A DNA stretch of 64,000 bases, taken from the NCBI GenBank assembly GCA_010909165.1, contig MU008178.1:74369-138368 (forward strand), read 5' to 3'. This DNA comes from Anthoceros angustus. Lineage: Eukaryota > Plantae > Anthocerotophyta. The notes beneath the pieces were generated by a model. The model was not told where the DNA came from, searched no databases, and saw only the letters and a list, made by a program, of their open reading frames with translations. Positions within the stretch are counted from its first letter, which is position 1. Each line of letters opens with the position of its first letter. Below are positions 1-64,000 of the stretch, one piece after another. The translations under genes and the position numbers were made by a program.

Positions 1-999
1 ACTCGGATAGCGTCGAGATGGCTGCCCGCCCGTGTGGTATGTGCAAGTCCATGTCGGCAATAAGCTGGATTGATTTGTCTTTGTGGGCGGTAGATTTGAT
101 GCAGTTCCTATCTTCGGTATGCGAGCAAAGCAAGCGGCAAATGAAACACGCAGCGGGCGGCGCATCGAGGACGAGAAATCCGCCATCGCGGTGCGTGGTT
201 GGTGGAGAAGTGCTTGTGGGCGATAGCAACTTGCGAGCGCTTGGTTGCTAGTGCGTCGAGGGCGGGTGATGGTCGATCACGAGCGAGAGGAAGGAGATCG
301 GCCTTGACGGTAGCCCACACACGCGTCATTCCATATTTACGGCGTTTACGGTGTCCTTGATAAGTTTAGCAAGTTGTGGAATGAACCTCGAAAACAATGG
401 CATATGTCTTTAGCCGCATGTTCGTATCTGACGAAGTCTAGATTGGAAAAAGCGCACAAAGGCGTTTGAAGAAGCGTAATGCGCATGTGTCGCATTTGGT
501 GGTAAATGTGATGAGGTATATATTAATGTATGAGGTGTATACTTATAACTATGCCATGGTTAGATATCTATGAATTTGTACCTATACATAAAGAGGTTGT
601 ATTCATTATATATATATATATATACGTGTTTCAGTCATATATATAGGATTATACAGAACAAGTCGGCCTGCCAACCGTATATATAGATAGACATATAAAT
701 AATGTAGAATCCTACTATACATAATTAGGTAATAACAAGGGTTTCAGCTGTGTATATGGGGCTTGAAAACAAAACCAGGTGTGGACACAAGGGTGCATTG
801 AAGAGGGAAGGTAGATTAATCATAAATGCATGGCTATGCAAAGGAGGTAAGATGGAAGAATGATACCCACGAGAGATTCTTGGTAAGCGCTATGTCGAAA
901 AGCAAGATGGGAAGAATAAAATACCGGTGGGAGAGGGGAGCTCATTGTCACAATCATATTGCAACACAAAGAGGGAAACAATAAAGAAATGGGTGTAAG

Positions 1000-1372
1000 G
1001 TCAGGAGACCACTTGCATGTTGTTAAGATGGTGAGAGAAGGTGGAGGAGAAAATCACAAACTTAACACCAAGCTAGCTAACTTTTTGGGTGTTCCACATG
1101 GAAAGTGTTACATGAAATTGTAACAAAGGACTATAACATAAGCAAGTGTTCATTGTATATGTTTGAAATCATAAACAATGCTAGCTGGAGGGAGGTTGTA
1201 CTTAGGAGGGTGAGGTGATGAGAGAGAGAGCCAGGTTCATGTTAAGATGGTGATAGCATGAGGAGGGAATAGTGTCAATCTTAATACCAAGCCTAAATAG
1301 CATGTTGCAATTTGGAAGTGTAACATGAAATTGCAATAACGACTGTAACATAGGCTGTCTTTTCTAGTAGGG
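1000..1372. mobile_element. Right terminus of a CACTA/EnSpm-like DNA transposon (TIR 1344-1372, terminus CCCTA) with subterminal TGTAACA/TGTTGCAA repeats
   Basis: Reverse complement of 1344-1372 is CCCTACTAGAAAAGACAGCCTATGTTACA, matching 8684-8712 at 27/29. Short TGTAACA-type motifs cluster inside it. The CACTA assignment is inferred from the CCCTA/CACTA-like terminus plus subterminal repeats. Confidence 0.55.
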
Positions 1373-1975
1373 TGTGTACCTGCTGCAAGACGGAGAAGAT
1401 TATGTTATACTTGCACTTTATGTAGAATATTGCATATTACTTGGTACTAATCTTAAGAAGATTGAGCGTGTTAAAGGCTTACTGTCAGGACGATTTGAGA
1501 TGGTGGATGTCGGTGAGCTGTCATACTGCTTGGGAACACAGCTCCATCGAATCCTTGCCACAGGCACATTAGTTATCCATCAGCAGAAGTATATACTCGA
1601 CATGCTCTTCAAGTAAAAGTCGATCAAGCCGACTCTTACCCACTTGAGTCGGTTGCAAACTTAGCAAGAGTCGGTCCCCTCAAGCGGCGATGAGAGTGAG
1701 ATGGCAGAGTTCCCTATGCTCAGGAAGTAGGTTCTCTTATCTTCTGTTCAAATCATAGCCGTCCAGATGTAGCACTTGCAGTGAGTATGGTGTCCCAGTT
1801 TCTGAAAGAGCCAGGTAGAACACATTGGTCAGCTAGCAAAAGAATACTTAGATACCTAAAAGGGACAAGCACACATGGTGTGCACTATACAAAGAGAGCA
1901 AGTGAGAATGAACCTCTTACCTTGATAGGATCTTGTGATCTTGCATGCCGGATGTTGACACGAAAATCTTGAAGC
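1373..1975 (+). pseudogene. Ty1/copia reverse transcriptase C-terminal fragment
   Basis: ORFs 1374-1616 (LALYVEYCILLG...RFEMVDVGELSYCLG...HQQKYI) and 1781-1972 (VSQFLKEPGRTHWSASKRILRYLKGT...GSCD) match copia RT motifs; frameshifted. Confidence 0.85.
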
Positions 1976-2222
1976 GATGTATCCTTATCTTCCTGAGGCT
2001 CGATTCGACTCACCCATGCGAAAAGAGGCTATCTGGTTGGAACTCGTGTGTCATCGTGACTGGAATGCCAATCTATACTACGATATGGACGTTCAACCCC
2101 ACTCGCCGGAGGCGATGTACTCGGTGAGCAGCGAGGAAGTTGCACTTCAAGTCTGAGTGCGAGGGCTCGAATATAACAGGCTCATCCTCATACAGACCAA
2201 GGTCATCTTTAAACAAATGATC

Positions 2223-2413
2223 TTTAGAAGCTAGCAGCTTGGGAAAAGAATTGAATTATTGCTATCGTGAAAACTCCTTATGTACAAGTTTGATCGAAAC
2301 GTCTCAACTATCGTAACTGTCTACCTCAACCAGAAACTACTTATGTTGCCCTAAGTTGAACGTGCCTAAACTCATTACTTCTCAGTTAGTCGGTAGCATC
2401 AGTAGTAACAACA
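2223..2413 (-). repeat. 3' LTR of copia element 1
   Basis: Near-identical to 7437-7641 apart from small indels; flanked internally by the purine tract CGAGGAGGAG (minus strand). Confidence 0.9.
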
Positions 2414-5400
2414 CTCCTCCTCGCCGCGGACAAGGAGTGTGTAAGAGAAAACCTCAGTCTCCAGAAGATGGCATCCTTGGCGCATGCTTGCATACAATTC
2501 TTGCTATGCGTTCTCTCCGACTGTGGTGAGCTCACTCATGAGTTGCATCATCCAGCTCGTAAGTGAAAGAGTGGAGAGTCTCGAGCGGGTTAAAGCTGCA
2601 AGGCCGAAGTTGCCGAGGAGGCAGCACGGAGCTGGCGCTATGCCTAACCACGCGCAGGAGGGAAATGCAAGTATCAGTATGGAAAGATTCAAAATTGCCA
2701 CCTCGCAACCTCTACCGGACGACTGATGATGGCGCAATCGATGGTGCCCTTCACGGTGGAGCTCCCCTTGCCTCTGACTGCTGGGCAGTCCCGAGATAAG
2801 TCTCCCTCTTGAGCAGACCAATCCCTTGTGTGTGCTCGAGGTGAAGCTGCTTCGAGAGTCCCTTTGTCAGAAGGTCGGCTGTGTTCTCTGTTGTGCTCAC
2901 ATACTTAAGCTTTGCGTGCCCACCACCACAGATGAAGTGGTCTTTGGATTTTGACGTGCTTCGTCCTGCATGCAGGACGGGGTTCAATGTCATGGCGATG
3001 GCGGCCGGTTGTTGCACCTGCGATTACATCGGTGTTCACGATCTTCGTATATGTGCGAGGCAAGGCGGATCGGAGTATCTCCTTTGCGGCCGAGGATGTG
3101 GCTGCGTACTCACTCTCTGATAGCGAGGCACCGTTTGCATCTTCTTGCATGCCTAGGAAACAGCGCTTGCGTTTATGATCATCTGATATGCATCGACTTG
3201 CAGTGTCTGGGTGCTTTGCCCGATTCGGCATCGAGAAGGTCGATAAGCACTTTTGGGTATTGTGATCACCTCTATATGCTATGCCGAGTGACTTTGTTCC
3301 CTTGAGGTAGCGCAGGATCCTCTACACACAAGTCCAGTGTGCCATGCCTGGATTTGACAGGTACCTCGATGCTACGTTCACAGCTTGGGCGATGTCAGGT
3401 CTTGTCCATATGGACAGGTAGAGTAAGCTCCCTACTGCCTCACTGTAGGGCACGTTTTCCATTTCTCTTGCCTGCTCGGGTGTTGTTGGGCTGTCTAACG
3501 CCGATACTTTTTCTCCCGTGGCCATGGGAGTCGGTACAGGTTTTGCATCTTTCAAGTTGAACCTGGTGAGGAGCTGCTCCACGTAGTGCTCCTGATGTAT
3601 GAAGAAGGAGAGTTCGCCTATGCTCCTTTCAAACTGGACTCCTAGGGCGTACCTAAGGGTGCCCATGTCGGCCACCTCGTATTCTTTGGTGAGCAAGTCC
3701 TTGACATGCTGGATCAGCTATGGGTCAGTACCGAAGATGAAATTATCGTCCACATACAAAGTGACGATGACGTACTTATCTGAGTGGGTCCTCGGCATGT
3801 AAACACTTGAGTGTGTGAAGCGAAACCACTTCTTGAGGTACAAATCAATTGTCTCATTCCAAACCTGTGCTGATTGTTTGAGACCATAAAGTGATTTGAG
3901 CAGCTTGCAAACCTTTCGGTGGTCCTTGACGAATCCGGGTGGCTGCAGCATATATATCTCTTCATGCAAAGTTCCGTATAGGAAAGCTGTTTTAACGTCG
4001 ACCTGATGGATGTCGAGTTTGTGCTGTGCAGCAAAAGCTAATAGGATTCTGATGGATGTTGCCTTCACCACTGGACTGAAGAGCTTACTCTCTTCATAGT
4101 CGAAGCCTGGGATTTGCGTAAACCCGCGGGCTACCAATCTTGCTTTGTATCGTGAGACACTTCCATCGGGATTTAGCTTTCTTTGAAAAGTCCATTTGCA
4201 AGAGATGGGCTTTCTGCCATGCGACAGGTCGGTAAGAACCAGGTTTTATTTGAGATAAGTGAATCGTACTCTGATTGGACTGCTGCCTTCCATTCTGGTG
4301 TGCTGAGGGCTTCCTCGATTGTTGGGGGAACTCCTTGCATCTCGATTGCTGAGTATGCCTGGTGCATGATGAGGTGCAGTTGATCCACGTGTGTCTGCAT
4401 ATCTGTAGGTGTGAGTTCTGCTGAAGAAGGAGTCCTGCTGATCAATGTGTCTCCAGGTGTATAGGGCGGATCCTTCCATTCGTCTCTTGGTGGCCTATGC
4501 CTTGATGATCGTGCAGGGATCATAGGCATCTAGGGAAGAGGTGCTACGGAGCTTGAGAGGCTATGGTTGGTGAGATTTACCTCTGGTTCTTGATGGCTTA
4601 TTCTTTGATTCTTCTTTGGGGTCTTGTTCTTGAGTCGGTTGTTGGGTGTGTCTGGTTTAGGCGGTGCTCGGGAGTTGTTGAAACCTCGTGGTTGAGAAGC
4701 CTCTTGATCTTGGAAGAAGGATGAGGGAGTGTCATCATATGTGCCCCCCTCAAGGTCAAGCGGGGAATAACCAGTCATCCCAGCAGTGGGAAGTGGAGTG
4801 AAGGTAGTAATGCTCTGGAGGTAAGTATGAAGAATATGAGGTTCGTTAAAGTGAACGCTGCGAGATAGAGTTACCTCTCGGGTTGATGGGTCGAAGAGCT
4901 TGTAGGCTTTGACCTGATCTGAGTACCCTATGAAGAGGAGCTTTTTGCCCTTGTCATCCCACTTTTTTCTGGTGTCATCCGAGATGTGGGCAAAGGCTGG
5001 GCTGCCGAAGATTCGAAGGTGGGAGATGCGGGGCTTGTGACCTGTCCAACGCTCAAAAGGTGTGGTGTTTGGTAGTTCCTTGGTGGGCAAACGATTTTTC
5101 GGGGTAAATGGCATGGATGACGCCCGATAACAGGATAGGCACGAGTTTAAGGAGGGATCGGGAGATTTCGGTATGGACCTATTGAGTCTTTTACGCAAAT
5201 GGGTTACATTGGGGTGTGTAGAGTGCGGTATATTGGCGTTGAATGCCGTGGGATCTGAAGTCTTTGGAAGTCTTGGGTGATGTATTCCCCGTTGTATCGA
5301 TCTGGAGGGTGGGCCCCGGAAATCTTGTGTGGCCGACGTTACTGCTAAGGCAGACTCTTGGAAGCCGGTGAGAGCCTCACTTTTGTGTTTAAGGAAGATA

Positions 5401-7423
5401 TGGTGATCTGAGCTCCACTCGTCGAGAAAAGTGATGAAATACTGGTGGCCTCCGAAAGAAGTGGTACTCATGGGCCGCAGATTTCTGAATGGACGACTTC
5501 TAAGAGCTTGCGGGCACGAGTGGGAGTGGTGTTGGTGAAAGGAAGTTGGTTGAGCTTTGTGTACTAACATCTCACAAAAGAAGTCTGGAGAAACCTTGAG
5601 TTTGACGGGATCTCTGTACATGTCAGGGTTTACAAGCAGTTCAAGTATCGGGGTTCCTCTCTGATTGCGGAGGAGTGACTCTTTGTATGAGCTGTGGGAT
5701 GTTCCATCGGCGAGGAGTGAGAAGGATTGTATGTTTAGGAGGTATAGGTCATTGTATGGGAGGCCATGGGCTAGAGGCGTACTCTAGGGATCACTTTGGA
5801 GTGGTAGATAGTGCAGTGGTTACCTTGAAAGGTAATTACCGGTGTGTTCGTGGCGACTTCCTTCGGAGCAAATTCTTCGTCATTGTGGGGACGTGGAGCA
5901 CGTCGTTGATGGTGAGTGATTCGCCGTTGGATAGTTGAAATTTGGGCGTCCCGGTGCCTTCGGTAGAAAAGTCTTTGTCATCTCCTAACAACACATGCTG
6001 ATCGGAGAGCACGTTATGGTAAGTGCTGAACATATCCTTACAGCTGCAAATATGTGTGGTGGCTCCAGGGTGGAGGAACCATCTGGACCTATCCGTCCTT
6101 GTGAGGTGAGGCACCACGGCCGAATAGAGTTTCTTGGAAGTGGTCTTGGTGGTGAGATGGGACTCGTTTACGGGTATGTCTCTTCTTGGCTCTCCGTTTG
6201 TTTCTTCACACTCATATGAAGTGGCACGGTATTTTACACGATTGCGGGCGCCCTTTGTGGTGAACCTTATAAGCGGTGTTGGGGCTAAAGTTGCCTTGTC
6301 TGCACCGGATGGCCTGCGAGTTGAAAGATTGTTTGAAACCTCCTCTTCGAGCTCCACGGCCTCTTGATGTAAAGAGTGCGTGGTTAGGCCGGTTGAGGGC
6401 CTATGGGTTGTTGGTGGCTTCTTCTTGAGTGCTCAGGAACCTGACGTGTATGCGGTATAGATCTGATTGGCGCACTTTGAGCTGACGAAGGGGTTTCTGC
6501 TGAGCTCACAAGCGTTGTGATCACGGGGAGGGACGTTAGTAGCGCTCACATGGTACTCGTTTAGTGTGAATGCCGTTTGGATGAGTTTGCTCTCGGATCA
6601 CGAAATTGTGCACGCGTCTTTGCTCAAGCTGTTTCATTTTCGGTGGAATTGCCGTGTGGCATTTACGATTGACATGGAGCTTTGTGCTGCGAACATGTCT
6701 TTGAACACCTTCCAGATCTCATGGGCGGTCTTCTGGCCTTGAGTGTGCTGGAGCATGTTCTTGTCTAGTGCTGAGAATAGGATGCTGATTGCTCTTTTGT
6801 CTTTCTTTACCCAGGCCGCGATTTGGTCGGCTGAGGCGCCTCCGGCAGTCGTGGGTTTGGTAACTGTACCTTCGACGATCCCCATGAGATCGTGCTCCTC
6901 CAACAGTGCCGTGATTCGCATCTGCCAGGTATCGTAGTTGTTGCCGGTGAACCGGTCTCGGTCCCTGAACTCTACCTTCGTCGTGTTGACGATTGATGTG
7001 CTGACGACTGGATTGGTTGCCATAAATCTTGCTTTTCGTCTCTGAGGATTGTGTTTCTGCAGAGGGTCGAAAACAAGCATGTGCGGCGTGCGGGTTGCTA
7101 GCGACGGCTCGCGAACAAGTCGCGCATGATGGCGGTTATGATCTCCATCTGGGACTCGAGTCGGATGATTTGGACTCGAAGGTGGTCATCGAGGAAGAGT
7201 TCGAAATGGGGTCTGAAGAATTCACCGGATCTAGAGTGCCTTGCGATCATTGCGGTCCGATTCTTTGGTAGTGGTACGGCGCCCGTGATCTTGTGGGGAG
7301 GCTGGTGTGCGTCTTCGAGGCATCTTGCTAGATCAGGATCGGGTGCTCGGGTTGCCCTGTGCTGTGCTTCACGCCATGGAGCCTGGCTGAAAGCGACCCC
7401 AGAACTGAGGTGCCAAGCGGGCG

Positions 7424-7436
7424 GCTACTGATACCA
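7424..7436 (-). promoter_or_regulatory. Primer-binding site (tRNA-iMet type)
   Basis: TGGTATCAGTAGC directly after the 5' LTR; canonical is TGGTATCAGAGC. Confidence 0.85.
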
Positions 7437-7641
7437 TTTAGAAGCTAGCAGCTTGGGAAAAGAATTGAATTATTGCTATCGTGAAAACTCCTTATGTACA
7501 AGTTTGATCAGCGGTTGAACCGTCTCAACTATCGTAACAGTCTACTTACAACCGTAGAAACTACTTATGTTGCCCTAAGTTGAACCGTGCCCTAAACTCA
7601 TTACTTCTCCGTTCCGTCGGCGCATCAAGGTAGTAACAACA
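7437..7641 (-). repeat. 5' LTR of copia element 1
   Basis: Starts TGTTGTTACTA and ends CTTCTAAA on the minus strand, immediately followed by the PBS. Confidence 0.9.
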
Positions 7642-7646
7642 TGATC

Positions 7647-8683
7647 TACACCCTCGACTTCAGGATCTTACTCTAGATCAGGTTGTTCAGGAACAGACTC
7701 TGTATCAAAAATATCTGGATCTAGCAGAGGATCAGGTTGTTGTGGGACATCATCATCATCACCGTCAGGCTCTGGATCAGGGGACTCAGTGCCATCCTCT
7801 GCATCAACAACTGGTAAGACATCGACATAAGATGGATCTGACACAGGAAACTCGGCTTGTCGGCACATAACATTTATCGCATGATCTTCTCAAGATCTCA
7901 TTACGAGGACACCTTCCAAGCCAGGATCTGAAGTTTGTAAGACTATTCTCTCATCAAACACGATAGTACGGGCATACACCACTCTACGTGACTCAGGTTC
8001 GAACAACTTATAACCATGAATGCCTGGAGTGTACCCAATAAAGATATGTCGTTTCGATTTATAGTCGAACTTAGCATGCCAAACATGTGCATATACATAA
8101 TCTTGCAGAAACACGAAGATGTGAGATATAAAACACAGTATCTAGGCTTCAAATGGTATTCCACCAGGAAGAGAAGAAACAACAATCATGTTTTGAAGAT
8201 AAGTTGCAACCTGCACTGCTTCTGCCCAAAATTTGATTGACAACCTCCCTTGGAACATTGTGATCCGTGGTATCCCCTGTATTGTTTGATGTCTCCTCTC
8301 TGTCTAACCATTCATATCAGGGTGATATGGGATGGTCGGTGACAGTAATGCTGCAGCTGGCAGAACTCTGAAATGCTTGTGACAACTCCTTGCCGTTATC
8401 CAGGCAGATGCATTTCAACATATCCACATACGTGTCTCAACATAGGCAAGATACTTCTTGAAATTGTCAAACACTTGGTTCTTATAGCTATGCAGATCGA
8501 TTCTGTGAAGTGAAGCGTTCATCTTCAAATACTACAAAGTAATGTGCACCTCCCCGTGAGGGAAGTGGACATTGGTCCACATATGTCAGTGTGCACGAGA
8601 ACAAGAGTATCGTCGTGGTCTCCCAACTGCCGAAGTGAGATTTGAATTGTTTCCCATGGACACATGCCACACACAGCTTCAAG
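7647..8683 (-). pseudogene. Older Ty1/copia integrase fragment (host of element 1)
   Basis: KLCVACVHGKQ (pre-integrase), SRGGAHYFVVFED (rve) and KSKRHIFIGYTPGIHGYKLFEP...RTIVFDE; frameshifted. It continues leftward past the TSD at 2217. Confidence 0.85.
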
Positions 8684-8990
8684 CCCTACTAAAAAAGGCA
8701 GCCTATGTTACACTTTATGTTAAGATTTGGACCCCTGGATGTAACACTTATGTTACAATTTTGGGGTCATGTAACACTTTTTGGGCCGCTTGTTACACTT
8801 TGGCTTGGAAACCAACCCGGAGTGTTTGTTGCAACCATGTTGCAAGGGTGTTGCAATTATGTTGAGATGAAGTGAGATGCGCTTTTGTCCTCTCTCAAGA
8901 TTGCAACACAATTGCACCATATAAAGTGTTACAAGAAAAGTCTTGTAACACTTTTGGAGGCTTGGAACCGAACCTCCTCCCCATCTACCT
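8684..8990. mobile_element. Left terminus of a CACTA/EnSpm-like element (TIR 8684-8712) with subterminal repeats
   Basis: CCCTACTAAAAAAGGCAGCCTATGTTACA followed by repeated TGTAACAC/GTGTTACA/TGTTGCAA motifs. It truncates the old copia. No matching right end was found downstream. Confidence 0.55.
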
Positions 8991-11289
8991 TCCTCCTTTA
9001 CTACATTTACCATATAGAATACTTGGTTTCCTTATTACCTCGTATGAATACATATAAATAAATACATGTGCATATGTCTGAGTCTTAGTAATCTTGGTAT
9101 GTATATAATATCACGATAATTTCTGTGATATACGATATATTTCATTTTGTATAAAATACCCATATCGTCCTGCGATAGCATTACATAATTTGTACACGTC
9201 CAAGATACTTTGTATTCATCATTCACTGCGGATACATACATCCCACATTTCACCCATGACCTATTTTTGTCTGTCCGTGTCGCGCAACCTACCTTCTCTA
9301 GCGGGCGTTCTGCTGCCCGTCCCCATGCCCATCTTCTTGCCATGGCTGCCGCTCCGCATTTCTTATGATTGTCCTTACTAGTTTGTCTTCGCCTGATTTT
9401 GCTATCTTGGCGTGGTTCTTTGCTCATACATGGCCCTCATTTCCTACTCCTCATCGTAAGCATGAGAGGAAACCTCCTACACCCCTTTTTGCGATTTTCT
9501 TCCTCCCCTTCCTCTTGCGTTAAATCCGCTTTGCCCTTTCCATCATCCATCTCCCTTCCGACCCTCTTACACGCACCACGGCACATACGCCGCAGCATGC
9601 CCTTGATACATGTCCGGCATATAGGAGGTGTACTGACGACCTTCATTGCTTACCTTCCCCGCACTGCATCCGGTTTTCTTATGTACCTCTTGCTCAGCAT
9701 CTGCTCCTTCCGTCCTCGTTCTTTCTGGCGCGTGGCCGCCTGTCACCACGGCCCCTCGATGCCTCCACTGCACCTCCCCCCGCTTTCCTCTTTCGGCCTC
9801 CACCCTTTGTCACAGGTGGCGTAGCCTCCAATGGGGCCCCTGTGGAGGTCCATGCTTTCAGCGTCGAGTGCGGTGTGTATGCACGAAGTTAGGCACGCCC
9901 TCAATTTCGTCCGCTGCCTCATCATCTTTTTTCTTGTCATCGCATGTACCCATTGCCCCCTTTTGCCTCTTTCTCCCTCCCCTGGACAATTCCTCATGGC
10001 GCCACGCGCCTTTTGGCCCCACCACGACCACCTTCCGCGGACCCGGTCCTCTCCTCGATCCGCACCGATCCTCCCACTCCCACCCGTTTTGTTGCAGCCA
10101 CGCTGACCCTTGCATGTTCCTTGGTGACACAATTGCCTCCGCTCTGAGAACTGCATCCGCCCTCCAATTCCATCCCCGTTCCTGGTCACTCCATCGACCC
10201 CAACTCCGTCCACAATGTGCATTTCTGCACGTCACTAGGCGATGGGGCACCCTCCCAACACACGCCCTTTACCAGCCTGCTGCCCGCTTGACACACCCCT
10301 CCTTTCGTTAACCGGCCTAGCCACTACAGCTGATACCAAGTCCCTGCCCTTCCTACGGCCATGGAACTTGACGGTGACGGGCACCCCCCAATTCCGAGTC
10401 CGTTACGTGGCCGCTGCCCTCTCCCTATACATCTGCTCACACTGTCTTCATTCACACTATCACCAGGCATGCATGGTCCATCACCATCGGGTGATCGTGG
10501 TGTCGTCGGCACCACGATGTCATTGCTTGATAGCCTCCACTGCTTTCCCCACCACCATCCCACCTTCATGGTTCACCAAGCCTCCCTTCCATTCAGTTAG
10601 GATGTCTCTCGATCTCCCCAAAGCAATCTACTCCCTCTCCTCCTAGTTATCCCTCCACATCCACACCACCACCTCGTCCACCGGCGGTGGCGGCTCCCTG
10701 TCTTCCATCCTTCTCGGAACGCCACGATCTGGATCCATCTCCAATTCCATGTCATTCAACAAAATAGTCATTTCCCTTGTTCTCCCGGCAATACTTTGAA
10801 CCTCGGGGTGTTTTCATGTATTCCATGTCTTACCAGTAGGAACTCACGAGCCCCTTATCGCGAACCGCCCAGGAGGTTGCATGGAGATCGTCCTCTTGAC
10901 CTCCCATATTCAGCCTCCTCTTGATTTGGGTACCTACCATGCTTACTCTCAAACCAACCACCCATCCAGTAGCGCCCTCCCTTTCCCCAAGGGTTTGGCC
11001 CCATCCACCGTTTTTTGGCCAGCCTCTTTGCAAGTTCATACTTCAAGGCTCAAACTTTCCCGTTCTCTTCAGCTCCATCGCGCCCGCAACATCTTCCCAC
11101 TCTTCCTCGTCCACCATGCTCGGCTTCTTCCCGCTCCTCCCCTCCTGGTCCCTTTCCTCTAGTCTTTGCCTGCGGCTTCCACAACAGTTGCGCGTGCGAG
11201 TCATCTGCAGAAGTGTCGGCTTATCTTGGACTTTACCACCAGTCGGGAAGGCGTCGAACCGATTTCACTAACTGCCTTCTCCCTCTCGG

Positions 11290-12760
11290 GCGTCGCGCCA
11301 TCTTGCCATGTACCCGGTTCATTCCACAACCTTTGTCGCACCAGTTTCCAGTGCCTAGCTTGGTCAGACCCCGAACAACATCGGATTCCCTTCCCACATC
11401 CTTTGTTTTTGCAAGGCCTCCTTCACCATTTCACGCCATGCCTTTTTATCAAGGTCACGAGCATCGTTGTCCACCTCACAAACCACTCCATCGACATCCG
11501 GCGGTGCTGCTGCCCTCCGCTTGTCAATTCACCTCCCCCACCATTGCGTCGCCATTCCTCATCCGGTTCTTGTGCGCGCGGCTGTCACCCCGCCACCGCA
11601 GGTTGCCGGCCCGTCCACGCCTTTCGGTGTCGTCTGCGATCGCCACCACCTCCGTCTGCCATGGGCTGCCTCCATATGTCCTCTGCATGAGCAGGCGGCA
11701 TGCCAAGGTGCACCACAGCGTCCAGCGAAACAAATTGCATCAAGCGTGTCTACGGTTTGCGATGAACACGTTACGCTCAATCTCTCTCGAACCACCCACC
11801 TCATTTGTGACAAAACATCATCATCCGCCCGTTGAGCGGCGCGATTGCTCCAAGTCCGCCTCTTGGGCGGGATGTTCCACGTCTCTATGTCCTCAAATGC
11901 GCGGTGGTGCTTTCGTGGCGCGACTTTCGGCGGCGGCCAGCCGAGCACGCATACAATCCGTGTCGTTGTAGTAAGGTCCGTTCCCAAAGAATGATAAGCT
12001 CGTTGCAGCGTTTTGGAATTCTCACCTTGCTTTGCGACCGCTCAGCTTTAACACGCCGTCGTTTGCGCCTATGCTAATAACTACTCGCGTTCACCAGCAG
12101 GCCGGTGTGGCCAAGCGTTTGAGACGTTTGCGTCCAGTATAGTTCACGCCGTCACTGTCCCTTTAGTCCAGATTCCTCTCAACTCTCTCACAATGAAGTC
12201 CGCAATATATCGCGGATCAACGTCATATCTTGCCATGTACCCCAGTTCATTCACAACCTTTATCACCGCGGTTTCAGCAGTTCTTTGTTTACAACCCGGT
12301 CGACCCTGAACAACATCAGTTCCCTTCCTCCCTATCCTTTGTTTTTGCAAGGCCTCCTTCAGCCATTTCATGCCATACCTTTTTACCAAGGCTCTCACCA
12401 GGGCATCGTTGTCCACCTGACAAACCACTCCATGACATCCGGCGGTGCTACTGCCCTCCCGGCTTGTCAATTCACCTCCCCCACAGCCGAAATTATGCGT
12501 CGTCATTCCTCATCAGATTGCTTGTGCATGCGGTATTTGTCCTTACCCCAACATGGCGCGACTTTCGGCGTGACGGCCGGTAGCGCACAATCCGTGTCGT
12601 TGTAGGAAGTCCGTTCCCAAAGGAATGATAGGCTCCGTTTTGCGTTCGAGCGATTCTTACTTCACTGCGTCCAGATTCGGTCTCACACACATTCATCGAT
12701 TCGCATCTAACTACTACGCATAGCGTTCACCTTACAGGCCGGTGTGGCCAAGCGTTTAAG
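11290..12760. repeat. Diverged tandem duplication, period ~930 bp
   Basis: TCTTGCCATGTACCC..TTCATTC.ACAACCTT at ~11300 and ~12228; GGCCGGTGTGGCCAAGCGTTT at ~12099 and ~12737. Confidence 0.8.
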
Positions 12761-12829
12761 GGACCCGTTCGGCGTCCGTATCGTTCACGTTCGTCACTTG
12801 CACCTCTAGTCGTTCTCTCTCCACTCACT

Positions 12830-15800
12830 ACACTTTCGGTCTTAGGGAAGCAGGGGCTACGGTCAGGACCTCCTCCGTCGTTTGGGCCTCCGTCCGGGCT
12901 CTACCGCCTCCGAGTCCCTCGGCTCACCGTTCCGGTCCGTTCGTGCAGGCTGCTCGGGCTGGTCCCCGATCACCCTTCCACTGCACACACCACACGTTAG
13001 GGTCGTCACGGAACCTTGATCGGTCTCTCGGGTGTCGTGCACCTTTCGATGACTCGGGACTCACGTTAGCAAGAAGGCACAAGTGCGGCAGCATCAACAC
13101 CAAGAAGATACTTTACTTAGCGACCTCGGCCCTCTTATACTCGCGGAGGTCGGCGCCTTTACACCTATTACGAGCGGTGGCCGGCTCGATGCGCCCTAAT
13201 CGGGCCTACCATCCTATTCCTCCCTCCTATCTCCTTCGTCGGTGGGGTGGGAAGGTCCGGGTTCCGCCTCGGGATTGGTGGCCCAATCTCCCGGCGGCGA
13301 TTCGGCGCGCAATCGGATGATCCGAGGCGGGACCCCTTCCTCTTCCGGAATCACATCGGGTTGGGCGTGATCGGCGGTCGCCCGTTACCACGTCGTTCCC
13401 CACGGTTCCCCGGTGGGTCCCCGTCCGATAGACCATTGCTCCCCAGCGTAAGTGGAGGGGACTCCTCCTTACTTCTGAGTCAGGACCTCGGGGTCGGTCT
13501 CGACTCAGTCGGAACCTCGAGTGCCTCCTTACAGTCGTCTGCTGGGTCGGTCTCATCTGGGGTTCGGACCTCGGGTCGAACTTATTCTGGTCGGTCTCGC
13601 TCCGGACCCTTACTGCGGACCTCTTCTTGCTAGGTCCTCATCCCTTCCACCGACCCTTGTCTTGGGTCGGTTTGGGCTCCTCCTTCCACTCCTCCTTCAA
13701 GGCCCCGCCTCTATCTTCCGGCGGGTTGCGTGGACTTACAGGATTCGTTGTATGGCGGCGTCCTGCTCCTCTTGATGCTCTTCTCCCGCTCCGTCGTCTC
13801 AAGCAGGGGCCACTAGAGTCCCGTCTTCATCCCTTGAGCCTTCCGAGTCCGTCTATTTGGTGAGGAGGCTGATGTCTTAAGGAGCTCGGGTGGTAGGCAA
13901 AGTCTGAATCAACTTGAATTGCCTCTTCCACGTGTGCCGGGCACACTCCCTTAGCCATGGGTGTTCGGTGGGCGTCTTTGCCCGCTTGTTGACCACCTCC
14001 ACCGGGTTTGGCGGTGGCGGGCCGTATCACGCGAGGCTACAAGGCGGCCTCGGTACCTCCTGCGGCCGCTGTTCTGCTCACTTTGCTCAGCTCCGTCGTT
14101 TCAGCTCAGCTTACCGCCATAGCGCGGCGTTCCCTTCCGCCTTTCTCAAGCGGACCAGCTTCTTTTACGCGTCCGGTGCTCTCGCTCCGTTCATCACGGC
14201 GTTAACTCACCCATCTCCCTCTCCGGTGGCGGTCGGGCAACTCTGCCCGTCGCGGGCCTCGCCAGTCCTTCTCCATTTCGTCGGCGTCCTGCTCTCATTC
14301 CCGCCGTCTTCCTCCGTCCAGCATTGGGCCGCTCTATTTCTGTTCGTGATCGCGATCACGCCTGGAACTACCATTCCTCTCAATGGTAAGTTTGGGCTGC
14401 GACTCGAGTCTCCTTGCGGTCTTCCATCTCACCTGGCGTTCCACCTCAGGGGCCGGAGATCCTCCATCTCCTTGCAGCGTGCTTCCTCCTCCTCGGCATG
14501 TGGCCCCACCTTTCGCCTCCTGCTCCTTCTTGAGTTAGCGGCTATCCTGCGTCTCCCTCCACCGGTTCCGATCACATAGTGATCCGGTCGGTCTTAGCGG
14601 CCGCCTCCTTGCCCGCGAGCTTCGCCCATTTGGGTCGGTCGGGCCGCCTCGCGACCACGAGCCTTCTCCGCTTGCGCCGGGCCTCCTCGCCTCTGTGCGC
14701 TTCCCCTCCGCTGGAGGTCTTGGCCCGTGCTTGGGCCTCACTGCCTTGTGCTCACCCGGTGAAGGAATTTAATCGATCTGTCGGATGGACGGACTTCCCT
14801 CTCGGCCTCCCTGCGTTTCCCTTCCTCGATGCGGCCGAGAGCTTGGCCTTCCTCCTTGCCTCTGGGCCAGGCCTCCTGCTCACGGAGGAGCACCATGCCT
14901 CGGGTGGCTTCTACCTCCAGGTCTTCTCGGCCATCCGAGACCCCAAAGCATCTGAATCCATGGCGGTGGCCGAACCGTGTTTCTTCCACGGCCGCGTGAG
15001 ACCCCACAAAGTCGTAGTGGGAGGCGGGCATTTCACAGTCCCAAGGACCTCCATCTGCGATCGGGAGTAAGTCGGGCTGGGTTCTCGGACCTAATCGGGA
15101 CCCTTAGGTCGAGTCTTGGCTCGGAGCTTCACCCTCCTTAGCCCTCTTGGCCGTTCCTTATTGCCCTCTTAGTCACAGGGGCTCGGAGGGGAGGGTCAGG
15201 GAGCTAGCCCTTTGCCCCTTCACAGCCGGGGCAGGACCCGGCTGAGTGCAGTGCTTGCGGTGACCTCTGCTCCTTGGGCGGCACCCTTCACCCTCCTTAC
15301 CGCCTCTTGACTCTTGCCACTCAGTAGGCGGGGGTAAGAATCTTGGCACCGTCGAGTCTTTGCGTTAATAGCATCTTGCGCCTCTTCGGTTCCCCGAGTC
15401 CGTGAGCTCGGCCAGCGTATTCTTTGGTTGGGCCGGGCTGCAGCCAACTCGCTCCGTCGTTCCCTCTGTGCGTTGATTGCTCGGAGGAGGCACGAGAGAA
15501 GGCGGGATTTCCTCCCATACTTCCACAGGTGGTGAGGGGTCCGTTCGAGGGCGTATGGGTCAATCCTCGATCGTCCTCCTCCTCGTGGTTTGGCCTTGGG
15601 GGTGCCCCACCTCGGGCGCCCTTGCACGCTCCACTTCGGCGGGGCCTCCGGCCCGGGCGGCTCGATCTCTCCCTCCGGAGCTCGAAATGTCCCCATACAT
15701 GGATCGGTGTATGGGGCCGAGATGCGAGGCTTCTCGCTCCTCGGCTTGCGGGCCTCTGAGCCAGGCGAAGATAATCCTTCCCAGTCCGCCCTCTTCCCCG

Positions 15801-16950
15801 GCGCATGCGAGAATACCAACAATTATCACCAAGGTGATCCACCTTGGTGGCAGTTCAATGGACAATGATCCGGGCTCTGACCCTTACTGTTGTCGGCCAG
15901 TCGGATATCAACGGTTGGTTGTCCCTGCGTTCGAGCCTCGCCCTTGTTGCGGCCCTATCTTTCCCTTCGCCTTGAGGGCGGAACCGCCCCTTCTTCCTCC
16001 TTTGGGCGGTTGTAGGCCCTCGGGACCTCAAGGTCCATCGCCTAGGGTCCTCCGGAGGTTCTTGGACCGAACCTCCTTGTTGGCGCCAGCATCTTGAGCG
16101 AACTCCGGACGGTGTGTTGTCGAGCGTCCGACACTGGAACACATCAGTGCCACTCCTCGACTAATTCCCCGCTTCCTCCGGCCCGGGGCCCAAAGTCCGG
16201 ATAGCGGTCACAATGTTGCGCTCTACGGGTTCCATGGCTCCCAAACCTCCGAGCCTTTTGGGTGCCATCGCCTTCTTCTCCCTTGTTGCATGGGCTGGCG
16301 GTCGGCACGTCGCCCTCCTCGCGCGTTGTTGCTCCAACCCGACGGTGAGCCACGCTCGAAGATGCTTGGGCGCTCAAGAGATAGCGCGCGAGGCCGGGTT
16401 GCGGGCGCAAGGCTGCGGTGTCGGTGTGAAATGACCTTCCCCTTGGCGCGCCTTTGGGAGTAACGGCGGGAAGGCGCCTCTTCCTGTCGTAGCGCGAGTG
16501 CATGCAGCTTACTCGACCTTCGCCTCCGCTTACTGCGGCCTTGCGCGCGTACTACGGCCCCTTACGCCGCGCGGTCGCGGGCGTGAATACTTATAACGGC
16601 CCACAGCAGTCGGTCCTTACTGCTGCATGCCGACCTCCACTCGGGGCCGTGTGGCCGCTTATGCATCCTCACGACTCAACTTCTAAGTTACTTTCCAGGC
16701 GTACTTATCTGTTTGACCGGGTGGGGTCGGACTTATCCGTTACGGCGTAGTCGTGCTTGCCATAGTGGTTCGGGGTCGTTGCCCACTCAGTCCGGAGTAT
16801 ACTCGGATCGGTCCGGGCGCTATCCATGCTTATTCCTCCTTTTCCGCCTTATTTTATCCCACCTCTGAAAAAACAAAACCCTACTTGTTCTTAGCCCCAA
16901 AGGGAAGTCCAAGCCCACATACTCCCCTTCTCTACATTGGCGTCTCGCCA
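12830..16950 (-). mobile_element. GC-rich, probably TE-derived degenerate coding region of unknown family
   Basis: Many overlapping Arg/Gly/Pro-rich broken ORFs, no recognisable catalytic motif, embedded among TEs. Confidence 0.3.
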
Positions 16951-18479
16951 ACATAATCTTTTCACCCGTTCACGGGTGGGCGGTTCACCATCCAGCTAGA
17001 AGTGAAGCGGACCCATTGGCGTATACCCTGCATGGTAAGGTCCATCCACCGTGGTGGGTTGCGGAAAGTGCATATGGCGGTATCGTGAAGGGCCAAATCT
17101 CCCTCCTTCACATACTCACAGTTAGGCGCTATGCCACATCTTGCGTTGATTACGCACAAAGTTGCATCCATTTGTGCGCCTCTTCACGACCCTCATTGTC
17201 TTGAACAAACCCTAACAATCGCTCAGTTGGCTTTCCTCCTCGGTTATGGCCAAGCCTTCCATCAGGACCGAAGTGTCGGCACCTCAAATTCGGCCAAGCA
17301 TAATGGTGAATGCCCATAAGTCAAATAAGCGTCCGTTGTAGTCACCTTCTCTGTCGTTTCCACCTCGATCCATCACGGTTTGGAGGCGGTATATGGTTTG
17401 CGGTGCAGTACTCAGGAGGAGGCCATGGTAAAGGATCCCAAAGTTTGTGAGTCCATATTACATCCATCGGCACGATTGACGATTGACCGCGTCAAACATA
17501 AGTGGCGTGGGTGGCGGTGACATGTCATATACGCTCCCGGTATGGATGGGCACCAACCCTATCCATCCATTCCAGCGAAGTGGACATGGCGGGTCATCGA
17601 CTTTTTGCAGTGTTGATGAGTAGTACCGTGGTACAAATGGAGGAATCACATTTCCCAAGCCTTTAAGAATGGTGAAAGTATACCCGAGAATGTGAGGTAT
17701 AACTGGCCCCGAACACGGCATCATGCCCAAGAGGCAAAAGCCGGGGCCGGCCAAGCCTGCGTCGCCGTGGCGTGGGCGGAGAGCAACCTCCGTCCATCGG
17801 CCGATGGCCATCGCCGTGAGCGAGGCTGCGGCCCTCTTCCTCGATGGCCATCGTCGATTCGCGGCGTGTGGCGGACAATATCCACACAATCACCGCAATG
17901 TTGCAAGCAACATCGAAGGTGAGAAATGAGCGTTTGAGGCATCATATAAAGAAATCAAACATCCACGAGGTTGAAGAAATGATACACGGTCACGGCTTGT
18001 GAAGCGAGGTTTCAAGCTGCGATTTGTGCACACCTTCCATGCCACATGAGGTTGGATACCATCGCGCCACTCGTGACCATTGGAGACTTCCACATTGCCA
18101 CCCCAATGGCGGATTCCAGTTGCATGCACGAGAAGACCTTGCCCACTAAGATGGTCAACGCCCCTCGGGCCGCTTGGGGTCCTTGATGGCCAGCGGTAGG
18201 CGGGTGTGCGGGAGATGGGAGAACAACAAACCAATGGTGGTTCTCGGTTCGATCCATTCGCCCTCAAGCAGTTGGTTTCCTACACACCCATGGAGCAGTG
18301 CGACGGATGAAGAGGAGGAGGGCAAGGGTTGGGAGTGGTGCGACCTCCTCGACTATTCCACAAGGCGACCGCGCATGCTTGGAGGACAGCGGATCGCCAC
18401 AACCATGAGCGGAGGCCCGAGGCAAGGTCATTTAAACCGTGCATGCGAGATGAGGGCCGCCGTGGGCAACCACTTGTGC

Positions 18480-20680
18480 GTCATGGCGAATGGAGAGCAG
18501 TCGAGGAATCTTTCATGTCGACCGTTCTGTAAAGGAAAGCGGGCATGGCGAGCTTTCCGGCTATCGATTTCCATGAATGACCACTATTGCAAGGTGCAAT
18601 GAGGATGGCGGTCGGTTAGTGCGGGCATAGAGTGGCGGATTCCAATGCCGATGCTCTGCGTGATATGAAAAAAAGGCCAAGCGTCCGTCTTCGGTGGCGT
18701 GAGGGTTGTCGTCATTTTTCACAATTTCAGCCATGTCATCCACGCCATGTCTCCCGTTGATGGTCGGTATAGCGGCTGGCGATGCTGCTCGGACATTATC
18801 TCTGCCGAGCTAGCCCGCGATGATGGCGATCACGGGATCTTATTCGATATCTCTGGTGGTTGACGCATCTCTCTTAGGCTGGTCAAGAGGAGGCGAGGTC
18901 GACAAGTGCCATGCCGTGTGCGGAAATGATGATCACGGTCTTCCTTACATCACGGGGACATGGCACGCCAAATGCTACCGTCACCATCACTTATTGGCAA
19001 TGGCGCACCAGGTTGGACATTAGCGGTATCTTCACTTTGATGAAGGCAACCAAGTCAAGTGGGTTTGAGTAGGATACATCATAGGGTTCGACCTACCACT
19101 TGTCCTTTTGTCATGGCATATTGTATGCGGGCCATGTACTTGCAAGGATCATAATAGACGAATGGGCGATGTTTATTGCCATTGTGGTTATAATGTCCGC
19201 CCGCAAAGGGAAAGGCGGGAAAACTGAATGTAGGTGGCCTGCTGGATGATCTCCGCCCCACTCCTTCCCTCCTCCACCCGTCACCACAAGGTTACGACGG
19301 GAGTGAAATAACTACTTGGACCATGGTCATTCCGATTGCATTGCGAACAATGGTCCTTGGCTGCTCGAAAAAGTATTCAACACTGTTCGACCACATATGC
19401 ATTAACCATCCTTGGACCATGGTCATTCCGATTGCATTGCGAACAATGGTCCTTGGTCATCGAAAAGGTACTCAACCTTTGGAACACATATGCATTAATC
19501 CTTGGACCATGGTCATTCGATTGCATTGCGAACAATGGTCCTTGGATCTCGAAAAAGTAACATTTATTCCCTATGCTTAACCATCCTTGGAACATGGTCA
19601 TTCAGGTGCATTGCGAACAATGGTCCTTGGATCTCGAATAAGTAGTCAACACTTTCCACACATGTCATGTATCCTTGGACCATGGTCTTTTCAACTCACA
19701 AACCAACAACATCCATGGCCCATGGGCATCCGCTAAGTTGCCAAATTCGTCCTTGGGTCACGAATTATCGTACAAATCGCGCCTATATATATGAAGTATG
19801 GGGACATGCCAACCGAACAAAAAGGCGAGGTGTGTGCGGGAAAGACGGCATAGCTAGGGGCGAGCCATGACCGACACACAACACCATTCACCCATGGGCA
19901 TCCAAAGCATCATGGTCGTCCTTGGTGAAGGCGTTCAAATCTGCCGGGCTATATATGTGAAGCAGGGGACATGGCGGCTTGGAGCAGTGGGTGCGTGTGC
20001 GCAGCAAGGGCGTGCCTCTTGGGCAGTGTGGCAGCATTATGCCGCCATGAAGGTAAAACCACGATTCGGACGTGTTGTTCGTCTGGCATGGCTTGAGCGA
20101 GCCATGGCGGCATGAATGACCACTGTGCAAGGTGCAATGAGGATGGCGGTCGGTTAGTGCGGGCATGTAGGTGGCGCGGTTTCAATGCGATGCTCTGACG
20201 TGATAGGAAAAGGCGTCGTCTTCCCGATTGGCGTGAGGGTTGTCGTCATTGCAGTTTTTCACAATTTCAGCCTAGTGTCATCCACTTGCCATGTCTCTCC
20301 CGTTGATGTCGGTATATGACACGGCGATGCTCAGCGGACATTATCTGCCAAGGCTAACCGGGTCGTAGCGATCGAGGATCTTATTTGCGATATCTTGGTT
20401 GACGCATCTCTCTTAAATGGTCAAGAGGAGCAAAAGGTCGACAAGTGCGATGCACATGTGCAGGAAATGATGATCACGGTCTTCCTTACATCACGGGGAC
20501 ATGGCACGCCGCTCGTCACCATCACTTGCGGCAATGGCGCAATTATCGACATTAGCGGTATCTTCACTTGGATGAAGGCAACCATGTCAAGTGGGTTTCG
20601 AAGTAGGATACATCATAGTTTGCGACCTACCACTTGTCCTTTTGTCATGGCATATTGTATGCGGGCCAACTTGCTTCTGG
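18480..20680. repeat. Dispersed duplication 18480-19260 vs 20020-20680 inside the KDZ-like region
   Basis: Shared blocks such as GCAAGGTGCAATGAGGATGGCGGTCGGTTAGTGCGGGCAT and CCTACCACTTGTCCTTTTGTCATGGCATATTGTATGCGGGCCA; copies differ largely by small indels. Confidence 0.8.
19317..19690. repeat. Tandem repeat, ~85-95 bp unit, ~4.5 copies
   Basis: Recurring TTGGACCATGGTCATTC(C)GATTGCATTGCGAACAATGGTCCTTGG core. Confidence 0.85.
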
Positions 20681-20790
20681 AAAATTCGTTTGTAGAAACG
20701 AGGACAAAAAACTTCTTCTCTCCTCCTCCTGAATTCGAGAGACTGGATTCAGAAAGTGCAGCCTCTCAAAGTCTGAAGCAAACTTATTAG

Positions 20791-22150
20791 TGTCAGAGGG
20801 ACAAAATCCCTCCTAGGTGTCATGCCGTGTGATACTAATATCTGCACTTGGGTTTAGTGTTTGATTAGAATTAATTAATCTAATTACTTATCTTTAAGTA
20901 AGTATTTAGTGTTAATTAATCTAATGTGCTTATGCTAATTAAGCATTGATTAGTGTTAATTAATCTAATATGCTTATGTTAATTAAGCATTGATTAGTGT
21001 TAATTAAATATGGTTAGCAATAGCTAAGTGGATAAGCTCAAGTAATATGCTTTGGCATATTCCTTGCATATTATAGTGTATTCTTAGATACAATAGCTAA
21101 GTGGATAGCTCAAATGTGCTTTGGCATATTCCTTGCATATTATAGTGTATTCTTAGGATATTTACGGCATATCGATGCCAATGGATATCTTAGGAATATG
21201 CCGATGCCGGTCTAGTATATAGACCCTTCCATTGAGGACAAGCTCGGATCATAGCTTGTCCTCTAGATGTCTGCAAGGCGTTGTGAGGAGGCCAAAGCTA
21301 TGACTCAGGAGGCGATGTGTGAGGAATTTGCGTGTTGTTCTCGTGGGGAGAGTGTGTTTGTGCCACGACGTGCGAGATACTCCCTCCTGTTGTTACAAGC
21401 TATGATCTCGGCTGTGCTGGCGATGCTAGGCGATGCTAGGCGTGCTTGTGGCGATGCGGTGATGCTAAGCGTGCTAGGCGTGCTGGCGTGCTGGCGTGCT
21501 ACGTGCTGCGATGCTGGCGTGCTGCGTGCTGGCGTGCTGGCTGGATGCGTGCTGGTGATGCTAAGCTACTGAGGCGTGCTGGCGTGCTGGCGAGGCTAAG
21601 CGGGCTAGCTCTTTAAGCCAAAACTCAAGTAAGGCCAAGGAGGAGGCGAAGAAGCCCAAGTCCAAGGCCAAGGAGAGGAGGCGAAAGGCAGGGAGGGCGG
21701 CCAAGTCAAGGCGAGGAGAGGAGGCGAAGAGGCCCGGAGAGGCAAGGAGAGGGAGGGAGCCAAGTCGGGCCAGAGGAGGCGAGCCCAAGTCAAGGCCAGG
21801 AGGCAGAGGGCGGGAGGGCAAGGAGGGCTCAAAGAAGCCCCCACCAAGAGGAGGAATGAGGCTCCAAGGGTGCTTTTAAGCCAACCAGCAAGGAAACAAG
21901 AGTATTTTACTCTTGGGCAGACTTGCAGAGAGGGGATGAACAAGTATTTTACTCTTGGGCCATGGCGATCTTGTCCAAAGAGTCTGTAGTTTGGCACCCC
22001 ATCCGACAGCGATCCACCTCAGGGTGCTTAACTTTGGAGTTCTTGTGCCTTGCTCAACTCACCCGCTCACGGTTTTGATATCTATAACTGCAGGTTGTAT
22101 GGATTTTAACATGCATAGATACTTAGTTTCACTAATCACGATCTAAGTTA
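20791..22150. mobile_element. Probable solo-LTR-like insertion with internal minisatellites
   Basis: Begins TGTCAGAGGG; contains AT-rich TTAATTAA repeats, (GCTGGCGT)n and GAGGC/CCAAG repeats. It separates two minus-strand coding remnants. The right end and TSD were not resolved. Confidence 0.4.
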
Positions 22151-25100
22151 GAGGTGTGAACCATGATTGGTTTGACCTGGCATAATTTTTGGTGTGAGGA
22201 CACACTCGTCCAGGACCCAGACACCTGACAAGTCCATTGTCTTGCTCCTCTCGGTTGAGCCTCGAATGTGAGCTCCTCTTTCGATCGGCAAAACCTCGAA
22301 ACCATGTATGCGTTGTGGGATATAACCCGGCATGTGACCTCTATGGCAATAGAATTGCGTCCGAGCAATCTTGCGTGTTGTTGTCCACTTCTGCGCAACC
22401 ATCCGAATCAATCTCCTTCTTTGGAGAATGTTTTGATGAATTTCATCATCAACCCGAGAGGTCTTTGACGGGCACACCACCATTTTGTCTTGAGACATGT
22501 ACACCTTCTTCACCACAATTATCATGTGCAATCACGGATCGTCCATTGTTAAAAGTCCCTGCGTAATATTGGGCGTCATAGCCGCTTTGTCTTGATGCCT
22601 TCCTTCACACACCAAGCAAACTTATGTACTCCATCTCAAATCCACCCCATTACTCATGTTTGTTTTGTCCCAAACGAAGGACACCATTCCACCCTTGCCA
22701 CATAATCCACGCATGCACTCTCTCACAAGGTGAGCTTCTTCCACTCCGTGCATGACAATGAGCCCAATTCTTCCGCGTCGTCTTCTCCGGAAGCTTTGGA
22801 AAAGCTGTGTTCATCATGCACGCATCCAACCGACTATCCATAGGACCAATGTCAAAGCCTCTTGGGACATCCATAACCGAGAAGGGTATAAGCCCGCGGC
22901 AAGGAATCCCGCATCTCCATAATGTTTCTTTTTCCACTTGATAGTAACACTCTTCTCGGACCACAGGCGGTGAACAAGTGCGGTCAGTCTTTCAAATCCT
23001 TGTCCGATTGCAGCTCATCCTCAAGACTCTTCCATTGTTAATCTCAAATATGAAGTTCTTGAAATCCTCCGGCTTTTGCAAATTCTCCACATCCTTTATT
23101 TCTTTGACGCCAGAAAGAAAAACGTTAGGCGGGGACACCACATTCCTATTGTATTCAAACAAGCGGTGACGATGGCGAAGGAGGGTGTGAAAGGCGGCCG
23201 ACCGGCGCCTTCACCACCCTCGACAAATTTGGTTTGCGTGCCGCATGCCACCGGCCGGCGCCCGCCCGGCCTACATAGCGGCGGCGCCCGGCGCGGCGCC
23301 CCATCCATGGCGGGCGGCATGGGCGGCCGGCGGCGCCCCGTGACCCTGCGCATCCCTCTGTGCCATTCTCGGGCAGACGTGGCGAGCGGCCGGCGCCCTC
23401 GCGCAAGAAACCAAAGCGACTCATTATCGTGGTGACGGATCTCACCTTCCAGAAAAGCCGTTTGAAACCGAGCAATCATGTCGTCCGTTGAGTGTAGAGG
23501 ATATTCCTTCCTCACTTCCTCGAAGATGAGCACTCCGGATGTTTAGCCATGGCCACTTGAATAACATGTCGGTTTCTTTCTTGAAGTAATTTCGTCCTCC
23601 ATTCCTTTGAGATCGAGGATGCACATCGATTACCTTCCCTTGCCGTGACAAGAATCTGCGCCCACATTCACCACGTATACCTGGAATGATTTCCGGGGTT
23701 TCATGTCTTTCGGCTTGAAATACACTGTTTCCACGTGTTTGGGATCATCTGTGACTTTCCTTTTTCCCTTCCCTTTCTTGCTGGTGCCAGCAGGTATGTG
23801 CTTCTTCTGCTCTGGTAACTCGCCTGCTTCCCACTTTGAAAAGATCTTATCAATATTATCCCATACCTTGCCCTCCTGCTTCGAGATGCACAGTATGTGT
23901 GTCCTGTTATCCACTTTGTTCTGCTTGTACACGTCATCTTCGCGGCCTTCATCATCTTCAATTAATCCAAGAACCTTATAAAGATTGAACTTCCATGACA
24001 TGGTCATCTGCACTCCATCCCGACGCGCAATAAGAAGCTCATCTCGTAAATATCTTACATTCAATAAAAGACATTTTCTTCCGCTTATCGGACATTGTGT
24101 TATGGTCGGTTGCAAGAACTCTCATCTCGTGCACCGTAAGCCCACGATACATGCGCTTCAACATATTGAAAGCAGGACTTCCGCAATATCGCCAAGTGCT
24201 TCATAGCGACATATGTGTGGTTCCCCAAGTACACCCATAATATATTTCTTGGCCCAATTTACGCATCCAACTTGCTAATATCGTTGCACTCCCGGGGTCA
24301 ATCATGCCGCATGGCGTAACCCTTCTTCAATCCTTCCTTGAAATAACTCGGGCTAGGTAGTTTGACCATGCCTCGTCCACCCTCGATTTGGGCATCCGTG
24401 TAATAAAAGATCGGCTTCAAATTCTCAAGCTTTACCAATCTGTCTCGGAACAACTTTCTTTGGCATAGGCGAGTCCACGATTATTGTCAATGGGTCGATT
24501 CCGGATGGCATCTTCAAGTCTTTCCTCATCGTCCGCACATGGACATCGCTATATTCTCTGGTGGGCTTCACTCACGGTTTCCTTCCTGGATTTCTTCTTT
24601 CTCTTCCCCGGTGGAGCCTCGCTATGTGAGCTGGTATGTGCTGTTGCGTGCCCACCATGCCTTGCTCTCCCACTCGAGTCCCCTGTCTCCATACTCTCGG
24701 ATCGGCGGACACGGAGGTGCCTCAATAGAAGCACCCCGCCCACGCCTCACCACCGTCTCTTCCGCAACAATTGCAAGGGCGTGCAATCAGGCGCCGGCCG
24801 GCGCCCAACCCTTCATGTGCCTTGGGAACCCCGAACGGTTGGGGTCGTGTAACAGTCTCCGGACTCCTATCGCGGGGCGCGGCCGGCGCCTCACCTCCTC
24901 CCGGATCGACCACCTCCATGGAGGAGCCGGGAAAAGGAATGTCCAGACAGCATCCTTCCATCCTCTCGCCTCCGAAAGTCGTCATCGTCGGGTGGCCAAG
25001 GGTCGGGTATACACCCATCCTCCTCATCGGATGGGCCGAGCTCACTAGGCACCGCTCGGCCGTGAGCCATCATGCACATTCTCGGGCTCGACTCGTCGTT

Positions 25101-25500
25101 GTGACATTTCCCTCCTATCTTTGGATGAATTCGGTAATCTTCCGCATATGGTAATCGTGTAGTGCTCTAGCTTCGAGCATCCGCAAAACAGAAAAAGTTG
25201 AGGAAAGGCAAGATAGAAGGCACAAGTCATGGAAACCAACATACAACGATTTGCATCAAGCGCCTTGAAAACCTTATTCCAAAGTTTTTTACTATGGTAC
25301 GCATTTTTCGAAATCCTCCACCAGTTTGAAGGATCGCACTTCTTGCTTTGGAAGCCATGTAGTGACCTCATAAGCCTTGTACATGGTTTCATCTTCGCTT
25401 ATCCGATCAAATACCAAAGGCTTTGTTGTGTGACATCAAACACAGCTCGTCCATCCATATCCACGATCGCCCATAGAACCCGGCCTTGCTCTCGGTTTGG
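22148..25500 (-). pseudogene. Multi-domain gene with a C-terminal beta-class N4-cytosine/N6-adenine DNA methyltransferase (N6_N4_Mtase-like) and a possible ParB-like N-terminal region; frameshifted in this assembly
   Basis: In beta-class order: SVMDVPRG (22857-22880, motif IV-like), LIVMH...FVWDKTN (22658-22765), EYISLLGVK (~22600-22632), QRPLGLMMKFIKTFSKEGD (22413-22469), DGCA(G)SG(T)TT across 1-nt gaps, LLGRNSIAIE (22341-22370). Upstream is WVYLGNHTYVAMKHL (~24195-24240). Confidence 0.7.
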
Positions 25501-26109
25501 CAAGGCCCCTTGAACCCTCGACCCACGGTTTCAATAGAGGAGTCCAAAATTGTTCTCCTCAAGGCTCCTCATCCTGTGTCAACATCCGGTCCTTCTCGGC
25601 GAGCAGTGGCCTCCACCTTGCTCCCCAACCCGTATGAGATCCTCATAGTTAAATGGCGTTGGAATAGGCGCGATTGCACTGTGGGGTCTCTTCCTCGGTC
25701 TCCTCCTGCGCACCTTCTCCTTCGTTGTCTTGGCCTTCCCGGATGTTAGGCTGCCCGATTTCCCATGCCCAATTGACAAATTACCTCCGTGGTGCTTGAT
25801 GGCTGGGTTGTATCTCGCCCCTCCACCGAGGTAGGCCGTGCCTTCTCCAACATCCACACCGAAATTCCGCCGCATCCTTCTTCTTGCGGGGATTTCTTGG
25901 TTTTGGGCATCGGGTCGATGTTGCCTCGGTTCTCCACGTTCCTTCCTACTTCGTCTTGCTTGCCATCCTCAAGAGATTAGATACAATCATAGGAAGCCAA
26001 TTCAAAGAAGGAATCGTCACAACTTGAAGGAAGGGGAGGGCCATCAAGACTATGTGAATCGCGGCGAAGAGGAAATGGCGGAGGATCGCAGCGGAGAAGT
26101 CGCGTCAGA

Positions 26110-28420
26110 GCGCCAAAAGTCCTTCGCCGAGAGCTGCTCTGGCGGCCGCCACCGTCGTGGCTCGAAGAACTTGCTCTCGGGGTTACTCTCCACTTGAGCG
26201 TATGACGCCCGTTCGGGTCACGTCATACACATGTCCAACAACCCTAACCATAAATGTCAATTAAGGTAATGCTTACATGGAAAACCATTTATAGGACCCT
26301 AAGTCAAAAGCCGTACATATGAACCCCAATGCCAGAAAACAATGAAGAGGCGGTGTGCAGCGCCAAGTTCTACCGGTGAAGATCTTTCGTTTATTTGCTC
26401 ATAATGGCATTTCCACCTTACCTTGATCGTCGCCTATGTCATGGCATACCACGCCTGTGAAGAGTGAGGACCATATTTCCAGAGGTTAGAGGTGCGGAGT
26501 CCTCGGGCGGCGACAATGTTGCGCACCACACACATCGGTTGTCGAAGAGGTCGAGTTTTTCGTCCACAAAGTTCATTCCTCACGCCGTTTGTGCGATCAA
26601 GGGGAACATGTACTTGAGAACAAGTGTTGGGTTTGCATCGATCTCGTCTCTTCATGTAATGACGACATTGATGTTGTCGCGAGAAAGTGTGAGGAAGAGG
26701 GGTCTTTGATTTCCGGATGGTAGGTGACTCTCTTGTGAGGAGCCGAAGGATGGTCAGATCGATGGGGCCCCGCGCCCTTCCGATCATGAACAGCAGCGAG
26801 TCCGAACTCCGGAAGGTTAGTTTCCTTCAACAAAAACCTTGTTTGCGGTGAAGACAATGTTGTGGCCGAATAGTCCACCCCATCCGTGGCGGATTCCATC
26901 TCATGCACACCGCACGAAGTGGTATTGCAGGTAATGCTCGTCGCCGTCGACAAGCGTCCTCTCCCGGCATTCCGCGTGGGGTGCCCATGACCCCCAGGAA
27001 CTTGAACTTATATGCTGCCATTGATGGGAATCCTGCATCCAGGCGAAGACACCAGGAAGGAAGGGGAGATGGGGTGCAGAATCCCGTCGTGGTTTGTTCC
27101 GCCAAGGAGCGATGTGCGAGGATGACCGCAGGGGAGTTCTTCCACAAGCAAATGATCCGTGGTGAGGATGGGGATGATGACTTTGTTCACCCTCCTCCTG
27201 GTGCATCTGGAACATTCCATCCCAAGCCTTTAAGTGAGACATTGATGACAACAAAGCTTTCAGCGGACAAGCGCGGCGGCGGCAGGCGGCGTCTTTGGGA
27301 GAGCCAAAAGTCCTTCCGAGAGTGCGAGGCGGCCACCGTCCGTCTGGCTGAAGAACTTGTCTCTCGGTTACTCTCCACTTGAGCGAAAGTATGACGCCCG
27401 TTGGTCACGTCATACACATGTCTTGTACCCTAACCATAAATGTCAATTAAGGTAATGCTTACATGGAAAACCATTTATAGGACCCTAAGTCAAAAGCCGT
27501 ACATATGAACCCCAATGCCGAGAAAACAATGAAGAGGCGGTGTGCCCAGCAGATCTACCGGTGAAGATCTTTCGGTTTATTTGCTCATAATGGCATTTCC
27601 ACCTTACCTTGATCGTGCCTATGTCATGTCATACCACGCTCTGAAGAGTGAGGACCATATTTCCGAGGTTAGAGGTGCGGAGTCCTCGGCGGCGACAATG
27701 TTGCGCACCACACACATCGGTTGTCGAAGAGGTCGAGTTTTTCCACAAAGTTCATTCCTCACTTCGCCGTTTGTGCGATCAAGGGGAACATGTACTTGAG
27801 AACAAGTGTTGGGTTTGCATCGTCTCTCTGTTATCCATGTAATGACGACATTGATGTTGTCGCGGCAGAAGTGTGAGGAAGAGGGGTCTTTGATTTCGGA
27901 TGGTAGACTCTCTTGTGAGGAGAAGGATGGTCAGATCTTGAATGGGGCCCCGGCCCTTCCGATCATGAGCAACGAGTCCGAACTCCGTTAGTTTGCCTTC
28001 AACAAGAACTTGTTTGCGGTGAAGACAATGTTGTGGCCGAATAGTCCACCCCATCCGTGGCGGATTCCATCTCATGCACACCGCAGTGGTATTGCGGTAA
28101 TGCTCGTCGCCATCGACAAGCGTCCTCTCCGGCATTCGCGTGGGGTGCCCATGACCCCGTGAACTTGAACTTATATCGCCATTGATGGGAATCCACGCAT
28201 CCGGAAGACACCAGAAGGAAGGGAGATGGGGTGCGAATCCCGTCGTGGTTTGTTCCGAGCGATGTGCGAGGATGACCGCAGGGGTAGTTCTTCCACAAGC
28301 AAATGATCCGTGGTGAGGATGGGGATGATGACTTTGTTCACCCTCCTCCTGGTGCATCTGGAACATTCCATCCCAAGCCTTTAAGTGAGACATTGATGAC
28401 AACAAAGCTTTCATGGACAA
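26110..28420. repeat. Tandem duplication, period ~1190 bp
   Basis: GCCAAAAGTCCTT...TTACTCTCCACTTGAGCG at ~26112 and ~27302; CCCAAGCCTTTAAGTGAGACATTGATGACAACAAAGCTTTCA at ~27220 and ~28372. Copies differ mostly by 1-3 nt indels. Confidence 0.85.
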
Positions 28421-28439
28421 GCGCAGCGGGGTGTCTTTG

Positions 28440-31000
28440 CAAAAATGTGAATGGAGAAGGTGACGGCGGACTTTCTTAAACCGTGTTGCAACCAAATGTG
28501 CATGCAGAGGTTGACCAAGCAAGGCCTTGAGAACACGATATAGGTTCCTCACAATGCGAGGCAAGAGCAAGAGACATTTCTTCAAAGCCTCGTACATCGG
28601 GACCCGAGTCAAACTAACAAAGAAAGAGTTTTACGCATGTTATGGGATCGGTTCTCTGCTGTTGCGTGAAGGCCTTCAAGAGTATATTGTATGGGGCACA
28701 GATCGAGGCGAAAGGGAGGGTCATGAGGAATGCCCGTGGGATAGTGTTCGAACCAACCCAATTCATAAGTCCGTCATGCACTTGGTGCTCTAGCGTGGAT
28801 GGATAATGCTTTTCGCTCATGGTGAAAGACTTCAACGTGCGTGTATAACTACACCTATACAAAGCTGGAGATATGGTCATTGTACAAAGCGGTGTCAAAG
28901 CTACGTGCGGTTGTGACGTCTGTGTGGTTTTGAAGTTATGGAAATCTAACTTCAGTGAAGATTCCCAAATCCAACAGTTCTCGACCGCTCAATATGTCTT
29001 GGTTAAAGACCACCATTCGAATACAACTCGGAAGGTTGATCAAGGTAGATATCACTCTACCACTAGTACAACCCATCTCGGTGGGAGGAGTTTTTCGTGT
29101 TCATCCCATAGTTCGCGAATGAGCGGTGGTATGCGGATGGTTCGAAAACGAGTGAGGGTGGCGCCGCCCGCCACCCTCGGATAACACCGTTCGTTTGAAG
29201 TTGCAGTACCATGTTTGAAACTCGCAGTCCTTGTTCATGGATGGCCCCAGGTTGTAGGTTTGATTGGTCGAGTTTAGGGCCGGGCCGGGCGCCGGCCCCA
29301 TCACCTTCAAACTCGCCAACCATAATATATGACCTAGAAGGTGGACGTTTTAGATTTTAGATTGGGGAAGATGGTAAATGTATGTGTGAAGAGGTGATAG
29401 TCCACGACATCGGTTTGTTGTATGCAATGGGTTTCATGGATTCTGTCTTCGCTTGTGGTGTGGAAGAAGCGTGTTTGTATGTGTGAAATTGGGAACGTGA
29501 AAACTTGGAAGGATGTACACTTGGAGCGTGTTTGGTGCGAAAAATATCGCGTTAGAGGCACACCGCGTGCAGGAGGAGCGGGAAAAATGGCAAAACACCG
29601 TGAAAAGAGTTACAGGAACCGGATAAGTACATGCTCCTCGCTATAGACGGAATGGACCAAGAAGAAGATTCCACACACTGCGTTGGCCAAAGAATCTTGA
29701 TGAGGACGCCGTGTATGCATGCACGTGGTGGGTTGCATGATCCACAATTATACGTCGTGAAAAGAGTGTTTTTGCACTATGCCAATTTGAGGAACGATCT
29801 AATCGACAATCGGGATTATTCAAGATGTTATTCTTAATTATAAAGGAGTGCTACCCAAAGTGCTCTATTTTTGACAACACTTGCCGGAAAACAAGAACCA
29901 GCTGTTGTTTGCGTGTTTGAACATGCTAGTTGATATGGGAACTTTTCAAGGTGAAGGTTGGGTTCCTCCTTGTTGGGCACACTCACGACCAAATCGACCA
30001 AATGTTCTCTTGCTTTTCCAAAAGCTTGAAGCACAAGGAGGCACACACTCTTCCCGTTGGCCGACATCTTGGTTCATGCACGCCTACACCGGAGATCAAA
30101 GTTTTGCAGGAGGTCCGGACTTGGTCATATGTATGGCCGATTAGACAAGGCGATGGTCGCCGAGCATATTCATCGGTGAGAAAATTGAACAACTTATCTT
30201 TCCAGCACCGGTTTAAAATCACCAGAGAAGACAAACCGACTGGTGGTGATGAATTAGGAGCAAGCAATATTCGACATCGATGTATTGGGAAACCGCCGGG
30301 TTGGAGTTTTTGAAATTTGTCCCTCCAACGACATAACGTGCCGGTACGGCCCTCCGGCTCGAGACAAGAAAGGGACGTCGGCGGGTTATCTCCGACTAAG
30401 GAGTGGCACATTTGAGAGCGGTCTGCCGGGCTGCGCCATATGTGGAGGGCAGAATATGGATGGTGGGAAGCATTGGGTGGACCAAGAAGAAATCGCAATA
30501 ATCGTGGAGAACAACATTGGGCTCGCACTAGAAGTGGAAATGGTCTCTCGGCTCGAAGAAACAGCAACCACTCCAAGTTCCCGATGAAGCTATCCTAGAG
30601 GCGTTGCTAAGAGAACTCCCCAACGGATATGTACTTGGGGCCTTACCGGCAGTTGGGAAGGCGGCGAAATGGCACGTTGCATGGAGATGTAAAAGACATA
30701 AAGGAAGGATGTTCATCGCGTACCTTGTACCGATACGCATAATCGGCCTTTCGGATTGGGAAAGTTAATCGGTGAGGTTGGATGTGGAAGAGCCTCATTT
30801 CCGTTCACTGATCGAGCACAGATGCATATGAAGGCGAACGTGGAAGAATATGTGATTCGGACCCATCCGAGACATGGGATTGGAAGGAAAAAGGGTGGGA
30901 AGGCAAATTTCAAGAATGTTCAAGAAGTCTTCATCAATAAAACTCATCTTGTATTATGGGTTCGGTTTGAATTCCGTAAACATCTCTATTCCATTGACAA
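28440..31000 (+). mobile_element. Sola-like DDE transposase (DUF7869-type), frameshifted
   Basis: FLKPCCNQMCM, KKEFYACYGI, LKLWKSNF, MLLAIDGMDQ (29631), FDNTCRENKNQLLF (~29870-29910), GFLLVGHTHDQIDQMFS (~29960-30010). This is the typical DGMDQ / DN..ENKN / VGHTH.DIDQ.FS series. Confidence 0.75.
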
Positions 31001-31929
31001 AAAGCGATCGGGGATAAGTTGAATGAATTGCGGGCTTCATCGAGCCCAAAGTGCACGAAGATAGTGGCGAACGGTGAGGACATCGGGCCCTTGGACATGG
31101 AAGGTGTCAATTCGGAGATGAGTGAAAAGATGTATGAAGTGGAGGCAAACATCGGTGGACATCGGTGAGACAAGAGGGTTTACTCTCGGTCAGTGTCTTG
31201 ACCGCCAAGTGTTAGGCTCAAAGTGGGGAGCTCGCGTTAGTGATAGGGAATCACTGTTGGTGCTATCATTCGGTGTTGGAAGTTGAAGAAGTTGAGTCAC
31301 TTCCGCCGTAGGTTGCGATGTCGGCGACATGGACAAATGGCGGCGTGGGCGGCGCCGCCATTTTTCACCATCCTTTAGTAGCATGGAAACGTTTTCCGAT
31401 CCTGCGTATTGTACATTTTGTTAAATCGATATAACCCATCCGACGCATGCCTAAATCCTAAATCGTGGAAACCCGATAGTTGGCGCGGCCACCGCGCCAC
31501 GCCTTCTTGCCAAAACAAAAGACTATGGGTTACGACGACGGTTCGGAAAGAAGCACCATTCTTTACCAATGATGACGTGAAGATTGCAATGTCTTCAAAA
31601 GACCTTGTTTATTTAGGCGGCCTCAACAACCCGTTCCCTTTTAGTCCTTCCGGTACTTATGGTAAGCAAGCATGGGTCGTATTATGCCAAATTCGATGGC
31701 GAACTCGCTAACCCTTTGTGTGATGGAGACTTTGCTCGGACGTCAATTTCATCCCTTATCGACCCTTATTTTCAGGCCTTTTTGGACCGATGTTGCCCAA
31801 AGCGCGATCGACCATCCCAAACCCCTTCCGGCGATATTTGGTTGAAAACCCCTCGTATATTAACCCCTTCCAAGATTAGCATGTTTACCGAAGGACACGG
31901 AGGAACCCAAATGACACAATCAACAATCT

Positions 31930-34900
31930 TTGAAGGATCCGAGTGGCAACACACAAGAACGCGTTGGTGCTACGGGACAACTCGGTGGAAGCGGCAATGA
32001 GGACTTGTCTCTCTGGAGTCGTCAGATGGGAGGAGACAAGGATCAAATGGATTTGTTCACAGGCGGCGGGCACCTTGCCCGGAGGACTTCATCGAAATGC
32101 AGTGCGGTGTGTGCGGAGATGGAATTGAAGACCGGATACAGGCGATACGGCTTCATCCAAATGCCGAAGTACTTGGGGGATGAAGCATTGGCGTGCTATC
32201 GCGAGCACAAGGCGAGGTTGTTGAGCGGCACATCTGGAGGACCAGTGAGTAGCAGTTCAAGCTCCGAAGGAACCAGTGCAGACGGAGCAGTGGCACCGAG
32301 TGGGCACGATCCCATCGAAGAGATGTTTGACATCTTCCGGCTGGAGTTTCCTGCAAGCACGGATGAGAAGATCTCCGAGCTGACACACTTCAAGATGAAG
32401 TCAGGCGAGACTGCAAAGATGGCTTATCGAAGAATCGACCAGTTGGTACGTGACACCAAGATCATGAGTGACCGGTGCAGAAGTACTTGCAGGCATTGCC
32501 ATATGCTGCGCATGAAGGTGCAACAAGCGTGCACAAGACGAAGGGCAACACTACACCCTCAAGGAAGTGTACGAGATGGCGACAAGATAGGGCCCTGACA
32601 CTTTCTCTCGTCTTTGTTGCAAGTGATTACTCCGGCACAAGTAGGAGTGGTGGGCGACGACCGCGGAGGTCGAGTGGAGGAGCTCGGCGAGACAAGCCCA
32701 CGTGATGGCGAGCCCTGCGTGAGGTGCCGAGGGACGGACCATTCCCTCATGAGTGCGAGCATGCATTCGGAGGAGTCAAGGGTGAGGAGCCATGCCCTAG
32801 GTGTGGGAGGTACCGGCACAATGAAGCGGCGTGTTGGGAGAAGCATCCAGAATTGCGGCCTACAGGTTATCGACTGCAACACCGGCCAATGCATCTATGT
32901 CAACCTCATCCACAAAATCGGCGAAGAGCAAAGGCGCGTGGAGGAGGCACGCGTCCCGTGGACAAAAGCGGGAAGCATCAAAGAAGGCGATGGGCTATCG
33001 TGGCACGCCTGGAGAAGTTGGTGCGAAGGCGAAGATCAAGGAGCGCAGTTCATCATCGAGGACGAAGAAGATGAGCACAAGCTTGGATACATGGCGGTGT
33101 GACCGGATCCAAGGGCAAGGGAAGAAACCTGGCGCTACGAGAAGATAGCTCAGAGGAAGAAGAGGATGTCTTGACACCGGTCACGGAAGACACGGAAGGA
33201 AGCTTGGGGATCCTCTTCCGAACCTATGCCAAGATGCCAAAGTCGTTTGAGCCATTGCCAAGAGCAACTGTGGAGCAACATCAAAGTCAGTGGGCGATGT
33301 GGAGAAACCCATGCAGATTCGTGAGACGATGGCACAAAAGCTTCGGAGATGCCATGTTTGACCTACAAGACATGGGGTTGAGCGTGAAGGAAGTCGGGGT
33401 TTGACTCGGCGGATGTTGACAACCCTTGAAGGCGAAGCAAGTGTCGACAATGTGCCAGTATGATGATGTCATTGCGACCTCGAGCCAAGCATCTCGTGGA
33501 AGCGGAATCTTTGCACGAGTGGGAGTGGCTTTGGTCAACAATCGGGAGGCACATTGAAATCAATGGATTCGCACCAAGGAGGGTGTTGATTGACACCGGA
33601 GCACCGGTGATCGTTGGAAGAAGAGTGAAGGAAGCGTTGGGTCTCCACCAAGAAAGGTTGAAGGAAACCAAGTGGAAGATCCGGACCGGTGGGACCACGG
33701 AGCATGTGTTGGGGTGACAAGGTACAAGCTGAAGGTTTCATTCAAACCAAAAGCAATGAGACTTCACCTTTGTCGAGGTACAGCTTGGTCACGAGACACT
33801 TTTGATGTCTTCTTTGGGAGCGGACGCTTTGTACAAACACAGTCATGGTGGATTTGTGGACGGAGGCAGTCTACTATCGACCAGTGAGAAGCAAAACCGA
33901 TGAACGGATTGCCCGCATCCCTCTGCCATGGCAAGGATCATGAGAACCTCATTGCCAGCGTCTACCCGTGTTTGGCGCCGTAGTGAAGGACGCCATACGT
34001 GCTTGAACCTCTTGGCGTGTGTCTAACAACAAGACCGATGGAGGATTTCGGCGAGGAGGAGGAAGACAAGCTAGGGTTGCAACCACCCTCGGAGGAGGTT
34101 CTTCAAGTCTGGACGGAGCTGGTGGCTGCAGCAATGAGCCGTGCAAAAGGCTGTGGAGGATGGTGCAAGAGGACCGGTCCTATGAGCCGGAACTAGTAAG
34201 TTCTTGCCTAGGGTTGAGCCTGTTTGTGACCTAAACACCGGTCATCACATGGCGACCTCGGGAAGCGGCATAGTGCTCGTGGAACTCTTTGGAGGCATCG
34301 ATCGGCAGGCGGTGCTAAAGTGTGGCATCAAAGTGCGAAGATACGTGCATTGTGACCCGGATCCAAAAGCAAGGATTGTGTCACGCGTAAGAGACTTGAT
34401 GGGGAGTACCTAACCTCGGCGTGGGAGTCGGTGAAGGGTTACCGGCGCGATGGATGTTCGCATGATAGGGTTGTCCCATTTGAGTTGTCTTGGGCAACCG
34501 GTGGACCTTGTCATCGCAGTTGGGAGTGTCAAGGACTATCCTCTGCAGCAAGGGTCAAGGTCGAAGGATCCACGGCATTGTTCTATGACTGATGAGGATC
34601 TTGCGCTTGATCCGTAAAGGGCAAGAAAGGCCTTGTGGATACATGTTGGAGAATGTGCCGGCATGCATGAGCGTGAAGAAGCAAGTTCGGGAGGACTTTG
34701 CCACGATCCGAGGAGTGTTGGTCGAGCTTCTATTGGATGCGGCTCAATTTGGTTCGAGGGCTCATAGGTTGAGGTCCATGTGGACTAACCTTGCTCCCTT
34801 GGAACATTTGAAGTGTGCGAGGTCGTTCACCAAGCGACCTAATCATGTTGTCAAGGATGTGCTAGCATCGGAAGGCATGCCCAACAAGTCATCAAGGTGG

Positions 34901-36750
34901 CCGCGCCTTCCTGTGAACACGCCTGGACACCCCATGGCGGCTTGGCCAACCTTTGTGTCTAAGTCCAAGTCTTACGCCTTCAGGAACCATGGCCCCGGCG
35001 TTGTGGTGGACAGACATGGCGAGGCCTTGGGAGAGCCAACAGCCACAGAGAGGGAGTTGGCCATGGGATTTGATGCCGGAGCCACGAAGACACCGGGAGT
35101 GACCGAGAAGGAACGGTGTCGATTGCTTGGGCAAGCATTTGACGTGAACATGATGACCTGGTTGTTTAGCGCTGGAGTCGCTTACCAACTTCGAAACCAG
35201 AGGAAGGCGGGGTTGAAGCGGGGTTCGGTGGGTGAAGGACATTCCACTCGCATCTCAACAGGAGAAGGCGAGTTTGGAGGGCAAGGAGAGCGAGCACGTA
35301 GAGGCGTGCAAGCCATCGAGCCACGGCCACATGAGTGGTTAACAGTCGAGTTGAAGAGCAATCACGGCGTCGGCTAAAGGAGTTGTTGGAGGCATCGCGA
35401 CATGTGTTTGCTTTCACGCTTGCGGAGATGGGGAAGTACACCAAAGGGAAGTTCCACATAGTGACCACGGATGAACCAGTGTTCGCGGGCACAGCTCGGC
35501 AAGGCGAGTGGGATTTGGTTGAGAATCGATGCCAAGAGCTTCTCAAGCTAGGCTGATTCGACGATCTAACTCGCGACGCAGCGGTGCTTCCGAAAAGAAG
35601 GATGAGAATGGATTGTGGACGGAGAGGAGAATGTGTGGTGACTATCGGCTTGAACGAGCGAATCCACATGACCACTATCCCATGCCGACGGCAAGAGATC
35701 TTCGACACCATTGGGTGCCAAGTTCTTCTCAACATTGGACTTGAGGCTAGGGTTTCACCAAGTAGAGATCGCCAAGAAGACAAGAAGAAAACGCGCTCAG
35801 TAGATTGCTTGTACGAGTGGAATTACATGCCATTTGGGTTGAAGACATCGCCAACGCAGTTCAAAGGTACATGGACAATGAGCTCAAGGACTTGCATTTC
35901 GCCAAGTGCTACATTGATGATGTCATCATCTTCAGCAATACCTTTGAGGAGCATCTACAACATCTTGACGTGCTAGGCGCTGCTTGTGGGTTGAAGGCCC
36001 ATCCGAAGTGTCGATTTGGAGAGGATAAGGTGTTGTACTTGGGTCATTGGATCACGCGTGACGGGATCTCGCCGCATGCCACCAAGGTGGAGGCAATCGT
36101 GCGCATTCCCAGGCCAAACGACATCTCGAAGTTGAGGGCATTCTTGGGTTTGGCAGGTTACTACAGGAAGTTCATTCCATGGATGAGCAGGATTGCGCCA
36201 TTGAATGACTTGTTGAAGAAGTTGGTGACTTGGCGTTGGACTCAAGAGGAGGTCGGCTTTCATGGAGTTGAAGGGTAGACTCATGAGCTCGCCAATTCTT
36301 GGTCATCAAACTTGATGGCCGTTCGTACTTTACATTGGAGCAAATCGGCGCATAGGCTCTTGGCGCGGATCAATGACAAGGAAGAGGAACATGTCATTGC
36401 CTATGCCGATCGGAGCAACAACCAAAGTGAGTCCAACTACTACGCCTATGAAGGAGAATGTCTTGCGGCAGTGTGGGCGATCGGACACTTTTCTACTTGT
36501 TTGGACATCAATTTCGACTAATCACCGACCATCAACCCTTGCATTGGTTGATGAGCGTAAGCTTACGGAAAGGCGGCGGTGGGCTCTCATTCTCCGGAGT
36601 ATGACTTTGTCATCGAACAGGCGGTAGAGTTCACTCTAATCTTGATGGGTTGTCGAGGAATCCTCTACCTCGTGAAGAGACTACGGGGCCGGGCAAGATT
36701 AGGATGGCGAGCAAGCGGTGGGGAGAGTAGTCCAGATACCATGTATTGGT
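31930..36750 (+). mobile_element. Ty3/gypsy gag-pol carrying a C5-cytosine DNA methyltransferase between protease and RT; truncated after RNase H
   Basis: gag with CCHC knuckle CPRCGRYRHNEAAC (~32787-32830); protease VLIDTGA (33583-33603); DNMT (34260-35170); RT with ERRMCGDYR, MPFGLK and YIDD (35910-35921); RNase H (VIAYA, YEGECLAAVWAI). No integrase or LTRs found. Confidence 0.9.
34260..35170 (+). CDS. C5-cytosine DNA methyltransferase domain (DNA_methylase fold) within gypsy pol
   Basis: Motif I VLVELFGGI (34273-34299); motif IV VDLVIA(G)WECQGLSSA (34501-34545, needs one extra base); motif VI YMLENV (34640-34657); motif VIII DAAQFGSRAHRLRSMWTN (~34736-34790); motif IX ERELAMGF; motif X RCRLLGQAF (~35113-35140). 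Confidence 0.9.
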
Positions 36751-37025
36751 TTGCACCTGTATATCTGCGTATTAGATTTGTTTGCTTGGTTGTTGGTCGA
36801 GGAAGTGCTTATATGAATTCAAGTGCTTACCTCGTGCGACATAGGCCTGATCAGCCGATCCAAATCCTGACCTTGATGCCTACACAAATTTCTACGAGGC
36901 ATCTCGCTTAATGCTAATTACAAAATGCATTTCTTGAGCAAACAAGAAACCCAAGAACTCATTTTAAAAATGAGTCTTAATGCAGATTATTGTAGCAATA
37001 AGTGCATAGCTCCAGGATCGATGGT

Positions 37026-37167
37026 GCTCTAATACCATGCAGAGTTTACGCAAAGCTAGCTATGCACACTAGAGCATACACAATGAGAAGAATTGATTAT
37101 GTGCGCGTGTCAAAAAACATACACACCTAGAAACGGTTACAACTAATAACTGTACACAACCCTAACA
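37026..37167 (-). repeat. Short LTR plus PBS remnant
   Basis: Minus strand reads TGTTAGGG...CTCTGCA followed by TGGTATTAGAGC; no partner LTR seen. Confidence 0.4.
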
Positions 37168-37559
37168 CTAACCCAAATATGTAATGTATAATGTAAAGTA
37201 TATAGAGATGATTTATTGAGGTGAAAGAACGATGGAAAGAGACCATCTAGGAAGGGACAACAAATGGGGACCTGGGGGTCGGAGTGAAGAGGAGCAACTG
37301 AGCTCCCTACCTAAAGTGACCAAGCGCACCCACAATGTCATATCGAGTAGAATAAGCGGCACAAAACCCGGAGGAAGAGGAAAAGGCATCACCCACCGTC
37401 GCCTTATGGAGAATCGCTTGAGCGCCGTTGAAGAGCAATAGAAACCCATCGGAGTATCTTTGTGAAATCTGAGAGGACGACCACACACACTACTGCATGG
37501 TAAGCTTTAGCACAAGACTTGATGAATTTGTCAAAGTCCTCGACCATTACCTCGTTTCT

Positions 37560-39560
37560 AGAGCAAGCGGGATAAAGAGGTGGCCGCTTGCATCACCTGC
37601 TTACGGACCTTGAGCGCGGGCGGCACCCGGCTGGGCGGTTGGTGATGACTGGCGGAGGTGGCGTCACGTCGGTCGGTAACCATCGCCACCACAACACAGT
37701 GCGCCACGGACAAGGTATAAGTCGATTGAGCGACACTGTGAGTATACTCCGCTCCCTCCGGGCCATATAGCCACTTTCGCGAGCAATGGCAAACATGGCG
37801 TCACGGATGGCGTGGTGAGTGCAATGGATGACCCGTGGGGACAACAAGGTGGACACGAGGCGTCGAGGCGCACTCACAAGTGAGGCGAAGAAGCCCGGTG
37901 AGTGGTAGGCGGAATCGCATCATGATAGTGAAGGTGGTTGGTGCGATGTGAAATCCCGTATGCATGGGCGGGCGGTGGCGCACACCCCTTCCGAACAAAG
38001 GCGAGCCCGCTCTAGTGGACTCGAGATGGAGGGTCTGGAGGAGACGGTAAACTGGCCGGCTTCTCGGCGAGATGCACCGCAATCTAAAGCCATCGATGAT
38101 AAATGTAGAAAGGAGGAAGTCCTTAGAGCATCTGGATAACATGTCTCCTGCCTCAGGGCGATTGGAGAGAAGGTTCCCTCCTCCACTTGATCGAGATCCT
38201 CGAGAAAGGGCTTGTCATGGAGGATGAAGCAGGAAGCCGGGCGAGAGGGCCCAACTCCCAAGAAAGCGCAGGAAGAGACCTCGATGAGGCAGTCCTCGCC
38301 TCCAAATTGCAGGCGGGGATGCTTGCAGTGGGCAGTCGCCCCAGGGCACTCAAAAGCCCCAGGCCCAAGATGTCCCCAAGAGTATCCATAATCTTACGTA
38401 TCAAACCCGGGCCGGGACAAAAGGGCCGGAGGCGGCGCCTGGATGAGGTACCAGGCGCCTAGCAAAGCGGAAGGAAAGGATTCCAAAGGCCACAGGCATC
38501 CTCCGGCAAAGGGAGGTCTTCAATATGGGAGGTCCTGCAAGGGCCTTGTCCGAAGCTCCCAATGAAGTCGGGGAACCAAGGGACCCCAAGAATCCATGAG
38601 ACCAAGGCGGAGCAATCTCCCTGAGCTGCAGTGGCGGGATCCCGCAGGGAGACGCACTTGGACATCTTGACCTTCAAGCCCTGGCAGCTCGGAGAATATC
38701 TCAAAGGCCTCCTTGACTTTGTCCCCGGGCAGGATGTGAGAATCGTGAAGGGAGAGACAGGTCAGCGGAGGCGGCCCTAGGAGCCCTATAGTGAGCAATA
38801 GCGAGAGCACCGCCTAGCGGGTCGCCTTACTGGTACATGGCGATTCAAGGCAGGCAGCGAAACACGAAGGCGTTCTTGTCTTTGGTAGTAGAGGTTGGAG
38901 GACCTCCGTAGAAACAGGACAAAGGGTATAAGACTCCCTAGGGGCCTTGACATCCCTAAGCTCCTCAAAGATGGCCTCAGGAAATGGTATTGAAGGCGTT
39001 CTCGACATCCACCGTAAGACTACCCAATCCGGGTGGGTATCAAGGCAAGCTTTCACCCTAGCACCACGGACTCAGGGGTGTAATGCCAAATTGAAGGGGT
39101 TGAAGTCTTCTTGGAGAAGGGAGGCGGCAAGCGGGCGATAGTGCGGTGAGTAGCCGCATGAAGGCCTCCCCAACCGCAGTGGGCGCCACGCCCGAGCAGA
39201 GCTTGTCCATAGCGACAAGCCTACTAGAAGAAATTTGAAATCGGTGAGGCATCTCTCCACGAGCCACCGCGGCGGCGAGAAAAGAGCTCGGAAAGCCGCT
39301 AGATGGATCTTGAGGAGAAAAGGTCCCTAAGGTGTTCGAACACCATTCCGACAAGCCGGCGGATGAAAGGCGAGGGTTGTGGAAGAGCGAGCAAAAGCCG
39401 CCCGGTCGAGAGAAGGATCCTCGGGACATAGTCGGATATGTCGGGAATGGCATCCTTAGGTGGCGGATGGAGACGCGGAGGCAGCAATTGTCTCTTAGCG
39501 GAGGCCGGAGGGGCGGGTCGAAGAGCCCTAGCGGCAGGCATATTCACCACTGGCCAAGCA
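37560..39560 (-). mobile_element. Non-LTR retrotransposon with RT and a C-terminal restriction-like endonuclease (CRE-like), degenerate
   Basis: PTAVGEAFMRLL and LQPLQFGI (RT), PLGSLIPFVL, degenerate SLHDSHIL at the YxDD position, THHAIRDAMFAIARESGY.ARRE, and RP.D...DVT-like segment. Confidence 0.7.
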
Positions 39561-39884
39561 ACTATGACGTAGAGTATATATGAGAGCCATATATTTAACA
39601 GTAACGCCGTAAACGGGAGCTTAGTAACCTCGTAAATGGGAGGTTAGTAACCTCTTTCCGATATTGGAAAGGGTCCATGATGTACTTGAAGGATGAATTA
39701 CGAAAGGTAAAGCAAGCAATTTGAGGGCTATTACATGGTGCAAGGATCGACAAACTGCTTGGAGTTTAGAGCCTATACCGTAATTAAAACATAAACTGAT
39801 CTTTCTCGATATAATACACCAAGGCCCCTTATGATGGATAGTGGCATTATTGCTTGTCTCTCATAAATCTAAGCAGGCTATCAA

Positions 39885-40440
39885 GCCTAGAAGAGGACAT
39901 GATCCAAGCAAGGTATCAATTGCAAGCTCATATCATTGCGTAATCTAGAGGAGGACATGATCCAAGCAAGGTGTCAAATGCAAGCTCATATCATTGCGTA
40001 TTGTAGAGGAGGACATGATGTACTATAGAGGAGGACATGATATACTATAGAGGAGGACATGATCCCAAGCTATCAAGCTCATATTATTGCGTACCCTAGA
40101 AGGGAGGCATGAGCAAAGAGGTTTTGAACAATTTGCTCAGGGCATTAGCGGATCGATAACTTGGGTGACAACCTCAGTGTTGGTAAATTAGTATATATAT
40201 AGGTGGTGCTTAAATTCTAGGATGACATATTATATTGTAAATAGTTGTTCTTAGTCATAGTAATACTCTAATGTAATTATGGTGATTATATTAATATTAT
40301 TACAAAGTATAAGATCAATGATCTACTTAAAAACCTTGTACAGATAATTGGTGGTTAAATTCTAGGATGGCATATTATATTGTAAATGGTTGTTCTTAGT
40401 CACAATAATACAATTATGATGTAATTATGGTGATAGTATT
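39885..40440. repeat. Local tandem repeats (AGAGGAGGACATGAT units; ~143 bp AT-rich duplication)
   Basis: GAGGACATGAT recurs five times in 39893-40065. TAAATTCTAGGATG.CAT.TTATATTGTAAAT occurs at ~40211 and ~40356. Confidence 0.75.
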
Positions 40441-41072
40441 TACATTAATATAAAGTATATGATCAATTATTTACTAAAAATGTTAAATAATATGGTAAAC
40501 AAATATTAATTAGTCAATAAATTCAAACAAATAATGCTAATAAGGGAACGAATTCAAACTAATAGACGTATACCGGCAAAAAAGTGTGATTGCAAGTCAT
40601 CATTGCGGGTACTTGAGGAGACAATCTTCAGAAGAGTGAGAAAGAGTTAAAATATTTTGGCTATCGTATGCATCGGCACCAGTAGACCGGGAATAAGGAG
40701 CACCGGAAGTCGCGTCTTTGGGCATAGCCACGACGATCTTGAAGAGACGCTCAAAGAGACGATTCCCCTCTTTGGGCCACGCTTCTTAAGATGAGACGCT
40801 CAAAGAGACGATTCCCCTCTTTGGGCGCCGCTTCTCAAGACCACGCATTTGACTTTATGGATAGTATATATCGTCTAAAACGGGCCCATTTTGTAGCAGT
40901 GTGTTGATGTGTCCTTCCTTTGAACCACAGCCTATATATGTCATAGCACTATCTCAATTTAAGTATACAAGAATCCATTGCCTTTGCCCTAATTAGACTG
41001 TGTAGATCTCGGCTATCCATGTTGATCTATCACTCATAAGGATATCAAAGGGAAATCTTTGGGCGTTTTACT

Positions 41073-42122
41073 ATGGCCAAGACTACTAGAACATGGGTAG
41101 ATGAATGGTGAGATAGAACCGGTACTCCAATATCAACCAACCTTACTCAGATATCCGAGTCATGTAGTTTGAAGTTTCCATGGACTTTCTCCAAGGAGCA
41201 TTTGTTTTCTGTTCAATCTGAATTGTCCACTCATGATTTTCATGTGTCAAAAGTGAATATCAATCAACTCAAAATCATTGCTAGATGCATAACTTATCTT
41301 CAAGAAAAGCAAGCTCCCTTGCCTCCCACACTTGAGAACCTCAAAGAAATAACATTGGATCCTACAGTAGCACGAGTGGATCCACATCTAGCATCATCAT
41401 TGAGTAAAAAGGGAGACCAAAAGTATCACGGAGTGACTTGGCATAAAACATTGGGCCGCTACGGTACACAATGGTTCCAGAGAGGTTCAGCGCGCGTCAA
41501 TAGATCAGTGGATGTTCAGTTGTCTTTTGGCGACAAGAGCTCTGCCAAGGAAGCGGCCTTATTGAGAGATAGTGTGCTTGTTAAGATGTTTCTTTGTGGA
41601 TACAAGTTTCCAGGTCCTCAAAAGTTTAATTTTCCAGTGGAGCATCATCTACAGCTTATGCAACAACCTGAAGTGGTATCTATGGTAGATTGGCGAGAGT
41701 ATCTCTTTTTCTCAAGACGCATATACTCAGATGGCTGTAAGAATCCCATCACTCATGATCTAAGGATAAGGGACATGAATCCAGGGCGCGCTGTGGATTC
41801 CAACAGTGATACCCCTATATATAAGCATGGTGTGTACCTAAAATGCAAACATGGACACAAGCAAGAATATGTCGTATATGTCTTTGATCGTGATATGGGT
41901 CATCATCGAAATGTTCCAAACATTAAATGGGATGACTCAAAAAACAATGTAGTTGAAGAAAAATGGGAGGATTATGAGGAAGCTGCAATTGCATATGATC
42001 GTGAGGTAGTCAAGATGGGTGATTATGACATTCGGAAACTTAATTATCCTTTGGAGAACTATGTTAACGTACTTATAAATTCACCCAAATTAATTTCATG
42101 TGTGTATGCCAGAGGGCGCTAA
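41073..42122 (+). CDS. Highly divergent protein with two AP2-like DNA-binding domains (ORF 41169-42122; possible 60-nt intron 41108-41167 to an ATG at 41073)
   Basis: KYHGVTWHK...EAALLRD...KFNFP (41421-41635) and YKHGV...EEAAIAYDREVVKMG...KLNYP (~41818-42050) follow the AP2 pattern. GT..AG at 41108-41167 restores frame. Confidence 0.65.
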
Positions 42123-42427
42123 TCCATTCAAAGACATGTTTGAATAGTGAATAAATCTCTTGTTGTGTGTGCGAACTTCGTGTCACTAGACTTATTTGCA
42201 AGTGAACTCAAATTAGATATTATATTTTTTTAAATTAAAATGAGCAGCGTCATGATGCACTTTTGGTATGTGTTGATTAGTCTTACGAAAGCCTATGTCC
42301 GTAGTGTATGTCCTCTACAGAAACTTGTGCAGCACCATAAGCTGCATAATTATATATGCAATATGTATACGTGTTAGAATGACCTCCAATTATACTTAGG
42401 TTGATAGCAATCACCTTATCAGTTAAC

Positions 42428-43005
42428 CCTAGAATTAATAACAATAGAATTAATAATGATTAAATATGAAACGTTACATAAATTTTTATTGAATTAATTG
42501 TTCTTTACAATATCTTTGGTCTACTCGCTTGCTAGCTCCTAGTCTGATGTTTTACATGGTATCAGAGCCAATGTATCTACCTTTAATCCTATCCTTTATT
42601 GATAACAACACTGATGGAGAGCCATACAAGTAGGCACAATACTCCTGGCTCATAAGTTATGAGTTTATAATAGTGTGCCAAGTCATGCCCTAGAATTAAT
42701 AATGATTAAATATGAAATGTTACATAACTTTACTTTTTTGTACTTAAGACCCTGCTTGCTCATTATTGAATTAATTATTCTTTGCAACATCTTTGGTCTA
42801 CTCATTATTGAATTAATTATTCTTTGCAACATCTTTGGTCTACTGGCTTGCTAGCTTCTAATCTGATGTTTTATATGGTATCAGAGCCAATGTATCTACC
42901 TTGAATCCTATCCTTTAGTGATAACAACACTAATGGAGAGCCATACAAGTAGGCACATTACTCTTGGATCATAAGTTATGAGTTTATAATAGTGTGCCAA
43001 GTGAT
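42428..43005 (+). repeat. Tandem pair of LTR-end plus PBS units
   Basis: TGGTATCAGAGCCAATGTATCTACC at 42557 and 42876, within two similar ~300 bp units. Confidence 0.7.
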
Positions 43006-43529
43006 GCGACTCCACCTGCCTTGTCATATTAGTATATCTAAAGCAAGGAACTAGGATAGAACTAAGTTAGATTCCTATTTCTAGATATAACTAGTGGCAA
43101 TGCCTTCCGCTGCACAATGAAAGCAGCAGCAAGTGCATGACTTCAGATACCCCTGAAAATGCCTCGGCACAATTCGGGCTTGTACGCTGAGCGCCCAACA
43201 AATTTGGCAAACCACAACACTGCTTTCGGCTACCGTCCACCCACGGTCACCTCGCCTGCCACCTGAACAACTTGGCCGTCAGTGGATTGACGAAGTCTTG
43301 TGAAGTCTTCTTGTCCTTACAACCTCCTTACCCCTTGCTTATGCCTGATTCGAAAGGAGTGCTGATTGGTTCGTGGTGAACATTCTAAGTAGGCAAATGT
43401 GTGAGCGTTGATAGTAGGCAGTGTATTTGCATTCTCATGCACCTACTAGTTGATAACTCACTAGCTATCAACTTATGCAACAACTATCTACAGCTTATGC
43501 AACGTGGTTTAGGTGCAAAATTGCTATAC

Positions 43530-43680
43530 TCGTGGATTGTCTCACTGAGAAGATGAATGAAATTGCTGAAACCACTCTCCGCACTTATGTTCATTATGAT
43601 CAGCAACAATGGGATGCGCTTCAGAAGCATTTGGTGGAGTTTGCCATCAAGAACGCGAAGAATGCAACCAACGGCTCTGC
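43530..43680 (+). pseudogene. Ty3/gypsy integrase core fragment
   Basis: LTEKMNEIAETTLRTYVHYDQQQWD..LVEFAIKNAKNAT resembles QTERMN..LR.YV....WD...EFAYNN. Confidence 0.65.
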
Positions 43681-45046
43681 ACTGTTGTATCTTCTTTAAG
43701 GGCAGATATCTCCGGACAATGCTTCAGTCGTCATCGTTACCACAGCTGCAAGCTCTAGCGGCAACTGATTATGACATTCAAAAAATTAATTACCCTTTGG
43801 AGAAGTATGTTTCCGGATAACTGCAAATGCGGAGGAGACGGTATATCTTGAGCTCCGGTGGTAAGTAGCCCCTTCCCTATTCCAGATTAGGGCACCTTGG
43901 GGGCGGTAGTTAGGTTCAATGTAGACGGTGGTGAGGGCTGGTCCCCCTTGGCCCACTGCGCAACCCTCTAGTGGGCATTTTTATAAAGTCTCCATGTTTG
44001 GCTGGAAGTAGGTTGTGAATGTGAGCATTTAGATACATACAAGGCAAGGTAAGAGAAAAGAAAGAAGTGGTGGGCATGTGATACATAAAGGGTTGTTGCG
44101 ACAGTGTCGGGCAAGCGCAGACAAAGGTGACAAGCGGCGTACACAGCTGCGAGCCTGCGGTTGACAAGTTGCAACAAAAGGTCATGCAGGCACTGCACAA
44201 GGGGGGTGCTGGGGCCGGGAGCCGGCTAAGTATAGGGTTGGCTTAAACGAAAGAAAAGAGCGGATGATTGATTAGGAAGACGCATGTGTGGAGTCGGGAG
44301 TGAGGGAGGATGGCGGTGGCGGTTATCTTAAAAAGCTGGCGTGTGCAAGCGCAAGTGGGCGGAAATTGGAATGGATGCGAGTGGTGCTGTGGTGTGTTTC
44401 GGTGGCAGACAGCAGTCAGAGTGTGTCTGGCCTATTTCCGGCTACGGTTTGAATGCCGGGAGAAGACGTATAGTATACGTAGCGGCCGCGGCATGGGGTG
44501 CATGATTGGCACCGGCAGCAAAGAGCAGGAGCGCACATGCTCGATTGCTATGTTGGGGAAACAAAGGCTTGTGCGCACGTCGCGCCTGGTAGGCCACAAT
44601 AAATGAGGCTGCCTACCCATGATTGATTCATACACACCTTGCCTTTGTTTCTTGTTGCCCTTGCCTTGGCCAGGGGTATTTATAGCTCGCACATGCACGC
44701 ACAACACATAACATACCTACATGTAAGTGCACTTGCCACAACACAGTGGAGCCAGCAAACAGACAGGACACCACCCTTGCTCGTAGTTATGCAGAGTGAT
44801 CAGCGGATACATAATTCATCTTAGAAGGCAGGGGCAGCAGTGTGGCAGTGTCAGGGGAGACCGAAGACTGAATGGAGAAGGCAGACGAAGGAAGAACGAT
44901 GGAAGGGAGGAAAGGAAAGATGGAAGATGGGCAGCAAAGAATTGCATGAATTTAATGATACAAGGGCTAGGCCCATGGGCGGCCATCCCAGCCAAGCTTG
45001 CCTAAAACCTAGCCTACGCTAATGGGGAAGGGAGGATGATGGAATA

Positions 45047-46249
45047 CTAGCAGGCAGCCGAGGAGTAGGTGCACTTGGAAAAGGCCAAAGTGGACCTGTT
45101 GTCCACGGTAGCAAGCCGCTCGCAGGAGGGGCACATGGTGAGCGTGGCGGCCGGGAGAGGCATGTAGAAGTCGTGCGCGATGACACAGGGCGGGGGCACC
45201 TTGATGGCCCGCAACTCCTGCAGCTCCTTCTGCAGCCGCCGGTTCTCCTCCGACAGGTTCTCGCAGTAGCGCTTGAGCAGCTCGCAGTCCACTTCGGTCT
45301 GCTTCAGCTTGGTTCTGCATTTCGTAAGACAGTGGCAGCTGTTAACATTTGGGGGAGGACAAGTCCAAGCGTCCCTCTACACACTCAAAACACACACAAG
45401 GCACCGAGGCGAGCGGGCTGGAGTGTGTACGGCATGTGGACGGATCCTAGCCTAAACAAGAAGGCTCTATCACACAACACTGCGCATTGCAGACAGCAAG
45501 ACAAAGGAGAGCCTCGACATGTCACGGTGCATCACCTGGCTCTGCGGTTCTGGAACCACACTTCCACCTGCCGCGGTCTCAGGTTGAGCTGTTTTGCGAG
45601 AGCCGCCTTTTGCTTCTGCACCAGATTGCAAGATGCAGCGTGTGAGAAGGCATTCTCCAAGCAGGCACAGCAAGCTGCTGTAAGCATGAGGAAAGAAGGC
45701 TGGTGCCACAGCCATGAGAACTTGAGCAAGGCTGCGGAAGGGGAAGAGGAAACCTACCGGGTTGAGAGTGGAGTGCTCCTTGAAGCTCTCCTCGAGCAGA
45801 GCGGACTGGTCCTTGGAGAGGCGCAGCTTCTTGCGCGTGGCCCCGCCGCCTTCCTCCTCGTCACTCCCGCGGGAGCTCATGTCGCACACCCCGCTCCGGT
45901 CCCGGTCCCGGTCCGCGTCCAACAAGTCGAAGTCATGCGCGTGCGCGCGCTCCCGCTCCCGCTTCACATTGATGCTGTTAGGAGAGGAGAGCACGGCGTC
46001 GTCGCAGTCGGCGGTGCAGGGGATTTGGTTCACGTCGATCCCGATGCCGCCGCTGCCGGTGCCGCTGCCGCTCCCGCTCCCGCAAGAGTTGTTGTTGTTC
46101 ATGATGCTGTGGCCACCGGCTCCCCTCCCGGCCGCCATGGCCAGCGGATGCAGCGGCAGCAAATCCAAGCACGGCCTGCACGCAGGCCCCTCGGCCGGCG
46201 TGGCCCGCAGCCTCATACTCAGGTCCAGCCTTTCCCCGCCTTCCTCCAT
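45047..46249 (-). CDS. Homeodomain-leucine zipper class II transcription factor (HAT/ATHB2-type), 3 exons: 46249-45758, 45615-45536, 45314-45047
   Basis: [26 protein letters not shown]|[26 protein letters not shown]|[16 protein letters not shown]...LQELRA, plus the CPSCE motif and an N-terminal LDLSMRL EAR-like motif. GT-AG introns are in frame, with an 80-nt middle exon. Confidence 0.96.
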
Positions 46250-46589
46250 GGCCGGCTCCAGCCCTCCCCGCCCCGCGTCTCAGACCTGTGAGTCGTCTCA
46301 CCGAAAGCTCCGGAGCGCCGAGAGCAGAGCCGCGAGAGCACGCACACAGAGGGCTCGAGAGAGCGTTGAAGGGACGAAGAGGAGGAGAAGGGAGGAATAG
46401 CACAGTCCGCTCTCGCAAGTGGGCGTAGGGTGTGACTACTAAGTACGCTAAGCTGCTGGTGTCATGACAGGCCTGGCCTGTTGCCCGCTGCCTGCTGCTC
46501 CTGCCGCTGCCTGCGCTTGCCTGCCACTACGGGCTGTCTGTCGCTCGGCCTCTCTCTCCCCTCCCTCTTCGCGCCAGGGGGAAGGCAAG

Positions 46590-46630
46590 AGAGAGAGAGG
46601 GAGAGAGAGGGAGAGAGAGAGAGAGGGAGA
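46590..46630 (+). repeat. (GA)n-rich tract upstream of the HD-Zip II gene
   Basis: GAGAGAGAGAGGGAGAGAGAGGGAGAGAGAGAGAGGGAGA. Confidence 0.8.
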
Positions 46631-47595
46631 CAAAGTGACACGCTAGAGAGATAAGATCGTAGTGATAGGAAGAGCAGGGGAAGCGGGGCGAGGCGCATGC
46701 ATGAATGATGATATGTTTGTATCTCTGTATGTACATACCCAACAGTGAATGAAAGGAGGAGGTGTGTTGTTGGGTGTTGTTGTTACGAGTACAAGGCGGG
46801 GAGGAGTACAGTACCGTGGTAATGATGAGGGGGAGGGAGGAGAGTTAAACTAGGGTTTTGACCGCGCTTTGACCGGGTTGGCGGGTTCACGACTGGACTG
46901 GAGTGGGCTGACAGGCTGCCGTGTCGCGCGCAGGGGCGGCAACGGGCACATGGGCTCTGACGCGCATGGCATCTTATCTGGCCGCAATCATGAGGCCCGT
47001 ACATGGGCATGGGGGGGCATGGGGGCCATGCCCACCCCCATGCAATGCCAGCAATGAGTGCGGGCGCCACGTGGGCAGCCTGCATCATTGGGCGGTCGGG
47101 CGCAGGGCAGACAGCCTCCGCGCACGTCGCTGCACCCTGCACGCGCCCCGATTCGCAAATCAAATGAAAATCCCGCACCGCCCCCACCCCACGGCCTCGA
47201 CGCCCGTGCCCCCGTCCCGTTCCGTCTCGACGGGACGGGCATCGGCAACCCGGGGCCGCGGCAGGCCGAGTCTCACGTGATCAATCATGCGGATGATGAG
47301 GCTGGGCAGGGAGGCGCGGAGGGGGCTCCCCGCCCACCGGGCCCGGGGCGGGCAGGGCCCGCCGTGCGCGAGGCGGGGCCCGCCGCGGAAGGCAGGCCCC
47401 CCAGGCCCTGCTGCCTGTTCCCACGCTTTGCCCCTCTGGGGCCGGCAGGCAGCAGTGGTGGGGCTCCTGCCCGCTTCGCTGGCAGGCCCCCGAGCATCTC
47501 CCCTGCTTTTGTCGGCCATGCCCGCGCCCAACCTCAACCTAGATTCCCGCTCACACTACATTCACTGCAACACTCAACGCCGTGTAGCCTGCACG

Positions 47596-47985
47596 CATCA
47601 TCATCATCATCATCGTCGTCGTCATCATCAATCATACCATATCGCTTCCCTTCCCTCCCCTCGCTTCCCTTCCCTTCCCCCTCGCCCTTCCCTCCCTTTC
47701 CCTCCCTTCCCTTTCCCCTCGCCCTTCCCTTCCCTCCCTTTCCTTCCCTTCCCCCTCGCCCTTCCCTCCACTTCTCCCTCGCCCGTCCCTCCCTTCCCCT
47801 TCCCCTCGCCCTTCCCCTTCCCCTCGCCCTTCCCCTTCCCCTGCCCTTCCCTTCCCCTCGCCTTCCCCTTCCCCCTCCGCCCTTCCCCTTCCCCTCGCCC
47901 TTCCCCTCGCCCTTCCCTCCACTTCTCCCTCGCCCTTCCCTCCCCTTCCCCCTCGCCCTTCCCTCCTTCCCTCGCCTCGCATGGC
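47596..47985 (+). repeat. (TCA)n microsatellite followed by a ~340 bp near-pure polypyrimidine (CCCTT/CCTCG) tract
   Basis: Direct reading; almost no purines at 47645-47980 apart from isolated G in CTCGCC units and a few A. Confidence 0.9.
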
Positions 47986-48774
47986 CGCATGGCCATCGCA
48001 TGACATCCAGTTCCACCGACATGGGCATGAGTTTGGCGCTGGATGCCATCATCATGTTGCGCGGCGCCCCATCATTTCCACCATCAACCTTGTCGTCGTG
48101 GGGCTGGTCGTCTAAGTAATCACGCTCTCATCATTTCCCCATTTGCCCGCCATGGCCCGCCAGTCACTCATTGCCACCGCCGGGCCTGGGCCTCTCATGT
48201 CATCCCCGCCTTTCTATCCTCCTGCTTTCTACGACACGTCCGCAGATACTTACCACATGTATACAGTATGCCCACCGTGCACCCCCCTTTTAATCTCTAG
48301 CCTGTCACTCACTATCTACATTTGGTCCTTTTTCGAAGGCCGGTACTACACAACTTGATCCAAAAGGTGGAAGTGTATGCAAGACTATGAAACAAAGCAC
48401 CACAAAGATGAAGCCAAGACATGTTCTACGTAATCTCCTTACTCAAAAGGTAACAGCCGAAGAGTGTTACCTAGCCGTATTGTACATATATCAACCACAA
48501 TTTCTACGATGCTATTAAGTTGGAGAGAGCCCTGGTCCCAATGTAAGCTCTAGTTGTAAGGCCGACCCTTTGTGGCCCTCCCGAATCTCGATGCTGATGT
48601 AAGGCCTTTTGGGACCCTTGTAAAATTGCTTCGTGTGTTCCACGCTATCCATTGTCCAAGGACCAGTAACTTTACTAGTCATTGTCTCTACCCTAAAGGG
48701 CCCTTCCGATTCAATACGGGCCTTGTTGTAAGGCCCTTCGAGACCCTTATAAAAGTTTGCTCCATACATTCCCT

Positions 48775-48976
48775 TAAAACAATCAAGGATCGGAAGGGCA
48801 CGAGCGGGTGCGTGTGTAGGCATGAGCGCACGAGAGACAGGAGATGGAAGAAAAACGGTTATTATTGTTCACGGGAAATTCAACATATATACAAAGTATT
48901 TGTAGGTGGTTATAACTGTTCATAAAAACACTAATATCTAGTCAACCTAACTTTAGGTGACACATCTATTTCATTA
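48775..48976 (-). repeat. 3' LTR of copia element 2
   Basis: Nearly identical to 55482-55682; the only differences I found are in the AAAAACAC/AAAACCAC and CCTAAC/CCTAC spots. Confidence 0.93.
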
Positions 48977-49324
48977 CTCCCTCTTGGTTGCAATGAACAG
49001 ATATAAAAGTATGTGAAGAATATTTAAAACCCCTAGAACGGGTTCATGTACAGACAAGAACTCCAACAAAACACTTGAGTGGGATACGGGCTAAGTTGTT
49101 GCGCCTGCATCCCGCGTCCTCAACGCACGCTCAAGCTCAGTCCTTGCACTTATCCAGCTCACAGCTCACGCTGTCCTCCTGAATTCCAGCTTGTTACACT
49201 GCTCTCCCCGCTATAAGGCAATGGCGCTCCGATGTTGATCTTGAACTGCAACCTGGCCGCCTCCTCCCGGCTTGGTCTACAATCAAGATCATAGCACTGG
49301 GCTTGAAATGCAAACATCTCATCG

Positions 49325-50071
49325 ATGGAAAAGAATTGTGAGGTTGTCCCGAGTGGCCTGGAATGCATTCACTGCGGCAGAGAATGGGCTCCTGCCCCCA
49401 AATATACTCCTAGGCAGTGGATGCTTCATCGAACAATATGTGATCATCCAGCCACAAGTATGGACGCACCCAAGACAGCTGAACAGCAAGCTCAGAAGGA
49501 TTACAACAAGGTTGTCCTCAAAAGGTGGACTCCAGTGGGTGAGAAGGTTCAACCATATGACACACCTCACCAGGTATCTTTCGAGGGCAGGATGTCCAAG
49601 AGTGAATACCAAGCTGCAATGTTAAGAGCTATGCCCAAGGAGGAAGATGAGCTGGACTACTATTACACATATCGCTTGACATGCAAGGCAGGTGACGAAG
49701 GAAAAATGAGCAAAGAGGATCAGGTTATTCTCATGCGGGCTACCAAAGTACTTGGGAAAAGTGCTGGAGCTCCCTCTGCTGGCGTGAAAGGCAAAAGGAG
49801 AAGATACGACGACCCTGACGAAGAAGGACAAGTGCTTACATGTGCGTGACTTCTTCATCCACCTGTCCTCTAGTGATCTGCTGACTTCTGGTCCATGCTA
49901 TGAACTGACATGCCTGACCTTGTTGTCTACAAACTTGCAGCACTTCTGGACGAGCTGAAAAAGACGCATGAGCTGCTGCAAACTCTGAAGAAGAAAATTA
50001 AGGACCAAGGATACCACATCAATTTATCAGCATGCTGTCCAGAAAATGGCAGACTAGTGGGCAGTTCCTAG
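49325..50071 (+). CDS. Spliced antisense gene inside the copia 3' region, 215 aa, with a C-x2-C-x17-H-x3-C zinc-finger candidate (exons 49325-49841, 49941-50071)
   Basis: Uninterrupted 174-codon ORF; donor GTGCGT at 49842 and acceptor TTGCAG at 49940 join in frame to SLLDELKKTHELLQTLKKKIKDQG...GSS*. Confidence 0.65.
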
Positions 50072-53000
50072 CTTTTGAGTGGGAGAGATTTGGCTAAGTC
50101 CCACGCATATGCTTAGTGTGCAGCTTTAGGCAAGGACTTAGTCAAAACATCGCCTACATTGTTCCTGCACATACCTTACATCCACCTCACCGTATCATAG
50201 GCTTGCACGATAAAATGGTGAGTGATTTCAATGTGCTTAGAACGGGCATGAAAACTGGATTTTTCGTAAGGGCAATATGGGATTATCACACCATAATCTT
50301 GTAGCTCTGTTGGAAGTTGTCAAGGCCTCAAGAAAGAGCGGATCCATATGACTTCACGACACCTGGGATAGAGCTCGTGACTGCTTTCAAGAGAGGATAA
50401 GCAGATGGTCGTTAGCTTCTTACTCGACCACGATACCACTGCTCCTCCCAAGATGTTGCAATAGGCTGCTATGCTTCGTCGTGAATCAGGGTCACCTGCC
50501 CAATCAGCGTCACAATAGCTAACAAGCTCCAAACCAAAGAAAGGTTGCTTACTTCAAACCAAGACGGGCGTGCCCTTAAGATACACGGAATATCCTCTTC
50601 ACAGCTGACCAATGCACCTCACCCGGATTTTCTAAGAACTGCGAAACGTTACTAACTGCCCTTGAAATATCAAGCCTAGTCCAGGCTGCTAAATACAAAA
50701 GACTACTCATCAGAGGGACGAGTAGCCATCAAATCCTTCCCTTCCTGAGTAGTGGGACAGGCCTCCTTTGATAACTTCTCACTGGTGGACATGGGAGTTG
50801 AAACTGGTCGAGCCTCTCCCATATTGAACAAGTAGCGTCACAAAATGCTCTGATGAAGCTCGACAGGTCTCTCGAGAACGAACTGACACCCAAGGAAAAT
50901 CGAAATGCCCTAAATCACCATATCAAAATGTGAAAGAAGGGCACTCTTAATCCTAGCCATCAAACCAAGAGAAGTGCTAAGAGAAAATTGTCATTCACAT
51001 AAACCGGCTGTGATAAGAAAGTCATCTCCATCCCGTGAGTATGTATTGTCGCAAGATCCAAACAGTAAATCCAAGCTCAATCAACAACGCATGAAACGTC
51101 TCATTCCAAGCTCGGCTTGATTGTTTGAGACCATATAACGTTTTAAGTAACAAGCATACTTTCTCCTCGTCATCACAAAACCCTCGTGCGCATATAGATC
51201 TCTTCTTCTAAGGTGCCATTAAGGAAAGCGGTTTTCACATCAAGTTGATGAACATGCAAACCATAATGAGCAGCTAGAGATAGCAGTATCCTTACAGATG
51301 TGGATTTAACCACTGGAGCAAACATCTCATTATAGTCCAGTCCAGCTACCTGACTGTAACCCTTTGCCACAAGCCTAGATTTGTAACGACCCACACTCCC
51401 ATCGGTGTTGAGCTTTTTCTTGAAGACCCACTTGCAGGAAACCGGCTTCCGTCCTTCAGTGCATCAACCAGCTTCCAAGTACCATTAGTGATGAGGGAGT
51501 CATATTCAGATTGAATAGACTCCTTCCAGAAATCTGCTTCCGGACCAGTAATGGCTTCTAGGTAGGTCAAAGGCTCATGAGTGTTGAAGTTGGGTTTAGG
51601 GGGTGTGAAAGCTACACCTGCGGCAAAAGGAGGTTCTTTCCATTCACGCCTAGGAGGACGGTGACGAGAAGATCTACGAAGGACTGGAGAAGAGGGCTCA
51701 TCCACAACAACAGGAGGAGGTTCGTGCTCAGTAACAGTAGGAGTATCAACCAAGGTATCAACAGGAGGGTCTACGACAGGAGGGTCTACGACAGGAGGTT
51801 CAACAACAGTCATAGGATCAGCAAGAACACGAGGTGGTAACTCATCTGAACTGTGAGAATAGTCTGTGTGACTGCTGCTGGAAGGTGGCTGTATGTGTGG
51901 CCCCCGTGAAGCTGAAGTAGTAGGACCTACAGGTATATCATCAAAATCAAAAATGGCAACGTCAGCATCCTGGTCAGTGGCAAAATCGAGGGCATCATCT
52001 ACTCCTTGGATGGTGGATGGGGGCAGAATAGAAGAGGGGGCTAGCAAACTATCATGGCGTCGTAACAAGGCATGTTCATGAAAGATGACACTACGAGAAT
52101 AGGAAAGTTGACGGGTACTCGGGTCAAAGAGTTTGTAGCCCTTAACGTCTTCAGCATAACCCACAAAGATGCGGCGAACGGCCTTGGGATCCAGCTTGCT
52201 GCGCAGTTGGGAAGGAACCAAGGCATATGCAGGGCTGCCAAAAATCCGCAAATGAGTGATACGAGGTTTCTTGCCTGTCCACCTCTCGTAAGGTGTGATG
52301 AGACCGAGCTCCTTAGTGGGGAGACGATTCTGCACATAGTTGGCGGCCACTAATGCCTCTGCCCAATATCCACGAGTCAAACCAAGAAAGACAAGCTAGA
52401 AAGGCGCCTCGGAGTGTTCTATTCTTGCTCAACAAAGAGTTCGAGGGTATAAGGGACCGTGAATTGATGAATAACTCCTCCGCCGAACAAAACTCGAGAA
52501 GGCATGACCGATATACTCTCCTCCATTGTCGATCGAAATATCTTAAGCTTGCAACTCCGTCAGTGTGCCATGGCCACGTAGTCTTGAAAGCGCTTGAAGG
52601 TGTCTCCCTTGCCGTGAAGTACATAACCGACAAGAACGACTCCATTCTGCCGATGAAGGTAAGGAAATAAAGGGCACCTCCAAAAGACGCCTGGACATGG
52701 GACCACACAAATCACTATGGATCAGATGTGCAAGAGGGATGTGGCTCGTGAGTTCTCGATCTCTAAGGGCGTGATATTGCCTTACTAACTGGCAGAGTCA
52801 CAAAAGGCGTGGCTATCAAAAGGAAAGGACAACTGATCACGGAAGACTGTGTTATTCACCAAACGTGAAAGCTTCTGAAAGTTGACATGACCAAGACGAC
52901 AAAGGCACAATCAAGGTAGGGAGACAGAGACGAGACCGACATTGACAAGTAATGATTAGGTAAAGTACGCACATTCAAAAGGTACAGGTCATTGAAGGGA

Positions 53001-54716
53001 GTGCCAGAAAAGATGTCATCCCAACCAGGTATACGGGATATGGAGCAACCAGTGTGGTCAAAACAAATCCTACAAGAATGCTCCTCAGCTAACTTCATGA
53101 CGGACATAAGATTCTTGGTCATTGCTGGAACAAAAAGTACACCTGACAGAGTCATGACCTCTGAACTAGGCAACTCAATAATGACTGAACCTGAACCCTT
53201 GATGGCCAGACCACTGTCGTCCCCTAGCAAAACAAACTGCAGGCTGTCAGGAGTAGACGTAAAATTACTGAAAGCTCTCCTATCATAACAAATGTGGCTA
53301 GTGGCACCTGAATCCAAGAACCACATATCTGCCTGAATCTGAACAGAAGATAGACAGACTGCGAGGATGGAAGGGGACTTAGCCGAGTTTGTAGCTTTTG
53401 AAGTGATCAAGTTGGACTCATGGGAAGTGCCTTCCTTACGGGGTTCCCCAGCACGTTTCTTCCTGCAGTCCTTCTCAAAATGACCCGGGATCTTACACCA
53501 ATTGCAGGTGAAGATTTTCCTCTGCAGTGTTTGCTGTTTGCTGTGGGGTAACCACCACGTCCTTGTCCTCCACGGCCACGTCCACGGAAACTACCCCCGC
53601 CGACCAAAATAAAACTCTCGAGTGTTAGAATCTCCTTTGCCTCCTTTGTGGAAACCCTTGGCTCGCTCCTCAGCTAGGAGGGCTCCAATCAACTCATCCA
53701 AGGTTACAACGGTGACCTCCACTGGGCGATGCTCGGGCAAATCATGAGCTCATGAAGTGGTTGAAGCTATGTAACGGTTAGCAGCTGGTCCCGCTTGTTC
53801 TTCAGGAAGAATAGTACCACAATATGCCAAAGTTGCACGTGCAGTTCTGAAGCGGTTAATATAGGACTCGATGTAATCATCGCCCTTCATTCTCACCCAT
53901 AAAAGTCCTGTGCAAAGACTTGGGAAGCATTGCTCTTGTCCTTGTAAATCGAGAGAAACTATGCCACACACCGCAGAGGTGTCAAGACCAAGAGTGTGAG
54001 GAATCATATTCTCGCGGAGGTAATGAGAATGGAACGTGCTCTCCTGTCCTTTCGTTTCCAGTCGAGAACGTCGGCAGCATTGGTGTTTGTAGCTGCAGGG
54101 CATCTCTCACTCCCATCCACCACGGACATAAGCTCTTGCTCCTCAAATATCTGAGTCAACCTCAGTGACCAAGTGTTGTAGTCGTTCCCATTGAAACGAT
54201 CCTTATCCCTGAACTCAATCTTCAGGGGTTGTTGAGGAAGAGCTGCCATGGTTGAAGTGGATGTAGTTGAGGCAGCGACAGTACCAGCAGTAGTGGTGGC
54301 AGATGTCGTGCGAACTGATCCAGCCGAGGTGAAGGGTTCCCTGCATGTCTGCTGCGCAGGCTGATCTTCTGTCTGCTGTTCAGGGCTGGTCCTTCGGGAA
54401 TTGTATAGCCCAAATGCTTCCCGGGCTAGTCCTTCACGAGCACCACCTGTTTGATCTCGACTCAGGCCAAAATCAAAGTTGAAAGGTGTTCGTTGACAAG
54501 TGGTAGTAGTAAGTCTGTCCGCCGCCCTTCGTCTTGGCAATGCAGTATCTCCTCCTCGTCGGGATGCACTATACCTCCAGCATCGAGATCAAATTCATCG
54601 TCAGATGGAGCCGCCGGGTGTCTTCTGGGCGGCATGACATGAGAACTGAGAAGCTTGTCAGTAATCAGCCACTGACTGGCGGCGGGCTGCTAGAAGAGAA
54701 GCCATATGAGAACGCC

Positions 54717-55396
54717 TAGCACACTGATGGGTCTCGCAAGTCAGATGCAATTGCTTGATGCTGAGCATAAGGCTGTCCAGAACATCCTGCAACTCTCGGA
54801 TGCGTGCACGCGAAGCAAGGACTTCAAACACCTTCTCTTGCTTGGTCTGTCCACACCTCCGAGGAGTGATCGGTGTAGATGATCTTACCGAGGAGGGTTT
54901 GCGGGTCAGGAGCCGCTAACCTCTGAGGGTGATGGGAGGCTGCGTCTAGACCTCGGGATAGGCGAATCCTTACCTTCCTGACAACTTGGGCACACGAAGT
55001 CTGTCCTCAACGTGGGGGTTGGTACCCCTTCTACAAACACCCTCCTTCTAGCACACCGATGGGTCTCGCAAGTCAGATGCAATTGCTTGATGCTGAGCAT
55101 AAGGCTGTCCAGAACATCCTGCAACTCTCGGATGCGTGCACGCGAAGCAAGGACTTCAAACACCTTCTCTTGCTTGGTCTGTCCACACCTCCGAGGAGTG
55201 ATCGGTGTAGATGATCTTACCGAGGAGGGTTTGCAGATTCTGGGAGCCGGGCTAGCACTGCGCCTGAGGGTGATGGGAGAGACTGCGCGTCTAGACCTCG
55301 GGATAGGCGAATCCTTACCTTCCTGACAACTTGGGCACACGAAGTCTGTCCTCAACGTGGGGGTTGGTACCCCTTCTACAAACACCCTCCTTCTAG
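54717..55396. repeat. Tandem duplication (~335 bp unit) in the 5' leader of copia element 2
   Basis: TAGCACAC.GATGGGTCTCGCAAGTCAGATGC at ~54717 and ~55048; CTAGACCTCGGGATAGGCGAATCC at ~54946 and ~55291. Confidence 0.9.
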
Positions 55397-55481
55397 GCAC
55401 ACGCGCTGATGGCCCCCTCCTCGGCATCTTGCTGAACAGCGCATCTACGCTCGTGCACGAATCACCAGGGCTCTGATACCA

Positions 55482-55682
55482 TAAAACAATCAAGGATCGG
55501 AAGGGCACGAGCGGGTGCGTGTGTAGGCATGAGCGCACGAGAGACAGGAGATGGAAGAAAAACGGTTATTATTGTTCACGGGAAATTCAACATATATACA
55601 AAGTATTTGTAGGTGGTTATAACTGTTCATAAAACCACTAATATCTAGTCAACCTACTTTAGGTGACACATCTATTTCATTA
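55482..55682 (-). repeat. 5' LTR of copia element 2
   Basis: Starts TAATGAAATAG and ends GATTGTTTTA on the minus strand, directly followed by the PBS. Confidence 0.93.
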
Positions 55683-55880
55683 TCCCTATCCATGGTCCAA
55701 AGACCGGTAATGTCATTGCCTCTATCCTAATTTGCTTGTCTTTACCCTAAAGGGCCCTTCCGATTCAATACGGGCCTTGTTGTAAGGCCCTTCGAGACCC
55801 TTATAAAAGTTTGCTTCATACATTCCCTATCCATGGTCCAAAGACCGGTAATGTCATTGCCTCTATCCTAATTTGCTACC
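55683..55880. repeat. 141-bp tandem repeat into which copia element 2 inserted
   Basis: TCCCTATCCATGGTCCAAAGACCGG at 55683 and 55824; the left flank 48690-48774 matches 55745-55828. Confidence 0.85.
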
Positions 55881-56054
55881 CTTGCCTGCCCAAAGTATGT
55901 TGGTCATAAGATCATACACAAATGGTCTCATCTTGATATCTTCATATTAACATGTCTTTATATTTTCTCATCTCACTATCTTCATAGCTCGCCGATTTAT
56001 AATATTTAGACTAAATAATATCTCAAATTATTTCCTCAATGGTTTCTCATTTAA

Positions 56055-56810
56055 CTTGTCTATATATGTTCTCATCTTGATATCTTCATAACTCACCAAT
56101 CTAGAATATTTAGACTAAATAATATACTTGTGCGATCCTTAAGTTGACAGGTGCGTCTTCTACTTGTGCTCCTCAAGATGGTATCTAGTGTAAACACGGA
56201 ACGTAAATCCCTAGATTTAATTAGCAATTTCCCCTTGGAATGTCTATATATGTTCTCATCTTGATATCTTCATAACTCACCAATCTAGAATATTTAAACT
56301 AAATAATATACTTGTGCGACGCTAAAGTTGATGGGCACGTCTTCTACTTGTGCTTCTCAAGATGGTATCTAGTGTAAACACAAAACGTCAATCCCTAGAT
56401 TTAATTAGTAATTTCCTCTTGGCATGTCTATATATGTTCTCATCTTGATACCTTCATAACTCACCAACATAGAATATTTAGACTGAATAATATATTTGTG
56501 CCATCCTTAAGTTGATAGGCGCATCTTCTACTACTCCTCAAGATGCATCTTCTACTCGTGCTCCTCAAGATGGTGTCTCATGTAAACACGAAATGTCAAT
56601 CCCTAGATTTAATTAGTAATTTCCCCTTGGCATGTCTCTATATGTTCTCATCTTGATATCTTCATAACTCACCAATCTAGAATATTTAGACTAAATAATA
56701 TACTTGTACGATGTTAAAGTCGGGTGCAGTCTTCTACTCGTGCTCCTCTAGATGGTATCTAATGGAAACACGTCAATCCCTAGATTTAATTAGTAATTTC
56801 CCCTTGACAT
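56055..56810. repeat. Tandem repeat, ~183 bp unit, ~4 copies
   Basis: TGTCTATATATGTTCTCATCTTGATA at ~56058, 56241, 56426 and 56632. Confidence 0.9.
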
Positions 56811-56818
56811 TGTCTACT

Positions 56819-57240
56819 GTTCTCCGTAGGTTTCCTTAATAGTTTCTTAATTAACATATCTTAAATGTTCTCGGTAGGTTTCCTTAGTAGTTTCTTATTT
56901 AACATATCTTAAATGTTCTCCGTAGGTTTTCTTAGTAGTTTCCTATTTAACATCTTAAATGCTCTCCGTAGGTTTTCTTAGTAGTTTCTAGTTTAACATA
57001 TCTTAAATGTTCTCCGTAGGTTTCCCTAGTAGTTTCCTATTTAACATATCTTAAATGTTCTCCGTAGGTTTTCTTAGTAGTTTCCTATTTAACATCTTAA
57101 ATGCTCTCCGTAGGTTTTCTTAATAGTTTCTAGTTTAACATATCTTAAATGTTCTTCGTAGGTTTCCTTAGTAGTTTCCTATTTAACATATCTTTAGTGT
57201 TCCCTAGGTTTCCTTAGTACTTTCTTAATTAACATGCCTT
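56819..57240. repeat. Minisatellite, 46-48 bp unit, ~9 copies
   Basis: GTTCTCCGTAGGTTTCCTTAGTAGTTTCCTATTTAACATATCTTAAAT consensus. Confidence 0.92.
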
Positions 57241-57777
57241 ATAAATTCTCATCTAACATACTCTAACCCATCTCTAGTCTTCTATCCATATATTTATAAC
57301 TCTCCATGATAACTAGTACTCATATCTGTAATTTCCTGTAGGGAGCTTAGTTGCTCCTCAATAAAAATTCGAACATGTCTCTAATGTTTTATTGATATCA
57401 CATTATTTATAACTAACCATCATGATGGTATCTAGTGTAAAACATCTAGTATAAGTTTTTTTTTTAATTGATCTTTCTTTTGGCAATTGCTTACCTACTT
57501 GATTGATTTTTTTTAATTTATTTATTGATTTTTTTGTAGTGATATTTATTTATGCCTTATATTGAACAATCTTTGAGAGACTTTATTGAGGTCTTCGACT
57601 TGTAGAGGCCTCATTCTTGGGGTAAGCACCCCATCCTTGTACTCATTAGCACTTGACTTTGGAATTCCGAAGAACTCTATGCTTTGTGTCCAAGTTGTCG
57701 TTAGAGTACTGAATTGATGTTGTTCCTCAGGTTATTTTAAGTTTGCAGCTAGTGACTAATCGAGAATATCATCAAAC

Positions 57778-60544
57778 ATGGACTTCAACCCCAATGACGA
57801 ATGTAAAGTTCTTCACAACCTGCTGCCCCTAGCAAAATTCTCCCAATGTGCATTCACTTTTTGCCTATGTTGAATATGTGTTTCCTTATGACCTATCTTA
57901 AGTATATGTTGATGATAATTTGAAGTTATATTTTATTGCATGAACTTGTAGGGAAGAAGAAAATCAATACTTTGTGGGTAACATTATGCCATCCCTCAAG
58001 AGAAAATGGTCATGCCGATCCTCAAGGCCCCATGGCAAATTGTATTGCCGATCCTCTAGGCCCCATGGCAAATTGTGTTGCCCATCCTCTAGGCCTCATG
58101 ACAAATTGTGTTGCCCATCCTTTGGGCCCCATGGCAAATTGTGTTGCCCATCCTTTGGGCCCCATTGCAAGTTGTGTTGCCGATCCTCTAGGCCCCATGG
58201 CAAATTGTGTGGCTGATCCTCTGGGCCCCATGGAAAATTGTGTTGCCAATCCTCTAGGCCCTATGGCTAAGTCAAGTGCTTTGGTTCCGTCATCTTTAAA
58301 TGACATTAACTCGGGGGATGATCATGTTCATGATGAAACAAATCATATGAAAGGAACTCACGAGGAACAAAATGTCACTAGTATTAAAAATCCTTCAAAA
58401 GCCCCTTATGTCTGTGACCGTAATTGGATGAATAAATACATCAACAGTATCACAACTAGCGTGAAAAAAACTCAAGAGGAGCCGAAGACGTATAATATCG
58501 AAGAAAATATGCCTTCACAAAGTGATGCTGAAGCACACAAGCCTGAGCTCTCTAGAGCGGTGAAGCAACCATATGAAAAGGTGGATAAAAAAAAAAGGAT
58601 TAAAAGGATGAGATCATTATCCCGTGAATCAAATCTAAACCAGGGGCAAAAGGCAAAAGGGCATGGAGAGGACATGTCTCAACCAAATGAACAAATTGTT
58701 TTCATGGCATCCAAGCCTGAGCCCTCTCAGGCAACAAGACATGAAGAGGACATATCTCAACCAAATGAACAAATTGTTTTTATGGCATCCAAGCCGGAGC
58801 CCTCCAGAGCCGTGAAGCAACAATATGAGGAGGAGGATCAGAAAAAAGGGATAAAAAGGATGAGATCAATATCTTGTGAATCAAATATAAATGAGGAGCA
58901 AAAGGCAAAAGGGCATGAAGAGAGCATGTCTCGACCAAATGAACAATGTACCCAAACCACTGTGGGAACACCTCCTACCCTCGTAGGCGGGATTCCTGCC
59001 ATGGTAGGATCTATCCTACCTTCCATCTCCGCATCCTCCGCGGTCCAAACTTCAAATAAGCCTGAGCCCTCTAGAGCGGTGAAGCAACAATATGAGAAGG
59101 TGGATCAGAAAAAAGGGATAGAAAGGATGAAATCATTATCTTGTGAATCAAATCTGAACCAGGGGCAAAAGAAGAAAGGGCATGAAGAGGGCATGTTTCG
59201 ACCAAATGAACAATGTAGTTTTATCGAACACAAGCCTGAGCCCTCTAGATTGGTGAAGCAAGAATATGAGAAGGTGGATCAGAGAAAAAGAATTAAAAGG
59301 ATGGGACCATTATCCCCTGAATCAAATCAAAACCAGGGGCAAAAGGCAGAAAGGAGCGAAGAGGACATGTCTCATCCAAATGAACAATGTAGTGTTATCG
59401 AACACAAGCCTGAGCCCTCTAGAGGGGTGAAGAAAGAACATGAGGAGGTGTATCAGAGAAAAAGAATTAAAAGGATGGGATCATTATCCCTTGAATTAAA
59501 TCAAAACCAGGGGCAAAAGGCAGAAAGGCGCGAAGAGGACATGTCTCAACCAAATGAACAATGTAGTCTTATTGAACGCAAGCCTGAGCCCTCTAGAGCA
59601 GTGAAGCAAGAATATGAGAAGGTGGATCAGAGAAAAAAAATTAAAAGGATGGGATCATTATCCCTTGAATCAAATCAAAACCAGGGGCAAAAGGCAGAAA
59701 GGCGCGAAGAGGACATGTCTCAACCAAATGAACAATGTAGTCTTATCGAACACAAGCCTGAGGCCTCTAGAGCGGTGAAGCAAGAACATGAGGAGGTGTA
59801 TCAGAGAAAAAGAATGAAAAGGATGGGATCATTATCCCCTGAATCAAATCAAAACCAGGGGCAAAAGGTAGAAAGGCACAAAGAGGACATGTCTCAACCA
59901 AATGAACAATGTAGTCTCATCGAACACAAGCCTGACTCCTCTAGAGGGGCGGAGAAAGAACATGAGGAGGTGTATCAGAGAAAAAGAATTAAAAGGATGG
60001 AATCATTATCCCCTGAATCAAATCAAAACCAGGGGCAAAAGGCAGAAAGGCGCAAAGAGGACATGTCTCGACCAATTGTTTTTATGGACTCTGCAGAAAA
60101 GAATGCACATATATGTACTTCAGAAGAAATAGTCTTAGAGCTTGATTGTGGTTGTACAAACAAGAATATTGACACTCTCGGCCAGCTCAAGGTGTATGAT
60201 ACGGGCAAGTTTGAAATTATTTGTAGGTGTACTAGTTGCAGCCCCTTACAAGGTATGTACTCCTATACATTAATTAGCACATATGTGTACATATTTTACT
60301 TAATTAGTATTCATCCAGCATATACATATGCCTGGTTTAGGATAATCCTCATGAGCTAACTCTCTTTTGTTTCTTGTTTTCAGCTAAAAGCATCCTGACT
60401 CCACAAACTTTTGAGAAGCATGGTGGTCGTGGGGCATCCAAAAAGTGGAAGAGCACCATTTGGGTGATGGTGGACGAAGAAAGAGTTTCTATTTCCAATG
60501 CAAAAATTCTTGAACCCTACCTTAAGAGGCTTAGAAAATCTTAA
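57778..60544 (+). CDS. ULTRAPETALA-like SAND-domain protein with a long repetitive N-terminus (exons 57778-57802, 57952-60252, 60384-60544)
   Basis: C-terminus LELDCGCTNKNIDTLGQLKVYDTGKFEIICRCTSCSPLQ|AKSILTPQTFEKHGGRGASKKWKSTIWVMV matches the ULT SAND pattern (CGCT..G.L.V..G.LEI.C.C..TP..FEKH.GR..KWK..VWV). Both GT-AG introns are phase 1 and in frame. Confidence 0.8.
58010..60070 (+). repeat. Coding tandem repeats: 11-aa (A[DH]PLGPMANCV) x~8 and ~58-aa (KPEPSRAVKQEYEK...PNEQCSLIEH) x~8
   Basis: Seen directly in the 807-aa ORF translation; reading frame is preserved throughout. Confidence 0.92.
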
Positions 60545-61563
60545 TCCCGGAGAACCAATCTACTCAAATGAAGTAGCTTCTTAGTGGGTTTGAATGTTCT
60601 TGTGATTTAGACTGTAATATCATTACTTAATAAATTAGAGTATACATTTCACTACTCATTATTTAGACCAGAATATTATTAATTTATAAATCTAGTAGGT
60701 AGACACTTCTAAGCTCATACTATGTAGTTCACCACGTTCACTATTAGACAATGTAGTTCACCACGGTCACCATTAGACAATGATACTCTTGCATATCGTT
60801 GATTTGCATACTACCGTATCCCAAGGGGTGATTCGATGTTAATTAATTAAAATTAGTAAAAATTAAAAATCCATAAATTATTATGCTTAACATGTTGAAT
60901 ATGTAAAAATTTATGAGTTTAAGATACCGAAAACAAGGAAAGTAGGGTTTGTGTGAAAAATTAGGGCCTGTTTAGGGGAGGTCTATACATATCCATTAGT
61001 TATATATATATATACCTATATATTTCAATAAATATTAAAATTTAACAATTTTTTACAAATGTTGAAATTTTAAAAATATAAATATTTATATTGAACCTTA
61101 TTTTTTCAAAAAATAATTATTTCGGCATTATCCTGTTGAACCACCCGTCGGGGGTACGGTAGGTGTGCACTTTACCGCTTTCCTCTGGAAATGCACCGAA
61201 TTGAGGTAATCTTATCCGCCGTGGAGCAAGTTGATTTATATACTAAATAGCTTAATCACATATTGTGCACCTTCCTCGTGTACCTACTATGTTCTGGATT
61301 TGATCTGCATTCTGGACAGAGCCGAAAGAATGCAAAGAAGCAACCCGACAGAGGCAAGTACTTAAAATGGCACTGAATCTCTTCCTCCTCCTTATCCTCC
61401 TCAATCGAGGAGCATGGTAAGAACAAAAATGAGCTCATGGCAAGGAGCCTACGCACGCAGCAAAAGGATGTGCAACAAGCTGTAGGATTTGGGAGGGCCA
61501 CAGTGAAACAAAACTGAAGGAGGAACAAGCAAGCTTGCAGCAAGGGGACGAAGAGTCTCTCTC

Positions 61564-62696
61564 TCACTCCCTGAGCCAGGGTGTGAGCTCGGGATCCCAT
61601 TCCACCAGCTCACCCTCCTTGAACCACAAAGCCACCTCGCGGAGGCCATTCTCCGCACTATCACTGCCATGCACCACGTTCCTGCCGACCTCAATCCCGA
61701 AATCCCCCCGGATCGTCCCGGGCTCAGCCAGCAGCGGGTTAGTCACACCAATGATCTTCCGCGCAGAAGCCACCACCCCGGGCCCCTCCCACGCCATGGC
61801 CACCACCGGACCCGACACGATGTACTTCACCAGTTTGGGGAAGAAGGGCCGCTCCTTCAGCTCCGCGTAGTGCTCCTCCGCCAGATCCTGCGGAGTCTGG
61901 AACAGCTTCAGCCCCCTGAGCTTGAAGCCCTTCCTCTCGAACCTGCTGATGATCTCACCTACCAGCCCCCGCTGAACCCCGTCCGGCTTCACCATCACAT
62001 ACGACAGCTCATCCCCCTGCTTCGCCTCCACCGTTGCCCTCATCCGCCTGCTCACCGCCCCGCTCTTCCCCGCACTGCATCAACACGTCCCCGCTCCACG
62101 AGCTCCGCCATCCCAACTCCCGCCGAGACGTCTCCAGCTCCCCGCTGCTCCTGCTCCAGACCGCATCCGCCATCCCGCCATCGCTGATGCTGCATTGTTG
62201 CTGTAAGAACAGGACGCGGCTGCAGCCGAGGAGGCCGCTCCTTCAGCTCCGCGTAGTGCTCCTCCGCCAGATCCTGCGGAGTCTGGAACAGCTTCAGCCC
62301 CCTGAGCTTGAAGCCCTTCCTCTCGAACCTGCTGATGATCTCACCTACCAGCCCCCGCTGAACCCCGTCCGGCTTCACCATCACATACGACAGCTCATCC
62401 CCCTGCTTCGCCTCCACCGTTGCCCTCATCCGCCTGCTCACCGCCCCGCTCTTCCCCCCGCACTGCATCAACACGTCCCCGCTCCACGAGCTCCCGCTCC
62501 ATCCCAACTCCCGCCGAGACGTCTCCAGCTCCCCGCTGCTCCTGCTCCCGGACCGCATCCGCCATCCCGCCATCGCTGATGCTGCATTGTTGCTGTAAGA
62601 ACAGGACGCGGCTGCAGCCGAGGAGGCCGCCTCCGTGGCCCGCACAGGAGCCACCGTCGCCAGGGTCATGACAGCCGCCATCGCCATGCCTGCCAT
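61564..62696 (-). CDS. NDPK: Nucleoside diphosphate kinase, plastid-type with transit peptide, intronless; interrupted by a ~390 bp internal tandem duplication
   Basis: [26 protein letters not shown]...GTIRGDFG...RNVVHGSDS...W. Ala/Ser-rich N-terminal extension from ATG 62696. Complete catalytic domain at 61564-62055. Confidence 0.92.
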
Positions 62697-62861
62697 TTCC
62701 TTCTCCTCCCGCTTCTAGGATTGAGATCCTAGGAAGCTCTTCGGTTGAGGGGGAGAGCGGGAGGTAGTTGAACGGGAATATACGCAAATTAATTGGAGAA
62801 TGATAATATAGTCAAATCTCTAACAGACCAGCCTCTCTTAGCTGATCGTTGGAGCCCGGGG

Positions 62862-64000
62862 ATGGTGGATTCGCAGAGCCCGGCTCCGGGCCCGGATGCT
62901 GCATTGGTCCAATTTCCTGCCTTCCCGTTCAAGCCGTATCCGATTCAGGTGGAATTTATGAGCGCTGTGTACCGGGCCATCCAGCAAGGTGGAGTTGCCA
63001 TAGTGGAGAGTCCGACTGGTGAGATGGGCAGCAAGGAGCTGTAGCACCCTATGCCTCTTGTTTATTGTGGGGGCTCACTGCAGTGGTTTCAATTTTTTCC
63101 CTCCTGTTGCAAACGTGATTTTGGGGGATTGTGATTCTTGTAGGGACTGGAAAGACTCTCAGCCTCATCTGTAGTGCATTGCAATGGCTGGAAGACCAGC
63201 AGCATTGTTTGAGCAGCTCGACTGCTGTGACCGGTTCAGAGAAGGCGTCCAGTGGTGACAGGCCCGATGAGCCGCAGTGGTTGAGGGACTTCAGCCGCAG
63301 CGAGAGTGAGGAAGTGAAGCCTGCCAAGAAGCAGCTGGCCAGGGTCAGGAAGAAGCCTGCCGTCGTGCGGTCGTTTCTGGAAGGGGGAGATGGGGAGGGA
63401 GAGGGTGAAGAAGCGGGTGTTGGGTCCAGACGGCCGGGAGCTGCCGCTGCTGGTGCTGGTGCCCTTGAGGATGATGATGGGTGCTTCTTGTTGGATGACT
63501 ACCAGAGTGAAGATGAACAGTGTGGAGGGAAGCGGAAAGCGTATGCGGCGGGCTGCTCTAGCAGCAGCGATGGGGAGGATGAAGTGCATTTGGAGAAGGA
63601 CGAGGAGAAAGGGCTGAAGGTGTTTTTTTGCAGTCGTACTCACTCGCAGCTGTCGCAGTTCATCGGTGAATTGCAGCGAACACACTTCTCTTCGTCCTTG
63701 CAAGTGGTGTCGTTGGGCTCTCGGAAGACACTTTGTATCAATCCTGGTGAGTAACCGCTGCACTCTCCTTGAGAATGACGTGCAGAGAACTCGTGGCAAA
63801 GGTTTTAGTCTGTCTGTGCATGTATTGCTCTGCAGATGTTACAAAGCTAGGAAGCGCTGCCAGAATGAATGAGCGATGTCTGGAGTTGCTCAAAAACAAG
63901 ACCAGTGGTAAGGTGACACAACGGAGAGAGTGGGTCTCAGGCTCGTGCTACTGCATCACAATGCTCGTTCATGTTACTTATCAGCTCGTGCTTGTGTCCT
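62862..64000 (+). CDS. DDX11: DDX11/ChlR1 Fe-S DNA helicase, 5' part (exons 62862-63018, 63144-63746, 63836-...), running off the window end
   Basis: FPAFPFKPYPIQVEFM..ESPT(G)|TGKTLSLIC...DEPQWL...KVFFCSRTHSQLSQFIGEL..SLGSRKTLCINP|DV...MNERCLEL. GT-AG introns are in frame. An in-frame upstream ATG exists at 62793. Confidence 0.93.

What the first reader, a model, noticed from the sequence alone, without database searches (positions are those of the whole stretch)
22148..25500. Hidden prokaryote-type N4C/N6A DNA methyltransferase gene (possibly ParB-fused) inside a DNA-transposon cluster of a plant
Seen in sequence: no single ORF shows it, but joining minus-strand frames gives the beta-class amino-methyltransferase series in the correct order. 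These are MDVPRG (motif IV position), hydrophobic strand LIVMH, FVWDKTN, EYISLLGVK, QRPLGLMMKFIKTFSKEGD, D-G-C-A-(G)-S-G-(T)-T-T and LLGRNSIAIE. Established: N6_N4_Mtase enzymes end in KP..L...I...S..GD.VLD.F.GSGTT..A..LGR..IG.E, and ParB-domain fusions are common in phage and bacterial versions. Eukaryotic amino-MTases are rare; the bdelloid N4CMT and Marchantia DN4MT1 are 4mC examples. Inference: WVYLGNHTYVAMKHL ~1.3 kb upstream is a ParB/Srx-like GNH motif, and the gene is cargo of a neighbouring DDE transposon. That would be a transposon able to write 4mC or 6mA in a plant genome. The motif IV tyrosine is replaced (DVPR versus DPPY/SPPY), so activity is uncertain.
Basis: partly seen in the sequence, partly recalled or inferred. 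Interest (0 to 1): 0.9.

Follow-up and report, generated by a model that had tools for sequence, protein, structure and literature searches.

The report
Dead transposon-borne ParB-methyltransferase gene relic

Summary
On the minus strand, 24311-22333 is a decayed copy of a eukaryotic gene family that encodes a ParB/Srx-like domain, a helical middle part and a PF01555 (N6_N4) DNA methyltransferase domain.

Separate reading-frame pieces hit nothing in Pfam, PDB or phages. Profiles built from relatives in Ginkgo, Adiantum, Riccia and Chara did align:
- ParB-like and middle part: 149.5 bits, against at most 32.9 in controls.
- Methyltransferase part: 67.6 bits, against at most 22.5 in controls.
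- Each alignment needs about 10 frameshifts. The methyltransferase part also has a stop, and the ParB reading frame has in-frame stops.

A broken DUF7869 DDE transposase lies head-to-head at 29.6-30.3 kb. The same arrangement occurs in two metagenome contigs and in an annotated Riccia sorocarpa locus.

I found no terminal repeats, no palindrome array and no RNA run holding the stretch. This copy therefore cannot write any mark.

The kind is known: Sola1-1_Ec32 of Ectocarpus (2025). The scan had already found it on other DNA of this genome.

The minor new points are a D-x-P-R-G motif IV shared with a second copy, and the land-plant hosts.

The parts
22333..22956 (-). Relic of the PF01555-type DNA methyltransferase domain. 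Motif IV variant MDVPRGF lies at 22854-22874, the KP..L..I..S..GD motif at 22411-22467 and LLGRNSIAIE at 22339-22368. There is 1 stop and about 10 frameshifts.
   Evidence: The frameshift-aware alignment to the family methyltransferase profile scores 67.6 bits over columns 4-218 of 254, against at most 22.5 in controls. The weak hits to a prokaryotic PF01555 profile are collinear.
22148..22332 (-). Probable C-terminal tail or 3' region of the relic; not conserved.
   Evidence: It lies beyond the last aligned profile column. The open frame 22135-22407 continues through it.
22957..23452 (-). Linker between the middle part and the methyltransferase domain. It includes a GC-rich stretch (GC 0.59) that is about 250-350 nt longer than the profile gap predicts; a possible insertion or expansion.
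   Evidence: This is the gap between the two alignments. There is no read depth from other copies.
23453..24311 (-). Relic of the ParB/Srx-like domain (GNH motif at 24193-24237, LATDHN at 24099-24140) and the helical middle region. The alignment needs about 10 frameshifts, and the ParB reading frame has in-frame stops.
   Evidence: The alignment scores 149.5 bits, against at most 32.9 in controls. hmmsearch gives E=3e-9 and 3.5e-8. tblastn with P0122 gives E=3e-16 and with P0031 E=7.5e-9. The fold of a relative matches ParB, Noc and Srx.
24312..25500 (-). Possible N-terminal or 5' region (a basic KRKKK stretch near 24552-24620). It is not conserved, so the start of the gene is not defined.
   Evidence: There is no profile alignment upstream of 24311 and no depth from other copies.
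29604..30333 (+). Relic of the DUF7869-type DDE transposase, head-to-head with the ParB-methyltransferase relic. LAIDGMDQ lies at 29637-29660 and VGHTHDQIDQMFS at 29972-30010. It is split over three frames.
   Evidence: Pfam PF25273 gives E=3.1e-16. The relic is collinear with the transposase of L012 and L013 and with the annotated 813-aa DUF7869 gene of Riccia (E=5e-16).

Best explanation
Window 22.1-24.3 kb (minus strand) is a pseudogene copy of the accessory gene of a DUF7869-transposase (Sola1-like) cut-and-paste DNA transposon. The ancestral gene encoded one protein with three parts: a ParB/Srx-fold DNA-binding domain, a helical middle region, and a C-terminal beta-class PF01555 amino-methyltransferase domain. 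The transposase gene lies head-to-head at 29.6-30.3 kb and is also broken.

How intact elements work is inferred, not shown. The transposase would move the element. The ParB-like domain would probably bind palindromes specific to the element; the Riccia relative carries 18 copies of a 16-bp palindrome. This binding would bring the methyltransferase to the element's own DNA, where it would add 6mA or 4mC.

The copy in this window has lost reading frames, ends and any palindrome array. It is an inert fossil among many copies in this genome.
For: - Family homology is significant, both frameshift-aware and by single pieces.
- Relatives found through the ParB-like part carry PF01555 above Pfam's cut-off: P0019 at E=7.6e-18, also P0072, P0094, P0055 and P0026. 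Their sources name Ginkgo, Adiantum, Riccia and Chara.
- A predicted structure of a relative's ParB-like region (pLDDT 84) has ParB, Noc, KorB or sulfiredoxin in nearly all of the first 40 PDB matches; the few exceptions are chains of Atu1540.
- A DUF7869 relic lies head-to-head in the window. The same arrangement and a spacing of about 5 kb occur in L012 and L013. In Riccia chromosome CM100795.1 both genes are annotated.
- The palindrome array is seen in Riccia.
- Decay: about 20 frameshifts and stops.
- Short high-depth contigs from other copies cover only the conserved parts, and they carry indels relative to the window at 22405, 22408 and elsewhere.
- The published precedent is PMC12477816.
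Against: - No piece reaches significance in Pfam, PDB or phage searches on its own.
- No terminal inverted repeats or target-site duplication could be found, so the element's limits and its Sola1 assignment are untested here.
- The 25.5-29.4 kb stretch between the two genes has no similarity to the other loci, and it holds a 1.17-kb tandem duplication.
- Foldseek E-values for the ParB fold are only 0.01-0.1.
- The roles proposed for the ParB-like domain and the methyltransferase have never been tested experimentally.
Confidence: 0.88

Rival explanations
1. The gene is intact or spliced, and the frame changes are introns or assembly errors. On this reading it is a working, possibly domesticated, methyltransferase gene.
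For: Most of the word depth from other copies shows 1-nt insertions at 22405 and 22408 relative to the window. Some frameshifts could therefore be errors of this assembly. Relatives in AT-rich contigs seem to have introns.
Against: Frame changes occur without any extra sequence between the aligned parts, so they are not introns. Stops lie inside the conserved ParB frame. Each domain needs about 10 frameshifts. Part of the read depth agrees with the window at the indel sites. No RNA run was found to hold the stretch. The partner transposase is broken too.
Confidence: 0.05
2. The methyltransferase relic and the DUF7869 relic are unrelated fragments that merely lie near each other in a transposon graveyard.
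For: No shared ends were found. The 4 kb between them is not similar to other loci and contains a tandem duplication.
Against: The same head-to-head order, with a similar distance of about 5 kb between the GGNH and GHTH motifs, is seen in L012, L013 and the Riccia locus. The same is reported for Ectocarpus Sola1-1.
Confidence: 0.06
3. The motifs are a chance resemblance in transposon debris, or the stretch is a bacterial, phage or giant-virus insertion or contamination.
For: Single pieces give no database hit.
Against: Alignment scores are about three and four and a half times the best control. The nearest relatives are eukaryotic, from Ginkgo, fern, liverwort and stonewort. The flanks are plant retrotransposons and plant-type genes.
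Confidence: 0.01

Closest known systems
Sola1-1_Ec32 of Ectocarpus (Genome Biol 2025, PMC12477816), with similar proteins cited there for green and red algal transposons
   Same: It is a cut-and-paste DNA transposon whose accessory gene lies on the strand opposite the transposase. [quoted passage not shown]
   Different: The host here is a land plant, and this copy is dead. Motif IV reads D-V-P-R-G. The Sola1 identity of the DUF7869 transposase was not tested here. The element size is unknown, whereas the Ectocarpus element is 21.5 kb.
Streptophyte ParB-like/PF01555 proteins: Ginkgo Gb_37443, Adiantum MCO5585897.1, Riccia KAL3696720.1, Chara GBG66685.1
   Same: They have the same domain order and the same GGNH and LA.DHN motifs, and they align collinearly with the window. 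The Riccia gene is head-to-head with a DUF7869 gene.
   Different: These are annotated open genes, with D-A-P-Y-G in Adiantum and D-I-P-H-G in Ginkgo at motif IV. The window copy is broken and has Arg at that position.
Phage and bacterial ParB-fused beta-class methyltransferases (PF02195 + PF01555; ParB-terminase loci)
   Same: They combine a ParB/Srx-fold domain with a PF01555 methyltransferase and show the beta-class motif order.
   Different: No direct sequence hit from the window. The eukaryotic family has a long helical middle part and basic tracts that look like nuclear-import signals (my inference), and it is paired with a DDE transposase.
Marchantia MpDN4MT1a/b and the bdelloid N4CMT (eukaryotic 4mC writers)
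   Same: They are eukaryotic amino-methyltransferases of prokaryotic type.
   Different: MpDN4MT1 has the canonical TSPPY motif and is a host gene expressed in sperm (bioRxiv 10.1101/2021.02.12.428880). That paper mentions no ParB domain and no transposase partner. This family has D-x-P-Y/H/R-G.

Membership tests
PF01555 N6_N4_Mtase (beta-class amino-methyltransferase) | Significant match to the family profile | tested here: inconclusive
   The window pieces alone give no Pfam hit. Relatives pass Pfam's cut-off. The window aligns to their methyltransferase domain at 67.6 bits, against at most 22.5 in controls. A home-made prokaryotic PF01555 profile gives only E=0.05 for the best piece.
PF01555 N6_N4_Mtase (beta-class amino-methyltransferase) | Motif order IV ... 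X-I (catalytic motif before the AdoMet-binding motif) | tested here: met
   Motif IV lies at 22854-22874. It comes before the KP..GD motif at 22411-22467 and the LGR..I.E motif at 22339-22368 on the minus strand.
PF01555 N6_N4_Mtase (beta-class amino-methyltransferase) | Catalytic motif IV (D/S)-P-P-(Y/F) | tested here: not met
   The window has D-V-P-R-G and the Logan copy L014 has D-L-P-R-G, both with an AGA codon for Arg. Other family members have D-A-P-Y-G or D-I-P-H-G.
PF01555 N6_N4_Mtase (beta-class amino-methyltransferase) | Motif I F-x-G-x-G and an open reading frame | tested here: not met
   The motif I stretch needs several frameshifts and has no clear reading. The domain has 1 stop and about 10 frameshifts.
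ParB/Srx N-terminal domain | ParB/Srx fold with the conserved glycine-rich motif | tested here: met
   The family motif GGNH is present (the window has LGNH). An AlphaFold model of the relative L012 ORF has pLDDT 84. ParB, Noc, KorB or sulfiredoxin make up nearly all of its first 40 PDB matches, with probability up to 1.0 but E-values only 0.01-0.1. Pfam ParBc was not hit at E<=0.001 in relatives.
Sola1 superfamily of DNA transposons | Sola1-type DDE transposase | not testable with these tools
   The transposase relic matches Pfam DUF7869 (E=3e-16). No Sola1 reference profile is available here, and no paper in the library links DUF7869 to Sola1. The assignment rests on analogy with Ectocarpus and on earlier notes of this scan.
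Sola1 superfamily of DNA transposons | Terminal inverted repeats and target-site duplication | tested here: not met
   No credible inverted repeats flank 17-42 kb.
MpDN4MT1 / N4CMT eukaryotic 4mC writers | TSPPY catalytic motif; host gene | tested here: not met
   The motif here is D-V-P-R-G. The MpDN4MT1 motif is given.

The most novel reading that the evidence does not exclude
Land plants (this genome, and also Ginkgo, ferns and liverworts) may host a living lineage of DUF7869/Sola1-like transposons that mark themselves. In this reading the ParB-like domain recognises element-specific, parS-like palindromes. The attached methyltransferase, in one sublineage with Arg in place of the catalytic aromatic residue (D-x-P-R-G, the same AGA codon in two divergent copies), then writes 6mA or 4mC or has become a pure DNA binder. 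Intact copies elsewhere in this genome would then be a transposon-encoded source of non-5mC DNA methylation in a land plant.
Probability: 0.12. Interest if true: 0.7.

Novelty: new member of a known kind. Interest (0 to 1): 0.27.

Why it matters
This copy matters little by itself. It is a fossil and adds one more record to a family that this scan has already noted at least ten times in this genome.

The family is of moderate interest:
- A transposon that carries its own ParB-like/amino-methyltransferase protein has been published only for algae.
- The relatives found here place it in a gymnosperm, a fern, a liverwort and a stonewort.
- The Riccia locus shows a dense array of one 16-bp palindrome across the element, which gives a testable idea of how the ParB-like domain finds its target.
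- The shared Arg at motif IV raises the question whether this sublineage still methylates DNA.

Tried and rejected
- Pfam on 20 separate pieces of the region gave nothing relevant.
- PDB sequence search with three methyltransferase pieces gave only chance hits to zinc fingers and complement factor.
- Phage tblastn with two pieces gave no methyltransferase hit.
- ESM Atlas look-up of the 113-aa piece gave no usable lead.
- Word-indexed protein searches with the 163-aa and 113-aa pieces were blank, probably because of the length window.
- TIR searches were negative.
- Searches in the window for the Riccia palindrome, and for any recurrent palindrome, were negative.
- Literature search for DUF7869 found no paper. 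Papers on Sola1-3 gave no usable diagnostic.
- DNA for the Adiantum loci could not be fetched, and Ginkgo P0019 is not on record by position.
- A bacterial or phage origin of the stretch, and a relationship to DN4MT1, were considered and rejected.
Full report
**What is in the sequence.** The region has no long open frame on either strand.
- MDVPRGF at 22854-22874
- LIVMHG at 22745-22762
- FVWDKTN at 22658-22678
- QRPLGLMMKFIKTFSKEGD at 22411-22467
- LLGRNSIAIE at 22339-22368
- WVYLGNHTYVAMKHL at 24193-24237

The ParB-like stretch is mostly in one frame, but that frame holds in-frame stops.

**Is it more than chance? General databases.** The stop-free pieces, searched apart, gave nothing:
- Pfam: no relevant hit.
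- PDB sequence search: only chance hits.
- Phage tblastn: no methyltransferase.
- Word-indexed protein search: blank.
- ESM Atlas: no lead.

I then built a local profile from E. coli YhdJ and 11 phage PF01555 enzymes and scored all 2415 six-frame pieces of the window.
- The best piece in the whole window was 22411-22509(-), the KP..L..I..S..GD motif, at E=0.05.
- Pieces 22625-22810(-) and 22135-22407(-) ranked 3rd and 7th.
- The three are collinear with the profile.
- Their chain score is 13.2. The next best chain in the window scores 3.6, and 26 reversed or shuffled windows reach at most 7.6.

This is suggestive but not decisive.

**Finding the gene's own family.** A Pfam DUF7869 (PF25273) match at 29930-30310(+), E=3.1e-16, marks a DDE transposase relic. 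Short relatives of that piece led to two contigs from one JGI metagenome, L012 and L013. Upstream of the transposase, on the opposite strand, both carry a gene similar to window 24042-24200 and 23633-24121.

I searched a 227-aa open frame of that gene (L012:931-1614, minus strand) against 1.84 billion representatives. It found 155 relatives.
- The long ones end in a PF01555 domain above Pfam's cut-off. P0019 has E=7.6e-18; P0072, P0094, P0055 and P0026 also pass.
- Their sources name them as Ginkgo biloba Gb_37443, Adiantum nelumboides, Riccia sorocarpa and Chara braunii proteins.

**Testing the window against that family.**
- tblastn of these proteins on the window gives hits only at 24305-23453 on the minus strand, apart from one weak hit of P0026 (E=0.002) at 62348-62575 on the plus strand. 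P0122 has E=3e-16 and P0031 E=7.5e-9.
- A full-length family profile hits 23633-24121(-) at E=3e-9 and 24042-24200(-) at E=3.5e-8. Weaker collinear hits continue into the methyltransferase part.
- I wrote a frameshift-aware local aligner (profile against DNA).
  - The ParB-like plus middle part aligns from 24311 to 23453 at 149.5 bits. Twenty-eight other segments of the window give a mean of 20.6 and a maximum of 32.9.
  - The family's methyltransferase-domain profile aligns from 22956 to 22333, columns 4-218 of 254, at 67.6 bits. In 108 genomic segments and 100 shuffles the means are 15.1 and 15.5 and the maximum is 22.5.
- Each alignment needs about 10 frameshifts, and the methyltransferase part passes through one stop.

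The motif I stretch is too damaged for any one reading.

**The ParB-like domain.**
- The family's nearly invariant residues are G-G-x-H, a Leu, and the Asn of a LA..HN motif. The window keeps LGNH and LATDHN.
- Pfam's ParBc model was not hit in relatives at E<=0.001.
- An AlphaFold model of the L012 open frame, built on 51 family sequences (mean pLDDT 83.9), has ParB, Noc, KorB or sulfiredoxin in nearly all of its first 40 PDB matches. The few exceptions are chains of Atu1540.
- Foldseek probabilities reach 1.0, but E-values are only 0.01-0.1.

"ParB/Srx-like" is therefore supported by fold, less so by sequence.

**Motif IV.**
- Adiantum has D-A-P-Y-G-F and Ginkgo has D-I-P-H-G-Y. A further D-A-P-Y-G-F member (P0132) has no named source.
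- The window has D-V-P-R-G-F.
- An independent Logan contig (L014, run SRR33208241) has D-L-P-R-G-L. It shows no DNA-level similarity to the window.
- Both use the AGA codon for Arg.

The Arg therefore looks like an inherited trait of a sublineage rather than random decay of this copy. MpDN4MT1 of Marchantia has TSPPY instead.

**The transposon link.** The window's transposase relic is split over three frames. It is collinear with L012 and L013 through four blocks: the D-G-M-D-Q block (29637-29660), an ENKNQ block, the GHTH..IDQ.FS block (29972-30010) and a block after it.

In Riccia sorocarpa chromosome CM100795.1, the annotated ParB-like/PF01555 gene (L015:10001-13195, plus strand) lies head-to-head with an annotated 813-aa DUF7869 gene (4215-8109, minus strand). 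Window pieces match both genes. The orientation and the roughly 5-kb spacing between the GGNH and GHTH motifs agree in all four loci.

This matches the published Sola1-1_Ec32 element of Ectocarpus. That element's 1104-aa ParB-like plus N4C/N6A methyltransferase gene lies opposite the transposase, and the paper notes that similar proteins are known from green and red algal transposons (PMC12477816). I could not test whether DUF7869 transposases are Sola1 in the strict sense.

**State of this copy.**
- No terminal inverted repeats were found around 17-42 kb.
- The Riccia element carries 18 copies (at most 2 mismatches; 0 expected) of the palindrome TGTATGCGCGCATACA. They lie between 3246 and 13545 of L015, flanking and separating the two genes.
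- The window has neither this palindrome nor any other recurrent one.
- One public run holds parts of the stretch. Its short contigs pile up only on 22260-22700 and 23700-24500, with summed word depth in the hundreds. That is, they cover only the conserved coding parts, as expected from many diverged copies.
- Many of those contigs differ from the window by single-base indels, for example at 22405 and 22408 inside the motif I stretch.
- No RNA run was found to hold the stretch, though the run search was not made for RNA alone.

**Mechanism.** Shown: the homology, the domain order, the pairing with the transposase, the palindrome array in a relative, and the decay of this copy.

Inferred, for intact elements:
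- The DDE transposase moves the element.
- The ParB-like domain binds the element's own palindromes, much as bacterial ParB binds parS.
- This binding places the methyltransferase on the element, where it adds 6mA or 4mC. The mark might shield the element from host silencing, or couple transposition to replication as Dam methylation does for IS10. This last comparison rests on my own knowledge.
- The Arg variant may have lost catalysis.

None of this applies to the copy in the window, which is inert.

**Comparison and verdict.** The scan has already noted this family on other DNA of the same genome, and four follow-ups reached the same reading. Those notes gave me the lead to the Ectocarpus paper and to DUF7869. 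I re-derived each point here.

This finding is a correct observation of an ordinary, dead member of a known kind. The points with some residual interest belong to the family as a whole: its land-plant hosts, its Arg-bearing sublineage and its palindrome arrays.

Noticed in passing
window 19313-19690: Five copies, about 90 bp apart, of a unit that contains the motif TTGGACCATGGTCA (core palindrome GACCATGGTC) and an imperfect hairpin. There are 7 matches in the window against 0.7 expected. The array lies about 2.5 kb beyond the 3' end of the methyltransferase relic. Whether it belongs to that element, for instance as a subterminal repeat, is unknown.
   Followed up: partly
window 26241-28612: A tandem duplication of a unit of about 1170-1186 bp (copies 92-100% alike) lies between the ParB-methyltransferase relic and the transposase relic. 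It holds a 277-aa open frame (27779-28612, minus strand) with no Pfam hit.
   Followed up: no
L015:3246-13545 (Riccia sorocarpa CM100795.1): Eighteen copies of the 16-bp palindrome TGTATGCGCGCATACA are spread over the element that holds the DUF7869 and ParB-methyltransferase genes, with a cluster in the shared promoter region (9595-9733). It is a candidate binding site for the ParB-like domain.
   Followed up: partly
L015:18064-22101: A second DUF7869 gene (759 aa) is surrounded by a different palindrome (TCCATGAG.CTCATGGA, about 10 copies). This suggests that each element family has its own palindrome. No ParB-methyltransferase gene was seen in the flank that was fetched.
   Followed up: no
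window 22960-23460: A GC-rich stretch (GC 0.59, CpG observed/expected 1.14) lies inside the relic. It is longer than the family profile allows and has no depth from other copies; a possible insertion or local expansion.
   Followed up: no
window 57936-60359 and 62052-63754: Host-type genes lie at the far end of the window. An 807-aa open frame has 174-bp and 33-bp internal repeats and an ULTRAPETALA1-type SAND domain. There are also pieces of a nucleoside diphosphate kinase and a DEAD_2 helicase.
   Followed up: no
L012 and L013 (JGI metagenome 3300072920): Two AT-rich eukaryotic contigs from one metagenome carry decayed copies of the same two-gene element, next to copia- and gypsy-type retrotransposon genes.
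   Followed up: partly
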